A stretch of DNA of 64,000 nt from an uncultured Alphaproteobacteria bacterium (lineage in GTDB: Bacteria; Pseudomonadota; Alphaproteobacteria; Rhizobiales; Beijerinckiaceae). The translations under genes were made by a program, and so were the position numbers. Below, piece after piece: positions 1-64,000 of this stretch (the stretch's first letter is position 1; each line of letters begins with the position of its first letter). The stretch lies in contig CAVOON010000002.1 in the NCBI GenBank assembly GCA_963697595.1, positions 15,564 to 79,563 of the forward strand, in the 5' to 3' direction. Below the pieces are notes generated by a model, which saw only the letters and a program-made list of their open reading frames with translations, did not search any database and was not told where the DNA came from.

Positions 1-1479
1 AGATAAACGTTTGTTCGAGACGCTCGCCCGCTTCAGCAAGGCGAGTCGCCAGCCGATCGCTTTCGCCTCCGATGCTCTGCGCGAGCTGGCCGCCGACCGT
101 TTCGAGACGTTCGAGCATACTGGCGCTGCGCGTTCCAAAGTCGGTGGTCAGCGTCTCGCCCGTCGCCTGCAGCTTGCGATCCACCTCCGTCACGCCGGCG
201 GTGAAACGCTCGGCCACGTCCTGCGTAGCTGCGGTAATCTTTTGCGATACCTCGTCGCCCGTTTGGGTCAACCTGTCGATGACCTGCGCGCTCCGATCGC
301 CCAGAACCCTTTCAATGCCGTCGCTGGCGCGTTCCAGAGCGATTTTCACTTCCTCGCTCTTCGAACCCAGGGCGCTGGCGACGCGATTTCCGGCATCGCT
401 GACCTGTTCGGCGATTTGCGCCGAGGCGGTCGACAGGTCTTGCGATAAAAATCGCGTGCGCCAAACAGCGCCGTGCGAGCATTATCGGCGTTGACGACTA
501 TGGCTTCACGCTCTCGCGCCAGTTCGTCGATCAGCAACCGGATGCGACGCTCGTTGTCAGAATAAGAGCGCTCCAGATTCGTCACCTCTGTGCGGACGAT
601 GACTTCCAGCTCGCCGGCGCGCGACAGCGCCCGTTCGATGCCGTCGCCCATCGACGCCGCTTCGCGGCGAATGGCTTGCGAGAGCGCGACCACCTGCTCG
701 GTCGCGATGGTTTCCGGTTCGATCAGCCTGATGGCGACTTCGGTCATCGCGTTGGCGATCAGGCGCATCTCATGTGCGCGCCGCGCCATGACGCCCGTGA
801 CGAACATGAAGACGATCGGCGCAAATAGCGCGAGGATCGTAAGGATAGGTTTTGGGGCCAGGAACGAGCGGTCCTCGCCCAGAATGTCGGCTTGATGGAA
901 GAAGACAAACAGCGTCCACAGCGCAGCCCAGGCGGCGATCGAAAGGAGCGTGAGGCCCATGATCGCTCGATTGGGCTCGATCTGCAGCGCTTGCCGCAAT
1001 TCGCCGATTGTTCTTCGGTCGTCGTTTGCTGGCTGAGTCTTGGGCGCGACAGGCGGCGACTTCTGCTGATTCGTCGCAGGCGCGGAGGGGCCGCTTCCGG
1101 CCGCCGGGGCTTTTGTCGGCGCTGGCGGCGGAGATGCCTTAGCTTGGGTGGGCTGCTGAGAGGCTTCCGCCGCCGCACGCGTCGCGGTAAGCGGCTCTCG
1201 GGCTTCCTTCTCCGCCTTGTCGGTCGGCTTGGCGCGCGGCGGCAATTGAAGATTGAGCGTGGGGTTGGCGGCGTCCTTCGCCGGCTCGATATCTGCGCTC
1301 TTTTGCGATGGAGTGGCGGCGCTCATCGCGGTGGTCATGTTGGCGGCCGGCATTTTCGTCGTCTCAGCCAGTCTCGACGCTTCCTGATCTGCTGTCTCTG
1401 GCGTATTCAGATCCAACGCCTCCTCGATCGCCGACAGAGCCGCGGCGGCCGCATCCTGGATCTTGCCCGATATTGCCAT
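1..1479 (-). CDS. Polar growth protein, GPR/RgsE-like (apolipoprotein-like helical repeats); partial, runs off the window start; apparent 1-bp frameshift near 447-451
   Basis: MAISGKIQDAAAAALSAIEEALDL start, PANDDRR motif, two TM segments, then EPETIATEQVVALSQAIRREAASMGDGIERALSRAGELE..VRTEVTNLERSYSDNE, as I recall for Agrobacterium GPR / Sinorhizobium RgsE. Adding one base to the A5 run at 447-451 continues an open helical frame (DFLSQDLSTASAQIAEQV...) to base 1. Confidence 0.7.
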
Positions 1480-1550
1480 TGCACCTTCTCCGAGCGGAAG
1501 TTCGCACGTCTCCGCTCCCATACACATCGCTCGCGCGCGACGTCAAAAGA

Positions 1551-1565
1551 TTAACCAAATCTTAC
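1551..1565. promoter_or_regulatory. Possible CtrA box (TTAA-N7-TTAC)
   Basis: TTAAccaaatcTTAC, one mismatch to TTAA-N7-TTAA, between the divergent GPR-like and Hpt genes. Confidence 0.35.
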
Positions 1566-1782
1566 AACCCTTCATTCACAATTGAAACCAGCGCGCTTTG
1601 CGAACGCCAAACGTCGTTAACGAGGCCTTCACCCTTGCCAAGCGGGCTAGGGAAAGTAGCTATGGAATCAGTCGCGGAGACCGCGGCGGAGCGGTTTCCG
1701 ATGACGACGTAAAGCATGGTCGGTAGAGGTCGGCGCGACGGGCCAGCGGCCCCCGGCGCGCAATGCGCCGAGAAATTTTCAA

Positions 1783-2211
1783 ATGACGCTGAAATTGGAG
1801 ATACCTATGGGAAGATCAGCCACTGCTGAACCATTCGACCTTCAAACGATCAATTCCCCCCAGCGCGAACCAGCTAGCGAGCTCGTGATAGATCTGGTGC
1901 ATTTGTCGCGCCAGACGCTCGGAGATAGCGCTCTGGAAAGCGAACTCCTGACATTGTTCGATCGTCAGGCTCAGCAACTTGCTATTCGTCTGGGGACCGT
2001 CCCGACGGCGGACGAAGCCCGGTGGCGCGCGGAGATGGCGCACACGCTCAAGGGGTCGGCTCGAGCCATCGGAGCGTTCCATCTCGGTGACGCCGCTGAA
2101 GCCTACGAGGCCGCAATCCGATCCGATGCTTCAGATTTAACTTCGACTTGGCGCCGGCTGCAGGTCGCCATAGACCGGGCGCATGAGGAGATTGGAAGAC
2201 TGCTCAGATAG
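1783..2211 (+). CDS. Hpt (histidine phosphotransfer) domain protein
   Basis: IDLVHLSRQTLGD..LE.ELL.LF and AHTLKGSARAIGA (HxLKGS motif). Confidence 0.85.
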   Translation: MTLKLEIPMGRSATAEPFDLQTINSPQREPASELVIDLVHLSRQTLGDSALESELLTLFDRQAQQLAIRLGTVPTADEARWRAEMAHTLKGSARAIGAFHLGDAAEAYEAAIRSDASDLTSTWRRLQVAIDRAHEEIGRLLR

Positions 2212-2310
2212 CGCCAGCGCGACCCCTCCGCGAGTTCGACGTGAGGCTTGCAGAAACCTGTGCAAAGTTTTCATAGCTCGCAAAATATAGTGGATAAGCC
2301 AAGCTTTCGC

Positions 2311-3201
2311 TCAAAATGGACTGAGCGGGAAGTATTTGAGGTAGAGCTCGGCATAGGTTCCGCGCTGCGCGAGGCGGGCCAGCGCGTAATCGATTGCAAG
2401 ACGGACCGGCTTGGCGCCTCTTCTGACCGCGATGCCGGCGCCCTCTCCAAAATAACGCGAGTCCACGTAGGGGCCGCCTTTGAAAGCGCAGCAGGCGGAA
2501 GCCTCCGCTCCATTAAGCCAATAGGACAGGGATATGGCGTCGCCAAACAACGCGTTCACGCGCCCGGTTTTGAGCGCGGCGCGGGCCGACTCCTCATTCT
2601 CGAATGTCGACAGGCGCGATTTTGGAAAAAAAGCCTTGAGGTAAGCCTCGTGCGTGGAGCCTGTGACGACGGCAATGAGGCGGTCCTCCAACGCTTCAGG
2701 CGAGGCTGTGGTCAAAGTAGTGTCGACTCGCATCGCGAAACGTCCCGGCGTCAGGTAATAGGGAGCTGTGAAATCCACCAAAGCGCGATTTTCAGCCGTT
2801 ATCGCCAATGAAGCGATGATGGCGTCCGCGCTGTTGTCCTCAAGCGCGGGAATCAATAAATCCCAACGGCGTCGCTGAATCGTGCAACTCAATTCCAGCT
2901 CTTCACAGATGGCGCGTGCGAGATCGACGTTAAACCCGGCTATCTGTCCGTCCGGCAAAGCAAAATTGAAGGGCGGATAATCGTCTTCGGTGACAAAGCG
3001 CACCTGCCTGATTTCATGCAGATCGGGCTTCGGGAGCCTGTGGGCGGGATCCCAGAACGTCGGCGTCGCCGCTGCTTCCTGTCCCTCAGCCTTCGCGGCG
3101 GCGTTGCAGGTCAACAGCGCTGCGGCGACGAAGAGCAAGGAAAATGCCCTCGCACGAGCGCGTTTTGCGCTCTCCGCTCCCTTTGCGATCGAATTCGTCA
3201 A
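2311..3201 (-). CDS. Amino-acid ABC transporter substrate-binding protein (family 3)
   Basis: Signal peptide; FVTEDDYPPFNF, GFNVDLARAICEEL, WD.LIPAL motifs. Confidence 0.85.
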   Translation of the reverse strand: MTNSIAKGAESAKRARARAFSLLFVAAALLTCNAAAKAEGQEAAATPTFWDPAHRLPKPDLHEIRQVRFVTEDDYPPFNFALPDGQIAGFNVDLARAICEELELSCTIQRRRWDLLIPALEDNSADAIIASLAITAENRALVDFTAPYYLTPGRFAMRVDTTLTTASPEALEDRLIAVVTGSTHEAYLKAFFPKSRLSTFENEESARAALKTGRVNALFGDAISLSYWLNGAEASACCAFKGGPYVDSRYFGEGAGIAVRRGAKPVRLAIDYALARLAQRGTYAELYLKYFPLSPF

Positions 3202-3251
3202 AGCCCGACTCCGGCGCTACCCGCCTTTGCGAGCGCCATCGCAAATTATAT

Positions 3252-3774
3252 TCAAAACGGTATGTCGTCATCAAGCTGGTCGGAGAGTCGGCCGCCGCCG
3301 CTGGCCGGCGCCTGCCGGCGCTCTGCTCCGGAACGCTCCATGGGTGAGGAGCGTCCGAAGCTGCCGCCGCTTTCTCGACCTCCGGCGCTCTGGGAATCAT
3401 AGTCGCCTTCGCCGCGGCCGCCCTTGCTGTCGAGGAGGGTCAGTTCGCCACGAAAGCGCTGCAGCACAATGTCGGTCGCTTTGCGCTGATTGCCATCCTT
3501 GTCGGTGTATTCGCGCGTCGCCAATTGGCCTTCAAGATAGATCTTGGAGCCCTTGCGGCAGTATTGCTCGGCGATCTTGCCAAGATTTCTCATTGAAAAT
3601 GGAGATGTTATGCCATTCGGTGCGGTCTTTGCGCTCTCCGGTGTTCTTGTCACGCCAGGATTCCGTTGTCGCGAGCGAGAATGACACCACACGATCGCCA
3701 GAGGGCAATGTGCGCACTTCCGGGTCACGGCCAAGATTGCCGACGAGGATCACCTTGTTGACGCTGCCCGCCAT
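3252..3774 (-). CDS. ssb: Single-stranded DNA-binding protein; apparent 1-bp frameshift at TTT 3586-3588
   Basis: [21 protein letters not shown]...[10 protein letters not shown] in one frame; [22 protein letters not shown]...LDDDIPF in the next. Removing one base joins them. Confidence 0.95.
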
Positions 3775-3882
3775 ACTACTCTCCACTTCGATATTTTCCG
3801 CGTGGCACACTAGCCTAAAGCGGATGGAAGCGCGGTCTCATGCTTGGCTTGTCCACAGATGGTTTGGACTCAAGCCAAAAAT

Positions 3883-3897
3883 GTTCTATTTATGTTC
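3883..3897. promoter_or_regulatory. Alphaproteobacterial LexA (SOS) box GTTC-N7-GTTC shared by divergent ssb and uvrA
   Basis: GTTCtatttatGTTC is an exact match to the known alpha consensus, in the known ssb/uvrA context. Confidence 0.85.
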
Positions 3898-4051
3898 TAG
3901 CAGTCTCGCCAATGCGGCGCAAGCTGTGACCCCAATCGTTCGCGCCGATCCGGTTTTCTGTCGCCTCATAGTGTGGATTAGCTTGCGGAGCCGTGGCATG
4001 GAAAACGCAAAGGCCGAGCATCGGCGCATCTCAAAAAGGTTATAGCCCTCC

Positions 4052-7000
4052 ATGGCGAATTCCGCTGCACAAAAATCCGTCGCCAAGGGCTCGGTCAAAG
4101 CGTCCGCAGGCGTTTTGAAAGCCACGCCGGGCGACGGGAAATGCATCTCCATTCGGGGTGCGCGTGAGCATAACCTCAAAAATGTCGATTTGATCATTCC
4201 CAGGGACAAGCTTGTCGTCTTCACAGGACTTTCGGGCTCGGGCAAGTCGTCCCTGGCTTTCGACACGATCTACGCGGAAGGGCAGCGGCGCTATGTCGAG
4301 TCCCTGTCGGCTTATGCCCGGCAGTTTCTCGAAATGATGCAAAAGCCCGACGTCGACCAGATAGACGGGCTTTCGCCGGCGATCTCCATCGAACAAAAAA
4401 CCACGTCGAAGAATCCGCGCTCAACCGTTGGAACGGTCACGGAGATTTACGACTATATGCGCCTGCTTTGGGCGCGGGTGGGCGTGCCTTACTCGCCCGC
4501 CACAGGCCTGCCGATCGAGAGCCAGACCGTTTCCCAGATGGTCGATCGCGTACTCTCATTGCCGCAGGGGACTCGGCTCTATTTGCTGGCGCCGGTCGTG
4601 CGGGGCCGTAAAGGAGAATACAAAAAGGAAATCGCGGACTATACGCGGCGTGGTTTCCAGCGACTGAAGGTCGATGGCGAATATTACGAAATAGCCGAGG
4701 CGCCGCCGCTCGACAAAAAACTGAAACACGACATTGACGTCGTGGTCGATCGCATCGTCGTGCGTCCGGACATGGCGGCGCGGCTTGCCGATAGTTTCGA
4801 GACCGCTCTGGAGTTATCTGGAGGACTGGCGGTCGCTGAGTTTGCTGATGGCGGCGCCGTAGGGAGCAATGCGGAAATTCCCGTAACCGCGACTAGTCTT
4901 CGCGTTGCGTCGCATTATGCGCCGGCGCATATCGTTTTTTCTTCGAAATTTGCTTGTCCAGTTTCCGGCTTCACGATCCCGGAGATCGAGCCGCGCCTGT
5001 TCTCCTTCAATAATCCTTTTGGCGCCTGTCCCAAATGCGGCGGCATTGGTCACGAACAAAAGATCGACGCCGACCTTGTTGTGCCGGACCCCAAGCTTAC
5101 GCTGCGGAAGGGAGCGATCGCGCCTTGGGCCAAATCTTCATCGCCTTACTACATGCAGACGCTCGAAGCGCTGGGGCGTCATTACAAATTTCGTCTGGAC
5201 ACTCCATTCCAGTCGCTGCCTTCCAATGCGCAACGCGTCATTCTCTATGGCTCGGGCGAAGAGGACATTCGTTTCTCCTACGACGACAGTTTTCGCGCCT
5301 ATGACGTGAAAAAGCCGTTCGAGGGAGTTGTTCCAAATCTGGAGCGCCGCTACCTGGAGACCGACAGCGACTGGTCTCGGGAGGAAATCGGCCGCTTCAT
5401 GTCGGCGACGCCCTGTCGCGCTTGCGGCGGCTTTCGCCTGAAGCCCGAGGCTTTGGCGGTAAAGATCGCTCACAAGCATATTGGCGAGGTTTCGGAGCTG
5501 TCCGTCCGCGCCGCGCTCGACTGGTTTTCGGCGCTGCCCTCGACACTGAGCGCCAAGCAAAACGAGATTGCCTATCGCATTTTGAAGGAAATCCGCGACC
5601 GCCTCACTTTCCTTGTCGACGTCGGGCTCGATTACCTCACATTGTCGCGCAACTCGGGCTCATTGTCCGGCGGCGAAAGTCAGCGCATCCGACTCGCTTC
5701 GCAGATCGGTTCTGGGCTGACAGGCGTGCTTTATGTGCTCGACGAGCCGTCGATCGGCCTGCATCAACGCGACAATGATCGGCTTTTGGACACATTGCGG
5801 CGACTGCGCGATCTCGGCAACAGCGTCATTGTCGTAGAACATGACGAAGACGCTATTCTCGCCGCGGATTATGTCGTCGACGTCGGCCCGGGAGCCGGCA
5901 TTCACGGCGGCAAGATTATCGCGCAGGGGACGCCGGCGCAGATCATGGCGAATCCCAAATCGCTCACCGGTCAATATCTGACCGGCGAGCGTCAGGTGAA
6001 GCTCGCACATAAATTGCGCAAGCCCGAGGCGGGCCGTTGGCTCAAGCTCTTCGGCGCGCGCGGCAATAATCTGAAGAACATTGACGCGCAGATTCCCCTT
6101 GGACTTTTCACCTGCATCACAGGCGTCTCCGGCGGCGGCAAGTCGACGCTGATCATCGAGACGCTTTACAAGGCGGTGGCGAAGAAGCTAAACGGCGCGC
6201 ACGAACATCCGGAGCCTTTCGACAAACTCGAGGGGTTGGAGCATATCGACAAGATCATTGACATTGATCAGTCGCCGATTGGCCGCACGCCACGCTCAAA
6301 TCCCGCCACCTATACGGGCGCCTTTACTCCGATCAGAGAATGGTTCGCCGGCCTACCCGAAGCCAAGGCGCGCGGCTATGCGCCGGGACGCTTTTCCTTC
6401 AATGTGAAGGGTGGCCGTTGCGAAGCCTGCCAGGGCGACGGCGTCATAAAAATCGAGATGCATTTTCTGCCTGACGTCTATGTCACTTGCGACGTCTGCA
6501 AGGGAAAGCGTTACGACCGCGAAACCCTGGAAGTAAAATATCGCGAAAAATCCATCGCCGACGTGCTCGACATGACAGTGGAAGAGGCGGCGCAATTGTT
6601 CAAAGCCGCGCCGTTGATCCGCGACAAGCTGGAGACTTTAAAACGCGTGGGGCTTGACTACGTCAGCGTGGGTCAGCAGGCGACGACGCTCTCAGGGGGC
6701 GAGGCGCAGCGCGTGAAGCTCGCCAAGGAGTTGGCCCGACGCTCTACCGGACGCACGCTCTATATTCTCGACGAGCCGACGACAGGCCTGCATTTCCACG
6801 ACGTGGCCAAGCTGCTGGAAGTGCTGCATGAACTGGTGGCGCAGGGCAACAGCGTCGTGGTCATTGAGCACAATCTGGAAGTCATCAAGACCGCGGATTG
6901 GGTCATCGACCTTGGGCCGGAGGGCGGCGACGGTGGCGGCGATATTGTTGTGGCGGGACCGCCGGCGGAGATTGTGAAGGAAAAGCGCAGCTACACGGGC

Positions 7001-7087
7001 CACTACCTCGCAGACGCCATGGCGCGGAGGCCGGTCAAGGAGATCCCGGAGCAAAAAAGCGTGAAAAGATCGGCGAGACAGAGCTAG
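4052..7087 (+). CDS. uvrA: Excinuclease ABC subunit A
   Basis: GAREHNLKN, two Walker A motifs ([18 protein letters not shown]), LSGGE signatures, Zn-finger CxxC pairs. Confidence 0.98.
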
Positions 7088-8358
7088 GATATTTGCAAAG
7101 CGGTGCGATCGGTCAGCGCCGCATCTTGCTGTTGTTGCGCTTCCCATTTTTGTCGAGCGGCCTCCAATCCCCAGACAACCCCCAACATCATCAGCACGTG
7201 GCGCCAGTGGTCGATGTCGATCTGGAAAGCTTGAAAAAAGAAAGCCAGCAGGGTCGGAACGAACACCTGCGCCTGGCGCTGGTATGGCGACGATCTGAAC
7301 ATCAGCGTCAGGCCGATGAAAGAGGTCACGCTGACGATGAGAATAAATAAAAAGCCGCCGAGCCAGCCGTCGTTGGCGAAGGCGCCGATGTAGGAATTAT
7401 GCGGTTCCAGATCGAATATGGTGCGAAAGCGCAAGGGGCCGAAACCCCAAAATCGCTCGACCAGCATTGGCAGCGAACGCAGCTGGTTGCCAAATCGTCC
7501 CGTCGCGCCTTCGTCGTACTCCTGCGTCACGGAGGCCCGTTGCAAAAACAGGTCGCGGGTCGACTCCATCGACAGCAGCGCCAGCACGACCACCGCGGCG
7601 ACAGCGAGCGCGACGAACGCCGAGACGGCGATGCGTTTCTTCAGCCGGAGATTTCTCGTGGTCCTGTAACCGGTGAAGGCCATCAACGTGATCGCAAAAA
7701 TCGTCGCTCCCCAGGAACCGCGGGAAAATGACAGAAAGATTGCGGCGACGACAATCGCCAGCATGACGACTGTAGCCAGGACATGGCGGGCTCGGGCGAA
7801 CATAAGGTTCTGCGCAAGATACAAAGCCGCGAGGATCAGGAAGGAACCGAGCACGTTCGGATCCTTGAAGGTTCCCGCTGCGCGTCCCCAAGTGGCGAAG
7901 ATTGAGCCGAAGCCCCCCAAATCGAAATAACCGATTATGCCCGCGGCCGAGGCGATCAGCGCCCCGGCGGTGAAGCCGGTCAGGATCAATTCCGTGCGCC
8001 GCTCCGTGCGGTCGGCGGCAAACAGCGCAAAGAACAATGCAGTTAGCGTGAGATAGGCGGACTGATATTGGTACATCGCGGATTCCGCGACATGCCAATA
8101 GGGAATCAACGAGAAAAAGCCGCATGTCGTATAAGACAGCAGGAGAGCCGCGAAGAGCAGAAAGCTCCGGTGCAGCGTGAAGCCGCCAAGGAACCATAAA
8201 GGAATCGCCACCAGGGATGCGAAATCGTAAGGCGAGGGTTCTACAAGCGCGATGGCCCCGCTTGCGACAAAAACCCAGGCGCTGAAATTGACCAGTTTTT
8301 GATAGTCGAAGAAAAGTTCAGACCGGGAGTTGGTTGGGGCGGCGCTCAGATGCGTCAT
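7084..8358 (-). CDS. O-antigen ligase/Wzy-like polysaccharide membrane protein
   Basis: Multi-TM protein with [18 protein letters not shown] and PHNSYI motifs. Confidence 0.75.
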
Positions 8359-9548
8359 GGCCGCGCCTTTATCGCCAGCGCCTCGCGATATCCGTTGATA
8401 ACTCCCTCGACCATACCGGACAACGGGAAGCGCGTGGAGATATATTCAGCCAGCCGGCGGGAGTTTTCTTCCTGTTCTCGCGGCTTTTCGTCGAGCGCGC
8501 GTTGGAGGGCGTCACAGAGTATCTTAGGGTCTCCGCAGGCAATCAGGCGATCGCTGTAAGGCCCGAATATTTCAGCCATGCCGCCAACACGCGTGGCGAT
8601 GATTGGCTTGTGTGCGCCCGCCGCCTCCAGCACTATATAAGGAAGGGATTCCGAACGGCTCGGCACCACCATAATCCGCCCTCGTGCAAACGCGGCGCGC
8701 GCGGCCATTGGCGCCCGGAAACTCAGCTGCGTCGAGATTCCGAGGCGTTGCGCCCTAGCGATCAGGGCGGCCTTTTCGAAGCCGTCGCCCACCAGCAAGA
8801 GGCTCGGACGCAGGTTCGTCGTCTTGATCAAAAGTCCCATCGCGTCGATGAGAGTGTCCAGCCCCTTGGCGACGCGAAACTCGCCGACATAAAGGAGGTC
8901 GGCGGCGTCATCTCTTAGCGGCACCGGTTCCAGCTCGTAAGGTGCAATGCCATTGCGCACCACATGAGCGAGATGACGGGGCTTGCCGACAAGCGCTTCA
9001 AAGCGGTTGGCGATATAGGCGCTTTCGAACAGTAAAATGTCCGTGCGATAGGCGAGGATCGCCTCCATCGTCATATAGAGTCGGTGGCTCACGGCGCCCG
9101 GATGATAGTTCAGGCTGCCCCCATGCGGCGTATAGGCGCGTATGGCGCGAGACTGCATCGAGGGCAATCCGGCGAGTTGAGCGAATAGCCCTCCCTTGGA
9201 TCCATGACCGTGCACGACGTCGGGACGAATTTTGGCCAGTCGTCTCGCAACAGCGCCCAAAACAGTAAAATCGCTGATGTCGGGCAGGCGAACCATCGGT
9301 AGACGAAGAAGACCGAGCGCGAGATGTGGCTCCAGTTCGGCGAGTTGGTCGTCGCCGCGGGCGCCGCCGGTCAGAGAATCCGCTATGAGGCCGACTTGAT
9401 GGCCTCTTGCGATCTGCTCCCAGGCGAGATCGCGGACGTGACGAAAAAGTCCCCCGACCGGAGCCCGCAGAACATGGACTATTCGCAAAGGCTTCGCAGT
9501 GGGTATGTTTGGAGTGACAGCCAGGTCACCGGAGGTCAACTGCGTCAC
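8355..9548 (-). CDS. Glycosyltransferase family 4
   Basis: VHVLRAPVGGLFRHV, HGHGSKGG, VVPSRSESLPYIVLEA (Ex7E) motifs. Confidence 0.88.
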   Translation of the reverse strand: MTQLTSGDLAVTPNIPTAKPLRIVHVLRAPVGGLFRHVRDLAWEQIARGHQVGLIADSLTGGARGDDQLAELEPHLALGLLRLPMVRLPDISDFTVLGAVARRLAKIRPDVVHGHGSKGGLFAQLAGLPSMQSRAIRAYTPHGGSLNYHPGAVSHRLYMTMEAILAYRTDILLFESAYIANRFEALVGKPRHLAHVVRNGIAPYELEPVPLRDDAADLLYVGEFRVAKGLDTLIDAMGLLIKTTNLRPSLLLVGDGFEKAALIARAQRLGISTQLSFRAPMAARAAFARGRIMVVPSRSESLPYIVLEAAGAHKPIIATRVGGMAEIFGPYSDRLIACGDPKILCDALQRALDEKPREQEENSRRLAEYISTRFPLSGMVEGVINGYREALAIKARP

Positions 9549-9881
9549 TCGCGTGGCGCCTTTCTGGTTCGGGAGGGCGCCGTCGCTACAGCGCGGCCAA
9601 TCCGTCGCGCGCCTGCCGCGCGATCCTGCGCGTCAGAATATTAGGAACAGGTTGGTTAATTTTGGATGAGCGTCGGCGTCGCGCGTGAATGGGCTATGAC
9701 CGCGGCGCTCAACCTCTGTGCTGTTGCGTGAGAGCATAGCGCCGGCTCCGCCCGGAATGGACGATTGAAACCGCTCGCGAGTAACGATCCGACCTCGACG
9801 GATTTGCTTTTTGAACTATACTAAAATAGTCGGAAAGAGGAACTGGCAGAGCGTATTGCGCGATACAGAGGGAGATCGATC

Positions 9882-10307
9882 ATGCCCGAGGACTGGGAAT
9901 ATCAGGTACGGATCAATGTCAGCGACGATTACTCGGAAATCCTGCGCCGCGATCTTGGCGACCCGGCGGTCAAGCCGATCGCGGACATTCTGTCGAAACA
10001 TCGCGCGACGCTGAAGAGCCAGTACGACGCCTTCGCCGATTATGTCTCGGAGGCGGAAAAGCGTGGGGTTGAGCATTTTCCGCTCTACAAATGGACCAAG
10101 GCGACGATCGAAGACCCCGTCAAAAAGGCGAAGCACCGTAAATCCTTTACCTTTTATGTCGAAGGCCAAGAGGTGTACGCCAAGCCGAAGGCCGACGCGC
10201 TTGAGGCGGATTTATTGCCTCTTGTCGGCGCCGGCGCGATTACGAAAGTGTCGAAACACGACACCAATCCCGCAAACAACCCTCAGGCCCCGGCGCATCT
10301 TCGCTGA
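9882..10307 (+). CDS. Hypothetical protein (soluble, 141 aa)
   Basis: RBS GAGGGAG, host-like codon usage, natural-looking sequence; no function recognised. Confidence 0.75.
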   Translation: MPEDWEYQVRINVSDDYSEILRRDLGDPAVKPIADILSKHRATLKSQYDAFADYVSEAEKRGVEHFPLYKWTKATIEDPVKKAKHRKSFTFYVEGQEVYAKPKADALEADLLPLVGAGAITKVSKHDTNPANNPQAPAHLR

Positions 10308-10424
10308 AAGAAAAGACCTTGCGGCGGCCGGACGTCATCGCATTTCCTGCTCGACCTCGCCTGTTGGATCGAGGCCGCCGTTCTCATGGCAATTTGCATC
10401 GCCTAAATGTCGTATTCGAAGGCT

Positions 10425-10471
10425 TGGTGAGCGCGCCGGGGCTCGAACCCGGGACCCTCTGATTAAAAGTC
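10425..10471. repeat. att core: 47-bp duplicate of the tRNA-Lys 3' half
   Basis: TGGTGAGCGCGCCGGGGCTCGAACCCGGGACCCTCTGATTAAAAGTC is identical to 29093-29139; flanks diverge on both sides. Confidence 0.97.
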
Positions 10472-10587
10472 TGTTATACGCCATACTATGTGTTTCTATG
10501 GGCTACGCTCCATTACAATAAATAGCTGAGATTACAGTGATCGTCTTACTATAGCTTTCGACGCTCTACCCTCCTATTCTATCCCGC

Positions 10588-10609
10588 CTGGTGACACATT
10601 GGTGACACG
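10588..10609. repeat. Integrase arm-type site (left): tandem TGGTGACAC
   Basis: CTGGTGACACATTGGTGACACG matches 29014-29035 at 21 of 22 positions. Confidence 0.7.
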
Positions 10610-10690
10610 GATGGATAATCAGTCGGGACGCCCTCGCATCGCTCGCTCGCTCGGCGCATTGCATATTCAAGTAGGACAGTAGGGGCCAAA

Positions 10691-10793
10691 AGCCGTCCAA
10701 GCCGTCCGCGCCGTAGAATATAGATATATATCAATACCTTGTGAAAAACCGTCGGTCGTCCAAAGCCGTCCATAACCGCCCCCGAGCCGTCCA
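10691..10793. repeat. Left cluster of AGCCGTCCA 9-mers around an AT-rich tract
   Basis: Exact copies at 10691, 10764 and 10785; near copies at 10700 and 10754; AT tract AGAATATAGATATATATCAATA between them. Confidence 0.8.
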
Positions 10794-10794
10794 A

Positions 10795-12079
10795 ATGCCA
10801 AAGATCACGAAACGCCTCATTGACGCGATCGAGCCCAGCGCCGAGCGCATAATCGTTTGGGATTCCGAGATAAAAGGCTTTGGCATGATCGCGTTGCCGA
10901 GCGGCCTTCGGTCGTTCTTTGTGCAATATCGCAACGAAAGTGGCCGCAAGCGTCGCCTCACTCTTGGACGGTTTCGGCGTGATGACCGCTGAAGGGGCGC
11001 GAAAAGCGGCGCGCGATGCGTTGGCGACGGTCGGAAGGGGCGTCGATCCCGTCGAAGATCGTCAGGCGCTACGCGCCGCGCCTAGCGTGTCACAATTGCT
11101 CGATCGCTACCTCGCTGAGCATGTGGACGTTCACAACGCCTCAAGGACCGCCGACGGTGTTCGCTTCGCGATTAAGAGGCATATTCTCCCGCGCCTCGGA
11201 ACGCTGAGGGCTGCCGCGGTCACTCGGCAGGATGTGCTCAAATTGCATGGGGCGATGCAAGCGACGCCGCGCCACGCCAATCTAACCCTTTCGATCCTGT
11301 CGAAAGCGTTCAATCTCGCCGAACTTTGGGGAATTCGACCAGAAAACTCCAATCCCTGTCGCCTGGTGCCGCGCTATCCGGAATCCCATCGCGAGCGCTT
11401 CCTTTCCGCCGACGAGCTCGCGCTTCTCGGGCGTGCTCTGCGAGAGGCGGAGTCTCCCGGGCTGCCGTGGCGCGAGAGGGCGGGTGCGAACGTGAAGCAT
11501 CTGGCTAAGGAAGAAAACCGATTTACGCCGATTAGCGCGCCCGCCCTGGAGGCTATCCGCCTACTGTTATTCACAGGAGCCAGGCTGTCTGAAATACTCG
11601 AACTGAAATGGGAGCATGTTGACCTAGCTCGGGGCTTGATCGCGCTGCCGACTCGCAAGGGCGGCTCGCGTCGCCCACATCCGGTGAGTACGATGGCGCT
11701 GGCGGTTCTCGCCAATATTGAGCGTGAACAAGGATCGCCATGGGTCTTGCCGGCTCCAAAAAACGCCCAAAAGTTTCTGACTAAATCCGTTGTTGAAAAC
11801 GCCTGGCAGCGAATTCGGGAACACGTGGGAATTCCGGATCTTCGGCTTCACGATTTGCGACATACGACCGGGACTTATGCGTCACAGGCGGGCGTGAACG
11901 CGTTCCAGGTCCGCGACCTCTTGCGCCACGCCAACATTTCAATGACGGGCCGTTACGCCAATCGAGATGACGATCCAACGCGCTCGATATCCGATATTGT
12001 CGGAGAGCGGATCGCTGCTGGATTAGAGGGGCGGGCGCTGGGCGAGGTTGTGCCGTTCAAAAGGCCTAGGCACAGGTAA
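10795..12079 (+). CDS. Tyrosine integrase with N-terminal arm-DNA-binding domain; apparent +1 frameshift at TTT 10972-10974
   Basis: MPKITKRLIDA..WDSEIKGFG...RRLTLGRF joins GVMTAEGARKAA when one T is removed. Catalytic motifs TGARLSE, RLHDLRHT, LRHANISMTGRY are present. Confidence 0.93.
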
Positions 12080-12282
12080 CAAGCTCACCAAGGAATGGGA
12101 AGCCTCTCGTTACCCACGTCGGTAACATGCGGACGTAAGAACAGCCCGCATTGAGACATTCGAACACGCGATAACGTTCTGCTCAAAAGCGGTCCAACTT
12201 ATTGCCCAAACTGAGCGCCTCCGGCGCTTCGTAATTCGCGGGCCGAAGGGCTAATTAAAGCGTCTTATAATGCTCCGGAGAC

Positions 12283-12310
12283 TTGGCAAGGGTTGCGTTT
12301 GCGCCATAAT
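12283..12310 (+). promoter_or_regulatory. Putative sigma70 promoter TTGGCA-N16-CATAAT of the peptidase-cyclase operon
   Basis: Near-consensus hexamers 37 bp upstream of ATG 12348. Confidence 0.45.
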
Positions 12311-12347
12311 GCCCTATTTTAATTCCGGGAGATTCGATATATTTGAG

Positions 12348-12884
12348 ATGGCGGAACAGACCAGCAACCCGGTGCCCGTAGGGGCGCAGAAAGCCGTTAT
12401 CTGGGCTTTCGCGGAGCGAATCGCAAGGGAGCTTAAGTTCAAGCCCAGCGACGCAATAGAATTGCTTGTTCTTCGGCTCGGCGGCAAGATTGAATACAAG
12501 AGCCCCACCCGACAGGACGGCCGATTGCCAGAATCGATTATCGTTCGATCTACAAAGGACTTTACAATCTATCTGCCGAGCATGACGTCGCCGCAACGTG
12601 ATAGGTTCACAATCGCACATGAACTCGGGCATTTTTGGTTGCATTATCCACTTGCAGCGAAAAAGGTTCCTGGTTTGCCGATGATGGCTACACGTTGGGT
12701 TGATGAATTAGATTCTGAGCTCGTTCGGACCGAGTGGGAAGCTAACTGGTTTGCTGCAGCTTTTCTTATGCCAGAAGTTCAATTTAGGGCTGCGTATAAT
12801 AAAGGCGGGGCCGATTTCGCCGCCTGCGAATTCAATGTAAGCGCGCATGCTGCAAGGGTGCGAGCGAAAAGCCTTTCTCTCTAG
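12348..12884 (+). CDS. ImmA/IrrE (Peptidase M78) zinc metallopeptidase, no N-terminal XRE HTH
   Basis: RDRFTIAHELGH (HExxH) and EWEANWFAAAFLMP motifs; the start could be as far upstream as 12270. Confidence 0.9.
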   Translation: MAEQTSNPVPVGAQKAVIWAFAERIARELKFKPSDAIELLVLRLGGKIEYKSPTRQDGRLPESIIVRSTKDFTIYLPSMTSPQRDRFTIAHELGHFWLHYPLAAKKVPGLPMMATRWVDELDSELVRTEWEANWFAAAFLMPEVQFRAAYNKGGADFAACEFNVSAHAARVRAKSLSL

Positions 12885-12892
12885 GTTGAAAC

Positions 12893-13981
12893 ATGGGGAT
12901 TTGTCCGAGCTACCGGCTCCGTCTCTTCATGTCCGTCGATCTGGTTGGGTCTACCGAGTTTAAAACGGGAGAGGGCAAAGATAGGGGAAATACTACCGAC
13001 CCTCACCCAAGGTGGGTGCAGGAAACAAAAAGATTTTATGTCAGCTTCCCTAAGTTTTTGCAGAGTCATTTTAGGGATGAATCTCCAAGATTTGGCATAA
13101 TTGAGAATGAGAGCGCGCCTAAGCTATGGAAAACAATCGGAGACGAGGTGGTTTTTTGCGTGAGAGTTCATAATTTAGAGCATTTCACTGCATGCGTTAC
13201 ATCCTTTATAAGGGCTTTAAGAGACTATGGAAGGCAATTGGAGAACGATGGGTTCCTTGACGTCAAGGGAACTATATGGGTCGGTGCCTTTCCAGCCCCA
13301 AATACAAGCGTAATGATATCTGGTTGCGATAGCAATTCTGGATATAACACCAAAATAGACGAGAACTATTGCGAGGAATATGAGCAAGCAGCTGACGATG
13401 AGCCGCGGAACTTTGATTTTTTAGGCAGAGACATTGATTTAGGATTTCGGATCGCAAAGCATGCAAGAGCAGAGGATCTCGCGTTATCATGTGAGGCCGC
13501 ATTTCTACTATGTGAAGCAAATAAGGCTCATCAATTTCATGAGAAATTTAATTTTAATGGCCGGGACGTCTTAAAGGGCGTCATGCGCGGCAAACCATAC
13601 CCGGTTGTAACCATAGATACGGAGCGTAATAATCTTAAATCAGAAATTGCAGATCTTGAGAGTAATTTATCCGGTGGCGGAGGTGCAAATGTAAACGTTA
13701 ACAGTCTTAGTAGATTTCTAACACTGTTATTTGGCGTAGAGAAAATTGCTTTTCCTGTTTTGCCAAAGCGTGGGCACGCTATTGAAGCCATGCCAAGTGA
13801 TTACAATGAGTTCGTTGGCCTTTGGCAGGAGGAGCAGTTCGAGATTACTTCTCGCGAGGAAGGAGAAGATCGTTCGGCGACTGAAGACTCCCCACCAGCG
13901 CAAGAGGGAAAAACAATCGACGAACAAGTCAACGAGCTATCTGCCAATATCCAGCCCATAGGCGAGACAGAGGATGATTGA
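12893..13981 (+). CDS. Divergent class III nucleotidyl-cyclase-like protein with acidic C-terminal tail
   Basis: Ordered motifs FMSVDLVGST (D16), WKTIGDEVV (K80, D84), FDFLGRDIDLGFRI (D175, D182, R186) and LKGV match the class III cyclase pattern. Confidence 0.7.
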   Translation: MGICPSYRLRLFMSVDLVGSTEFKTGEGKDRGNTTDPHPRWVQETKRFYVSFPKFLQSHFRDESPRFGIIENESAPKLWKTIGDEVVFCVRVHNLEHFTACVTSFIRALRDYGRQLENDGFLDVKGTIWVGAFPAPNTSVMISGCDSNSGYNTKIDENYCEEYEQAADDEPRNFDFLGRDIDLGFRIAKHARAEDLALSCEAAFLLCEANKAHQFHEKFNFNGRDVLKGVMRGKPYPVVTIDTERNNLKSEIADLESNLSGGGGANVNVNSLSRFLTLLFGVEKIAFPVLPKRGHAIEAMPSDYNEFVGLWQEEQFEITSREEGEDRSATEDSPPAQEGKTIDEQVNELSANIQPIGETEDD

Positions 13982-14109
13982 GCGCGGCGCACTGGACGAC
14001 AGTGGTATTTCTCGCCATTCTCAACGCGGTCCTGATCCTTGCGCCGCCGTATCTCGGGCAAATGCAACGAAGTAATGAGGTCACAGCCCCGCGGGAGAAC
14101 GCGGACGCT

Positions 14110-14400
14110 TCAAAGGTGTTCCATCGTCTGGAGAATTGTTTCGCAAGTCTCACGTGCGCTGCGCCCATCGTCGGCATGGCCCGTCCCGCTATTGAATGGC
14201 GCGCCGCCCGGGCCAATCTGCACAGCCCAGAACCATCGCCCATCATGCGGGCCGCCGCTGACTCGGTAAATGCGCGCCGCGGGAAGGTTGCCGAGCAAAA
14301 GCGACCAATCGTCCGCGAGAACTTCAACCACGCCATCAATCAGCGTGAACGCCGTTCGCCGCCATTTGAAGGATGCAGGGTCGGAATACGCGTTAGGCAT
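14110..14400 (-). CDS. Small hypothetical phage-type protein
   Basis: Start overlaps the SRAP stop; DW..LG.LPAARIYRVSGGPHDGRWFW looks like natural protein sequence. Confidence 0.65.
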   Translation of the reverse strand: MPNAYSDPASFKWRRTAFTLIDGVVEVLADDWSLLLGNLPAARIYRVSGGPHDGRWFWAVQIGPGGAPFNSGTGHADDGRSARETCETILQTMEHL

Positions 14401-15064
14401 TTTCGATCGGCTCGATAAGCGTCGAGTCATCGTCGCCTGCCCCGGCCTTATTCACGCGTGTAGAGACGATCCATTCTTGCAAAGCATCTTCCGGCAGCGA
14501 GTGCAGCAGTGTGGCAGCGGTTTCGCCCCTCAACCACGCTTCGGCGTCGTGCCAATCGAGAATGACAGGCATGCGGTCATGAAAGCGTTGCATCCAATTA
14601 TTCGCCCCGCCGACGATGATAGTCGCGTTTGGAAGATCGTCGCCGCCATCAAGGCCGCTCCAATGATCCCATAGGCCAGCTAACGCCAGAGGCCAGCCGT
14701 CGCGCGACGTGAAATAGTGCGGCGTCTTCGCCCCTTTCGCTCCTGTCCATTCATAGAAGCCGGAAGCCGGGATGATGCAGCGTCGATATTTGAACGCCCC
14801 GCGAAACATCGGTCTTTCAAGCACCGTTTCAGCGCGGGCGTTGAAGGTGGCGGGAAGCTCTTTGAGCGGCTTTTTCCACCAGGAGGGCACAAGGCCCCAA
14901 TACATCGGGACAAGCTCATTGCCGCGTTCGCCAGCGCGAATGACCTCTATCGGCGTCGTAGGGGCGATGTTGAAACGCGGCGCGAGATTGCGCGGCTGGC
15001 CGATTAGATCGGCTAAGCGATGGATTTCCGCCCATGAGAGATTCTGAGTGAAGCGTCCGCACAT
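14393..15064 (-). CDS. SOS response-associated peptidase (SRAP, YedK/HMCES family)
   Basis: N-terminal MCGRF, RFNIAPT, WGLVPSW, FNARAET, RRCIIPASGFYEW, HDRMPVIL. Confidence 0.95.
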   Translation of the reverse strand: MCGRFTQNLSWAEIHRLADLIGQPRNLAPRFNIAPTTPIEVIRAGERGNELVPMYWGLVPSWWKKPLKELPATFNARAETVLERPMFRGAFKYRRCIIPASGFYEWTGAKGAKTPHYFTSRDGWPLALAGLWDHWSGLDGGDDLPNATIIVGGANNWMQRFHDRMPVILDWHDAEAWLRGETAATLLHSLPEDALQEWIVSTRVNKAGAGDDDSTLIEPIENA

Positions 15065-15171
15065 GGCGAGGATCGTAACGCGGCGGCCGTCGAACGGAAA
15101 CCAACCTTCGCCATATTTGGCTCACGCCACCCCGCTCGCGATCGTCCATCTGCGATCCGCGGTGATGAGAT

Positions 15172-15378
15172 CTAGCGTCTCCGTTGCATCCGCCTGATTT
15201 CATCCTTCACGCGCTGCCAATGTTCCGCTGACCTGTTGGCGTCGACAACTTGTGGGGCTTCATGCTGGCGCAAGCGCGCTTCGCCATAGGCGTTCGCGCC
15301 GCAGCTTTCGATTAGGTCGCGCGCATCGGATTCGATAAGGGCGCGGGAAGTGCGCCGGCGGCGCAGCCAATTAAGCAC
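15172..15378 (-). CDS. Small hypothetical protein (68 aa)
   Basis: Start lies 5 bp after the stop of the 2TM gene; sequence is helical and natural-looking. Confidence 0.6.
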   Translation of the reverse strand: MLNWLRRRRTSRALIESDARDLIESCGANAYGEARLRQHEAPQVVDANRSAEHWQRVKDEIRRMQRRR

Positions 15379-15383
15379 TCGCG

Positions 15384-16079
15384 TTAGCCGGGAGAGCCCG
15401 TAAGCTCATCGTGAGCCTTAAACGTGCTGGGGGTGAAAGGCCAAAGGTGGCGAATGAAACTCGCCTTCCACCCAATATCCAATGAATATTTTTCTGGGCG
15501 TCCGTATGAGGCCATCGCCCTGTTATATGCGACTGCGTTGACGGCATACATGCACGGCGGCTCTTCGGCATAAATCAAGGTCAGCCGTCTTTCCAGATTA
15601 TTCAAGTTATCATGCCCATTTGCATCGGCGAGCACGCTATAAATTTGCTTTCTTAATCCGGCGTGCAAGCGAGCCTTCCCACTCAAATCAAAGACAAGAT
15701 CAAGCAGCCCAACGAGTGTTGTGAAGGCTGGAATTGCGTGAGGGTAGGTTTCTTTAAGTGGCGACAATGCGGCGGTCCCGGACGCAACGACTAAGAACAT
15801 CGCAGCACGGTGCGTCCAAGCAAAAAAGCGTTCTCTATCTTCGTGATAGAGAGCGCTCGCTAGACACCTAATTCTAAAATCATCGATTCCGTCTATTTGC
15901 TGTCCCTCGGCGGTCGGACGGGAGGCGGAGCTTTGGTCTGACTGTCCTGCCGGCCAATTCCGTGATCCTTCGCTAGATCTGGATGCCCCCTCGACGGTTG
16001 AGGCTTTGGCGGTGGAGGCGGTGGTGGTGGGGGAGACGGCTTTTTCTTCTCGGTCATTTGGTTTAATATCATTTGTCAT
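15384..16079 (-). CDS. SLATT-like two-transmembrane protein
   Basis: After a disordered S/T-rich N-terminus: ALYHEDRERFF, TM1 AAMFLVVASGTAAL, TM2 AIPAFTTLVGLLDLVFDL, ARLH..LR, EEPP, AYN. Recognised by pattern only. Confidence 0.55.
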   Translation of the reverse strand: MTNDIKPNDREEKAVSPTTTASTAKASTVEGASRSSEGSRNWPAGQSDQSSASRPTAEGQQIDGIDDFRIRCLASALYHEDRERFFAWTHRAAMFLVVASGTAALSPLKETYPHAIPAFTTLVGLLDLVFDLSGKARLHAGLRKQIYSVLADANGHDNLNNLERRLTLIYAEEPPCMYAVNAVAYNRAMASYGRPEKYSLDIGWKASFIRHLWPFTPSTFKAHDELTGSPG

Positions 16080-16399
16080 GATGACAGCCGCTCCCGTTGC
16101 GTGATAGGATTCCCTACACGGCGAAGAGGTTCGTCAATTTCGACGCGAGCGGGGATTCCGGCCCTGCCCATCAATCCCCCACCATAATCTATATCTGCGG
16201 CGTGGGCTAGGCTCACGCCGCCAAATGGCGCTGCCAATACCCGTTAAAGTCGACGCTCGGCTTATCCTTCATGGCTGGGCCCGCAATCCGAAGGGAGTGG
16301 TCGCCATTGCTCATGCTGCGGTGATCCTCGCGCCATGAAGCCACGTGGGCGTAGCGGATATGATAATGGCCGATCTGCGCGCGGCGGCGTAGCCACCCG

Positions 16400-16882
16400 T
16401 CATTTGCAAGCTTTCCCGGCCGCGCGCCAGTCAAACCAGATGCGTCGGCGCGCGTCGTCCAGCGTGATCTTTCCGGCGCATGTCGCCCGCGACAGGCAGG
16501 CCTCGATTGCGTCTTTCTCTCCGGCTTCGTCCCACGGCTGTAATTCGAGGTTTCGAAGATCTGAAGGCGCGCCTCCAAGCGCGAGCGGTATCCTGTGATC
16601 CAGTTCGAAGTCGACAAGGAGCTCTTCGGGGATTTCCAGCTCACGAATGAGTTTGATTTTAACAGCCGCCGTGTAGCGCGGCGAGGGCCGCACAGTCTTC
16701 GTCCAGCCGGGAAGGCATATCGTCGAAGCGATGGTCGCCTGGGTTACGGATGGGTTAACGGGCAAATCGGCGGAGAGGGCGGCATCGCTCGCATTCGCCA
16801 TAGCGAATAGCATTGCCGAAAACGCCAGGCGGGACTTTCGATGTGATATCGCTTCTTCGCTGCAAACGGTAGCTGAAATCAT
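16400..16882 (-). CDS. Exported HNH-motif protein
   Basis: Signal-like RKSRLAFSAMLFAMANASDAALSA; NPSVTQATI..TIC, ELDHRIPLALGG..D..NL..QP, KD..E. Confidence 0.7.
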   Translation of the reverse strand: MISATVCSEEAISHRKSRLAFSAMLFAMANASDAALSADLPVNPSVTQATIASTICLPGWTKTVRPSPRYTAAVKIKLIRELEIPEELLVDFELDHRIPLALGGAPSDLRNLELQPWDEAGEKDAIEACLSRATCAGKITLDDARRRIWFDWRAAGKACK

Positions 16883-17110
16883 GGGGTCTCTTTTACACAA
16901 TGCGCTATAGCAGCCGGTGTAGTTCGGCTCTTCGACTTTTGGAAGTCTTTCGTTATGGCGCGGGCCTCGGTGGGCACGCGGCAAACGCGATCAAGAGCCG
17001 TATAGCCTACGCGCCTTCCGTCAGGCCCTCGGTAGCCCGGGCGACCGAGCCGCGTGCTCACGCGCGCGAACCGGCGAGGCACACTCGCCGCGTTGGGTGC
17101 TAGGGCCTCT

Positions 17111-17536
17111 TCATTTCCCCAGCAGCTTGCGCGCAGCCGCCGCGCCGACTTCTCGTTCTGAGTTTCCACCCACATTGCCGTGATCGATCTGGCCAGCGAC
17201 GGCGAGGAGTTTTCTTGCTTCGCTCGCACCCTGTTCAGCTTCTGCATTCAGTCTTGTGTCGCCGTAGCTCTGGGAAGAAAGCAACCGCCGCGCCTCGACG
17301 GCGCCAATCTCTTGCTCGCTCATGAACTTCACCGGCGCAGGTCGTAGCTCCAATCGCCGCGCGCCCTCAAATGACGCAGCCGCGACCGATTGAGGCACCG
17401 AAGACGCGCGAGTCGTCGCGTTCGCAGGTGGAATCGAAAGTGTCGAAAGGCCGCCCGCTCGAAGGCGTTCGATGGCTCGCGCAGCCGGGCAGGATTGAGC
17501 CGATGTGGGGGAAGCTTCGCCAAGATTTACACTCAT
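17111..17536 (-). CDS. Hypothetical protein with three E-x(1-2)-GA-x2-AR-x-LL repeats
   Basis: RBS GAGGA; repeats EIGAVEARRLL, EQGASEARKLL, EVGAAAARKLL. Confidence 0.7.
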   Translation of the reverse strand: MSVNLGEASPTSAQSCPAARAIERLRAGGLSTLSIPPANATTRASSVPQSVAAASFEGARRLELRPAPVKFMSEQEIGAVEARRLLSSQSYGDTRLNAEAEQGASEARKLLAVAGQIDHGNVGGNSEREVGAAAARKLLGK

Positions 17537-17618
17537 GATTTGATCCTCAATTCAAGTTTCGGAGTTGCGGCTTGCAACCCCGATTTTCCGTAGCGCAACG
17601 CACCGCCCCTTGCGGTCG

Positions 17619-18047
17619 CTAATGCGCTGATGTGGATGGCGTCGCCGTCTTGCTCTGATCCAGAAGCTGTATCGCCGGACCAAGCACCGCGAAAAATTCG
17701 TCGATACTCCGCAACACGCTCTCCCGCAATTTTCGCTCTGCGTCATCGCCGTTGGCCATCAGGGCAGCGATCGGCTCTCTCGACGCGAGGCTCAGCAAAG
17801 AAAGCTCATTCGTCGCGCTTGAAGAGCCGACGCTTGAGGCGAGCGCAACATGTCGGCTGACGAGTTGGGCGAGTATGAGCTTTGTGGACATGGCGGTGGC
17901 GAGAAGTTGGTCTGCCAAGTTGGCGCCTGCGGCGTCCATGGACGTCAATGCGTCTTGCAACTGCACGATTCTAGTCAAAAGCTCCTCTCCTTCGCGTGCG
18001 GAAAACGGGCGATTGAATGAAGAGGCGTGTTTTCGGGGTATTTTCAT
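17619..18047 (-). CDS. Hypothetical helical protein downstream of the tape-measure gene
   Basis: Fills the gap in a co-oriented operon; Leu/Ala-rich helical sequence. Confidence 0.6.
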   Translation of the reverse strand: MKIPRKHASSFNRPFSAREGEELLTRIVQLQDALTSMDAAGANLADQLLATAMSTKLILAQLVSRHVALASSVGSSSATNELSLLSLASREPIAALMANGDDAERKLRESVLRSIDEFFAVLGPAIQLLDQSKTATPSTSAH

Positions 18048-18117
18048 CGCTTAGCTTCTCCGCTTGGAAAATCGAATTAGACACTTTGCAACGTCAAATT
18101 CGATTGTGCGCATGCCT

Positions 18118-20031
18118 TCATTGACCCGGGGCCATGCTGACGCCGGTGGGACCGCTGAGATTGCCATGGGCATTGATCTGCTGTTCGACCTTGACGACAA
18201 AATCGGGGGAGGGCGAGACTTCGACTTTGAGGCCGATATTTGCGGAGCCCTCAAGACGCACCGGCGTCGATCCCTCGCCTTCCGCAGACGCGCCAGTGGA
18301 TTTGAGCGCGCGCATGCGCTTGAACACCGAAGATCCGGCCTCATGCGGGGCCTCGGGCAATTCCCAAGGCATGCGGAAATTCGACTTGATCCAAGGATGC
18401 ATTTCCGCCTTGTCATTCGCGATATCGGCGGCAGACTTGTTCATCAGGCCACCATAAATGGCGTTGCGGTTGTAGATCGCCGAAGCGCCAAACGCAGCGG
18501 CGCCGAAGAGACCGGCGGTCGCCAGTGACGGCAGTGGAAGGCCAGCCGATGCGCCGCCCAGCAGCATCTGCGCGCCCTTGATCCCGAGATAGCCAGTAAG
18601 CGCCGTTCCGACCACTCCGGCTCCTGTCGCCTCTTTTGCGACCGTCGGATAATCGGAAAACACTTTCGCGGCGCGCGCTGCGGTCTCAGAGAGCACATTG
18701 ATGCCGTCCGTCAACGGCTGCAGAAAAGGCCTTCCGGCGGCGGCGGCGAGATCATCAACCTTGGCTTTGAGGCTGCTCGCCGCCATGCCAAAGTCCTCGT
18801 CTATAATCTTCCTAACGGCGGCGGTTCCGGGCGCGCCGTGTGTCATCGCGCGGTCTTTTTCATAAAGACCATGCTGCGTCAGTTGTTCGGCGACGAATTG
18901 TCCGGCGACGCGGTTCGAAAAGAGATGCGCTACCTCTTCTTGAACCTTTCTCGGCTCTGTAATTCCGGCCTTGTCGAGCGCCTTCTTGAGGTAGGTTTGC
19001 ACCCACTTATCCGGGTCGCTGATCGCGAGGTCCGAGCCATAGACGCCGCCAGGCATAATGCCTTTGACCGAGCCCGTTGACGTGTAAACGACCTTATTTG
19101 GATCAACGAGACCAAGCCTTACCATCTCCTCAGCAGCCATTTTCTGCATACGGCCGCCGATGATTGCCGAATAAAAAGATCCTCCCGCCGTGCCTGCCTG
19201 AGCGCCGCCGTGATGCTGAATCATTGTTGGTAGGACGCCGGCAACAAATTCTGGGGAGTAACCCATCGTCGCGGCGCGCCCATATTGCGCCGCTTCGAAG
19301 AACTCATAGGGCTTGATCGTATCGCCAAAGACGTTGATCGCCTTCGCGATGCCCTCGATATAATTGCGAAACTTGTCGATGTCCTGCGTCGTGCCGGCAA
19401 GCTCCGCCGCCTTGATTAGTTTATCGAAGCTTTCGTTAATCTCCTCCGTTGAGGCGTTTGGATGCGCATGTTGCTCAAGCACCCGCAACTTCAACAAAGG
19501 CTCGGAAACGCGAGCCGCCTCTTCATAAGAGCCGACGCTCGCGCGCTGATTGCGCAGCATATGCATGATATCGGCCTGGCGCACCGATCTATATTTTCCC
19601 GCGAGCTCCATCGCTTTCGCGTTCGCCTCAGCAATCTCACCCTCGCTCATGCCGGCATTGGACATGCGAATGTTTTCATGTAACTGCGCCTGAGCCTGTT
19701 TGACGATTTCCTTGACGATCGGCGCGGCGACAGCGGAGGCGGCGCCGATGGTGAGGCCCGTCTGGATCGCCCTTTCGCGCGCAGCCTGATTGCGCTCCCA
19801 GAAGCCGGGACCGGGCGCGACGGAGCTCGCCATCCTGCGCGCGACGTCAAGATGCTGCTGCTGCTTGATCCAGACGTCGGACATGCCGCGCGCCATGGAG
19901 TCCACGCGGCGACTGGCCTGCATCGCCGTGGCTTCCAGCCCGCGCAGCTTTTGCGCCACCTGTGCGAAGGTCGCGCCGGTCTTGTCTTGGGCGCTTATGA
20001 TTGCGCGGGTTTCGATAGTCTTGAGCGTCAT
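18118..20031 (-). CDS. Phage tail tape-measure-like protein (637 aa)
   Basis: N-terminal IISAQDKTGATFAQVAQKL; long Ala/Gly-rich helical body; GGAQAGTA...GR...LGLVDPNKV...PGG..GSDL...DP..W core; hydrophobic Gly-rich segments; C-terminal GSANIGLKVEV. Resembles myovirus-type TMPs from memory. Confidence 0.75.
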   Translation of the reverse strand: MTLKTIETRAIISAQDKTGATFAQVAQKLRGLEATAMQASRRVDSMARGMSDVWIKQQQHLDVARRMASSVAPGPGFWERNQAARERAIQTGLTIGAASAVAAPIVKEIVKQAQAQLHENIRMSNAGMSEGEIAEANAKAMELAGKYRSVRQADIMHMLRNQRASVGSYEEAARVSEPLLKLRVLEQHAHPNASTEEINESFDKLIKAAELAGTTQDIDKFRNYIEGIAKAINVFGDTIKPYEFFEAAQYGRAATMGYSPEFVAGVLPTMIQHHGGAQAGTAGGSFYSAIIGGRMQKMAAEEMVRLGLVDPNKVVYTSTGSVKGIMPGGVYGSDLAISDPDKWVQTYLKKALDKAGITEPRKVQEEVAHLFSNRVAGQFVAEQLTQHGLYEKDRAMTHGAPGTAAVRKIIDEDFGMAASSLKAKVDDLAAAAGRPFLQPLTDGINVLSETAARAAKVFSDYPTVAKEATGAGVVGTALTGYLGIKGAQMLLGGASAGLPLPSLATAGLFGAAAFGASAIYNRNAIYGGLMNKSAADIANDKAEMHPWIKSNFRMPWELPEAPHEAGSSVFKRMRALKSTGASAEGEGSTPVRLEGSANIGLKVEVSPSPDFVVKVEQQINAHGNLSGPTGVSMAPGQ

Positions 20032-20101
20032 GCCTATCGCCTTTGCTGTTCTGCAAAATATTGCTGCGCCTGTTCGAACCGATGGAAGGCTTCGTCAACC
20101 G

Positions 20102-20362
20102 TCACGCTGCCGAAGCGGCCAGTGCAATGACGTCGACGCCTTCGACACCCGCGCATTCGACGGCGCAATGCTTTCCAAACATCGCAAGAAATTCGTCGGC
20201 GAGCGTAGCCGGGAAGGTCAGCGGCGTTCCGGGCGCGTGCTCGATTATGTCGATGCGGCCGGATGTCTGGTTGTTGTGCTCGTCAAGGACAGGCGGCGCG
20301 GACGTTTTGCCGTTTCGGCCGTGCAGTGTGAACGGAAGCTTGATTGTCTTTGTGAGGGACAT
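20102..20362 (-). CDS. Hypothetical protein (86 aa) immediately upstream of TMP
   Basis: RBS AAGGA, co-oriented operon position. Confidence 0.6.
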   Translation of the reverse strand: MSLTKTIKLPFTLHGRNGKTSAPPVLDEHNNQTSGRIDIIEHAPGTPLTFPATLADEFLAMFGKHCAVECAGVEGVDVIALAASAA

Positions 20363-20443
20363 GGAAAATTCCTTTATTTCGACGTTGGCGCGGCGCGCGC
20401 CATGTGCGCCGGCCAGGGCTCCTATGCGTTTCGGCGCTTGGCG

Positions 20444-21322
20444 CTAGGCGCGCGCGCCGGAAACGACGATCGGCGGCGCGGCAAGCTTTTCGTCTCGGAC
20501 TCGCCTGCGATCGCGTTCCACTCGCATCGCTTCGAGTTCTTCCCGCTCTTCCTGCTTTCGACGCTCAATCAGCGCGAGGCGATTGGTTTCCGCGTTTCGC
20601 GCATGCGTCTCGCGCGCCTGCTGCTCTAGCTCCAACGATGTAAGCGGTTTTGGAGGCGGCAGCGGAACAAGCTCTTGTTCGACGCGAAAAAATTCATAGA
20701 TGGCTTTTTTCGTCGCGATCAGTATTTCGAGTTGAGCATCATCGATACTCGGGAGCGCTTTGCGCGCGGCTCTGACACTCATATCGGAGACGGCGATCTC
20801 CCACTCCCATATGATCATCTGAGCGCCGGCTTTATCGTGCGTGTACCACAGATCCTTCCCAGATTCGACGTCCCGATAAAATGGACGCAGGCGCCCTTCT
20901 TTCGATTTCAGATCCTCGAACAATGGATTGAAGATCGCCTGCGCATGCAGTTTTGCATTCTTGAGGCTGCGTATTTTCTCCTCGACCGCCTCAAACCTTT
21001 TCAGCGCTTCCGCGCGTGAGATATTCGGCGCTTCCGCGGTGTCGGAAATGTCAAAAAAACGCTGGGCAGCCGTGAGGCCCTCTTGCTGTTCGAGGCGTTC
21101 GATATAATTTTGAAGCGCCAGGGCTTCACTCTGCGCCGCGCTTTCTTGGCTCGGAACAAGTTTGAAGCGCTCAACGAAGGAAAGGCACCGTTCGCCGGTT
21201 GCTTTGTAATCGGCGAGGGCATTGTCAAACGCCCGCGACATTTCCGGATTGCCGTAACGAAGAAAGCGCTCGGGCGCTTGATCATTCGTCGACAGAGCCG
21301 CGTCGTTTCCGGTTTTGCTCAT
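20444..21322 (-). CDS. Hypothetical coiled-coil protein (292 aa)
   Basis: RBS AGGA before MSKTGND; E/R/K-rich helical C-terminus. Confidence 0.7.
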   Translation of the reverse strand: MSKTGNDAALSTNDQAPERFLRYGNPEMSRAFDNALADYKATGERCLSFVERFKLVPSQESAAQSEALALQNYIERLEQQEGLTAAQRFFDISDTAEAPNISRAEALKRFEAVEEKIRSLKNAKLHAQAIFNPLFEDLKSKEGRLRPFYRDVESGKDLWYTHDKAGAQMIIWEWEIAVSDMSVRAARKALPSIDDAQLEILIATKKAIYEFFRVEQELVPLPPPKPLTSLELEQQARETHARNAETNRLALIERRKQEEREELEAMRVERDRRRVRDEKLAAPPIVVSGARA

Positions 21323-21491
21323 CTGCTTTTTCCTAGTTCGTTTGGGAGGAGCGCGTCGTGGTGTTTGAGGGGAAAGTGCGCGGCGGTCTGCAAATTCGAC
21401 CGCCGCGCCTGTCGCGACCCCACTTCGGTCGAGAGGAAGGAATCCAACAAGGAACCTCTCGACCTCGCGTCGCGACAATGGGTGGAGCTCG

Positions 21492-21821
21492 TCAGCATGT
21501 TTTTGACAAGCACGGAAAATATTCATCCAGATTGCCGCCGGGCATAGCGATGGCTGCGGCGAGCGCTTGCTTACGTTGAAGGAGTCGGATTAGCGCCGCC
21601 AAGCGGTCGCGCTCCACTTGCGCAACTAAAAGTCGTTGCTTTGCTTGCACTGCCTCACTCAACGAACGGCCGAGCGCCGCTCTGTCGTAGGCTTCTTGCG
21701 CTTGACCTATCGCCTCGATATTCGCTGCCGCTTTTTTATGGGAGTCGATGAGCGCTTGCTCGATCTGCGCGAGAGAGACTGCCGAATTTTCGGTGAGAGC
21801 CAAAAGCTCGTTGAACTGCAT
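21492..21821 (-). CDS. Hypothetical coiled-coil protein (109 aa)
   Basis: RBS GGAGG; Ala/Gln/Leu heptad-like sequence. Confidence 0.65.
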   Translation of the reverse strand: MQFNELLALTENSAVSLAQIEQALIDSHKKAAANIEAIGQAQEAYDRAALGRSLSEAVQAKQRLLVAQVERDRLAALIRLLQRKQALAAAIAMPGGNLDEYFPCLSKTC

Positions 21822-21898
21822 TGACTGCCTCCATTCCTGGTGGAATTTCGGAGACAGAAGCGCCAGTGGCTATGGCCAAAATAATTAAAGCAGCTTTA

Positions 21899-22498
21899 TT
21901 ATTGATTTTTAAGGTGTTTCTCGCGCAATCGTTTCCCCAAGGCGCGGACAAATCGCGACGGTTTATCTTCATCCGGGCCTATGTTCGACTGCAATGCGCA
22001 GGATAATCGCTGAGCAATAGACGCAATGACTTTGTGCCATCCTGCGTCGCTTTTGCATAGGAGATCCATAAGGAACAATTGGCCTGCTGTATCCTCTACA
22101 GCGATGAATAAAAGGAACGTGCCTATCATGGAAAGGCTGTTGATCATCCAATCGTATTCGTGAATATCGTCAGTTTTTTCCCAAGCCTCTGCGGTTTCGA
22201 TGATATAGCGTGAGCGCTTCAACACAGCGCTCCGGTATCCGGTTGATATTTTCAGAATAATCTCGTCGACGTGACTTAGGCTAATCGGTTGAGACGAGGT
22301 AATCATGATTGCGGCCCGCGCCGCCGCATATTTGTTTAAGCCAAACACACGAAGCGATAGAAAGATTGCAACCTCAAACCGAATGTCTCTTTTGAGCAAT
22401 GAGACAGTAGAGCCTTTGGGACGTCCGGGCTCCCCCTTCGCTCTTATGAGCTTCTTGTTCGCCCGTTTCAGTGCGAGTCTCTCTTTGATCGATTTCAT
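21899..22498 (-). CDS. Hypothetical basic protein with AT-hook-like GRPKGS motif
   Basis: AT-richer ORF directly downstream of the XRE gene; K/R-rich N-terminus, PGRPKGS. Confidence 0.65.
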   Translation of the reverse strand: MKSIKERLALKRANKKLIRAKGEPGRPKGSTVSLLKRDIRFEVAIFLSLRVFGLNKYAAARAAIMITSSQPISLSHVDEIILKISTGYRSAVLKRSRYIIETAEAWEKTDDIHEYDWMINSLSMIGTFLLFIAVEDTAGQLFLMDLLCKSDAGWHKVIASIAQRLSCALQSNIGPDEDKPSRFVRALGKRLREKHLKNQ

Positions 22499-22556
22499 TC
22501 GTCATCTCTAATTCGACGGGCGCCAAACTCGCGAAACTCTCGATCTCGATAATTTC

Positions 22557-22826
22557 CTAAGTTGCGGCCTTTTCAGCGCGACCTTTGCGCAGGCGAACGC
22601 CTGGGCCTTCCCCGTTTTCAGCAAGGAAAAGAATGCCCGCGGTCTCGAGTGCGCGTCGAATGTCGGCGAGCGTTCGGCCGTAGGGCGTTCGGTTTCCAGC
22701 TTCAAAATCGGCAATGGTCTTCTTTGCGACCTTAGAGCCAGCCAACGCCGTCGCTTCTTCGAGCTGTTCTTGTGTCCAGCCGAGTAGGGCTCGCCCGGCG
22801 CGACATTGCTCCCGCGAAAAAGTCAT
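22557..22826 (-). CDS. XRE-family HTH regulator
   Basis: QCRAGRALLGWTQEQL...TIADFEAG.RTP...TLADIRRALE.AGI.F...NGEGPGVRLRK, the typical alphaproteobacterial XRE. Confidence 0.92.
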   Translation of the reverse strand: MTFSREQCRAGRALLGWTQEQLEEATALAGSKVAKKTIADFEAGNRTPYGRTLADIRRALETAGILFLAENGEGPGVRLRKGRAEKAAT

Positions 22827-22853
22827 TTCCAGCGTAACCCTTCTCTTTTAGAG

Positions 22854-22892
22854 TTGACTTATTAAAGGCAATGTTACACTATTAGTGTAACA
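22854..22892. promoter_or_regulatory. Divergent switch: TTGACT-N17-CACTAT promoter overlapped by perfect palindrome TGTTACACTA-T-TAGTGTAACA (22872-22892)
   Basis: 10+10 bp perfect inverted repeat in the only divergent intergenic region of the element core. Confidence 0.75.
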
Positions 22893-22988
22893 AGGCAAGG
22901 GACGGTCGCGCATTGCTTTGTGATTTGACGGAAGTCCGCCGCAGTCCGTCTCAATCATCGATCGCGACTTTTTACGAGGGAGAAACTT

Positions 22989-23420
22989 ATGTCCTCCAAG
23001 CAAACCCGCCGCATATTTCTCGCCGCCGGCTCCGCTGGCGCGGTGTTTGGCGCTTTATCCGTCGCTGCGGCAGGAGAAGCTGCGCCTGATGCCCGCCTTC
23101 CCGCGATCGCGGGCGGCGGTTTGCCCGCGCCGTTGTCCGGCGCGTTAGCCCAAGCCGTCGAGCGCCACAAGCTCACCTGGAGGGCTCTTAACAGCGGTGT
23201 TATTGGCGGCGAAGATATTCCAGATCATCTGATAGATGCAGAAAGCGAAGCGCTTTGGCATCTTGCGACGCTTCCTTGCGCTGACGATGGCGAACTTCTC
23301 GCGAAGCTGCGCTACCTGGTGGCCTATGAAAAAGGCGTCGCGCTAGGGCGCGCCTTCGACATGAGCGCGCATGGCTCGCTCCCGATCGCCCTCGATCTTT
23401 ATTTCACTCAAGGAGCATGA
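22989..23420 (+). CDS. Hypothetical protein with twin-arginine-like N-terminus
   Basis: TRRIFLAAGSAGAVFGALSVAAAGEA; RBS GGGAG. Confidence 0.75.
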   Translation: MSSKQTRRIFLAAGSAGAVFGALSVAAAGEAAPDARLPAIAGGGLPAPLSGALAQAVERHKLTWRALNSGVIGGEDIPDHLIDAESEALWHLATLPCADDGELLAKLRYLVAYEKGVALGRAFDMSAHGSLPIALDLYFTQGA

Positions 23421-24163
23421 TCATGACTACGGTTTCGATCTCTCGACGCTCCCTCGCTGGCGCGACGGCCGTCGCTGCTGTTGGTCTAATCGTCCCACTG
23501 GCCGATGCGAGCTCGCCGGCTCTAAGCGATCTTTGGCGCGAATGGCGTTCCCTGCGGCAGCCCCATCATGAGTCGTTGGCGATGCTGGAAGCTGCATTGG
23601 ATGCGCTTCCGGCCTGGGCCAAACCCGGTCCGCGATATATGAAAAAAGACGGCTCGCTTTCGGGTCCTGAAGTGGCTTGGCCAATGGACGTGGCGACTTT
23701 GCCGCCGGAATATGGCGCCTACAGAGTAGTTCGCCCCTCTCCCGAAGATTGTCGGCAGAGATATGAACGAAGCAAGCTAGCAAATGTAGCCAATGCCAAG
23801 ATTTCGTATGTAAAGGGGCTACGTCGGATCGCGCGCCTTCGGATGGCCAAGCGCGAAGAGGAGCGGAAACTCGAAATTCCAGAATTGCAGCGCAGATACG
23901 ATGCGATCGTTGAGAGAATCTATGAGCTTGCGTATGCGATTTTGAATTTAGATGACCATTCGCCGGATGCGACCGCCGGCAAAGTATTGATGGCGCTGTA
24001 TTTTGACGTCGACGACAATATGTTGTCCGGCGATGCGCTCGGCCATCATGAAGCAGTGCTGAAATCTCTCCGGCCGCATCTGACGGGACATATTGCAACA
24101 GACGTCGCCGCCATCCTCGACAATAAGCAAGCCAGACTTTGTGAGCAGCCTTTTTGGGCATGA
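23417..24163 (+). CDS. Hypothetical protein with twin-arginine-like N-terminus
   Basis: ISRRSLAGATAVAAVGLIVPLADA; ATGA overlap with the previous gene. Confidence 0.75.
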   Translation: MIMTTVSISRRSLAGATAVAAVGLIVPLADASSPALSDLWREWRSLRQPHHESLAMLEAALDALPAWAKPGPRYMKKDGSLSGPEVAWPMDVATLPPEYGAYRVVRPSPEDCRQRYERSKLANVANAKISYVKGLRRIARLRMAKREEERKLEIPELQRRYDAIVERIYELAYAILNLDDHSPDATAGKVLMALYFDVDDNMLSGDALGHHEAVLKSLRPHLTGHIATDVAAILDNKQARLCEQPFWA

Positions 24164-24432
24164 GAGCCACGAACGATCGCAAATCGGGGTCGCAGCCTGC
24201 AACTTCGAAACTTTCTGACTGGATTGGACAAGCGGATATGTCGACAACTTTGCTCCGCGCCGGCGCCTATGACCGGCGCTCCATTATGCGCAAGGCTCAC
24301 GCTGAATTTCGCGCGGCTAAACGGCGCGGAAAGGCCTGGACTTTTGCGCGCTGTCTGACCTTCGCATGGGCGATCGCGCGGGAGCAACGCGCGCGATGCT
24401 CTCGAGAAAGCGTCAAAAAATTGGCCGCGTGA
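24160..24432 (+). CDS. Small basic hypothetical phage-type protein
   Basis: ATGA overlap with the previous stop (alternative start 24238); YDRRSIMRKAH...W.F..CL..AW pattern. Confidence 0.6.
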   Translation: MRATNDRKSGSQPATSKLSDWIGQADMSTTLLRAGAYDRRSIMRKAHAEFRAAKRRGKAWTFARCLTFAWAIAREQRARCSRESVKKLAA

Positions 24433-24662
24433 AAGCTGTTTGGTTCTGCTGAGAGCCACACTTTGTGGCGTCTCGTCATTCGATGATTTGGGCGTATTTT
24501 GTCGTAAACGAGTGTAGTTCTCGCGCTCCAATATCACAGCAAAACAATAGGTTGTAACGTCTAATTATTTTGGCAATGGCCGCGCCCGCTACTTTTTTTG
24601 AAGATGACGCATCGAAACTGAAAGCGCTTGCGCGAGTCGCATGCTGAAATCGGGGTGGCTAC

Positions 24663-24929
24663 ATGAAAAAAGACGTGAGTCCGGTCGCATCTGAGTTGCG
24701 CCCAACTGATCAAGATGCGCCAGTAGCTCTACTCAATGAATTGCAGGCTGCGGATTATCTCAAGCTTTCCGTGCGCACCCTTCAACAATGGCGCGTGTCA
24801 GGTCGCGGGCCTCTGTTCACAAAATTGTCTCGCGCTGTTCGTTACCGGCGCGCCGATCTCGAAGCCTATGTCTCTCGCGGTGTGGCGCAGTCAACAACGC
24901 AAGCCGACCTAGCGAAAAGGACGGCGTGA
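24663..24929 (+). CDS. AlpA/excisionase-like HTH protein
   Basis: LLNELQAADYLKLSVRTLQQWR..G.GP.F.KL..AVRYRRADLEAY. Confidence 0.9.
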   Translation: MKKDVSPVASELRPTDQDAPVALLNELQAADYLKLSVRTLQQWRVSGRGPLFTKLSRAVRYRRADLEAYVSRGVAQSTTQADLAKRTA

Positions 24930-24934
24930 AGGCC

Positions 24935-25246
24935 ATGATTCGCGGCCGCACAATAGCTTTCACTCGCATCGCCGAGGCGGCGGCCCGCCAGTCGGAGACC
25001 GTTCTTTCGCGTTGGCTTCCCGACGGCCACAAAGACGCGGGCGAATGGGTGGCGCGCAATCCAAAGCGCCTGGATAAGAAGCCCGGAAGCTTCAAAATCA
25101 ATTTGCGCACCGGCCGTTGGGGCGATTTCGCTACAGGCGACAAAGGTGGCGACCTCATAGCGCTGGCCGCTTACCTCTTTAATCTTGATCAAGCGCAGGC
25201 GGCGCAGCGCGTCGCCGAAATGATGGGAATCGACCCCTTTGAATGA
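24935..25246 (+). CDS. Primase accessory (zinc-binding-domain-like) N-terminal module
   Basis: RWLPDG....EW.ARNP.R.D..PGSFKINL.TGRWGDFATGDKGGDLI.LAAYL, typical of primase N-terminal domains but without Cys ligands. Confidence 0.75.
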   Translation: MIRGRTIAFTRIAEAAARQSETVLSRWLPDGHKDAGEWVARNPKRLDKKPGSFKINLRTGRWGDFATGDKGGDLIALAAYLFNLDQAQAAQRVAEMMGIDPFE

Positions 25247-27422
25247 TCCCTTCGCGCCGATCGAAACTGCTAAGCCGAATGGTCGCGGGAATGCGCCCGC
25301 ATCGGCCGCCCCGCAGTGGATATTGATTGCTCCCGTTCCGCATGACGCTCTGGCGCCTCCGGCGCGTCATCCCAAACTTGGCGCACCATCCTCTCGTTGG
25401 GCCTATCACGACGCTTCTGGCGCCTTGCTCGGCTATATCCTCCGTTTCGACGGCGTCGACGGAAAGCAGTTTCGCCCGTTGGCGCTCTATGCGCCCGCGG
25501 CGGGCGGCGCGCCTGAGTGGCGCTGGGAGGCCTGGCCCGTTCCGCGCCCACTCTATGGGCTTGATCGCCTGGCCGCGCGACGTTCCGCTTTCGTCGTCAT
25601 CTGCGAGGGCGAGAAATCGGCTGACGCTGCGTCGCGTCTGTTGCCGGAGTTCGTTTGCGTCACCTCGCCGAACGGCTCGAAAAGCGCCGCCAAGGCCGAT
25701 TGGAGCGCTCTGCGCGGGCGGGACGTGACCGTCTGGCGCGATGCTGACGCGCCAGGGCTGGAATATGCGCAGAAGGTCGCCGAGCTATGCGCAGCGGCCG
25801 GCGCGGCCTCCATCGCCATCGTTACGGTGCCCGAAGGCGTCGCGGAAGGCTGGGACGCTGCCGACGCCGAGCAAGACGGCTGGACGCCGGCGCGCGCTCT
25901 CGACTTGATCGGTGCGGCGGAATCCTTTGAAAAAACCGCTGAGCCGGAAGCGAAAAAGGGAAAAGCAAAAAAAGAGCGCCGCACGCCGCAGCGCGATTTG
26001 TTCATGGCTCTGACGAAGGACTCCGCGTTGTGGCATGGGCCGGATTATGAAGCCTTCGTAACAGTTCCAATAAACTCGCATCGCGAAAGTTGGCCGGTGC
26101 GCTCGCAGGCTTTCCGCAGATGGCTCGCCATGCGCGCCTATGAGGCTCACGGCGTTGCGCCGGGAGGACAGGCGCTTGAAGATGTTATTCGCATCCTGGA
26201 GGCTCGCGCCGTCAGCGAGGGCGTGTTGCAAACGCCGTGGCGCCGGGTCGGCGCGCGCGATGGGAAGCTTTACATCGATCTTGCGGATTCGAAATGGCGC
26301 GCCGTCGAAATTCGCCCCACGGGTCGCACGCTCCTTGAGGCCCATGATCTGCCATTCGTGCGCTCTCCAAGAATGCGCGAACTCTGTTCGCCGCTCGGTG
26401 GATCTTCTATCAACGAGCTGCGTCCTTTCGCCAACGTCGCCAGCGATGATGACTTTATCCTTGTCGTCGCCTGGCTGGTCGCATCCTTTCGCGAGCGTGG
26501 GCCATATCCGATCTTGGTTTTGAACGGCGAGCAAGGATCTGGAAAATCCAGCTTTTCACGTCTGCTACGAAGCCTGCTTGATCCATCCTCTCCGGCTATC
26601 CAGGGGCCTCCGAAAGACGAACAAAATTTGATCGTCTCGGCGCAAAACGGGCATGTGCTCGCCTTCGACAATCTGTCGCATATTTCGCCGGAATTATCGG
26701 ACGGCCTTTGTCGTCTCGCAACGGGCAGCGGCTTCGCCGTGCGAGCGCTGCATACTGATAAGGATGAAAATATTTTCGACGGCGCTCGGCCGATCATCGT
26801 CAATGGAATACCGTCGCTTGCCGAGAGGCCGGATTTAAACGAGCGCGCGATCGTCGTGAGACTTGCTACCATTCCGGACGATAAACGCCGCCCTGAAGAC
26901 GAGCTCGAAGCTGAATGGGAAAAAGCGCGCCCGCGCGTGCTGGGCGCCATCTGCGCCGCACTGTCGACGGCGCTGAAAAACATCGGAAAGACGCGACTTG
27001 CGCGCTCCGGCCGCATGGCGGACTTCGAAAAATGGATCACGGCCGCTGAGCCGGGGCTTGATTGGGAACTGGGCACTTTTTCTCGCGCCTATTTGTCAAA
27101 TCGCAAAGACAGCGCCGAAACGGCGTTCGAAGGCGACCTGGTGGCGATGGCCATTCGCGAATTGCTCGTTTCCGATGACTGTTATTACTGGACTGGAACC
27201 GCCACTGAATTGCTCAATCGCCTTGGCGTGATTGTCGGCGAGTCGACACGCCAAATGCGCCTTTGGCCGAAGACGGCGCAAGGTCTCGGCAATAGCCTGG
27301 AGCGCTCGGCGCCGCTGTTGCGCGGCAAAGGAATCACAATCGAGCGAAAACATTCTGGCGTTCGATCGATCATCCTTTCGCGCGCGCGCGAGCCGGCGAC
27401 TCCGCCTGCAAACACGATATGA
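25239..27422 (+). CDS. Primase (TOPRIM)-helicase (P-loop ATPase) fusion replication protein
   Basis: ICEGEKSADAA and VWRDADAPG (TOPRIM); VLNGEQGSGKS (Walker A); LAFDN (Walker B); C-terminal winged-helix-like WP......G..L.R..P.LR..GI.I. Confidence 0.9.
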   Translation: MNDPFAPIETAKPNGRGNAPASAAPQWILIAPVPHDALAPPARHPKLGAPSSRWAYHDASGALLGYILRFDGVDGKQFRPLALYAPAAGGAPEWRWEAWPVPRPLYGLDRLAARRSAFVVICEGEKSADAASRLLPEFVCVTSPNGSKSAAKADWSALRGRDVTVWRDADAPGLEYAQKVAELCAAAGAASIAIVTVPEGVAEGWDAADAEQDGWTPARALDLIGAAESFEKTAEPEAKKGKAKKERRTPQRDLFMALTKDSALWHGPDYEAFVTVPINSHRESWPVRSQAFRRWLAMRAYEAHGVAPGGQALEDVIRILEARAVSEGVLQTPWRRVGARDGKLYIDLADSKWRAVEIRPTGRTLLEAHDLPFVRSPRMRELCSPLGGSSINELRPFANVASDDDFILVVAWLVASFRERGPYPILVLNGEQGSGKSSFSRLLRSLLDPSSPAIQGPPKDEQNLIVSAQNGHVLAFDNLSHISPELSDGLCRLATGSGFAVRALHTDKDENIFDGARPIIVNGIPSLAERPDLNERAIVVRLATIPDDKRRPEDELEAEWEKARPRVLGAICAALSTALKNIGKTRLARSGRMADFEKWITAAEPGLDWELGTFSRAYLSNRKDSAETAFEGDLVAMAIRELLVSDDCYYWTGTATELLNRLGVIVGESTRQMRLWPKTAQGLGNSLERSAPLLRGKGITIERKHSGVRSIILSRAREPATPPANTI

Positions 27423-27442
27423 CCACGTAGCTACGCTCCTAG

Positions 27443-27826
27443 ATGAAGGAAGCCGGATCAATGCAAAATGAGAATGCGGCGGAGAGTGAAAGCGCCCCAG
27501 TTCCGCTCGCGACATGGGCTCTCGCGCAGACAACGAAAAGCCCTTGCGCGAAGGCCGTTTTGCTGGCGCTCGCGGCAAGCGCCGGCGCTGACGACATTGC
27601 GTTCGTCACGCCGCGCCAGTTAGGGATCCAAACTGAGCTAACCGCCTACAATGCTTCAAAGTGGCTCAAGCGACTAATAACGCTTGGCCTCGCAAAGCGA
27701 TTAGGCGCGCCGAATCTGACTACGCCGACCGCCTATCAATTGAGGCCAAGCCAGCGCGAAAGCGAACGCCGCATGGCCCATATGGAAGTGAAGGTCGCCG
27801 GAGAACCGATCTATGACGAACGCTAA
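27443..27826 (+). CDS. Stand-alone winged-helix (phage replication-initiator N-terminus-like) protein, copy 1
   Basis: ATWALAQTTKSPCAKAVLLALA...TPRQLGIQTELT.....KWLKRL..LGL (alternative start 27461). Confidence 0.75.
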   Translation: MKEAGSMQNENAAESESAPVPLATWALAQTTKSPCAKAVLLALAASAGADDIAFVTPRQLGIQTELTAYNASKWLKRLITLGLAKRLGAPNLTTPTAYQLRPSQRESERRMAHMEVKVAGEPIYDER

Positions 27827-28139
27827 TTGTCCGACCGTCTCCGGCTCCGCGCGGCAGAAAAAGCGCGGAAAGATTCCGGTTATGACGTGGGCGCTTGAAC
27901 AGACCACAGAAAGCCCTAGCGCCAAGGCTGTATTATTGGCGCTCGCGATCGCTGCAAATGCAAAAGGCGAGGCTCTGGTGTCTCAAAATACGTTGGCCTT
28001 CCAGACGAACCAATCCATAGACTCCGTGCAGCGTCGCTTGAAACATCTTTTACGAGAGGGTTTCATTGTGCGCACCAAAGAACCAAATGCTTTCAAGGGC
28101 ACGCCCGCTGGATACACGCTGCAAAGCATGGTGCGCTAA
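27813..28139 (+). CDS. Stand-alone winged-helix protein, copy 2 (paralog)
   Basis: MTWALEQTTESPSAKAVLLALA...VSQNTLAFQTNQSIDSVQRRLKHL..EGFI. Confidence 0.75.
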   Translation: MTNANCPTVSGSARQKKRGKIPVMTWALEQTTESPSAKAVLLALAIAANAKGEALVSQNTLAFQTNQSIDSVQRRLKHLLREGFIVRTKEPNAFKGTPAGYTLQSMVR

Positions 28140-28816
28140 CCCTCGATCTGCTCCGCGTGGCAGCTCCTGACGAGCGGGATGCGCGGACGAACCCGGGGGA
28201 TGGGCGGACGCTCGGCAAACTCGTGACAAATCGAGCGCCGCACGCCGTGGCCTCTCCCTGCGGCGCCCTCCGCGATTAGGTTGACGCGCTTGGCGCTTGG
28301 CCTTCCACGCCGCGTCTCCCGGCCGCCATGGCGCTCCCATTTCGACATCGCTGCCGCCCGTGCAGCGCTTGCATTGTGCTAGAGCGGATGCGCGTCGCTG
28401 GCGTGAATGGTGTGACCTCGGCGCTCCCGTTCCCCTTTCGACTTCGATACCCGCACACGTCCAGCAATGTCGCGCTGGCTCAGGCGCGCCATTATCGAGG
28501 GGTCTGAAGGTCTCACGGCTGGCGCGATGAGCGGGTCCTTCCTGGAGGGTATGCCCAGTGCGGGCCCACGCGCCCCGGAATTTCGCTAGTAAACCTGAAT
28601 TGAAATAGGGTTTACACGGTTGACACCGAGGCAAGAAACGCCTGCAAAATCAACTATTTTTCCCGCAAAAAGTGCGCGCTTCGGCTGAGCGCGCGCCAGT
28701 TCCGTTCCCCTTTTCGAGCCTCCAAGATCGGTTCAATGACGCGGCTCGCCATCGACTCACCGAGAACCTGAAAATCCGGTTGTCGGTGAGGCCACAACCT
28801 ACCGCCTGGACAACAT

Positions 28817-28968
28817 TGGACGGCTCCACTTTTCAGCCGTCCACCCGCTGCGCCTTTAAAACCGCAGCTTTGGACGGCTTGGACGGCTTGGACGGCTTCT
28901 CCTTTTAAAAGTGAAAAATAAAGAGAGAGAGGGGTAGGGGAGAGCGAAGTGGACCCCATTGGACGGGT
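28817..28968. repeat. Right cluster of TGGACGGCT (reverse AGCCGTCCA) 9-mers, origin-like
   Basis: Three perfect tandem copies at 28871-28897; inverted pair at 28817/28835; near copy at 28960; AT/purine tract TTTTAAAAGTGAAAAATAAAGAGAGAGAGGGG follows. Confidence 0.85.
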
Positions 28969-29013
28969 GCTGGAAATGATGCCGAGAGGGCGGCGGTTGA
29001 GAGCCACAGCGGA

Positions 29014-29035
29014 CTGGTGACATATTGGTGACACG
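29014..29035. repeat. Integrase arm-type site (right)
   Basis: CTGGTGACATATTGGTGACACG, 21/22 identical to 10588-10609. Confidence 0.7.
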
Positions 29036-29092
29036 CGCCAAACCCAGCGATTGGGTGCGCTGAAAATTCCACCGTAAGGCTTTGATTTTAAG

Positions 29093-29168
29093 TGGTGAGC
29101 GCGCCGGGGCTCGAACCCGGGACCCTCTGATTAAAAGTCAGATGCTCTACCGACTGAGCTACGCGCTC
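29093..29168 (-). tRNA. tRNA-Lys (anticodon UUU)
   Basis: 76 nt GAGCGCGTAGCTCAGTCGGTAGAGCATCTGACTTTTAATCAGAGGGTCCCGGGTTCGAGCCCCGGCGCGCTCACCA; full cloverleaf with encoded CCA. Confidence 0.98.
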
Positions 29169-29488
29169 TCCTAGAAATCTCTTGGATCAACGATCCCGCG
29201 CTGTGCAAGTGCGACCCAAATCGGAAAGAGTGATCGGCCCACTTTTCCGCGCCGGCCGCAAGGACCGAACAGTGCTGATCCACTAACCTTCCCTTTCGGA
29301 CGGGTCAACCCCGAGGGCTGGCGACGGCGTGGCTGATGGACGGCTCCAACCGCCAAAAAAAGTCCCAAACCCGTACAGCGCAGATAGTCAATTTGGCGCA
29401 ACTGGCCTATCATCAGAAAAGGAGACGTCAGTCGCCGCGCGCAAAAAAAAGCAAAAAACGCAAAAAATCAACGCGGAGCGGGTGGAAT

Positions 29489-29995
29489 ATGGGCCAAAAA
29501 GAGGATCTGTTCCAGAATCTCGAAACGGCGATTCCGGCGTTGCGCCGTTACGCGCGCGCATTGTGCGCGTGCGCCGGTTCCGCTGCCGCCGATGAGCTCG
29601 TGCAAACTGCGCTGGAGCGCGCCGCATTGAGAATCCGCGGCAAGGGACTGTCCGTGGTGGAGGGCAATCCGGCGAGGCTTTGCGCCTATAGCGCCTTGAC
29701 TGCTCTGGCCAAGGACAAAATGGGCGTCATGGCCGCTCCGAGACCTGCTGCGCACCAACCGCTTATCACTCACGGTCTCGCGGGCCTTCCATTTGATGAG
29801 CGAGCCAGTCTGCTGCTGGTGGCGCTGGAGGGCTTCTCCTATGAGGCGGCGGCAAGCATCCTGGCCGTGCCGCCCGTGGCGCTGGTGGCGCAACTCCGGC
29901 GCGCTCGCGCCGCTCTGTTGACGCTCGATCTGCGGCCGCTCGCCCCCTCCGACCGGTCCCGCCGCGCCAGCGCCCATCTGCGCGTCATAAAATAG
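29489..29995 (+). CDS. ECF sigma-factor-like protein (divergent)
   Basis: IPALRRYARAL...ADELVQ.ALERA (region 2) and LP.DER..LLLVALEGFSYE.AA.IL (region 4). Confidence 0.75.
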   Translation: MGQKEDLFQNLETAIPALRRYARALCACAGSAAADELVQTALERAALRIRGKGLSVVEGNPARLCAYSALTALAKDKMGVMAAPRPAAHQPLITHGLAGLPFDERASLLLVALEGFSYEAAASILAVPPVALVAQLRRARAALLTLDLRPLAPSDRSRRASAHLRVIK

Positions 29996-30004
29996 GGTGG
30001 GGGC

Positions 30005-30907
30005 ATGAACACCCCTTTCAGCGTCGTCGAAGAAGACCTCCACGCGCTTGTCGACGGAGAGATCTCGGTCGAACGCCGCCGTCAGGTGGAAGATCATCTG
30101 CTTCAGCACCCCGAGGACGCGGCCCTGGTGGATAACTGGCGCCGCCAGAATGCGGCTTTGCGCGCCGCTTTCGAACCCGTGGCGCAGGAGACTCCCCCGC
30201 TATCCCTGCGCAACGCCGCCGCCCGCAACGCCGCCAACGGCCCGCCGCCGATAGAGACTGGGGCGATCCATTGGGGACGCCCGAGCAGCCCTTCTCGCTC
30301 GGTTCGACGGCTGGACGAAGTGCGTGAAAGCCGCCGCAAAAAGGCGGCCCTCTCCTCCGCGCTGACGCTGCTTGCCGGGGCAGTGTTGGCCGGCGTGACA
30401 GTTTTTGTGCTGACACGCGCAGGATCTGCGCCCAGCGGAATTCCTCAAGCAGCTTTGGCGCAGGGTTACGTCGATCGCGCGGACATGTGCTATCTGACCT
30501 ACGCTTCAGAATCGAGGCCGGTGGATTACGACGCCGAGCACAAGGATGAGCTTCTGTCCCTCCTGAAGCTTAGGGTCGGATTCGGGCGCGCCCCGGATCT
30601 GTCCCCGGCAAGGCTCAGGCTGCTGGGAGGGCGCATTTCTCCCGGGCTTACGGCGCCGGCAGGCTTTCTTATATATGAAGGCGAGAATGGCGCGCGTGTG
30701 GGCTTATATTTCGAGCGAGCCGATGCGGGGCCCGCGCCCCGCATCGCGCCTCGGGTCGAAAGCAGTCTGACGGCAATCGAATGGCGGGGCCTCGGTATGG
30801 CCTTTGTTCTGATCGGTCCTCTAGGCGTCGAGGCTATGCAAGGGGCTGCAGAGCTTGCGGCCTCGGAATTAGTTGCGCCGGCGGTTAGCGAGCCGCAACA
30901 TCGTTAG
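30005..30907 (+). CDS. Membrane-anchored anti-sigma factor
   Basis: EEDLHALVDGEIS.ERR.QVE.HL, single TM, periplasmic domain with LLGGR...GFLIYE. Confidence 0.85.
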   Translation: MNTPFSVVEEDLHALVDGEISVERRRQVEDHLLQHPEDAALVDNWRRQNAALRAAFEPVAQETPPLSLRNAAARNAANGPPPIETGAIHWGRPSSPSRSVRRLDEVRESRRKKAALSSALTLLAGAVLAGVTVFVLTRAGSAPSGIPQAALAQGYVDRADMCYLTYASESRPVDYDAEHKDELLSLLKLRVGFGRAPDLSPARLRLLGGRISPGLTAPAGFLIYEGENGARVGLYFERADAGPAPRIAPRVESSLTAIEWRGLGMAFVLIGPLGVEAMQGAAELAASELVAPAVSEPQHR

Positions 30908-30987
30908 GTTTCCTCGGTCGCCCCTCATCCGCCTAGCTTGCGCCGCAGCGTCTCGACAAAATGCGCCGCGCGGCTCAAAACAAAGCC

Positions 30988-31767
30988 ATGAACGCGCTGC
31001 TTATTCATCCCTTCGTGGAAGACCTGCTCGCCTGCCTGGGTTTTTATTCCCGCCTAAATCTGCCGACAAGGCGGAGCGAGATGCCGGAATTTCGCCGCGC
31101 TTTGCGGGCGCTTCCGCTCGCCGGAGCTATCGTCGGCGGCTGCGGGGGCTTGGCGTTGTTCTTCGCGCGCGTCTTTGGAATTCCAGCGCTGCCTGCGGCC
31201 GTCTGCGCGGTCGCGGCGCTGGTCGTCGTCACCGGCGGATTGCATGAGGATGGACTCGCGGATGTCGCGGACGGTTTCGGCGGCGGAGCGACGCGCCAGC
31301 GCAAGCTGGAAATCATGCGCGACAGTCGGCTGGGCTCTTACGGCGCCATCGCCCTGACGTTGGCGCTTATGCTGCGTATATCCGCATTGGCGGCGCTCGC
31401 CGAGCGCGGCCTGGGGATCGCTTTGGCTGCGTTGGTCTGCTCGGGAGCGGCGTCACGTGTGGCGGGCCTGGCGCCGCTGCTTCTCTCGACGCCCGCGCGC
31501 GCCGACGGCGCGGGCGCCGCGATGGAGCGCCCTTCAAGCTCCGCACTACTGATCGCGTCTATATTCATCGTGGCGGCTTCGATCCCTCTCTTACTGACGG
31601 GAGGGCATTTGTCGCAGGTTGTCGTGGCGAACATTGGAGCGCTGCTGGCTGCGAGTCTTGTCGCACGGCTGGCGGACCGCCAGATCGGGGGCTTCACCGG
31701 CGATGTGCTTGGCGCCGCGCAACAGGCAGCGGAGATTGTCATTCTGCTGGCGCTCTGCGGCGGGTAA
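30988..31767 (+). CDS. cobS: Adenosylcobinamide-GDP ribazoletransferase (cobalamin synthase)
   Basis: TGGLHEDGLADVADGFGGG, IMRDSRLGSYG, GGFTGDVLGA. Confidence 0.93.
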   Translation: MNALLIHPFVEDLLACLGFYSRLNLPTRRSEMPEFRRALRALPLAGAIVGGCGGLALFFARVFGIPALPAAVCAVAALVVVTGGLHEDGLADVADGFGGGATRQRKLEIMRDSRLGSYGAIALTLALMLRISALAALAERGLGIALAALVCSGAASRVAGLAPLLLSTPARADGAGAAMERPSSSALLIASIFIVAASIPLLLTGGHLSQVVVANIGALLAASLVARLADRQIGGFTGDVLGAAQQAAEIVILLALCGG

Positions 31768-31807
31768 ACGACGTTCGCATAATCTGAGCCAATGAACGGG
31801 TTCGAAA

Positions 31808-32446
31808 ATGGGACTTTTTCTAGCTGTTAGCGCTTTCAGGCACTGCAATCCGGACGAGGTTGCGCAAGCCTGTCGCGACTATTTCCTCTCGCATGGAGTC
31901 ACGGTTGAAGCCCACTCATCCAATGACCCTGTGGACCATCTGACCGATGTGACGATCTTTGCGCCTGCGCGGGACTGGCTCGTCGTGCTTTGGCCGGAGT
32001 ATTTCGGCGTGAACGTCGGTGCGGCAGCTCGAGATATGGCTCTTACGCATGACTGGCTGGTGTCGACCGTAAAGGTTTACGATGGCGACTACTGGGAGCA
32101 TCTAGCCTATCGAGGACACGAAGAATTGCATAGCTATTGTTCCTGGCCGAACTATTGGGATGAGGAAGATGAGGGAGCCGATTGGCAAAACGACCCCACG
32201 GCCTTCGCCTCCGCGCTTGGCGTCCCTCCGGACAGCTTGCGGCCCTATTTGATCGATGCCGCGAAAATCCAGGACGAGACAGCTCCGCGCAAGGCGCAAC
32301 CCGAGGATGACTACGATCTTTCCGATATCTGGGTCTTCATAGATTTCTGGAAGCGCCTTGGCGTAGCCTATCCCGAACCCGACGAGAAGGTCGCGCAAAT
32401 CCTGCATATCACGACGGAAGGATTCATGGACAAGTTGCCGGTCTAG
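31808..32446 (+). CDS. Hypothetical acidic protein
   Basis: Clean ORF between cobS and dusA, Trp/Tyr/Asp-rich. Confidence 0.7.
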   Translation: MGLFLAVSAFRHCNPDEVAQACRDYFLSHGVTVEAHSSNDPVDHLTDVTIFAPARDWLVVLWPEYFGVNVGAAARDMALTHDWLVSTVKVYDGDYWEHLAYRGHEELHSYCSWPNYWDEEDEGADWQNDPTAFASALGVPPDSLRPYLIDAAKIQDETAPRKAQPEDDYDLSDIWVFIDFWKRLGVAYPEPDEKVAQILHITTEGFMDKLPV

Positions 32447-32454
32447 AAAGGCGC

Positions 32455-33447
32455 TCACGCCGCGCGCTCTGTCGCGCGCCGAACTTCTCCGACCGCGTCC
32501 AGCAACGCCTCAATGCCCGCTCCAGGGCGAACGGCCTCGAGCGCAAGGCGTCGACGAAAACTACGCGCGCCGGGCATGCCGGTGAACAAACCGAGCATAT
32601 GACGCGAGATCGACGAAAGGCGCTCCCCTCGCGAAAGCTGTGTCTCGATATAGGGAGCAAAAGCCTCCACCACGCTAAAGCAATCTTTCAAAGGCGCGAT
32701 TTCGCCGAAGACTTCGGGGTCGACGCGAAGCAAAAGCGCGGGGTCGTGATAGGCGGCTCGACCGACCATCACTCCGTCGACGAAGGTGAGCTGTTCGCTG
32801 ATTGCCTCAATTGTCGCAAGCCCGCCGTTTATAGCTATTGGCGTCGCGGGATAGAACTGTTTCAGCCGATGCACCAGCGCGTAGTCGAGCGGGGGAATGT
32901 CGCGATTTTGTTTGGGCGAGAGGCCTTTAAGCCAAGCCTTGCGCGCATGCACGATTAGCGCGTCGGCGCCGGCGCGCAGGCTTGCATCCGCAAGTTCGAA
33001 CAGCGCCGTCTCGGGCTCCTGATCGTCGACTCCGATGCGGCATTTGACCGTTACCGGAATGTCCACCGCATCCTTCATCGCGCGAACGCAATCCGCGACA
33101 AGGGCTGGACGCAGCATCAAGCAGGCGCCGAAGGCGCCATTTTGAACGCGGTCCGATGGGCAGCCGACATTCAGGTTGATCTCGTCATAACCATAGCCTT
33201 CAACGATGCGAGCCGCTTGTGCAAGATCGGAAAGGTCAGAGCCGCCGATCTGAAAAGCGACCGGATGTTCGAAGGCGTCGTAACCCATAAGCCGCGAGCG
33301 ATTGCCATGTATGACGGCGCCGGCGGTCAGCATCTCCGTGTATAGCCGAGCCTTGCGCGTCATCAGCCGATGCAGATAACGGCAATGGCGATCCGTCCAG
33401 TCCATCATTGGCGCTACGGAAAAGCGGATGTCTTTAGCGGAGAGCAT
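32455..33447 (-). CDS. dusA: tRNA-dihydrouridine(20/20a) synthase
   Basis: FSVAPMMDWTDRHCRY, INLNVGCPSDRVQ.GAFGACLM, VKCRIG, GVMVGRAAY. Confidence 0.95.
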   Translation of the reverse strand: MLSAKDIRFSVAPMMDWTDRHCRYLHRLMTRKARLYTEMLTAGAVIHGNRSRLMGYDAFEHPVAFQIGGSDLSDLAQAARIVEGYGYDEINLNVGCPSDRVQNGAFGACLMLRPALVADCVRAMKDAVDIPVTVKCRIGVDDQEPETALFELADASLRAGADALIVHARKAWLKGLSPKQNRDIPPLDYALVHRLKQFYPATPIAINGGLATIEAISEQLTFVDGVMVGRAAYHDPALLLRVDPEVFGEIAPLKDCFSVVEAFAPYIETQLSRGERLSSISRHMLGLFTGMPGARSFRRRLALEAVRPGAGIEALLDAVGEVRRATERAA

Positions 33448-33545
33448 GGTCTGGCGGGATTCTTTCTCTAGCGGCGGGACGCAACATGCGGGTTTTTCTT
33501 CTCGCTTGCAGCAGACCGATAAACGCTTTTCCTCAAAATCCATAG

Positions 33546-34182
33546 CTACTGCGCCTCCTGACGCAGGGCCACGGTAAAGGAAATTTGAATTGGCTTGCCG
33601 AAACGTGTAGCGGCGAAACGCAACGCCACAAGCTGGGGAAGATGAGAGGCGCCCAGCCAAGTGTCATTCCAGTGCGGAGGCTTCCCCTCTTCGACCACGC
33701 CAAAATAGCGCAATTGAAGTAATGAAACATCTCGGGCAGCCTCCGTTTTCTGCATCGACTCGCGCGTCGCTTGTGACGCCTCGGCAATACGAAAGCCCGC
33801 GGTCCAGACCGCAAGGTCAACGCTATCGCCGTTGGGCGTCAATCCGATCTCACTAGAGAAGAAGCCGCCTTGCTGCGTCTGACCCTCGCTCAGGCTGATG
33901 AAGAAGCAACTATCGGGACGTCCATAAAAGAACAGCGTCTGTCCCTGTTTCGGGTCGGGAATGAGCATCGGGTAAGCGTGGGACAGCAGATCGGAGATTG
34001 CCGTCGCGGCGGCTTCGAGATCGCCGACAGCCTGATTGGCGCGAACTCGTTTCGAACGACTTCGTCGCCAGCTGTATTCCGCCAAGCAACGCACCCATCA
34101 GCAGCGCCAATAATGACAGGGAAAGCAGCAGCTCCAGCAAGGTGAAACCTGAATCGGCGCGTCGGTGCGCCCTACGCCTCAT
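33546..34182 (-). CDS. gspJ: Type II secretion minor pseudopilin GspJ-like; apparent 1-bp frameshift at TTT 34050-34052
   Basis: G/FTLLELL prepilin site; removing one base gives KSFERVRANQ and continues to W.D.W.....LP.LV.L. Confidence 0.7.
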
Positions 34183-34638
34183 TTCCCCGGCTCCTTGATC
34201 GTGAAGATTTTGAAAGTGTCGAAGCCGAGGGTCAGAGCCTTGCCGTTAATTTCGCCGCTGCGCGTCACGTCAATATGCGCCCAGAAGGCGATCGTTGTCG
34301 GCGCCAGGGGATTGAGCGGTGGCGGAGAGTTCGACGAGATTGACCCTTAGGACATAAATCAGTCCGTCATCGCTTTTTCCCTGAATGACGCCGGGTTGAG
34401 GCAGTGTTTCGACGCCCAACGCTTCGAGCTCGGAGCGCGCCACGCGCGTCGCGCGCAACAAGAAATCAGCCCGGTCGTCGTTGTTGACCGCGCCGAATAT
34501 GCCGCTCATCAGCGCCGCCAGAGACATGGTCAAGATCGCAAAAGCTGCAAGAGCCTCGATCAGCACGAAACCGCCGCGGCGCCTCTGCAAGCGTCTGAAT
34601 CGGCGGCTCGATCCGGCGACTTTCAAGAGACCTCGCAT
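34179..34638 (-). CDS. gspI: Type II secretion minor pseudopilin GspI-like; apparent 1-bp frameshift near 34295-34330
   Basis: G/FVLIEAL prepilin site. The alternative frame PLAPTTIAFWAH...FDTFKI ends in an ATGA overlap with gspJ; span is 3n+1. Confidence 0.65.
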
Positions 34639-35078
34639 CGAGCCGCTCCAGTTAGCCAGTTCACGTCGACAATAGCTGTCCGGCCTCCAAGCGACAAAGT
34701 GATTTCCCCTCCCGTGGAAGCGCCGCTCGGAAAGAACAGGATATCGCCCTGCGCCGGTCCTTGCTTGCGCGCTTCGGCAATTTTCAGACCCATATGAGTG
34801 TCGGACGGCAGGAAAGTCTCCGCCAGAACGGGAGACCAGTAACTCTTGCGCGCAATGTCCACGCTGACAGCGAGTTCGCTGTTTCCGGCGATCGCGCGGG
34901 CGCGCGTGTCGCGCATTATGGCGCACAGCCGGCGCGCGCTCGCTTGCAATTGCAGTCCACCCGGAGGCGGCCGCAGCAACGGCGCCGCGACGCCCATCAC
35001 AAGGGCGAAAATCGCCACCACGGCCAAGGTCTCCAGCAGGGTGAAGCCGGCGTCTGGCCGATCGCGCCTGTGTTTCAT
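34623..35078 (-). CDS. gspH: Type II secretion minor pseudopilin GspH/FimT-like
   Basis: G/FTLLETL, AR..AI, FFPSG.STGG.I.L. Confidence 0.8.
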   Translation of the reverse strand: MKHRRDRPDAGFTLLETLAVVAIFALVMGVAAPLLRPPPGGLQLQASARRLCAIMRDTRARAIAGNSELAVSVDIARKSYWSPVLAETFLPSDTHMGLKIAEARKQGPAQGDILFFPSGASTGGEITLSLGGRTAIVDVNWLTGAARCEVS

Positions 35079-36292
35079 TGCGTCGCGAGTTCATTGATGC
35101 CGAGCACGGCGTTCATCACGGTCAGCACCAGCGCGCCGACCAGACCGGCGATCATCACGGTGAGCGCCGGGGTCAGCATCCCCATCGCCCGTTCGATGGA
35201 GCGTTCGGTCGCGCGTTCGAAAGTGCCTGCGATCCGCAGCAGCATCGGCGCCAATTGTCCTGCCTCCTCACCGACGGCGACCAATTGCGGGACAACGGTG
35301 GGAAGCTGCGTGATTTGCGCCAACCCGCGCGACAAACTGCCGCCGTTGCGCACGGAATCGACGACATTGATGAGTTGTTCGCGCAGAAAAAAATTGCTGA
35401 CCGACTGCACAGCGCTTTCCAACCCCTGCAGCAAGGGCACGCCAGCTTTCAACATTGCGCCGAGCGTACGGGCGAATTGCGCTGTGTCGTATTGCGCCTT
35501 CAGCTTGCCGATGATGGGAACATCAAGGACTCTGCGGTCGATGGCCAGCTTCACTTTGGGCCGCGTCGCGGAGTAGGAACGAAGCCAAAAAACAAAGCCG
35601 ACGACGAACGCCAGAAAGCCGAGGATATAAGGCCACTGGTCCTCAAGCCCCATGATGAAAGAGAGCCCTGCCGGCATCGGCTTGCCGCTTTCGGAAAAGA
35701 TGGGCGAAACCGCCGGCGCGAGGACGCCGATCACAATGCCGGTCGAAACCAGCGCCAGCACGATCAATATGACCGGATAGATCAGCGCGGACTGGATGCG
35801 GGCGCGCAGTTCCTGGCGTCGCTCCAGCATCTCGGCCATCTGCGTCAACGCAGCCCCGATCTTGCCCATAGCCTCGCCGGCCCGCACGACGCTGATGTAG
35901 CCGTCTCCAAAAGCCGAAGAGGTCGCGGCCAGCGCGTCGGAGAGCGTCGCGCCATCGAGCAGGCGACGCAATACTTCCTCGGTGAGCTGTCGCCGCGCAG
36001 CGTTGGGGGCCTGTTCTTCCAGAATGCGCAGCGCCCGGTCAAGCGGGACGTCGGCTTCCTCCAGCGTGGCGAAGTCGCGGGTGAAGGCGGCGACATCGGC
36101 TGGTTTGAGACGCTTCTGGCTGAACAGACCGCCACCCTTTGCGCCGCCGTCCGCCCGCGCCGCATTCGTTTCGAAAGGCGTGAGACCGCGCGCCCAAAGC
36201 ATATCCTCGGCTTCGTCGCGCGTGCGCGCTTCGATTTCACCTTCGTCGAGTTCGCCCTGCGCGGTATAGGCGCGGTAATGAAACGAGGCCAT
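35075..36292 (-). CDS. gspF: Type II secretion inner-membrane platform protein
   Basis: MASFHYRA...G, ALIYP, AVGEEAGQL, PALTV.IA..VG motifs. Confidence 0.92.
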   Translation of the reverse strand: MASFHYRAYTAQGELDEGEIEARTRDEAEDMLWARGLTPFETNAARADGGAKGGGLFSQKRLKPADVAAFTRDFATLEEADVPLDRALRILEEQAPNAARRQLTEEVLRRLLDGATLSDALAATSSAFGDGYISVVRAGEAMGKIGAALTQMAEMLERRQELRARIQSALIYPVILIVLALVSTGIVIGVLAPAVSPIFSESGKPMPAGLSFIMGLEDQWPYILGFLAFVVGFVFWLRSYSATRPKVKLAIDRRVLDVPIIGKLKAQYDTAQFARTLGAMLKAGVPLLQGLESAVQSVSNFFLREQLINVVDSVRNGGSLSRGLAQITQLPTVVPQLVAVGEEAGQLAPMLLRIAGTFERATERSIERAMGMLTPALTVMIAGLVGALVLTVMNAVLGINELATQ

Positions 36293-36412
36293 GGGACCTT
36301 TCTTGGTGGTAAAAATCCATTCATCGGTTCGCGCCGACGTCGAGATGGAGCGGCGTGGCGATTCCGCGGGTCACGCCAACGACGGCCTCTGCGCTATGAC
36401 GTCCGGATAGTA

Positions 36413-38161
36413 TCAGTCTACGCGGGTCACGCGCAAAACTTCCTCCACGCTGGTTTCGCCGCGCCAGGCTTTGCGCATGCCGTTCTGGTACATCGACATC
36501 ATGCCGGCTTCGCGTCCTGCGGCGTCCAGCGCCGTATCGGTCGCGGACTCGCAGACGAGCCGGTGCAGGCGGTCGTTCATTACCAACAATTCGGCGATGG
36601 TCGAGCGACCGGAGTAGCCGGTCTGCCGACATTTGGAGCAACCCGCAGGCCCTCGCAAGCGAGGCGGAGTCGTTGCGAAACGTTCACCGGCCAGACGCAA
36701 CCTCCACTGTTCGGTCGCCGCGTTGGGAGCCGCGCAGGCCTCGCAGAGCCTGCGCACCAACCGCTGAGCCAGCACGGCCTTGACCGTTGATGCGATCAGA
36801 TAATTCTCAACGCCCATGTCTATGAGACGGGTGATCGACGCGGCGGCGCCATTGGTGTGCAGCGTAGAAAATACGAGATGGCCGGTAAGCGCCGACTGAA
36901 TCGCGATGCGCGCGGTCTCGGCGTCACGGATTTCGCCGATCATGATGATGTCGGGATCCTGGCGCAGGATCGACCGCAACGCCATCGGAAAGTCTAGGCC
37001 AATGGCCGGCTGCACTTGGACCTGATTGACGCCGGAGAGCTGATATTCGATTGGGTCTTCGACCGTGAACAGCTTTACGTCCGGTTTGTTGAGCTCTTTC
37101 AGCGCGGTGTAGAGCGTCGTGGTTTTGCCGCTACCCGTCGGGCCGGTGACGAGGATGATGCCATTGGGACTGCCCATCACCGTGCGGAAAGGTTCAAGAA
37201 GATCCAGATCAAATCCGAGCGTCTCGAAGTCCAGCGATACATGGCTGCGGTCGAGAATACGCATGACGATGCTTTCGCCGTGCGCAGTCGGAATTGTCGA
37301 GACGCGGAAGTCGATATCCACGCCGCGCACGGCGAGTTTGATGCGGCCGTCCTGCGGCAAGCGGCGCTCGGCGATGTCGAGCTGCGCCATGATTTTTATG
37401 CGCGAGGAGATCGCAGCCTTTAGTCCCGGCGGCAATTGCTCGACATTGCGCAGCACGCCGTCGATCCGATAGCGCACCAGCACCTGGTCCAGCGTGGGCT
37501 CGATGTGGATATCGGAAGCATGCGCTTCGATGGCCTCGGCGACAATCTGATTGACGCGCCGGATCACCGGAGCCTCATTGGCGATGTCACGCAAGCGTTG
37601 CAGATCGAATTCGCTGGCCGCCTCGCCGCGCGAGTCCGAGTCGACGATGGCGACGCCGCTCTGGCCTCTGCCGTAGAGCGTCAGCAGCGCCTTTTCCATA
37701 TTGGCCGGGGTGATCAGCCGCAGTTCGAGCGTATAGCCGGTCGAATAGGCCAGGGCGTCGACGGGTTCCAGATTGAAAGGATCGACCAGCGCGACGGTGA
37801 GACGGTCGACATTCAGCTCAAGCGGAAGCACGCCGTTGACGCGGATGAATCTTTCGAGGATGACTTCCGGCAGCACTGGCTCTGTTGGAAAGTCTTTCTC
37901 CTCAATGACTTCGATGCGCAGAAATCGCGCGAGGTGGCCACATAGATCCGCGTCAGGGATGAGGCCGAGCTTGGTTAAAACCTGATCGAAGCGTTCGCCC
38001 GCCTGCCGGGCCGCGCGCTGCGATCTTTGCAACGAGAGATCGTCAACAGCGCGCCGCGACAGCAGGAAGGCGCCAAAACTCTCCGCAAATTCGTTGCCGC
38101 GCGGATCGACGCGACAATTCGTGGGGATACCGTCGCCGATCGCTAATGTGTTGGTTTGCAT
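36413..38161 (-). CDS. gspE: Type II secretion assembly ATPase
   Basis: ASDIHIEP, ERRLPQDGR, VTGPTGSGKTTTLY, LRQDPDIIMIGEIRD, TGHLVFSTLHTN. Confidence 0.95.
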   Translation of the reverse strand: MQTNTLAIGDGIPTNCRVDPRGNEFAESFGAFLLSRRAVDDLSLQRSQRAARQAGERFDQVLTKLGLIPDADLCGHLARFLRIEVIEEKDFPTEPVLPEVILERFIRVNGVLPLELNVDRLTVALVDPFNLEPVDALAYSTGYTLELRLITPANMEKALLTLYGRGQSGVAIVDSDSRGEAASEFDLQRLRDIANEAPVIRRVNQIVAEAIEAHASDIHIEPTLDQVLVRYRIDGVLRNVEQLPPGLKAAISSRIKIMAQLDIAERRLPQDGRIKLAVRGVDIDFRVSTIPTAHGESIVMRILDRSHVSLDFETLGFDLDLLEPFRTVMGSPNGIILVTGPTGSGKTTTLYTALKELNKPDVKLFTVEDPIEYQLSGVNQVQVQPAIGLDFPMALRSILRQDPDIIMIGEIRDAETARIAIQSALTGHLVFSTLHTNGAAASITRLIDMGVENYLIASTVKAVLAQRLVRRLCEACAAPNAATEQWRLRLAGERFATTPPRLRGPAGCSKCRQTGYSGRSTIAELLVMNDRLHRLVCESATDTALDAAGREAGMMSMYQNGMRKAWRGETSVEEVLRVTRVD

Positions 38162-38453
38162 CTACCGGCTCCCGTGGCCATTACCGGGGTCTCGACAGCT
38201 TGTAGCCGCCGGCGCTTGCGGTTTCTATCGTGGCGGCGTTACAGGCCTTTCCGACGAAAGCCGTCGCCTGATGGGCGCGCTCAAGCGCCTGCGCAGCGAC
38301 AAGTGAAGCCACACTTCTTCATCAGTCGCAAGTGCGGCTCCTCGGGAAGAGGACCGCCCTGGATTTCCAACGAAGACTCAGCGGCTTCGCCTCAAACGCG
38401 CCGCAATAATTGGCCAGGCTGCGCTGTTCATAAATCAGCAATCGAAGTAAATC

Positions 38454-39362
38454 TCAGCGGGCCTTTGAGGCGTTCTCAGCGCTGCGTCCGGCAATCGTAC
38501 GGCGGCTGGCCGGGGTTTTCTCCTGAATGTCGCGCCAGGTGTTGGACTGGGAAATCATCTGGCGGATGGAGGCGACGTTGGCGGCGGCGTCGATTGGCGA
38601 CAGGTCGCGTCTGGACCATTCTTCGGCCTGAGCGAATTTGCCCTCGAGTGCGAGCACCAACGCGAGATTTTGACGCACGCGCATGTCGGCCTCAGGCTGA
38701 CTCGCCGCCAGGACCAAAGTCTCTTCGGCGCGCGGCAACTGCTGCGACAGGGCGTAGGAAAGACCCATATTGGACAGCACAGTGGGGTCGTTGGGGCGGA
38801 TTTTCAGCGCCTCCGCATAATATGCTCGCGCTGCCTCGTGATTCCCGAGTTCGTCGGCGATCGTGCCTTGCGTCGACGTCACCGACCAGTCGGGTCGCTC
38901 CGGCGTATGGGCGCGCGACAATATATCCGATGCCTCGTTCAGTCTTCCGGCGTCCGCCAGGGCTTTGCCATAGGCGCTGAGCACTTTCATGTCCTGGGGG
39001 TATTGGATCGCTGTACCCTGCAGCACGGCCACCGCCTGCGTATTCTGATCGAGGGCGTGCAGCGCTCGCGCGTAGGTCATCGCGACTTCTTTGTCCTTGG
39101 GGTTCTTTTCGTAGCGCTGTCCCCATTCCTCGGCGAACCGTCGCAATTCGCCTTCTCCCGTTGGCAGCGTGGCGGGTGCTGTCGGCCTCCCGATCGAACC
39201 GGTGACGTCGTTCAGCGACTTGGAACAGCCGGGAAGGCCGATCAAAAACGCCAAAATGAGAACATTCGCCATACGGCGGTTGCGCTTTGCGCCGGCTTGC
39301 GCGATTTGAAACGGGGCGGCGGGAACTGGAAGGGTTGCCTTGCTCACGGCAAATCTTTTCAT
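38454..39362 (-). CDS. TPR lipoprotein, TadD/CpaO-like
   Basis: Lipobox LPGC, TPR repeats, VRQNLALVLAL.GKF..AE. Confidence 0.8.
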   Translation of the reverse strand: MKRFAVSKATLPVPAAPFQIAQAGAKRNRRMANVLILAFLIGLPGCSKSLNDVTGSIGRPTAPATLPTGEGELRRFAEEWGQRYEKNPKDKEVAMTYARALHALDQNTQAVAVLQGTAIQYPQDMKVLSAYGKALADAGRLNEASDILSRAHTPERPDWSVTSTQGTIADELGNHEAARAYYAEALKIRPNDPTVLSNMGLSYALSQQLPRAEETLVLAASQPEADMRVRQNLALVLALEGKFAQAEEWSRRDLSPIDAAANVASIRQMISQSNTWRDIQEKTPASRRTIAGRSAENASKAR

Positions 39363-39402
39363 TTTGTTGGGACGCGGTGAAGGCAGCAATAAAGCGTTAA
39401 CC

Positions 39403-39418
39403 CTAATGGATGCTTAAC
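39403..39418. promoter_or_regulatory. Possible CtrA box (CTAA-N7-TTAAC) with adjacent GTTAAC half-site
   Basis: One mismatch to consensus, upstream of the TadD-like gene. Confidence 0.35.
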
Positions 39419-39474
39419 GAAGGGAAGAGCGCTGTCTCGGTACGGGACGCCGACGGCTGGCTTTTGGAGAAGAA

Positions 39475-40878
39475 ATGGCGACGAATTTTGAGCTGGAGGA
39501 CTGGTCGCAGGACGCGACGCCAATCGATTTTGTCGATGCCCAGGGGTGGGACGCCTATTCGTCGAACCTGCCGGCGCCGCTTCGAAATTTCGCCGCGTCC
39601 TGCGGCTTCGAGCCGAAGGCGGAGCGCTTGCTCCTTCTCTCTGGCCCGGACGGAGCGCTGGCGCGGGTGCTCTTTGGTCTGGAGCGTCCTGACGCACGGC
39701 TGCGCGATCCCTTTCTTCCGGGCAAGCTGGCGACGGCTTTGCCGCCGGGACTCTACCGCTTCGACCATGGGCCGATTGATCCTTCGATGGCCGCTTTGGC
39801 CTTTCTTTTGTCGCGCTACAAGTTTTCCCGCTATGTCACGGCCAAGACTGAGGGGCCACGCCTTTGTGCGCCAGCTGGAGTTGACCGAGCGCGCCTGGAG
39901 CGCATAGCGGGCGCGATCGCCTTCGGGCGCGATCTCATTAATACGCCGGCCAACGACATGGGGCCGGAGGCGCTCGCCGAAGCTGCGCTGGAGCTGGCGC
40001 GCCGCCAAGGCGCTGACGCGCGCGTCATTTTCGGCGAGGCCCTGCTGACCGAAAACTTTCCGCTTATTCACGCCGTCGGAAGAGGAGCGGCGCAGGCGCC
40101 TCGTCTCGTGGACTTGACCCACGGGCCGGAGGACGGTCTGAAGGTGACGCTGGTCGGCAAGGGCGTGTGCTTCGATACTGGCGGGCTCGATATCAAGCCT
40201 TCGAGCGGCATGCTGCTGATGAAAAAGGACATGGGCGGGGCTGCGGTGGCGTTGTCCCTGGCGTCAATGCTGATGCAAAGCGCGCCGCGACTTCGCCTCA
40301 GGGTCATCCTGCCAATCGTCGAGAATTCGGTGTCGGCGCCGTCTTTCCGCCCAAGCGACATTTACCGTAGCCGCAAGGGCCTCGCGGTCGAAATTGGAAA
40401 CACCGATGCGGAGGGCAGGCTCGTGCTCGCCGACGCGCTCACGCTCGCCAGCGAAGACAAGCCGGACCTGCTGTTCGACTTTGCAACCCTGACGGGAGCG
40501 GCGCGAGTCGCGCTGGGCCCTGACCTCCCGCCTTTCTATGCCGGCTGCGACAAACTGGCGGGAGACATCGCCGAGCATGCGCGCCTCGCGCACGACCCCA
40601 CGTGGCGACTGCCGCTCTGGGATCCCTACGACAGCGGATTGGACGGCAAAATTTCCAACGTAGTCAATGTCACAACTCACGGCTTCGCCGGTTCGATTAC
40701 TGCGGCGCTGTTTTTGCGCCGGTTCGTCGCCGATCCGAACCGCTGGGCGCATTTCGACGCTTACTGCTGGAACGGGGCGACCAAGCCGGGCCGTCCGGAA
40801 GGCGGCGAAATCCAGATCGCGCGTCTGCTTTATGATCTGATCGAATCGCGCGCGAGCGTCGGGAGCACAGCAAATTGA
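39475..40878 (+). CDS. Leucyl aminopeptidase family (M17)
   Basis: LVGKGVCFDTGGLDIKP, MKKDMGG, NTDAEGRLVLAD. Confidence 0.95.
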   Translation: MATNFELEDWSQDATPIDFVDAQGWDAYSSNLPAPLRNFAASCGFEPKAERLLLLSGPDGALARVLFGLERPDARLRDPFLPGKLATALPPGLYRFDHGPIDPSMAALAFLLSRYKFSRYVTAKTEGPRLCAPAGVDRARLERIAGAIAFGRDLINTPANDMGPEALAEAALELARRQGADARVIFGEALLTENFPLIHAVGRGAAQAPRLVDLTHGPEDGLKVTLVGKGVCFDTGGLDIKPSSGMLLMKKDMGGAAVALSLASMLMQSAPRLRLRVILPIVENSVSAPSFRPSDIYRSRKGLAVEIGNTDAEGRLVLADALTLASEDKPDLLFDFATLTGAARVALGPDLPPFYAGCDKLAGDIAEHARLAHDPTWRLPLWDPYDSGLDGKISNVVNVTTHGFAGSITAALFLRRFVADPNRWAHFDAYCWNGATKPGRPEGGEIQIARLLYDLIESRASVGSTAN

Positions 40879-41750
40879 CAGAGGTTTTCGACCGGCGATT
40901 GACGCCCGCGCGCGCCGATCTGGCGGCAAGTTTCCTTAAAGGCCGCGTCGACGCGGCGCGTTTTGTCGATGGCGTCCGGATGCAAGTCAAGGAAGGCGTC
41001 GTCGATGTGAAGCGCGAGCCGCGACCCGACGCCGGCCTAGACACCCAGACGCTCTATGGCGAATGCGTGACCGTTTACGACGAAGAAGAGGGTTGGGTCT
41101 GGGGGCAACTTGCGCGCGACAATTATGTTGGCTGGATTGCGGCCAACACGCTCTGGAGCAGGGTCTACCAGCCAACGCATATTGTCGCGACGCCGCGCAC
41201 ATTCCTCTATCCGCGCGCCAGCATCAAAGACCCGCCTTTGGTCGGGCTGCCGATGGGCGCCGAACTGGAGATAGTCGACGCGCGCGAGAGCTTCTCCGTC
41301 ACGAGCGAAGGCGGCTTCGTTTTTTCCCGGCACCTCGCACGCATCGAGGCGCCGGTTTCGGATTTCGTCGCCGTCGCGGAGACTTTGATTGGGGCGCCTT
41401 ACCTTTGGGGCGGCCGCAGTTCTATGGGCGTGGATTGCTCCGGTCTGGTGCAAAACGCTTTGCTGCTCGCTGGCGTTCGCGCGCCGCGCGACAGCGATCT
41501 GCAACAGGCCGAACTTGGGCAGGCCGTCGAGGCGGGCGCGGGGTTGCGGCGCGGCGATCTGATCTTCTGGAAGGGGCACGTCGGCGTCATGCGTGACGCG
41601 CAAACTCTGTTGCACGCCAACGCCACGCATATGCTCGTGACCAGCGAACCCTTGGACGAAGTGCGCGAGCGCAATCTGCGCGCTGGCGCCGGTGACGTGA
41701 CCGTAGTCAAACGTCTGGATTTGCAGCCGCAAGCCGCGAGGGAAAGATAA
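40875..41750 (+). CDS. SH3 + NlpC/P60 peptidoglycan peptidase
   Basis: PYLWGG....GVDCSGLVQ, WKGHVG, LLHAN. Confidence 0.92.
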   Translation: MTEVFDRRLTPARADLAASFLKGRVDAARFVDGVRMQVKEGVVDVKREPRPDAGLDTQTLYGECVTVYDEEEGWVWGQLARDNYVGWIAANTLWSRVYQPTHIVATPRTFLYPRASIKDPPLVGLPMGAELEIVDARESFSVTSEGGFVFSRHLARIEAPVSDFVAVAETLIGAPYLWGGRSSMGVDCSGLVQNALLLAGVRAPRDSDLQQAELGQAVEAGAGLRRGDLIFWKGHVGVMRDAQTLLHANATHMLVTSEPLDEVRERNLRAGAGDVTVVKRLDLQPQAARER

Positions 41751-42202
41751 TGCAAGGGCTTTATCTCGAAGACCTGGTGGTCGGCCAGGTGTTTCTGGCC
41801 GGCGAAGTTACTGTCACGGCTGAGGAAATTGTGCGTTTTGCCCGGGATTACGACCCGCAATATTTTCATCTTGATGCTGAAGCAGCGAAATCCAGCATGT
41901 TCGGCGGCCTGGTCGCAAGCGGCTGGCTCACGGCGGCTCTGACCATGCGAATGCTGATCGAAGGCGGCGCACCTTTTGCTGGCGGCGCGATCGGCTCTGG
42001 CGGCGAACTCGCGTGGCCACGGCCGGTGCGGCCCGGCGACAGCCTTCGTATCGAGAGCGAAGTGTTGAAGATAACTCCGTCGCGCTCCGGTTCCGGTCGA
42101 GGCGTCGCCGTTGTAAAAACGACGACGTTCAATCAGAAAAACGAGCCGGTGCAGATCCTGACGGCAAATCTGATTGTTTTAACCCGCCCCTCGCAAGCGT
42201 AG
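41750..42202 (+). CDS. MaoC-family dehydratase
   Basis: FA..YDPQYFHLD...A..S.FGGLVASG, PVRPGD. Confidence 0.9.
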   Translation: MQGLYLEDLVVGQVFLAGEVTVTAEEIVRFARDYDPQYFHLDAEAAKSSMFGGLVASGWLTAALTMRMLIEGGAPFAGGAIGSGGELAWPRPVRPGDSLRIESEVLKITPSRSGSGRGVAVVKTTTFNQKNEPVQILTANLIVLTRPSQA

Positions 42203-42230
42203 GGCGGCGATTTTTTCGCGAACGAGCCGA

Positions 42231-43034
42231 CTATCTGTTTTTGACGAAGGCGCGCACGAGACGTTTGAGAGCCACGACGCCCGCGACCACCGGGCCGCGC
42301 GAATAGTCCCCCGAAGGAGCGCCGCCCGAAAAGCCCGTGCCGAAATCCGTGACGACGGCGACGCCGGCAAAGGGAATAGCGAAACGTCGCGCCAGAATCG
42401 CCTCGGGCGCCAGCGAATGACCGAGAATATCGGCGCCGAGAACGCGCGCCATTTTGACTTCGGCGGCTGTTTCGAAACTGGGGCCGGAGAACCAGATGAA
42501 CACGCCCTCATGGACGCTCACACCCGCGCCCGCGGCCGAAATCTTCATTCGTCGCAGCAGGCGCTTGTCATAAACGTCGGTCATGTTGATGGCGTTCTTG
42601 TCGCCGCCGAGTCCGACAAGTGGGTTGAGGCCTTTGAAGTCGATATGATCGGTGATCGCAACAAGACTGCCCGGCACCAGATCGGCATTGGCGGATGTTG
42701 CGAAGGTCGTGGAAAGGATGCTGCGCACGCCGAGATGAGTCATTGTTTCGATCGGACTCGCCATGAGGCTCGGATCGCCGGACTCATGGAAGTTGGTGCG
42801 GCCCTTAAGCACCAGCGTGGGGATCGCATCGATGGTGCAGACCAGTAATTCGCCGTCGCTGGTCGTCGGCGTCTGCGGAAAGCCTGGCAAATCCGCGTAG
42901 CTGATGATGATTGGATTTTCGGCAAATTCGGCCACGCTATAAAAATTACGACCGAGGATAATCGCGGCCTCGACCATGCTAAGGCCGCTGCGCGATTTGA
43001 TAACTTCTGCGGCGTTTTGCGCAAGTGTTGTCAT
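42231..43034 (-). CDS. Purine nucleoside phosphorylase-like protein (trimeric type), divergent active site
   Basis: Y..LPGFP, KGR, DHI, NPL, GPSFETAAE, LGAD..G.S..PE are colinear with PNP. Confidence 0.8.
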   Translation of the reverse strand: MTTLAQNAAEVIKSRSGLSMVEAAIILGRNFYSVAEFAENPIIISYADLPGFPQTPTTSDGELLVCTIDAIPTLVLKGRTNFHESGDPSLMASPIETMTHLGVRSILSTTFATSANADLVPGSLVAITDHIDFKGLNPLVGLGGDKNAINMTDVYDKRLLRRMKISAAGAGVSVHEGVFIWFSGPSFETAAEVKMARVLGADILGHSLAPEAILARRFAIPFAGVAVVTDFGTGFSGGAPSGDYSRGPVVAGVVALKRLVRAFVKNR

Positions 43035-43154
43035 AGATTTGTCCCAAGGGTTGCCGCGAAGCGCGCTGCGGCGTCACAGCATCCGGCGCAAACGTCGCAA
43101 TAATTTCCTTTTACTATCATGATTTCTCTGATTTTTCTTTAACTCAAGAAATTT

Positions 43155-44780
43155 TTACGCCTCTGCTTCGACCCGGAACGCAGCCGCGAACAGCAAGCGG
43201 GTGTATTCGTTCTTGGGCGCGTCGAAAATGTCCTTGGCCGGCCCTTGCTCGACAACCTTGCCATTGCGCATCACGATGAGGTGCGCAGCCAAAGCCTTTA
43301 CGACTTTCAGGTCGTGGCTGATGAATAAATAGGCGAGAGAACGTCGGGCTTGCAGGTCGCGCAGCAGATCGACGATCTGCGCCTGCACAGACATATCGAG
43401 CGCCGAGGTCGGCTCGTCGAGGACGATCAGCTTGGGCTCCAGGACAATGGCTCGGGCAATGGAGATGCGCTGACGCTGCCCTCCGGAGAACTCATGAGGA
43501 TAGCGATCCATCGTCGCCGGATCGAGCCCCGTTTCCCTGAGCGCGGCGGCTACGATGTCGCGCTGCTCATCCAAGGAGAGTCCGGGGCGATGCACGCCGA
43601 GACCTTCGGCGACAATCTCCGCCACGGACATGCGTGGCGACAAGGAGCCGAACGGGTCCTGAAACACGATCTGCATATCGCGACGCAGGGGACGCATCTC
43701 GCGCGCGTTGGCGCCGTCGATGCGCCGACCCATGTAAACGATCGGCCCTTCCGAGCGCGTAAGCCTCAGCAGCGCGAGGCCCAGCGTCGTCTTCCCGGAG
43801 CCGGACTCTCCAACGACGCCGACCGTTTCACCTTCGCGCAGGGTCAAGGAAACGCCGTCCACCGCTTTCACATGGTCGACGACGCGGCGCAGGAATCCCT
43901 GCCTGATCGGAAACCAGACGCGCAGGTCTTCAGCGTGGAGCACGACTGGCGCTTCCGGCCGGGCCGCGTTGGCGAGGCCCGAAGGTTCGGCCGCGAGTAA
44001 TGCTTGCGTGTAGGGATGTTTCGGCGCCGAGAATACCGTTTCCGTCGGGCCAGCTTCCACGACCCTGCCGTGCTGCATGACGCAAACGTCGTCCGCGATG
44101 CGACGCACCAGCCCGAGATCATGGGTGATGAACAACATCGCCATGTCATATGTCTTACGCAGGCGGTCCAACAGAGCGAGGATTTGCGCCTGCACAGTGA
44201 CGTCGAGTGCGGTCGTCGGCTCGTCGGCGATGAGCAGATCGGGCTTGTTGGCGAGCGCCATGGCGATCATCACGCGCTGACGCTGGCCGCCCGAAAGCTG
44301 GTGCGGATAAGCCGCGAGGCGCTGGCTTGGGTTGGGAATGCCGACTTCCCCAAGAAGCTCGATCACGCGGGCGCGCCTGGCCTGGGCGTCGCGCACGCCA
44401 TGCAGCTCCAATATCTCGCCGATCTGCTTTTCAATGCTGTGCAGCGGATTGAGCGACGTCATCGGCTCCTGGAACACCATCGTGATCCGCGCGCCTCGAA
44501 CGCCTCGCAACGCCGCCTCATCCATCTTCAGCACATCATCGCCAGCAAAACATATGCTTCCGGAAGGATGATGCGCCGAAGGAGGCAACAAGCGCACAAC
44601 GGACAGTGCGGTTATCGATTTGCCCGAGCCCGACTCCCCGACCAGAGCCAGCGTCTTGCCTTTTTGCAGGGAGAAGGAGACGCGATCAACCGCAACAGTC
44701 TCCTTGCCGCCCTGCAAGAAGGAGATCGAGAGATCACGAACGTCGAGGAGGGCAGGGGTCATAACGTCCTTCGTGATCAT
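43155..44780 (-). CDS. yejF: Peptide ABC transporter ATP-binding protein (two NBDs)
   Basis: Two GESGSGK motifs, LSGGQRQR and FSGGQRQR; ATGA overlap with yejE. Confidence 0.88.
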
Positions 44781-45940
44781 CTGAAAGTCTTGCGCGGATC
44801 GAAGGCGTCGCGCACCGCCTCGCCGATGAAAACCAGCAACGACAGCATAAGCGCAATGATGAAGAAGCCGGTGAGGCCAAGCCACGGCGCCTGAAGGTTT
44901 GACTTTCCCTGCAATAGTAATTCGCCCAACGACGGCGAGCCGGGAGGCAGCCCGAAGCCCAGGAAGTCGAGCGACGTGAGTGTTGTGATCGAGGAATTGA
45001 GAATGAAAGGCAGAAACGTGAGCGTCGCCACCGTGGCGTTGGGCAGAAGATGCCGCATGATGATCTTGGCGTCGGATAGACCAAGAGCCCGCGCCGCGCT
45101 GACATATTCGAAGTTGCGGGCGCGCAGGAATTCGGCGCGTACGACATGAACGAGGGACACCCATGAGAACAACAGCAAAATTCCCAGCAGGATGAAGAAC
45201 CCCGGCGTCAGAAACGACGATATTATGATGAGAAGATAGAGTTGCGGCAGCGATGACCAGATTTCGATCACGCGCTGAAACACGAGATCAACCTTGCCGC
45301 CGAAATAGCCTTGAATGGCTCCGGCAGCGACGCCGATGATCGACGAAATCGTCGCCAGAATGAGGCCGAACAGCACCGAAATGCGAAAGCCATAGAGCAG
45401 GCGGGCGACGACATCGCGGCCCTGATCGTCAGTGCCCAGCCAGTTCCATTCTATATCCCGGCATCCACGGTTGGGCTCGCCCGGCGCGATTTTCTTCGCC
45501 GCCGCAGCCTCGCATTGCGCTTTACTCAGTAGCCAGGTGGGCGGTGAAGGCGCCGGAATCGGCAGATCCAGATTATGCGTGTCGTAGGAATAGCGAATGG
45601 GGGGCCAAAGCATCCAGCCGTGGGCGTCGATTTCCTTTGCGATGGTTGGATCGCGATAATCCGTGCGCGCCAGAAAGCCGCCGAACTTTTCTTCCGGATA
45701 GGTGACGAAAGCGGGAGACAGCAGTTCGCCTTTGTAAAAAGCCAGAATGGGCCGGTCGTTGGCGAAAAATTCGGAGCCGAGCGAGACAAAGAACATGAGC
45801 GTAAAAAGCCAGAACGACCAGAAGCCGCGTCGGTTGGCTTTGAAATTGTCGAGCCGCCGTCGGTCCAGCGGCGTAAGGCGCATAAAACCTGTGCGCAGAA
45901 CTTTTGGCGCATGTTGCGCCGCGGCGGTCACAACGCTCAT
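44777..45940 (-). CDS. yejE: Peptide ABC transporter permease
   Basis: F.ANRRGFWS, LGTDDQGRDV.ARL.YGFRISVLFG, VRAEFLRARN. Confidence 0.9.
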   Translation of the reverse strand: MSVVTAAAQHAPKVLRTGFMRLTPLDRRRLDNFKANRRGFWSFWLFTLMFFVSLGSEFFANDRPILAFYKGELLSPAFVTYPEEKFGGFLARTDYRDPTIAKEIDAHGWMLWPPIRYSYDTHNLDLPIPAPSPPTWLLSKAQCEAAAAKKIAPGEPNRGCRDIEWNWLGTDDQGRDVVARLLYGFRISVLFGLILATISSIIGVAAGAIQGYFGGKVDLVFQRVIEIWSSLPQLYLLIIISSFLTPGFFILLGILLLFSWVSLVHVVRAEFLRARNFEYVSAARALGLSDAKIIMRHLLPNATVATLTFLPFILNSSITTLTSLDFLGFGLPPGSPSLGELLLQGKSNLQAPWLGLTGFFIIALMLSLLVFIGEAVRDAFDPRKTFR

Positions 45941-45944
45941 CGCC

Positions 45945-47057
45945 TCAGACCTCGCGCGTTTCGAAATCGATACGCGGATCGATCCAGGTGTAGGTGAGAT
46001 CGGAAATGAGGTTCACGATGAGGCCAAGCAGCGCAAAAATGTATAGATTGGCGAAGACCACGGGATAATCGCGATTCACGATGGATTCGAAGGAGAGGTA
46101 GCCAAGACCGTCAAGCGAGAAAATGGTTTCGATCAGAACCGAGCCTGTCAAAAAGGCATGGACGAAGGCGCCGGGAAAGCCGGCGACGACAATCAGCATG
46201 GCGTTGCGGAATACATGGCCGTAAAGCACCCGGTTCTCTGTCAGCCCCTTCATGCGCGCGGTCTGGACATATTGTTTGCGTATCTCGTCAAGGAAGGAAT
46301 TTTTCGTCAAAAACGTCTGGGTGGCGAAAGCGCCCAGGGTCATTGCGAGCACTGGCAGGGTGACATGCCACGCATAATCGCCGACTTTGCCTGCGAGCGA
46401 AAGCTGGTCGAAATTGTCAGAGGTCAGTCCGCGCAGCGGAAATATTTGCCAGAAGGAACCACCCGCGAACAGCACGATCAGCAGCATCGCGAAGAGAAAG
46501 CTCGGGATCGCATAGCCGACGATGATGAGGTTCGAGGTCCAGGCGTCGAAGCGTGTCCCGTCGCGCACCGCCTTGGCGATGCCGAGCGGTATCGAGATGG
46601 AATAGGAGATCAGCGTCATCCATAGTCCAAGGGACATGGAGACGGGCAGTTTTTCCCCGATGAGCTTGAGCACGCTCTCGTCGCGAAAATAGCTGCGGCC
46701 AAAATCGAACGTCGCGTAATTCTTCACCATAAGAAGAAAACGCTCCCAGGCCGGCTTGTCGAAGCCGAACTGCTTTTCGAGTTCGGCGATAAATTTTGGA
46801 TCCAGTCCTTGCGCGCCGCGATATTTGGAAGAGGCGTCGGCGCCGCCAGTCCCCATCTGCGTCGTGGCGTTTTGACCGACTTCGCCGCCGCCCCCGGAAA
46901 AGCGGCCCGTGGCGCCTGTGTCATAGCCTTGCAGCTGGGCGATGATGCGCTCCACAGGGCCGCCGGGCGCGAATTGCACGATGACGAAGGAAACCAGCAT
47001 GATGCCGAGGATCGTCGGGATCATCAGCAGCACGCGCCGAGCTATGTAAGCGCCCAT
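45945..47057 (-). CDS. yejB: Peptide ABC transporter permease
   Basis: MGAYIARRVLLMIPTILGI..VSF.IVQFAPGGPVE, TKNSFLDEI.KQYV. Confidence 0.92.
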   Translation of the reverse strand: MGAYIARRVLLMIPTILGIMLVSFVIVQFAPGGPVERIIAQLQGYDTGATGRFSGGGGEVGQNATTQMGTGGADASSKYRGAQGLDPKFIAELEKQFGFDKPAWERFLLMVKNYATFDFGRSYFRDESVLKLIGEKLPVSMSLGLWMTLISYSISIPLGIAKAVRDGTRFDAWTSNLIIVGYAIPSFLFAMLLIVLFAGGSFWQIFPLRGLTSDNFDQLSLAGKVGDYAWHVTLPVLAMTLGAFATQTFLTKNSFLDEIRKQYVQTARMKGLTENRVLYGHVFRNAMLIVVAGFPGAFVHAFLTGSVLIETIFSLDGLGYLSFESIVNRDYPVVFANLYIFALLGLIVNLISDLTYTWIDPRIDFETREV

Positions 47058-47061
47058 ATGT

Positions 47062-48942
47062 TCAGCGTCCCGTGAAGTTGATCTTGCGCGCCTTTTCTTC
47101 GTCCCACCACCACGTCGAGGTGATGCCGGGATCGAATCGCGGCGTGTGCTCCGGGCGACCGAACAAGTCCCAATGGGCGATCCAATGCGTTGGCTTATAC
47201 CAATGCGGGACCCAATACCGGTTGGCGATCAGAACGCGGTCCAGAGCGCGGCAAATGCTGATCAGCTCCTCGCGCGAGGTCGCGACCAGCGCCTTGTCGA
47301 TCAGCGCGTCAATGACGGGATCGGAGATTCCAAACACATTGCGCGACCCCTTGGTCTTGGCGGCTTCCGATCCAAACAGCGCCCGCAACTCCTCGCCCGG
47401 AGAATAGGCCATGCGCAGGCGCTCGGTCATCACGTCGAAGTCAAACTCGTCGAGCCTTTGTTTGAACTGGGCCGCGTCGACAATTCGGATGCGCGCGTTG
47501 ACGCCGATCAGCTTGAGGTTTTTGATGAAAGGCTGCGTGTGTCGCTCGAGGGCGTTGGAAAAATCTATGAATTCGAACTCGAGCGGCTTGCCGTCCGGCA
47601 GACGCAGCACATTGTCCTTGCGCGTGCAGCCGGCCACCGTCAGCAGTTCGACCGCCTTGCGCAAGAGATTACGGTCCTGACCTGAACCGTCGGAAACCGG
47701 AGGCTGGAAGGGTTCGCCAAAAACCTCGGGCGGCAGGCGATCACGGAAGGGTTCAAGCAAAGCCTTTTCGGCCTCGCCAGGAGAGCCCTTGGCTTTCAGG
47801 TCCGAATTTTCAAAATAGGATGTCGTGCGCTTGTAGGCGTTGTACATCAAATTGCGGTTGGTCCACTCGAAATCGAAAGCGTAACCAAGCGCTTCTCGCA
47901 CGCGGGGATCATTAAATGCAGGACGGCGAAGATTGAAAAACCAGCCCTGGATGCCGGAGATGTTGTCGTCCGGAATTTCCTCGCGCTTCACACGGCCTTC
48001 GCGGAAGGCTGGGAAATCATAGCCTTTTGCCCATATCGACGACGTGAACTCTTCATGCACCGTGAAACCGCCGGCTTTGAAAGCTTCAAACGCGACATTG
48101 CGATCGCCGAAATATTCGAATTTGATCACATCGAAATTAGCCTGGCCGACATTGACCGGCAAATCCTTGGCCCAGTAGTCGGGAACGCGCTGAAACGTAA
48201 TGAACCGGCCCGGCTCCATCGCGCCGACTTTATATGCGCTGGAGCCGAGAGGCGCATCCAGCGTCGTCTGTTCAAAGTCGTGGGTCGTGTAATAAGCCTT
48301 CGAAAAAATTGGCTGGCTGGCGACGATGATCGGCAGATCGCGGGCGCGACCGGGCGCGAGCGTGACTACGAGCACATCGTCGCCCTGCGCTGTCGCGCTG
48401 ACGAGATCATGCAGAGACTGGGCGATGGTCGGGTGGCCTTTGTTCTTTAGAGTATTGAGTGAAAAGGCCGCGTCCTCGGCAGTCAGCGGCGAACCGTCAT
48501 GAAACCGCGCCTCCTTGCGCAGGTAAAAGGTGTAGGTCAGCTTATCCGCCGAGACGCGCACCTTTTTCGCCACAAGGCCATAAAGCGCGTCTCGCTCGTC
48601 TAGGCTGCCGGTAAGCAGGCTGTCGAAAATCAGCCCCATGCCCGCCGCCGGATTGCCCCGCAAAATATAGGCGTTGAGCGAGTCATAGCTGCCGGTAGAC
48701 CCCCCCGGAGGCTCCATCGTAAGCGTTCCGCCCTTCGGGGCGTCGACGCTGACGTATCTGAATGCTTTGAAGTCTGGTTTTTCCGCCAATTCTCCGAAAA
48801 TGGACAGGCCATGACTTTCCGTTTCGCCAGCTTGCAAGACCGCGGCGAAGCCGCGCGGCGCCGCAAGCAGTGCAATGCCGGCGGCCCCTGCCTGCAGGGC
48901 CCGGCGACGGGACAGGGGAAGCGCAAAGCGTTGCTCGGGCAC
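47062..48942 (-). CDS. yejA: Peptide ABC transporter substrate-binding protein
   Basis: Tat-like SRRRAL, HGLS.FG, APKGG, ARFHDG.P.TAED, FFNLRRP.F.DPRVREAL. Confidence 0.88.
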   Translation of the reverse strand: MPEQRFALPLSRRRALQAGAAGIALLAAPRGFAAVLQAGETESHGLSIFGELAEKPDFKAFRYVSVDAPKGGTLTMEPPGGSTGSYDSLNAYILRGNPAAGMGLIFDSLLTGSLDERDALYGLVAKKVRVSADKLTYTFYLRKEARFHDGSPLTAEDAAFSLNTLKNKGHPTIAQSLHDLVSATAQGDDVLVVTLAPGRARDLPIIVASQPIFSKAYYTTHDFEQTTLDAPLGSSAYKVGAMEPGRFITFQRVPDYWAKDLPVNVGQANFDVIKFEYFGDRNVAFEAFKAGGFTVHEEFTSSIWAKGYDFPAFREGRVKREEIPDDNISGIQGWFFNLRRPAFNDPRVREALGYAFDFEWTNRNLMYNAYKRTTSYFENSDLKAKGSPGEAEKALLEPFRDRLPPEVFGEPFQPPVSDGSGQDRNLLRKAVELLTVAGCTRKDNVLRLPDGKPLEFEFIDFSNALERHTQPFIKNLKLIGVNARIRIVDAAQFKQRLDEFDFDVMTERLRMAYSPGEELRALFGSEAAKTKGSRNVFGISDPVIDALIDKALVATSREELISICRALDRVLIANRYWVPHWYKPTHWIAHWDLFGRPEHTPRFDPGITSTWWWDEEKARKINFTGR

Positions 48943-49125
48943 GGTCGACCTCGAAAATGTTGGGCAAAAAGCGCGCCTGGCGCTACTCCAAATGATTCGC
49001 TGGAGATTATGTCGCTTTTTGGCGTCCTCGCCAGTTTAGATTCCCTAAGTGGGAAAAACCTGTCTCCGGTAATTTCATGTCCAGGGATTTCTCTTATATG
49101 AGCACTTCCTGTCGATGCCGGCTCC

Positions 49126-50622
49126 ATGCCTGGATCAAAACAACCTTCTTTGAGGAGATTCGATAAGATGGACGTGCGCCAATCCAGCCTGTTTCGCCAA
49201 CAGGCTTTTATTGACGGTTCCTGGATTGACGCAGACGGCGGCAGGACTTTCGCCGTGCATAACCCGGCCTCGGGCGACGTTCTGGCCTGCGCGCCTGACA
49301 TGGGGGCTTTGGAGACACGCCGAGCTATCGAGGCGGCGCAGCGGGCTTTGCCGGGGTGGCGCAGCAAAACCTCCAAGGAACGGGGGCAGATCATGCGCCG
49401 CTGGTACGAGCTCATTTTGGCCGAGCAGGAGACGCTCGCCCAGATCATCACCGCCGAACAGGGCAAGCCGCTGGTCGAGGCGCGCGGGGAGATCCTTTAT
49501 GGCGCTTCTTTCATTGACTGGTTCGGCGAGGAGGGCCGGCGCGTTCATGGCGAAGTGCTCCCGATCACCTTGGGTGACCGTCGTCAATTGGTGTTCAAGC
49601 AGCCCATCGGCGTGACGGCGGCGATCACTCCCTGGAATTTTCCCTCCGCCATGTTCGCGCGCAAGGTCGGGGCGGCGCTCGGCGCCGGCTGCTCCATGGT
49701 GTTGAAGCCAGCCGAGCAGACGCCTTTTTCGGCGCTGGCGCTGGTCGACTTGGCCCAGCGCGCGGGTGTCCCGGACGGGGTGATCAATGTCGTGACGGCG
49801 TTCGATCCTGCGCCGGTGGGGCTTGAGCTGACGCAAAACCCGATCGTACGTAAAATCACTTTTACCGGCTCGACGGAAGTGGGCAAAATCCTGCTGCGGC
49901 AAGCGGCGGAAAATGTTCAAAAATGTTCAATGGAGCTGGGCGGCAACGCGCCTTTGATCATCTTCGAGGACGCAGATCTCGAACTTGCCGTGAAGGGCGC
50001 GCTTTCCACCAAATACCGTAATTGCGGCCAGACCTGCGTTTCCGCCAACCGCATTCTGGCGCACCAAAGCATCGCGGAGAGTTTCGCCCAAAGACTGGCC
50101 GACGCCGCAGCGGGGTTGAAGGTCGGCAATGGGCTCGAAGAAGGCGCGGTGATCGGCCCCTTGATCGAAGAGGCGGCGGTCGAAAAATGCGAGCGTCACG
50201 TCGCCGATGCGCTCAAGCGCGGCGCCAAGCTTCTGACGGGCGGGGCGCGCCATGCGCTGGGCGGAACCTTTTTCCAGCCTACCGTGCTTGCTGGCGTCGG
50301 CGAAGACGCGCTTATCTTCCAGGAGGAAACCTTCGGGCCCGTCGCGCCCGTGGTCGCCTTCACGGACGAGGCCGACGCCATCCGCCTTGCCAACGCGACG
50401 CCCTATGGGCTCGCGGCCTATTTCTACAGCCGGGACCTGCCTCGCATCTTCCGGGTCGCCGAGGCGCTGGAGTTCGGGATGGTCGGAGTCAATGAAACGC
50501 TGATTTCCTCGGAAGTCGCGCCTTTTGGCGGCGTCAAGCAATCGGGCCTTGGCCGCGAAGGCTCGAAATATGGCATCGAGGATTATCTGGAGATCAAATA
50601 CGTCTGCTTGGGCGGAATGTAG
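49126..50622 (+). CDS. gabD: Succinate-semialdehyde dehydrogenase (NAD(P)+)
   Basis: ITPWNFPSAM, FTGSTEVG, SMELGGNAP, YRNCGQTCVSANR, EETFGP, GGVKQSGLGREGS. Confidence 0.9.
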   Translation: MPGSKQPSLRRFDKMDVRQSSLFRQQAFIDGSWIDADGGRTFAVHNPASGDVLACAPDMGALETRRAIEAAQRALPGWRSKTSKERGQIMRRWYELILAEQETLAQIITAEQGKPLVEARGEILYGASFIDWFGEEGRRVHGEVLPITLGDRRQLVFKQPIGVTAAITPWNFPSAMFARKVGAALGAGCSMVLKPAEQTPFSALALVDLAQRAGVPDGVINVVTAFDPAPVGLELTQNPIVRKITFTGSTEVGKILLRQAAENVQKCSMELGGNAPLIIFEDADLELAVKGALSTKYRNCGQTCVSANRILAHQSIAESFAQRLADAAAGLKVGNGLEEGAVIGPLIEEAAVEKCERHVADALKRGAKLLTGGARHALGGTFFQPTVLAGVGEDALIFQEETFGPVAPVVAFTDEADAIRLANATPYGLAAYFYSRDLPRIFRVAEALEFGMVGVNETLISSEVAPFGGVKQSGLGREGSKYGIEDYLEIKYVCLGGM

Positions 50623-50664
50623 AAGCTGTTCCCCTGTGTTGCTTGCCGGGCCGAGAGAGGGAGC

Positions 50665-50693
50665 AAAAAAAGCGGCGCCCGTAGGCGCCGCTT
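50665..50693 (-). terminator. Intrinsic terminator between convergent gabD and amtB
   Basis: AAGCGGCGCC-CGTA-GGCGCCGCTT stem; the A7 tract gives a U tail on the minus strand. Confidence 0.85.
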
Positions 50694-50715
50694 CCGCTTT
50701 TCCGATGGCTGCGTC

Positions 50716-52222
50716 TCAGAGATTGTAGGCGCGCTCGCCATGGTCGGTGATGTCCAGGCCTTCGCGTTCCTGATCCGGCGCGGGGCGCAGGCCGATGGTC
50801 AGGTCGACAATCTTATAGAGGATCGCCGAACCAACGCCCGACCATAGCAGCGCCGCGCCGACAGCGGTGGCTTGCGCGATCATCTGCGCGGCCATGTCAT
50901 ATTTACCGGCGTAATTATCGCCGATCGCCGTGTAGTCGGTGATGCCGACGCCGCCAAGCGCCGGACTTCACCAAAATGCCCGTGGCGAGGGCGCCGGTAA
51001 TCCCGCCGATGCAATGCACGCCGAAGACGTCGAGCGCATCGTCGTAGCCGAATGTATTCTTCACTTTCGAGACGAAGAACAGACAGATCGGCGAGACGAT
51101 GAAGCCTAGCGCCAGCGAACCGATCGGTCCGGCGAAGCCCGAGGCCGGAGTCACCGCGACGAGACCCGCGACCGCGCCCGAGATCAGGCCCAACAGCGAG
51201 GGCTTGCCCTTGACCGCCCATTCCACCAGCAGCCAGGAAAGTGCTGCGGCGGCGGTGGCGACCATGGTGTTGACGAAGGCCAGAGCCGTCGTGCCATTGG
51301 CTTCCAGGTTGGAGCCGGCGTTGAAGCCGAACCACCCGACCCACAGCAGCGAAGCGCCGACCATGGATAGCGTCAGCGAGTGCGGCGGCAGGGCTTCCTT
51401 GCCATAGCCGATGCGCTTGCCGACCATTATCGCGCCGACAAGGCCTGCGATCCCGGCGTTAATGTGAACGACGGTGCCGCCGGCAAAGTCCAGTGCGCCC
51501 ACGCCCTTCATCCAGGGGGCGAGGCCGCCCGCGATCCAGCCCACGGAGGATGTAGCCGCGTCGATCTTGTCCTGCGAGATCTTCTTGGCCTCGTCGGTCG
51601 TAGCCGCAGCGAGTTCGGTGGCCGCGTCGACGATGACGTTGGGATCTGCGACGGCCCAGACCCAATGCGCGATCGGGAAATAAATCACTGTCACCCAGGC
51701 GGTGATGAATACGAAGACCGCCGAAAACTTCATGCGTTCGGCGAAGGCGCCGATGATCAGCGCCGGCGTGATCATCGCGAAGGTCATCTGGAACACGAAA
51801 TAGGCGAGTTCCGGAACGACATGGCCCGGCGTAAAGGTTGGTGCCGTCGCGGCCGCATCGACCCCTTTCAGAAATACTTTGCCGAGGCCGCCGATATAGG
51901 CGTTGAGCGAGCCGCCGTCGCCGAACGCCAGCGAATAGCCGTACAGAGTCCACAACACGCCCACCAGCGCCACGATGGCGAAAGTCTGGGTAAGGATCGA
52001 CGCCATGTTCTTGGAGCGGACCAGGCCGCCATAGAATAAGGCGAGGCCGGGGATGGACATCATCAGCACCAGCGCGCTGGAAATAAGCAGCCACGCCGTG
52101 TCGCCGGGGTTGGGGACCGGCGCATTGCTGGCGGCAAGCGCCGGCGAGGCGCTAACAGCAAAGATCGACGCTCCCGCGAGAAGGACAGCGCCGGAAATGC
52201 TTCGTTGCAGGCGAAGACTCAT
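50716..52222 (-). CDS. amtB: Ammonium transporter; apparent 1-bp frameshift near 50966
   Basis: GDTAW, PGLALFYGG, FQMTFA, LDFAGGTVVH, WFGFNAGS, DDALDVFGVH. Removing one base gives GILVNPALGG...GLDITDHGERAYNL*. Confidence 0.95.
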
Positions 52223-52254
52223 TGGGGACTCCTGATGGGTAAAGGGACATAAGG

Positions 52255-52782
<528 letters not shown>

Positions 52783-52951
52783 TCAGCTCGGCGGTTGTTT
52801 TCTGCGTCCGGAGGGACCGAGGTCAAAGCGCGACCTTCCCTTAAGAGGGGCGGGAGCTTCGCTGATGATGCGGGCTCAGAATTCAGACGCCCTCAAAGAT
52901 GCGCTCACGTCGTTTGGGGATAAAACGCCTAAAAACAAATCGCACCAGTGC

Positions 52952-53824
52952 TTAAAATTTAGGCGGTGATTGTCGGATCAGCCCTTCCTGCGCCACCGAT
53001 GCGACCAGTCTCCCGTCTCGCGTGAACAGTTCCCCCCGGGTTAGCGCTCTCGCGCCAGAGGCGTTGGGGCTGTCCTGTGCGTAAAGCAACCACTCGTCGG
53101 CGCGGAACGGCCGATGTATCCAGAGCGCGTGATCGAGGCTGGCGACTTGCAGCGCAGGGTCGAAAATTGTGAGTCCATGCACGGCGAGCGCGGTGTTGAG
53201 TAACGTCATGTCCGAAAGATAGGCGAGCAGGGCGCTATGCAATGCATGGTCGTCCGGCAGTGGTTCGACAATGCGAAACCAGATGGATTGCCGCGTCGCG
53301 CCCGGCGCTGATCTGCCCAACATGGCTTGCGGATCCACAAAGCGAATGTCCAGCGCGGAGACCTGCTCCATGTGGGCGAGCGCCGCACGGGGCAGGAAAG
53401 AGCGAAGCCGCTCGGCTAGGGCGCTGCTGGTCGGGAGGGTCTCGGGCGCCGGAACCTGAGGCGGTTCGAACGCATGTTCCAGCCCCGCCTCCCTGATCTG
53501 AAACGACGCCTCCATCGAAAAGATGACACGCCCGTGCTGGCGGGCGGCGCAGCGCCGCGTCGTGAAGCTTTTGCCGTCGCGAACGCGCTCCACAGAAAAG
53601 TCTATCGGCGTTTTTGGGTCTCCAGCCAGCACGAAATAGCCGTGCAGCGAATGAACAGGACGATCATGGGGAACAGTGCGCTGCGCCGCCACTAGCGCCT
53701 GCGCTATGGCTTGTCCTCCGTAGACTTGCCGCCCGGCGGTCTCCGGGCTGTGGCCGCGAAAAGCGTCCTCGCCAATGCTTTCCAGATCGAGCAAGTCCAA
53801 TAAACGCTGTGTGGGGGAGGCCAC
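52952..53824 (-). CDS. tesB: Acyl-CoA thioesterase II
   Basis: VYGGQ.IAQAL, HSLHGYF, RDGKSF.TRR, YLSDMTL, ASLDHA.W.HRPF. Confidence 0.93.
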   Translation of the reverse strand: MASPTQRLLDLLDLESIGEDAFRGHSPETAGRQVYGGQAIAQALVAAQRTVPHDRPVHSLHGYFVLAGDPKTPIDFSVERVRDGKSFTTRRCAARQHGRVIFSMEASFQIREAGLEHAFEPPQVPAPETLPTSSALAERLRSFLPRAALAHMEQVSALDIRFVDPQAMLGRSAPGATRQSIWFRIVEPLPDDHALHSALLAYLSDMTLLNTALAVHGLTIFDPALQVASLDHALWIHRPFRADEWLLYAQDSPNASGARALTRGELFTRDGRLVASVAQEGLIRQSPPKF

Positions 53825-53829
53825 GGACG

Positions 53830-54045
53830 CTACTCAATTCGCCTCGCCTCCTCGGGCAGCATGATCGGAATGCCGTCCCGAATAGGAAAGGCGAGATGCG
53901 CGGAACGCGAAACCAACTCCTGCCGCGCCGCGTCATATTCGAGCGTGGACTTGGTTAGCGGACAAACCAGTATTTCCAACAATTTTGGGTCGATCCGGGT
54001 GGGCTCGGGAGCGCACTCCTGCGGCTTGTCAGCGGTGTCGTCCAT
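53830..54045 (-). CDS. Trm112-like (UPF0434) protein
   Basis: [29 protein letters not shown]. Confidence 0.92.
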
Positions 54046-54135
54046 TTCGTTTCCTTCTGACGGAGCGCTACCTTCTTACTGGCGCAGCCCGCGCTTGCGC
54101 CTTGCGGGGATCATAAGCGCTTATCAGTCCTTATT

Positions 54136-54801
54136 TCAATGGAACTGCGCTCTGTCGCCGCTTTGCGCAGGGCGGTTTCCTTGCGCAAGATCGAACTGGG
54201 CGAGCCCGATGAGCGTTTCGGCGCGGGTCTTGAGATCCACCGCTTCAAGCAATGACTGCTTTTCCTGAGGTCCGAAAGGACACATCATAGCAAGCGCATT
54301 GACGAGCGTTTCGGTCGGCGCGGCGTCGATGCTGGCCCAGTCCACCTCAAGCTTCGACAACTCGGCGAATTTCCTCAGCATTGCAGTCATGCTGATGCGA
54401 TCAACGGCGTCTTCTCCCGCGCCGGGCTGCAGATCATGCGTGAAAGCGTCGTAAACGACATTGCAGCAGCGGAAAGGCGAACTGTCAGTTCTTTCGCCTG
54501 TTATTTTGAAGCGGCAAACGCCCGTCAGTGTAACGAGATAGCGCCCGTCCCCTGTCTCGCTGAAATGGGTGAGGCGACCCGCGCACCCAATCTGATGCAG
54601 GCTCGAAGCTCCAGCGCCCGGCAGTGGCTGCACCATGCCTATAAGCCTATCGGATGCGATAGCGCTGTCCACCATCGCCAGATAGCGAGGCTCGAATATG
54701 TTCAGCGGCAGATCGCCCCGGGGCAGCAACAGCGCTCCCGGCAGCGGAAAAATGCGCAGTGAAGCCGGCAACTGATCAATGGAGGCGTACTGTTTATTCA
54801 T
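54136..54801 (-). CDS. Lon N-terminal substrate-binding domain protein
   Basis: IFPLPGALLLPRG.LPLNIFEPRYL.MV, GCAGR.T.F.E..DGRY. Confidence 0.9.
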   Translation of the reverse strand: MNKQYASIDQLPASLRIFPLPGALLLPRGDLPLNIFEPRYLAMVDSAIASDRLIGMVQPLPGAGASSLHQIGCAGRLTHFSETGDGRYLVTLTGVCRFKITGERTDSSPFRCCNVVYDAFTHDLQPGAGEDAVDRISMTAMLRKFAELSKLEVDWASIDAAPTETLVNALAMMCPFGPQEKQSLLEAVDLKTRAETLIGLAQFDLAQGNRPAQSGDRAQFH

Positions 54802-54845
54802 GCACATGACAACAGCGCTCCAGAACTCCCTCGATGAGGATTAGG

Positions 54846-55754
54846 TCAAGCGAACAGCAAAGCCGAGAGCTTCCTGCGCGCGCTCGCGGTAGTTTTGTCG
54901 GTTGGTCCCCACGCTTCGAAAAACTGCACGAGCTGTTTGCGGGCGCCGTCCTCATTCCAATTACGGTCGCGCTGAATGATTTCAAGGAGCTGTGCTGCGG
55001 CTTCTTCGCGCAATCCCTTGACGTTCAAAGCGAGCGCCAAATCAAAACGCGCCTGCGGATCATCTGGATCAGCGTCGACGCGCTTTTGCAAACTGCCGAG
55101 TTCGTCCAAGGCGCTGGCCTGAATGGCGTTTTCCAGAGCCGCCGCCGCCGCCGCGATCGTGGCGTCGCGGCGCAGCAAGTCGGGGGCGTTGGCGAGCAAG
55201 GCCTTGGCCTGCTCCAGGCGTTCCGTTGCGATGTAGAGTTTGAGAAGTTCAGCCCACGCTTTTGGATGCGCCGGTTCGAGAGTTGTGAGTTCCGTCAGCG
55301 CGGCCTCAGCCCCGGCGAGATCGCCGCGCGTCAGCATGTCTTCGATGGTGAGAAAAACGTCCTGGTCCGCCTCGATCGGACCCACAAGTCTCTCAAGAAA
55401 ACCCTTGAGCTGCGTCTCGGGCAGAGCGCCCACAAATCCGTCGCTTGGACGCCCGCGCTGGAAAGCCACCACCGCCGGGATAGACTTGACGCCCAATTGA
55501 GCGGCAATCTCGAGCTCCTGATCGATATTCATCTTGACCAGACGCACCTTGCCCTTGGTCGCCTTGACCAACCGTTCCAGCAAGGGGGTGAGCTGGCGGC
55601 AAGGCCCGCACCATGGCGCCCAGAAATCCACCAGCACCACTCGCCGCATTGAGGCGTCGAGCACGTCGGCGCGAAAACGCGCCGCTGTCGTCTCGATCGG
55701 CAGATCGTCAGCGCCTGCTTCGCCGGGGCCGATTGCGAAATCATTCGAAGTCAT
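54846..55754 (-). CDS. cnoX: Thioredoxin-TPR chaperedoxin (YbbN/CnoX)
   Basis: VDFWAPWCGPCRQL; C-terminal TPR with RKQL..FF.AWG.....T...RRKLS.LLF. Confidence 0.9.
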   Translation of the reverse strand: MTSNDFAIGPGEAGADDLPIETTAARFRADVLDASMRRVVLVDFWAPWCGPCRQLTPLLERLVKATKGKVRLVKMNIDQELEIAAQLGVKSIPAVVAFQRGRPSDGFVGALPETQLKGFLERLVGPIEADQDVFLTIEDMLTRGDLAGAEAALTELTTLEPAHPKAWAELLKLYIATERLEQAKALLANAPDLLRRDATIAAAAAALENAIQASALDELGSLQKRVDADPDDPQARFDLALALNVKGLREEAAAQLLEIIQRDRNWNEDGARKQLVQFFEAWGPTDKTTASARRKLSALLFA

Positions 55755-55782
55755 CGGTTCTCCTCCCCTGCGCGTGCGGAGT

Positions 55783-56442
55783 CTATTCGCGTGTAAAGTT
55801 CAAATAGACCGGTTTACGGCCGGCCGCTATCGCCTTGCCCTCGTATTTCGTCTGCGTCCAGCCCTCCCAGGGGACAAGCCAGTCCGCAGCAGTGGAGGCC
55901 GTCCATCGGAAATCAGGCGAGATGCGCGCGCGCGCCAGAGTCCAGGCCGCATAGTCGTCGATGTCGGTTGCGAAGCGAAGCTGCGCGCCCTTTCGCATCG
56001 TTCGCGCCAGCCGCGCCAATGTGTCCGCTGAAACAAGTCGCCTTTTGCGCTGGCGCCGCTTTGGCCAGGGATCGGGATAAAACAGGTAGACGCGAGCGAG
56101 GCTGGCGTCGGGGAGGCGGTCCAACGCTTCCACCGCGTCACCCCGGTGCAGCCGGATGTTGGTCAGTCCACGCCGTTCGATCTGCGATAAAAGCCGGGCG
56201 ACGCCGTTCATGAACGGTTCGCAGCCGATAAAACCGACATCGGGCTCCAGCGCAGCCGCTTCAATGAGATGTTCTCCGCCGCCAAAGCCGATTTCCAGCC
56301 GTGTTTCGCGCACAGGCGCGGAAAATAGCGAATTTGGGTCGAGAATTGTCTCCGAAAGATCGAGGGCCAGTCGGGGCAGCAGATCCGAGACCAGTTCGGT
56401 TTGACGGCGACGCAGCGCCTTCCCTTTGGAGCGCCCATACAA
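55783..56442 (-). CDS. trmB: tRNA (guanine-N7)-methyltransferase (true start may be upstream, up to 56508)
   Basis: LEIGFGGGEHL, FIGCEPF.NG, YPDPWPKRR..KRR, FATD, TKYE.KA. Confidence 0.93.
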   Translation of the reverse strand: MYGRSKGKALRRRQTELVSDLLPRLALDLSETILDPNSLFSAPVRETRLEIGFGGGEHLIEAAALEPDVGFIGCEPFMNGVARLLSQIERRGLTNIRLHRGDAVEALDRLPDASLARVYLFYPDPWPKRRQRKRRLVSADTLARLARTMRKGAQLRFATDIDDYAAWTLARARISPDFRWTASTAADWLVPWEGWTQTKYEGKAIAAGRKPVYLNFTRE

Positions 56443-56504
56443 ACGACGCGGAGCGCTCGCGCTCTCCGCGTCAGGGTCGATATTGTTGGTCGTTCCGACT
56501 TGGC

Positions 56505-57695
56505 TCAGGCGAAATGCGCCTTCAGCTTTTCGGCGAGGTCGGTCTTCTCCCAGGAGAAGCCGCCGTCGGCATCCGGTTTGCGGCCGAAATGACCGTAAGC
56601 GGAAGTGCGGGCGTAGATGGGTTTGTTGAGCTGAAGATGTTCGCGAATTCCGCGCGGCGACAGCCGCATGATCTGCGGCAACACCGCTTCCAACTTGTCT
56701 TCTGCGACATGGCCCGTGCCATGCAGATCTACGTAGATCGACAGCGGTTCGGCTACGCCGATCGCATAGGCGAGCTGTATCGTCGCGCGGTCGGCGAGTC
56801 CTGCGGCGACGACATTTTTGGCCAGATAGCGCGCCGCATAAGCCGCAGAACGATCGACCTTGGTCGGATCTTTGCCCGAGAAAGCGCCGCCTCCGTGAGG
56901 CGCTGCTCCGCCGTAGGTGTCCACGATGATTTTGCGGCCGGTGAGACCAGCGTCGCCATCGGGACCGCCGATGAAGAATTTTCCGGTCGGGTTTACGTGC
57001 CAGACCGTTTTGTCGGTGATCCAGCCTTGAGGAAACGACTCGCGGATATAGGGCTCGGCGATGCGGCGGATGTCTTCGGGCGACAAACTCTCGTCGACAT
57101 GCTGATGCGACAGCACGATCTGCGTCGCCTCAACTGGCTTGCCGTCGACGTATCGCACGGTCACCTGGCTCTTGGCGTCGGGACCGAGGCCCTTTTCCTT
57201 CCCGGAATGGCGGGCGTGGGCGAGCTTTTCGAGGATTTTGTGCGAATAGTAGAGCGGCGCGGGAAGCAGGTCAGGAGTTTCTCGCACGGCGTAACCGAAC
57301 ATGATGCCCTGGTCGCCCGCGCCTTCATCCTTGTTGCCGGCGGCGTCAACGCCCTGGGCGATGTCGGCCGATTGCTCGTGCAGCAATACCTCTACCTTGG
57401 CGTGCTTCCAGTGGAAGCCGTCCTGCTCGTAGCCGATGTCCTTGATGGCCTTGCGGGCGATGTCCTCGATATGCTCGAACGCAAGATGCGGACCTCGCAC
57501 CTCACCGGCGATAACCACGCGGTTGGTCGTGCAGAGCGTTTCGGCGGCGACGCGGATGACATAAGGGTCTACGCCAGCCTTGGCGCCCTCGCGGAAAAAC
57601 TCGTCGACGATTTCATCCGAGATTCTGTCGCAAACTTTGTCTGGATGACCTTCGGAAACGGACTCACTGGTAAAAAGGTAATTTTTCCGAGTCAC
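56505..57695 (-). CDS. metK: S-adenosylmethionine synthetase
   Basis: [65 protein letters not shown]. Confidence 0.98.
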
Positions 57696-57876
57696 TTCAA
57701 GGCTCCGCCTTCAGGGCTGGGCCGAGCGCGCTTTCGCCCGTCAACTCCATGCAATTGCTCAAGCTGGCTCCTTTGCCAGCGCGCGTTCGTTACGTCAAGC
57801 ACAGTTAAACAATTTGTTCGTTAAACCGAACGCCGGAGCGGACGGGCGCTTCGACATCCGTGAGTTAGGCCAGGAG

Positions 57877-58317
57877 CTACTCCTTATCAGAGGCCTGCTC
57901 AAGGGTTGGAATTCTTTCGCCCTCTTGTTCGGCCAGAGCTGCGACCAGTTCCACGATGCGCTTGCGCACCTTTGGATCGCGAATTCGGGCGAAGGATCTG
58001 TTAAGATGGAGCCCTTCCGCCGTTGCGAGGAAGTCCACCACGAATTGCGACGACCCTTCTTCCTCGAAGCCCGGCTGCGAAGAACCGGATGACGGCGCGC
58101 CCTCGAAAAAAAACGAAGGCGGCACGTTCAATGTCTTGGATATTTGTTGCAGTCGGCTTGCGCCGATCCGGTTGGTGCCTTTTTCGTACTTTTGCACCTG
58201 CTGGAAGGTCAGTCCCAGCGCATCGCCCAGTTTTTCCTGGCTCATTTTCATGAGCACCCGCTGCATTCGAACTCTGCTGCCGACATGGCGGTCTATAGGA
58301 TCGGGCGTTTTTGTCAC
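57877..58317 (-). CDS. XRE-family transcriptional regulator (conserved lnt-metK neighbour)
   Basis: PIDRHVGSRVRM.R...MSQEKLG.ALGLTFQQVQKYEKG.NRIGASRL. Confidence 0.93.
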   Translation of the reverse strand: MTKTPDPIDRHVGSRVRMQRVLMKMSQEKLGDALGLTFQQVQKYEKGTNRIGASRLQQISKTLNVPPSFFFEGAPSSGSSQPGFEEEGSSQFVVDFLATAEGLHLNRSFARIRDPKVRKRIVELVAALAEQEGERIPTLEQASDKE

Positions 58318-58641
58318 AACTCAAGCCTCCGCTGGCGTTCTAGCGCAAATCACCCCGCATGGAAATAGCAGAAATTGGTAAAACATTGTATTTTATAGTA
58401 AAACATGCTGCGGCGCGGCGAGGAATCGTCCCGTTCCACCCCGAAATGAGCGTCCGAAACCCATTCGTAAACGTGACGCGCGTCCTTCGTGAGACTTTAG
58501 AAGACGCTCGGCGGCGTTCCAAACCAGTGTTCTGATATGGAGCCGAGCGTCGCTCAGCAACGAACGCCTTTTGAAAAAGCGCCTCTTGGAGTTCAACTTG
58601 GGCGAAGTTCTGGACGATCCTAAACGGCCTAACGAACCGGT

Positions 58642-60279
58642 TCAAGCTCGCATCCTCCCCGCCGCGGCGCAACATAGCACCAGCGCCCAGAGCGCAGGGA
58701 AAAGAGCTTGCGCGTGGTTCGAAAAGAAAGTCGGCTGCGCCGGCTTGGGCAAGGCGCCGTCAATCACGCCTTCGACGCCGAGGGGCAGTTGCTCGAGAAT
58801 CCGGCCGTAGGGGTCAACGATGGCTGATATTCCAGTGTTGGCGGCGCGCACCAGCGGCAGGCCCTCCTCGATGGCGCGCAGTCGCGCCTGCGCAAAATGC
58901 TGATAAGGACCGCTGGTTTTCCCAAACCAGCCGTCGCTGGTGAGATTTAGCAGCCATTGTGCGCGCTCGGGTCCGGGCTCCACCGCCTGACCGGGGAAAA
59001 TCGCCTCATAGCAGACCAGCGGCGCCGCTGGCGGCAGGCCAGGCGCCGTCAGGAGCCTCGGCCCGACGCCCACATCCCAGGTTCCCGGCACCAGATGATG
59101 CACGCCTAACGGGCGCAGCCACTGGTCTAGCGGCAAATATTCACCGAAAGGCACAAGATGCTTCTTGTCATAAGCAGCGATGATCTTGTCGCCCTGCACC
59201 ACCTCGATCGCGTTGAAGATTTTTCCGCGCCGGCCCTCCCCCTCGCCATCCTCAAACCGGGCCGCGCCAGTAATCAGGATCTTGCCCTGAAGCCCTCTAG
59301 CGATCGCGGCGAGCGCCTGGGGTTCACGCGACAGCACAAAAGGAAAAGCGGATTCGGGCCAGATCAGATGTGTAACGTCGGCGACGCCAGTGTGGGTAGG
59401 CGCGGTCGCCTGGTCTGAAAGGGCGAGGTAACGGCGCAAGATATCCTTGCCATTTTCGGGACGGAATTTGGCGTCCATCGGGAGATTTGGCTGCATAAGG
59501 CGCAGCTTGACCCCCTCAACCGAACCGCTCTGACCCCGCGACAGGCGGAGCCCGCCAAAAACCGTAAGACCTCCGAGCAAAAGGCAGGCGAAAGCGACGG
59601 CGGGCGAGCCCAAGCGCCGCGGTCTCTCGCTATCGATCAGCGTCGCTGGTGAAGCGAAGATCAGCACCGTCAACAAATCCAGCCCATAGAGCCCCACCAG
59701 CGAAGCCGATTGCGCGAATAGTTGAACGCCGCCGAGGGCCATTCCGAAATCATTCCACGGGAACCCTGTCAAAATGTGCCCGCGCAACCATTCGGCGCCG
59801 CCCAGGCCCGCAGCCAGGGCGAAAAGGCGCAAGGCTCCCGGCGACCACAGCAGCCTGGCGAAGGCGAAACCCAGGCTGGTGAACAGAGCAAGAGCGGCCG
59901 GGATGCCCAATACCGCCAGCGGCAACGCCCAGGCGTATTGGTCCGCCTCAACCAGCAATGCGGCGCCCAGCCACCACAGGCCGGCGATAAAATAGCCGAA
60001 ACCGAGCCACCATCCCGCGCTGGCGGCCGACCGCAGCGAGGCTCCGTTGAAGCGCCAACGGCCGAAAATCGGGGCTCCGGCCGATCCATCAATCAGCCAA
60101 ACCGCGACCGTGAGCGGAATAGCCATCGCTGGCGCGAAGCCGATTGGCTCAAGCGCCAGCGCGCCGCATGCGCCCGCGCAGAACGCTATCCCTCGTCGCG
60201 TCCACCCTTCTGCAAGGATAACGCGCTGGGGAAGCGACAAAACCGGCGTCGCCACGCCTGTATCGAGCAGTTGTGTCAT
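58642..60279 (-). CDS. lnt: Apolipoprotein N-acyltransferase
   Basis: EWLRG..LTGFPWN, IWPESA, YDK.HLVPFGEY.P, VCYEAIFP, RAIEEGLP.VRAANTGISA. Confidence 0.95.
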   Translation of the reverse strand: MTQLLDTGVATPVLSLPQRVILAEGWTRRGIAFCAGACGALALEPIGFAPAMAIPLTVAVWLIDGSAGAPIFGRWRFNGASLRSAASAGWWLGFGYFIAGLWWLGAALLVEADQYAWALPLAVLGIPAALALFTSLGFAFARLLWSPGALRLFALAAGLGGAEWLRGHILTGFPWNDFGMALGGVQLFAQSASLVGLYGLDLLTVLIFASPATLIDSERPRRLGSPAVAFACLLLGGLTVFGGLRLSRGQSGSVEGVKLRLMQPNLPMDAKFRPENGKDILRRYLALSDQATAPTHTGVADVTHLIWPESAFPFVLSREPQALAAIARGLQGKILITGAARFEDGEGEGRRGKIFNAIEVVQGDKIIAAYDKKHLVPFGEYLPLDQWLRPLGVHHLVPGTWDVGVGPRLLTAPGLPPAAPLVCYEAIFPGQAVEPGPERAQWLLNLTSDGWFGKTSGPYQHFAQARLRAIEEGLPLVRAANTGISAIVDPYGRILEQLPLGVEGVIDGALPKPAQPTFFSNHAQALFPALWALVLCCAAAGRMRA

Positions 60280-60659
60280 ATGCGCCTTGAAGTCCCGCCG
60301 AATCAGCGACAACGACTGTAGCCGGTTTGCGGCTGGCGTCGATAAGGGGCGGTGCGCGAGTTTGAGGACCGTGGACGCCTCTCGCGCCCGGCCAAACGGA
60401 ATTGGTCGCAGCCATCGCCTTTTGCAGAAGAGCCACCAGATTACAGTGGCGGAACTTTGCCCGCTACGGCGCTCAAGTTCGCCGCCCTTTCGCTCATGAT
60501 CCAGGAGTTTCAGTGTCGGGGGCGGGCGCATAAAGCGCGGATTGACGGGTCGTCGGCCTTCTGGCCTCGCGCGTGGTACCGTGCTAACAGCCCTGTGAAG
60601 AGGCCCAATGGGCGACCAACAGTCTGCGTGCGCGGCGCTGTGAGTTTTAAGGAGCGGTC

Positions 60660-61415
60660 ATGTCCGATATTTTCCAAGAGGTCGATGAAGAAGTCCAAAG
60701 GGAAAAGGTCGAAACGCTCTGGTCGCGCTATCAGACGCCGGTTTTTGTGGTGGCCGGACTGATTGTCGCCGCTACGGGCGCCTGGAGCTATTATTCCAGT
60801 GAACGCATCAAGGCTGCGGACGCCGCGAATGTGCGCTTCATGGCTGCCGTTGCGCTGGCCAACTCCGGCAAAAGCCAGGAGGCCGCCGCAGCCTTCAACA
60901 CGATCGCCAAGGACGCTCCGAAGGGCTACGCCGCGCTCGCCCGCTTGCGGGGAGCCGAGGAACTCGGCAAGACCGACAAGGCCAAGGCGATGGAGGAACT
61001 CGATGCGCTCGCGGACGACAAGAGCGCCGACCGCCTGACGCAGGAAGTGGCGCGGCTGCGCAGCGCAGTCTATTCGATTGACGCCGGAGACCGCGAAAAA
61101 GCGATGTTGAAGCTCGCGCCGCTGATCACGGCGGCCGGCGTCTTCCGCTTCAGCGCTCAGGAGTGGACAGGGCTCGACGCGCTTTTCGACAATGATTACG
61201 ACGAGGCCGAGCGCGTCTTCAATCTGCTGTTGAGTGACCGCGATGCGCCCCAGGGCATGCGGGCTCGCGCGCAGGCGTATCAGGGCCTGCTGCATGCCGC
61301 GCGCGGCGTAAAAAAGCCTGAAGGCGGCGGCATTACGTCAGTCACGCCGATTATCGAGCCTGCGGACGGTTCGGATTCGTCCAGCGCGCCGCCTTTGACC
61401 CAAGAAAAACACTAA
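60660..61415 (+). CDS. YfgM-like TPR membrane-anchored chaperone
   Basis: MSDIFQEVDEEVQREK...W, single TM, GYAALARL; upstream of der. Confidence 0.85.
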   Translation: MSDIFQEVDEEVQREKVETLWSRYQTPVFVVAGLIVAATGAWSYYSSERIKAADAANVRFMAAVALANSGKSQEAAAAFNTIAKDAPKGYAALARLRGAEELGKTDKAKAMEELDALADDKSADRLTQEVARLRSAVYSIDAGDREKAMLKLAPLITAAGVFRFSAQEWTGLDALFDNDYDEAERVFNLLLSDRDAPQGMRARAQAYQGLLHAARGVKKPEGGGITSVTPIIEPADGSDSSSAPPLTQEKH

Positions 61416-61556
61416 AAAATAGCTGTTTTGCCCTTGGGGCGGCGAGGGCGAAGCGCCAGATTTGGTGTTGCGCCCAAATACGATCCTCTTTCGCGCTTCG
61501 ACCTTATCCAGTTTTGGAAAGGGTAAGCTCACGCCCTGCGCCGGACCCTCGAAGCC

Positions 61557-62954
61557 ATGTCATTCTCGCTCGCTATCATAGGTCGCCCCAATGTGGGCAA
61601 ATCGACGCTGTTCAACCGACTCGTCGGCAAAAAGCTGGCCCTTGTCGATGACAGGCCGGGCGTAACGAGAGACCGGCGCGAGGGCGCGGCGCGACTCGCT
61701 GATCTGTCCTTCACCGTCATCGACACTGCGGGGCTGGAGGAGGGCGCAGAAGCTACCCTCGAAGGACGTATGCGTGCGCAGACCGAAGCCGCCATCGAGC
61801 AGGCCGACGCTATTTTATTCATGATCGACGCGCGCGCCGGCGTGACCCCGGACGACAAATACTTCGCCGATCTCGTGCGCCGCGCTGGCAAGCCGGTCGT
61901 GCTCGCCGCCAACAAGGCAGAAGGCCGCGCTGGCGAAGCCGGATTCTTCGAGGCTTACACGCTCGGGCTGGGCGATCCCGTGCCGCTCTCGGCCGAGCAC
62001 GGCGAGGGGATGATCGATCTTTTCGACGCGCTGCGCCTCGCGCTGCCCGAACACACCGAGGCGCCCATCGAAGAGGACGACGGGCCGCGACGCACTTTCA
62101 ACGACGAGGAAGACGGCAGCGATCTCGATATCACGAAGCCGTTGCGCATCACTGTCGTCGGGCGCCCTAACGCTGGCAAATCAACGCTCATCAATCGTCT
62201 GCTCTGCGAGGACCGACTGCTCGTCGGACCGGAGGCTGGCGTCACCCGCGACAGCATCGGCGTCGATTTCCTCTGGCGGGAGCGGAAAATGAAGCTGTTC
62301 GACACAGCGGGCCTGCGTCGCCGCGCGCGCGTCACCGACAAGCTGGAAAAGCTGGCTGGGGCCGATGCGCTGCGCGCCGTGCGTTTTTCTGAAGTCGTCG
62401 TATTGCTGATCGACTCGACCATTCCGTTCGAGAAACAGGATTTGACTATCGCAGACATCGCCGCAAGCGAGGGCCGCGCGGTGGCGATCGGGCTCGGCAA
62501 GTGGGATTTGATCGAAGATCGTGGCAAGACGCTCACCACTTTGCGCGAAGAAGCCGAACGGCTGCTGCCGCAGGTGCGCGGCTGCCCGGTGATCCCCGTC
62601 TCGGGAGCGACCGGGCAGGGACTGGACGAGTTGATGCGCGCGGTGATCGCCGTGCATGAGACCTGGAACAAGCGCATTTCCACCTCGCGACTAAACCGTT
62701 GGCTGGAGAAGACGCTGGAGGAGACGCCTCCGCCGGCGGTTTCCGGCCGCCGGATCAAGATCCGCTACATGACGCAGCCCAAGAGCCGCCCGCCGCACTT
62801 CGTGCTGTTCGGGAATCAGCTCGATGAATTGCCGACGAGCTACGAGCGTTTCTTGATCAACGGCTTGCGCAAGGCCTTTGAGCTGCCAGGCGTGCCGATC
62901 CGAATTTCAAAGAAGACGCCTGAAAATCCCTATGGAGAGAAAAGGCACAGATAG
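61557..62954 (+). CDS. der: Ribosome biogenesis GTPase Der (EngA)
   Basis: Two G domains: [22 protein letters not shown] and [14 protein letters not shown]; C-terminal KH-like domain. Confidence 0.97.
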
Positions 62955-62984
62955 GGCGGCGCCAAATGTTCAGGTCGCGCTTCT

Positions 62985-63872
62985 CTAGGAAAGCCCCAGT
63001 CTAAACCGCGGGCGCCTTACGCCGCTGATAACATTTGGAACGACGGCGCCATTGGTTGCGTCGATCACTTTGCGAAATTTGGTTTTCCCTTGAAAAGTGT
63101 CGTTTACCAGCGGGGTCGTATAGCCGCAGCCCTTATAAAAATAATGGGTGACCTGGCTCCATCGCGACCGCTGCGGATTGTTTTGTTTGCTGCCGCCGTG
63201 GACGAGATTCGAGGTCCAGATCAGCGCCTGCCCTTTTTTCGCCAGGAAAACCTCTCGTTGGAGGCCGAGCTTTTCAGGCATTTCGCTATAGAGGCGCGTA
63301 AACTTCGCCACAGCGTCGGCGAATGAGTCCCGCTTGGCGGAAACCCCGATATGCTCGTTCTGATAACTTGGCCATTTATGGGAGCCGGGATAGTAGAACA
63401 GAGGGCCATTATCTTCGTCGACATCCTCAAACGCGACCCAAACGCCGCACATGAAACGTTCGGGGATCGAGCTGAAATGGATGTGATCGCTATGTCCGGG
63501 TTGCTGTGTGCCGACCGGGAAATTCAATGTCTGAAAAGGAAAAGCGGTTCGCCCGTATATTGCCGACAAAATATCGACGATTTCTTTGTTGACGGCGATT
63601 TTCCGCACATCCTCATCGAATTTCCACGCGTCTTGCACCCGCGCGCTGGGCGGACAGGAAGCGGCGTCGCGCCAGTTGAACTTATCCGCCAGGCTCTGCT
63701 TGATCCGATCGATTTTCGAATTCAGATCCGCGTCGGGAAAATCGATGACGGCATAGCCTTTTTCGTGAAGCTCGGAGGCGACTGACCGATATTGTGAAGG
63801 CAGCGAGTCGACTTCCTGCGCAAATAAAGGGCTCTCAATCAGAGGAACGCCCGACAACAGGTCTGAAGTCAT
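62985..63872 (-). CDS. Phytanoyl-CoA dioxygenase-family Fe(II)/2OG enzyme
   Basis: FQTLNF.VGTQQ..HSD.IHF, CGVWVA.ED...NGPL.YYPGSH, LVHGG, R.SQVTHY. Confidence 0.85.
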   Translation of the reverse strand: MTSDLLSGVPLIESPLFAQEVDSLPSQYRSVASELHEKGYAVIDFPDADLNSKIDRIKQSLADKFNWRDAASCPPSARVQDAWKFDEDVRKIAVNKEIVDILSAIYGRTAFPFQTLNFPVGTQQPGHSDHIHFSSIPERFMCGVWVAFEDVDEDNGPLFYYPGSHKWPSYQNEHIGVSAKRDSFADAVAKFTRLYSEMPEKLGLQREVFLAKKGQALIWTSNLVHGGSKQNNPQRSRWSQVTHYFYKGCGYTTPLVNDTFQGKTKFRKVIDATNGAVVPNVISGVRRPRFRLGLS

Positions 63873-64000
63873 TTCAAGCAGGACTCCCCAAGGGGCGCGA
63901 TCCAAACGCGATTGGATCATATAGCTTTTAGCCGATTCCGGCCGGGTTACAAAGCTTGCGCTTCCGCCAGTTTTTCGCCAAGCCGGAAAAATCGCATTCT

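What the first reader, a model, noticed from the sequence alone, without database searches (positions are those of the whole stretch)
18118..20031. Lone tape-measure protein: tail hijack or tail sabotage
Seen: full-length, uninterrupted 637-aa TMP-like ORF with RBS and no other recognisable tail gene. Known: TMP sets tail length (about 0.15 nm per residue, so roughly 95 nm here) and helps form the DNA-entry channel. Inference: substituting its own TMP could yield satellite-specific tails matched to a small genome, or poison helper tail assembly as a defence.
Basis: partly seen in the sequence, partly recalled or inferred. Interest (0 to 1): 0.78.

Follow-up and report, generated by a model that had tools for sequence, protein, structure and literature searches.

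The report
Phage satellite carrying its own tape-measure
An 18.7-kb integrated mobile element that looks like a phage satellite carries one intact tail tape-measure gene copied from contractile-tailed phages and no other virion gene, which suggests it builds hybrid tails from a helper phage's parts, as was recently shown for cholera-phage satellites.

Summary
ORF 18118..20031 (-) is an intact 637-aa tail tape-measure protein (TMP). HMM libraries miss it, but tblastn hits annotated TMPs of P2-like phages (E 4e-16). Its closest relatives (45-58% identity) sit in the TMP slot (sheath-tube-chaperone-TMP-baseplate) of complete myovirus prophages.

It is the only recognisable virion gene in an 18.7-kb element. 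The element is inserted in tRNA-Lys, is bounded by perfect 47-bp repeats, and carries an integrase, a repressor, an AlpA-like HTH and a primase-helicase. Even the cognate tail-assembly chaperone is absent.

Relatives with the same integrase/primase backbone also carry a TMP, usually with a chaperone and never with sheath, tube, portal or capsid. Their TMPs differ and are scattered among phage TMPs in a tree.

The best reading is a phage satellite that substitutes its own TMP into helper tails. This was shown for Vibrio PLEs (Nature 2026) and proposed for mycobacterial EPIPs. 'Hijack' is therefore favoured over 'sabotage', although both co-occur in PLE11. 'Tails matched to a small genome' has no support. 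Function, helper and expression are untested here. I rate it a new variant of a recently established kind, of moderate interest.

The parts
10425..10471 (.). attL: 47-bp direct repeat, a copy of the 3' half of tRNA-Lys
   Evidence: 100% identical to 29093-29139. Contig L114 from another metagenome ends at 10470.
10919..12079 (+). Tyrosine integrase
   Evidence: PF00589 at 5.6e-24 plus an Arm-DNA-bind_3 domain. 78-80% identical to the integrases of related elements L028 and L030.
12270..13981 (+). Low-GC cargo: an M78/CapP-like peptidase (12270-12884) and a 362-aa protein of unknown function (12893-13981)
   Evidence: PF06114 at 1e-17. PADLOC capP at 4e-22. phrog_18024 at 1.6e-33. GC is 0.487.
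14393..15064 (-). SRAP (SOS-response-associated peptidase), the last gene of the minus-strand arm
   Evidence: PF02586 at 8.9e-63.
15172..18047 (-). Five ORFs of unknown function downstream of the TMP (68, 231, 194, 141 and 142 aa)
   Evidence: Only the 231-aa ORF hits a family, phrog_11791 (unknown function, 8.5e-15). The others have no HMM or phage hit. The 194-aa ORF shows an HNH-like motif by eye.
18118..20031 (-). Tail tape-measure protein, 637 aa, intact
   Evidence: It is 58% identical to phage TMP P0002 over aa 4-484 and keeps 42 of 44 near-invariant family residues.
20102..20362 (-). 86-aa orphan ORF with a good RBS immediately upstream of the TMP. It occupies the chaperone position but is not a detectable chaperone.
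   Evidence: AAGGA lies upstream of the ATG. No HMM hits. Not matched by the TAC profile. The only relative is the same element. The AF2 model has pLDDT 48.
20444..21526 (-). All-helical protein. The ORF is 360 aa, but the probable start is Met69 at 21322, giving 292 aa.
   Evidence: 5 relatives among 1.84 billion representatives. The model has pLDDT 71 and consists of long helices. Fold searches were non-significant.
21492..22498 (-). Two ORFs of unknown function (109 and 199 aa)
   Evidence: No significant family hits.
22557..22826 (-). HTH (Cro/CI-type) repressor-like protein, the first gene of the minus-strand arm
   Evidence: HTH_3/HTH_31 and phrog_3. 41-62% identical to the equivalent gene in L006, L017, L022, L028 and L030.
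22872..22892 (.). Perfect palindrome TGTTACACTAATAGTGTAACA in the divergent intergenic region. It is a likely operator.
   Evidence: 9-bp stems. The function is inferred.
22989..25246 (+). Early operon: 143-aa and 248-aa ORFs, an HTH_17 AlpA/Xis-like gene (24663-24929), and a conserved ORF upstream of the primase (conserved part about 24935-25246)
   Evidence: PF12728 at 1.3e-09. Homologs are present in L009, L017, L022, L028, L030 and L031.
25239..27422 (+). Toprim primase / helicase, the backbone marker of the element family
   Evidence: phrog_239 at 1.8e-19. Toprim domain. More than 1,371 relatives.
27443..28139 (+). Two small winged-helix proteins resembling the N-terminal domain of replication initiator O/DnaD
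29093..29168 (-). tRNA-Lys(UUU). Its 3' 47 nt (29093-29139) form attR.

Best explanation
Window 10425-29139 is an integrated phage satellite of a Hyphomicrobiales-type alphaproteobacterium. It has a P4-style backbone (integrase, repressor, AlpA-like HTH, primase-helicase) and no capsid, packaging, tail-tube/sheath or lysis genes. Its single virion gene is a full-length TMP recently derived from temperate myoviruses with Mu-type baseplates. The proposed mechanism has four steps. (1) When such a helper replicates in the cell, the satellite TMP is made. (2) It uses the helper's chaperone, hub, tube and sheath, which its conserved N-terminus, core and extreme C-terminus should still allow. (3) It takes the helper TMP's place as the ruler inside the tail. 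(4) This gives chimeric tails that deliver the satellite. The likely pay-off is independence from, or resistance to, whatever acts on the helper's TMP: satellite- or prophage-encoded TMP-targeting blockers of the Rta/Tab type, or entry exclusion. Matching the tail to genome size is unlikely to be the reason. What is shown: the TMP identity, its intactness and conservation, the element's boundaries and gene content, and the recurrence of TMP cassettes on the same backbone. What is inferred: helper dependence, incorporation into tails, and the benefit.
For: TMP identity rests. The protein is intact and constrained. There are no frameshifts. An identical copy is present in an Illumina-derived contig (L115). 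It keeps 42 of 44 near-invariant family residues, within the range of genuine phage TMPs. Its N-terminal 40 aa are 80% and aa 161-280 are 70-80% identical to phage TMP P0002, and the extreme C-terminal motif is shared with other TMPs. The element is discrete: perfect 47-bp att repeats in tRNA-Lys, and an independent metagenome contig (L114) whose ends coincide with the inner att edges. It has a satellite-like gene set and no other structural gene. The pattern recurs. Elements sharing integrase (78-80%) and primase (62-78%) carry a TMP, mostly with a TAC: L017, L022, L028/29, L030, L032, L034, L036 and L039. None has sheath, tube, portal or capsid. A second kind of small integrase element (L003, L006, L012, L027) shows the same TMP +/- TAC pattern. 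Satellite TMPs are interspersed with phage TMPs in a tree, which indicates repeated exchange with helpers. For experimental precedent, PLE TMPs are selectively incorporated into chimeric tails and are needed for transduction (PMC12987554), and EPIP satellites encode a TMP and have altered tails (PMC12822802).
Against: No helper prophage is visible in the 64-kb window, and none was identified. No expression, excision or packaging data could be obtained, because public runs hold only 5-6% of the sampled words. Unlike PLEs and most relatives, this element lacks a chaperone. Its TMP also sits on the opposite arm, co-oriented with the repressor rather than downstream of the primase, which could mean a different role or a recent, not yet functional, capture. 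In some relatives the TMP is broken: by an IS5-family insertion in L022 and by frameshifts in the L003, L020 and L027 MAGs. So the gene is dispensable for maintaining the element. The nine unknown ORFs could hide functions that would change the picture.
Confidence: 0.55

Rival explanations
1. Tail sabotage or defence. The TMP is produced without its chaperone, possibly already in the lysogen because it lies on the repressor-strand arm. It acts as a dominant-negative ruler that titrates helper chaperone, hub or tube and blocks productive tail assembly of incoming related myoviruses, protecting the host population.
For: There is no TAC. The TMP is co-oriented with and downstream of the repressor, unlike the relatives where it follows the primase. 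Tail-assembly interference by mobile elements is established for Tai (PMC11364771), Tab (PMC10884400) and Rta (PMC12987554). The C-terminal third (aa ~440-600) is the most diverged part relative to phage TMPs.
Against: All known tail-assembly blockers are small proteins that target the TMP or tail tip, not TMP copies. The protein keeps full length, both termini and 95% of near-invariant residues, as expected for a working ruler rather than a poison. PADLOC finds nothing nearby, although that library predates these systems. No promoter or terminator evidence bears on lysogenic expression. A satellite that destroys all tails could not spread.
Confidence: 0.15
2. Functionless passenger. The TMP is a recently captured or left-over fragment of a myovirus, from recombination with a helper or a decaying prophage, that is intact by chance and contributes nothing to the element.
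For: The closest relative is a phage gene (58% identity). TMPs in related small elements are sometimes disrupted. The flanking ORFs are orphans with few or no relatives. The position differs from that in relatives.
Against: Isolating a single 1.9-kb gene precisely at its boundaries needs two deletions, and neither neighbour shows any residual similarity to phage tail genes. At 42% divergence from the nearest phage TMP there is no frameshift or stop, and 42 of 44 near-invariant residues are kept. The same 'TMP only / TAC+TMP only' pattern recurs on at least two unrelated small-element backbones.
Confidence: 0.15
3. The element is an autonomous small virus whose unrecognised ORFs encode a novel capsid, packaging and tail set, and the TMP is simply its own ruler.
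For: About ten ORFs on the TMP arm have no assignable function. The 292-aa neighbour is an all-helical protein of scaffold-like appearance.
Against: No terminase, portal, HK97-fold capsid, tube, sheath or lysis gene is detectable by any HMM, and these are usually recognisable. 18.7 kb is far below the size of any known contractile-tailed phage. The TMP belongs to a myovirus family that needs sheath, tube, chaperone and a roughly 7-gene baseplate. The orphan ORFs are not conserved in sister elements.
Confidence: 0.05

Closest known systems
Vibrio cholerae PLE satellites (PLE11 and others) and their TMP/TAC(/BhuB) module (Mathur, Boyd et al., Nature 2026, PMC12987554)
   Same: Both are integrated satellites without tube, sheath or fibres that encode their own TMP related to that of a contractile-tailed helper. 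The PLE TMP is selectively built into chimeric tails and is required for transduction. That paper also lists putative tmp genes in PLE-like elements and cf-PICIs.
   Different: The backbones are unrelated: Toprim primase and tyrosine integrase at tRNA-Lys here, against the PLE replication and large serine recombinase set. The host is a soil alphaproteobacterium, and the helper type is a temperate Mu-tail myovirus rather than lytic ICP1. The window's element has no TAC and no hub gene. It is 58% identical to phage TMPs, against about 20% for PLE vs ICP1. No Rta homolog was tested. Function is not shown.
EPIP satellites of Mycolicibacterium aichiense (bioRxiv Dec 2025, PMC12822802)
   Same: Both are satellites whose notable cargo is a TMP. 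EPIP tails differ in length from the helper's, which was interpreted as TMP-mediated tail hijacking.
   Different: EPIPs also encode a small terminase, adaptor, stopper, scaffold and major capsid protein and use a serine integrase. The helper is a siphovirus and the hosts are actinobacterial.
P4-like satellites of Enterobacterales
   Same: Both have an integrase, an AlpA-type HTH and a large primase-helicase as the core. Both integrate at a tRNA, have a size of 10-20 kb, and use a contractile-tailed temperate helper.
   Different: No Sid, Psu, Delta or Epsilon homologs were detected. P4 carries no tail gene. The primase belongs to a different family (Toprim/DUF6371-type).
Mu/P2-type myovirus tape-measure proteins (for example Burkholderia phages phiE12-2, phiX216 and Mana; prophages L001, L004, L005)
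   Same: The sequences are homologous across the N-terminus and core. Length is similar (634-740 aa). Both have a Gly/Ala-rich hydrophobic segment and share the C-terminal motif.
   Different: The window's copy is not embedded in a tail operon and lacks its chaperone. Its C-terminal third has diverged (8-32% identity per 40-aa window).
TMP-targeting tail-assembly blockers: Tab (PMC10884400), Rta (PMC12987554) and Tai (PMC11364771)
   Same: These are mobile-element genes that manipulate tail assembly through the TMP or tail tip.
   Different: They are small, unrelated proteins and not TMP homologs. No homolog was identified here.

Membership tests
Tail tape-measure protein (myovirus Mu/P2-type) | Significant sequence homology to experimentally or syntenically established TMPs | tested here: met
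   tblastn gives E 4e-16 to annotated TMPs in 128 phage genomes. Family members hit phrog_28 at 3.4e-12. The protein is 37-58% identical to prophage TMPs.
Tail tape-measure protein (myovirus Mu/P2-type) | Gene lies between the tail-assembly chaperone and the baseplate/hub genes, downstream of sheath and tube | tested here: not met
   This is met for orthologs P0002, P0008 and P0010 and for loci L010-L026. The window's copy has no TAC, tube, sheath or hub nearby. This is the anomaly itself and does not argue against homology.
Tail tape-measure protein (myovirus Mu/P2-type) | Match to curated TMP domain models (PF10145, TIGR01760 and similar) | tested here: not met
   No Pfam, NCBIfam or PHROGs hit for the window protein and none in Pfam for 26 family members. 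Many genuine TMPs are not covered by these models.
Tail tape-measure protein (myovirus Mu/P2-type) | Occupies the tail lumen and sets tail length | not testable with these tools
   This needs EM and proteomics. The length rule of about 0.15 nm per residue gives roughly 96 nm for 637 aa, which is arithmetic only.
Phage satellite with its own TMP (PLE-type chimeric-tail strategy) | Small integrated element with an integrase and att sites that lacks capsid, terminase, portal, tube, sheath and lysis genes | tested here: met
   This holds within the sensitivity of HMM and tblastn searches, and nine ORFs remain unassigned.
Phage satellite with its own TMP (PLE-type chimeric-tail strategy) | Encodes a TMP related to that of the helper class | tested here: met
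Phage satellite with its own TMP (PLE-type chimeric-tail strategy) | Encodes a cognate tail-assembly chaperone next to the TMP (conserved in all PLEs) | tested here: not met
   The TAC profile searched with all filters off finds nothing in the element (best E 6.5). A TAC is present in relatives L017, L022, L030, L032, L034 and L036.
Phage satellite with its own TMP (PLE-type chimeric-tail strategy) | Helper-dependent induction, packaging and transfer, with the satellite TMP found in satellite virions | not testable with these tools
   Public reads were insufficient. The only indirect hint is that L114 was assembled as a stand-alone unit with att-edge ends.
P4-like satellite | Core genes are integrase, AlpA-like regulator and primase-helicase | tested here: met
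   PF00589, PF12728 HTH_17, and Toprim primase/helicase phrog_239.
P4-like satellite | P4 hallmark genes sid, psu, delta and epsilon | tested here: not met
   No PHROGs or Pfam hit of that kind on any ORF. Sid appears only as a non-significant fold match (E 0.57).
Defective prophage remnant | Residual, contiguous or pseudogenised structural genes flanking the surviving gene | tested here: not met
   No similarity of the flanks to any prophage structural gene or any phage genome. The TMP itself is intact.

The most novel reading that the evidence does not exclude
TMP genes are exchangeable 'helper-adaptor cassettes' on a widespread and so far undescribed family of soil alphaproteobacterial satellites. 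By swapping in a TMP captured from the current helper and then diversifying its C-terminal third, the satellite escapes TMP-directed immunity (Rta/Tab-like blockers, or entry exclusion by resident prophages) or switches helper. The window's chaperone-less copy on the repressor arm would be a derived state in which the TMP is also expressed in the lysogen and interferes with tail assembly of incoming related phages, so the same protein serves for both hijack and defence.
Probability: 0.15. Interest if true: 0.75.

Novelty: new variant of a known kind. Interest (0 to 1): 0.55.

Why it matters
Satellite-encoded tape-measure proteins were unknown until 2025-2026 and have been demonstrated experimentally only in Vibrio PLEs. 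This locus and its relatives suggest the same strategy arose independently in an abundant family of soil Hyphomicrobiales elements; the shared primase has more than 1,300 relatives. The TMP (+/- chaperone) is the one virion component these elements keep, and different members carry different phage-derived TMPs. If confirmed, the TMP would be a general target of conflict between satellites, helpers and defence systems. The family would also provide a natural series of cassette swaps for working out how a satellite TMP is chosen over the helper's, which the PLE study left open. It would add a satellite family in a phylum-level group where none has been characterised.

Tried and rejected
- Direct HMM and PDB sequence searches of the TMP returned nothing. 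A profile search against PDB gave only designed helical repeats and coiled coils.
- A hidden chaperone was sought with a profile of 8 cognate TACs and all filters off. Nothing was found in the window.
- No frameshift partner exists for the 86-aa ORF. The next ORF is in the same frame after a TGA and reads as out-of-frame TMP sequence (reading).
- The 86-aa ORF has one homolog, which is the same element. Its AF2 model has pLDDT 48, too poor for a fold search.
- The 360/292-aa ORF has no phage match and 5 relatives among 1.84 billion representatives. Its all-helical model gave only non-significant fold matches in BFVD and PDB.
- PADLOC found no defence gene on the TMP arm.
- Promoter and terminator scans were no better than shuffled sequence, so the transcription units remain unknown.
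- Public sequencing runs hold only 5-6% of the sampled words, so no read-level test of excision, circularisation or expression was possible.
- dN/dS against the near-identical copy L114 was impossible because the TMP has 0 substitutions. A leave-one-out conservation test was used instead.
- The remnant-prophage idea was considered and judged less likely (see rivals).
- 'Tail length matched to genome size' was rejected. No such coupling is known, and the length is within the range of phage relatives.
Full report
**1. The observation**

ORF 18118..20031 on the minus strand is real, uninterrupted and 637 aa long. Its codon-position GC (0.62/0.47/0.70) is typical of coding sequence in this window. 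The ribosome-binding site is weak (AAGG/AGG within 14 nt of the ATG). The start is nevertheless secure, because the first 40 residues are 80% identical to the N-termini of phage homologs.

**2. Is it a tape-measure protein?**

Curated libraries do not recognise it. There is no Pfam, PHROGs or NCBIfam hit, and no PDB sequence hit. Three independent lines show that it is a TMP.

- tblastn against 50,697 phage genomes finds 128 records, all in genes annotated as TMP in P2-like Burkholderia, Ralstonia and Acidovorax phages. The match covers query aa 111-402 at 28% identity with E 4e-16.
- Within the family of 33 homologs (alignment A1), several members hit TMP PHROGs. For example, P0028 hits phrog_28 at E 3.4e-12 over residues 45-606.
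- The closest relatives occupy the TMP slot of complete myovirus prophages. Examples are P0002 (58% identity), P0008 (45%) and P0010 (37% over the full length). The gene order there is portal, protease, capsid..., sheath (PF04984), tube (PF10618), chaperone (PF10109), TMP, DNA_circ_N, then Mu gp44/45/46/47/48-type baseplate genes.

The protein has a conserved N-terminus, a conserved core (aa ~120-450), a Gly/Ala-rich hydrophobic segment at about aa 470-520, and a conserved extreme C-terminal motif.

**3. Is it alone, and in what?**

A perfect 47-bp direct repeat (10425-10471 and 29093-29139) is the 3' half of tRNA-Lys(UUU). It delimits an 18.67-kb insertion. The contents are:

- a tyrosine integrase;
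- an M78/CapP-like peptidase plus a 362-aa protein in a low-GC patch;
- a minus-strand arm that runs from a Cro/CI-type HTH gene (22557-22826) through 199-, 109-, 292/360- and 86-aa ORFs, the TMP, then 142-, 141-, 194-, 231- and 68-aa ORFs to an SRAP gene;
- a divergent plus-strand early operon with an HTH_17 (AlpA/Xis-like) gene, a Toprim primase-helicase and two small O/DnaD-like winged-helix proteins.

No capsid, portal, terminase, protease, sheath, tube, baseplate or lysis gene is detected by HMMs, or by tblastn with the structural proteins of the related prophages. A profile of the cognate chaperone family, run with all filters off, finds nothing either. Nine unknown neighbours have no match in any phage genome.

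The 86-aa ORF in the 'chaperone position' is an orphan and could not be modelled. The 292-aa ORF upstream of it is an all-helical protein with five relatives among 1.84 billion representatives and no significant fold match.

So 'lone TMP in a satellite-like element' is accurate within the sensitivity of these methods.

**4. Evidence that the element is a discrete, mobile unit**

A contig from an unrelated soil metagenome (L114, 18,688 bp) is collinear with the element. It ends at window positions 10470 and 29093, the inner edges of the two att repeats. Its left arm, including the TMP, is identical apart from one 1-nt indel; the assembly is rich in indels. A short-read contig (L115) carries an identical, intact TMP. 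I read this as the element having been resolved as a separate node in an assembly graph, through presence/absence polymorphism or an excised form. That is an inference about the assembler and not proof of excision.

**5. The family context is the key result**

The primase has more than 1,371 relatives, mostly from soil Hyphomicrobiales.

- L028/29 and L030 share the integrase (78-80%), repressor, early genes and primase (74-76%). L028/29 also sit at the same chromosomal site, next to the PhyR-like sigma gene. Each carries a TMP, but a different one.
  - L028 has an 836-aa protein 23-29% identical to the TMP cores (E 1e-20 to 1e-31). It also has an S49 prohead-protease homolog 45-47% identical to that of the myovirus prophages.
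  - L030 has a PF10145 TMP preceded by a chaperone.
- In a census of primase-backbone loci with enough flank, a TMP was found in the window, L017, L022, L028/29, L030, L032, L034, L036 and L039. Most have a chaperone, and L041 has a fragment. None has sheath, tube, portal or capsid.
- Loci without a detectable TMP have more divergent primases, short flanks, or are disrupted (L031 by IS21).
- A second, unrelated kind of small integrase element (L003, L006 with a D5_N primase and an HDPD-like gene, L012, L027) shows the same 'TAC+TMP or TMP only' pattern.
- In a neighbour-joining tree of TMP cores, satellite TMPs are scattered among phage TMPs. The window's TMP is sister to that of prophage L004 (a rough tree without support values).

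A decaying prophage would leave assorted, contiguous remnants. Here the same single component recurs on different backbones, in different versions, cut cleanly at gene boundaries.

The window's copy also keeps 42 of 44 residues that are near-invariant in the other 25 family members, as genuine phage TMPs do. Against a strict requirement, some relatives have a broken TMP. L022 carries an IS5-family insertion. Three MAGs show frameshifts that may be sequencing errors.

**6. Mechanism**

The best-supported explanation is that this is a phage satellite that supplies its own ruler for tails otherwise built from helper parts.

Experimental precedent appeared only recently. All Vibrio PLEs encode a TMP and a chaperone, and PLE11 also encodes a hub protein. 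The PLE TMP is selectively incorporated, which gives tails about 10 nm shorter, and it is needed for transduction. PLE11's 80-aa Rta simultaneously blocks the helper's TMP (PMC12987554). Mycobacterial EPIP satellites also encode a TMP and have tails of altered length (PMC12822802). [quoted passage not shown]

In the window's TMP, the N-terminus and core are 60-80% identical to the nearest phage TMP, while the C-terminal third falls to 8-32%. That pattern is compatible with keeping assembly contacts while escaping something that recognises the helper's TMP, but this is inference.

At 637 aa the predicted ruler is about 96 nm. Phage relatives are 634-740 aa, so a length difference cannot be predicted without knowing the helper. 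No known principle couples tail length to genome size.

**7. What differs from the known cases**

- The backbone is unrelated to PLE, EPIP or PICI. It resembles P4 only in logic (integrase, AlpA-like, primase), with no Sid, Psu or Delta.
- The host group is soil Alphaproteobacteria.
- The inferred helper is a temperate myovirus with a Mu-type baseplate.
- This particular element has no chaperone.
- Its TMP lies on the repressor-strand arm instead of downstream of the primase.

The last two points keep the 'sabotage/defence' reading open, along with the possibility of a recent, not yet integrated capture.

**8. Verdict**

Function is untested.

This is a new variant of a recently established kind. 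Interest is moderate, and would be higher if the cassette-swapping pattern across this large soil satellite family is confirmed.

Noticed in passing
window 10588-10609 and 29014-29035: A 22-nt motif (CTGGTGACAyATTGGTGACACG, itself an internal GGTGACA repeat) occurs just inside both ends of the element. These may be integrase arm-binding sites.
   Followed up: no
window 12270-13981: A low-GC (0.49) two-gene cargo lies next to the integrase: an M78 peptidase resembling the CBASS regulator CapP (PADLOC 4e-22) and a 362-aa protein of phrog_18024 with unknown function. It may be a regulated accessory or defence module.
   Followed up: partly
window 16400-16984 (-): The 194-aa ORF has an HNH-like motif (ELDHRIPLALGG...N) and a signal-peptide-like N-terminal stretch by eye. 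No HMM hit. HNH nucleases accompany cos-packaging in some phages and satellites.
   Followed up: no
window 22872-22892: A perfect 9-bp-stem palindrome, TGTTACACTAATAGTGTAACA, lies in the divergent region between the repressor-like gene and the early operon. It is a likely operator.
   Followed up: no
window 14393-15064 (-): An SRAP (SOS-response-associated peptidase, abasic-site DNA-protein crosslinking family) gene is carried inside the mobile element at the end of the TMP arm.
   Followed up: no
L114 (ENA ERZ25039454 contig_21153) vs window 25239-28139: This independent copy of the element is identical in the left arm. It is 14-24% diverged, with pN/pS about 0.9 and many indels, across the primase and the two downstream genes. 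Either the replication module is mosaic or that stretch was poorly assembled.
   Followed up: partly
L022 10441-11285 (Methylocapsa acidiphila B2, NZ_KE386496.1): The TMP of a sister satellite is split by an ~845-bp IS5-family insertion sequence with terminal inverted repeats GGTCCTGTTGACAAATA and a two-ORF transposase.
   Followed up: yes
L028 13070-15197; L041 7551-8255; L030 12928-13851: Sister satellites carry an S49 prohead-protease homolog (45-69% identical to prophage or sister copies) and a conserved ~310-aa protein of unknown function downstream of the primase. This hints that the family also manipulates helper capsid assembly.
   Followed up: partly
L005 8880-9462 and L006 11033-11622: Toxin-antitoxin pairs (HigB/HTH; Gp49/HI1420) are inserted inside or beside the tail module: between tube and chaperone in a prophage, and right after the TMP in a small element.
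   Followed up: no
L014, L018, L020, L024: This is a third context for the TMP family. The TMP is preceded by a ~540-aa protein and a small ORF and followed by a fused protease-capsid-like gene. It looks like a different phage architecture with head genes downstream of the TMP, and it was not resolved.
   Followed up: no
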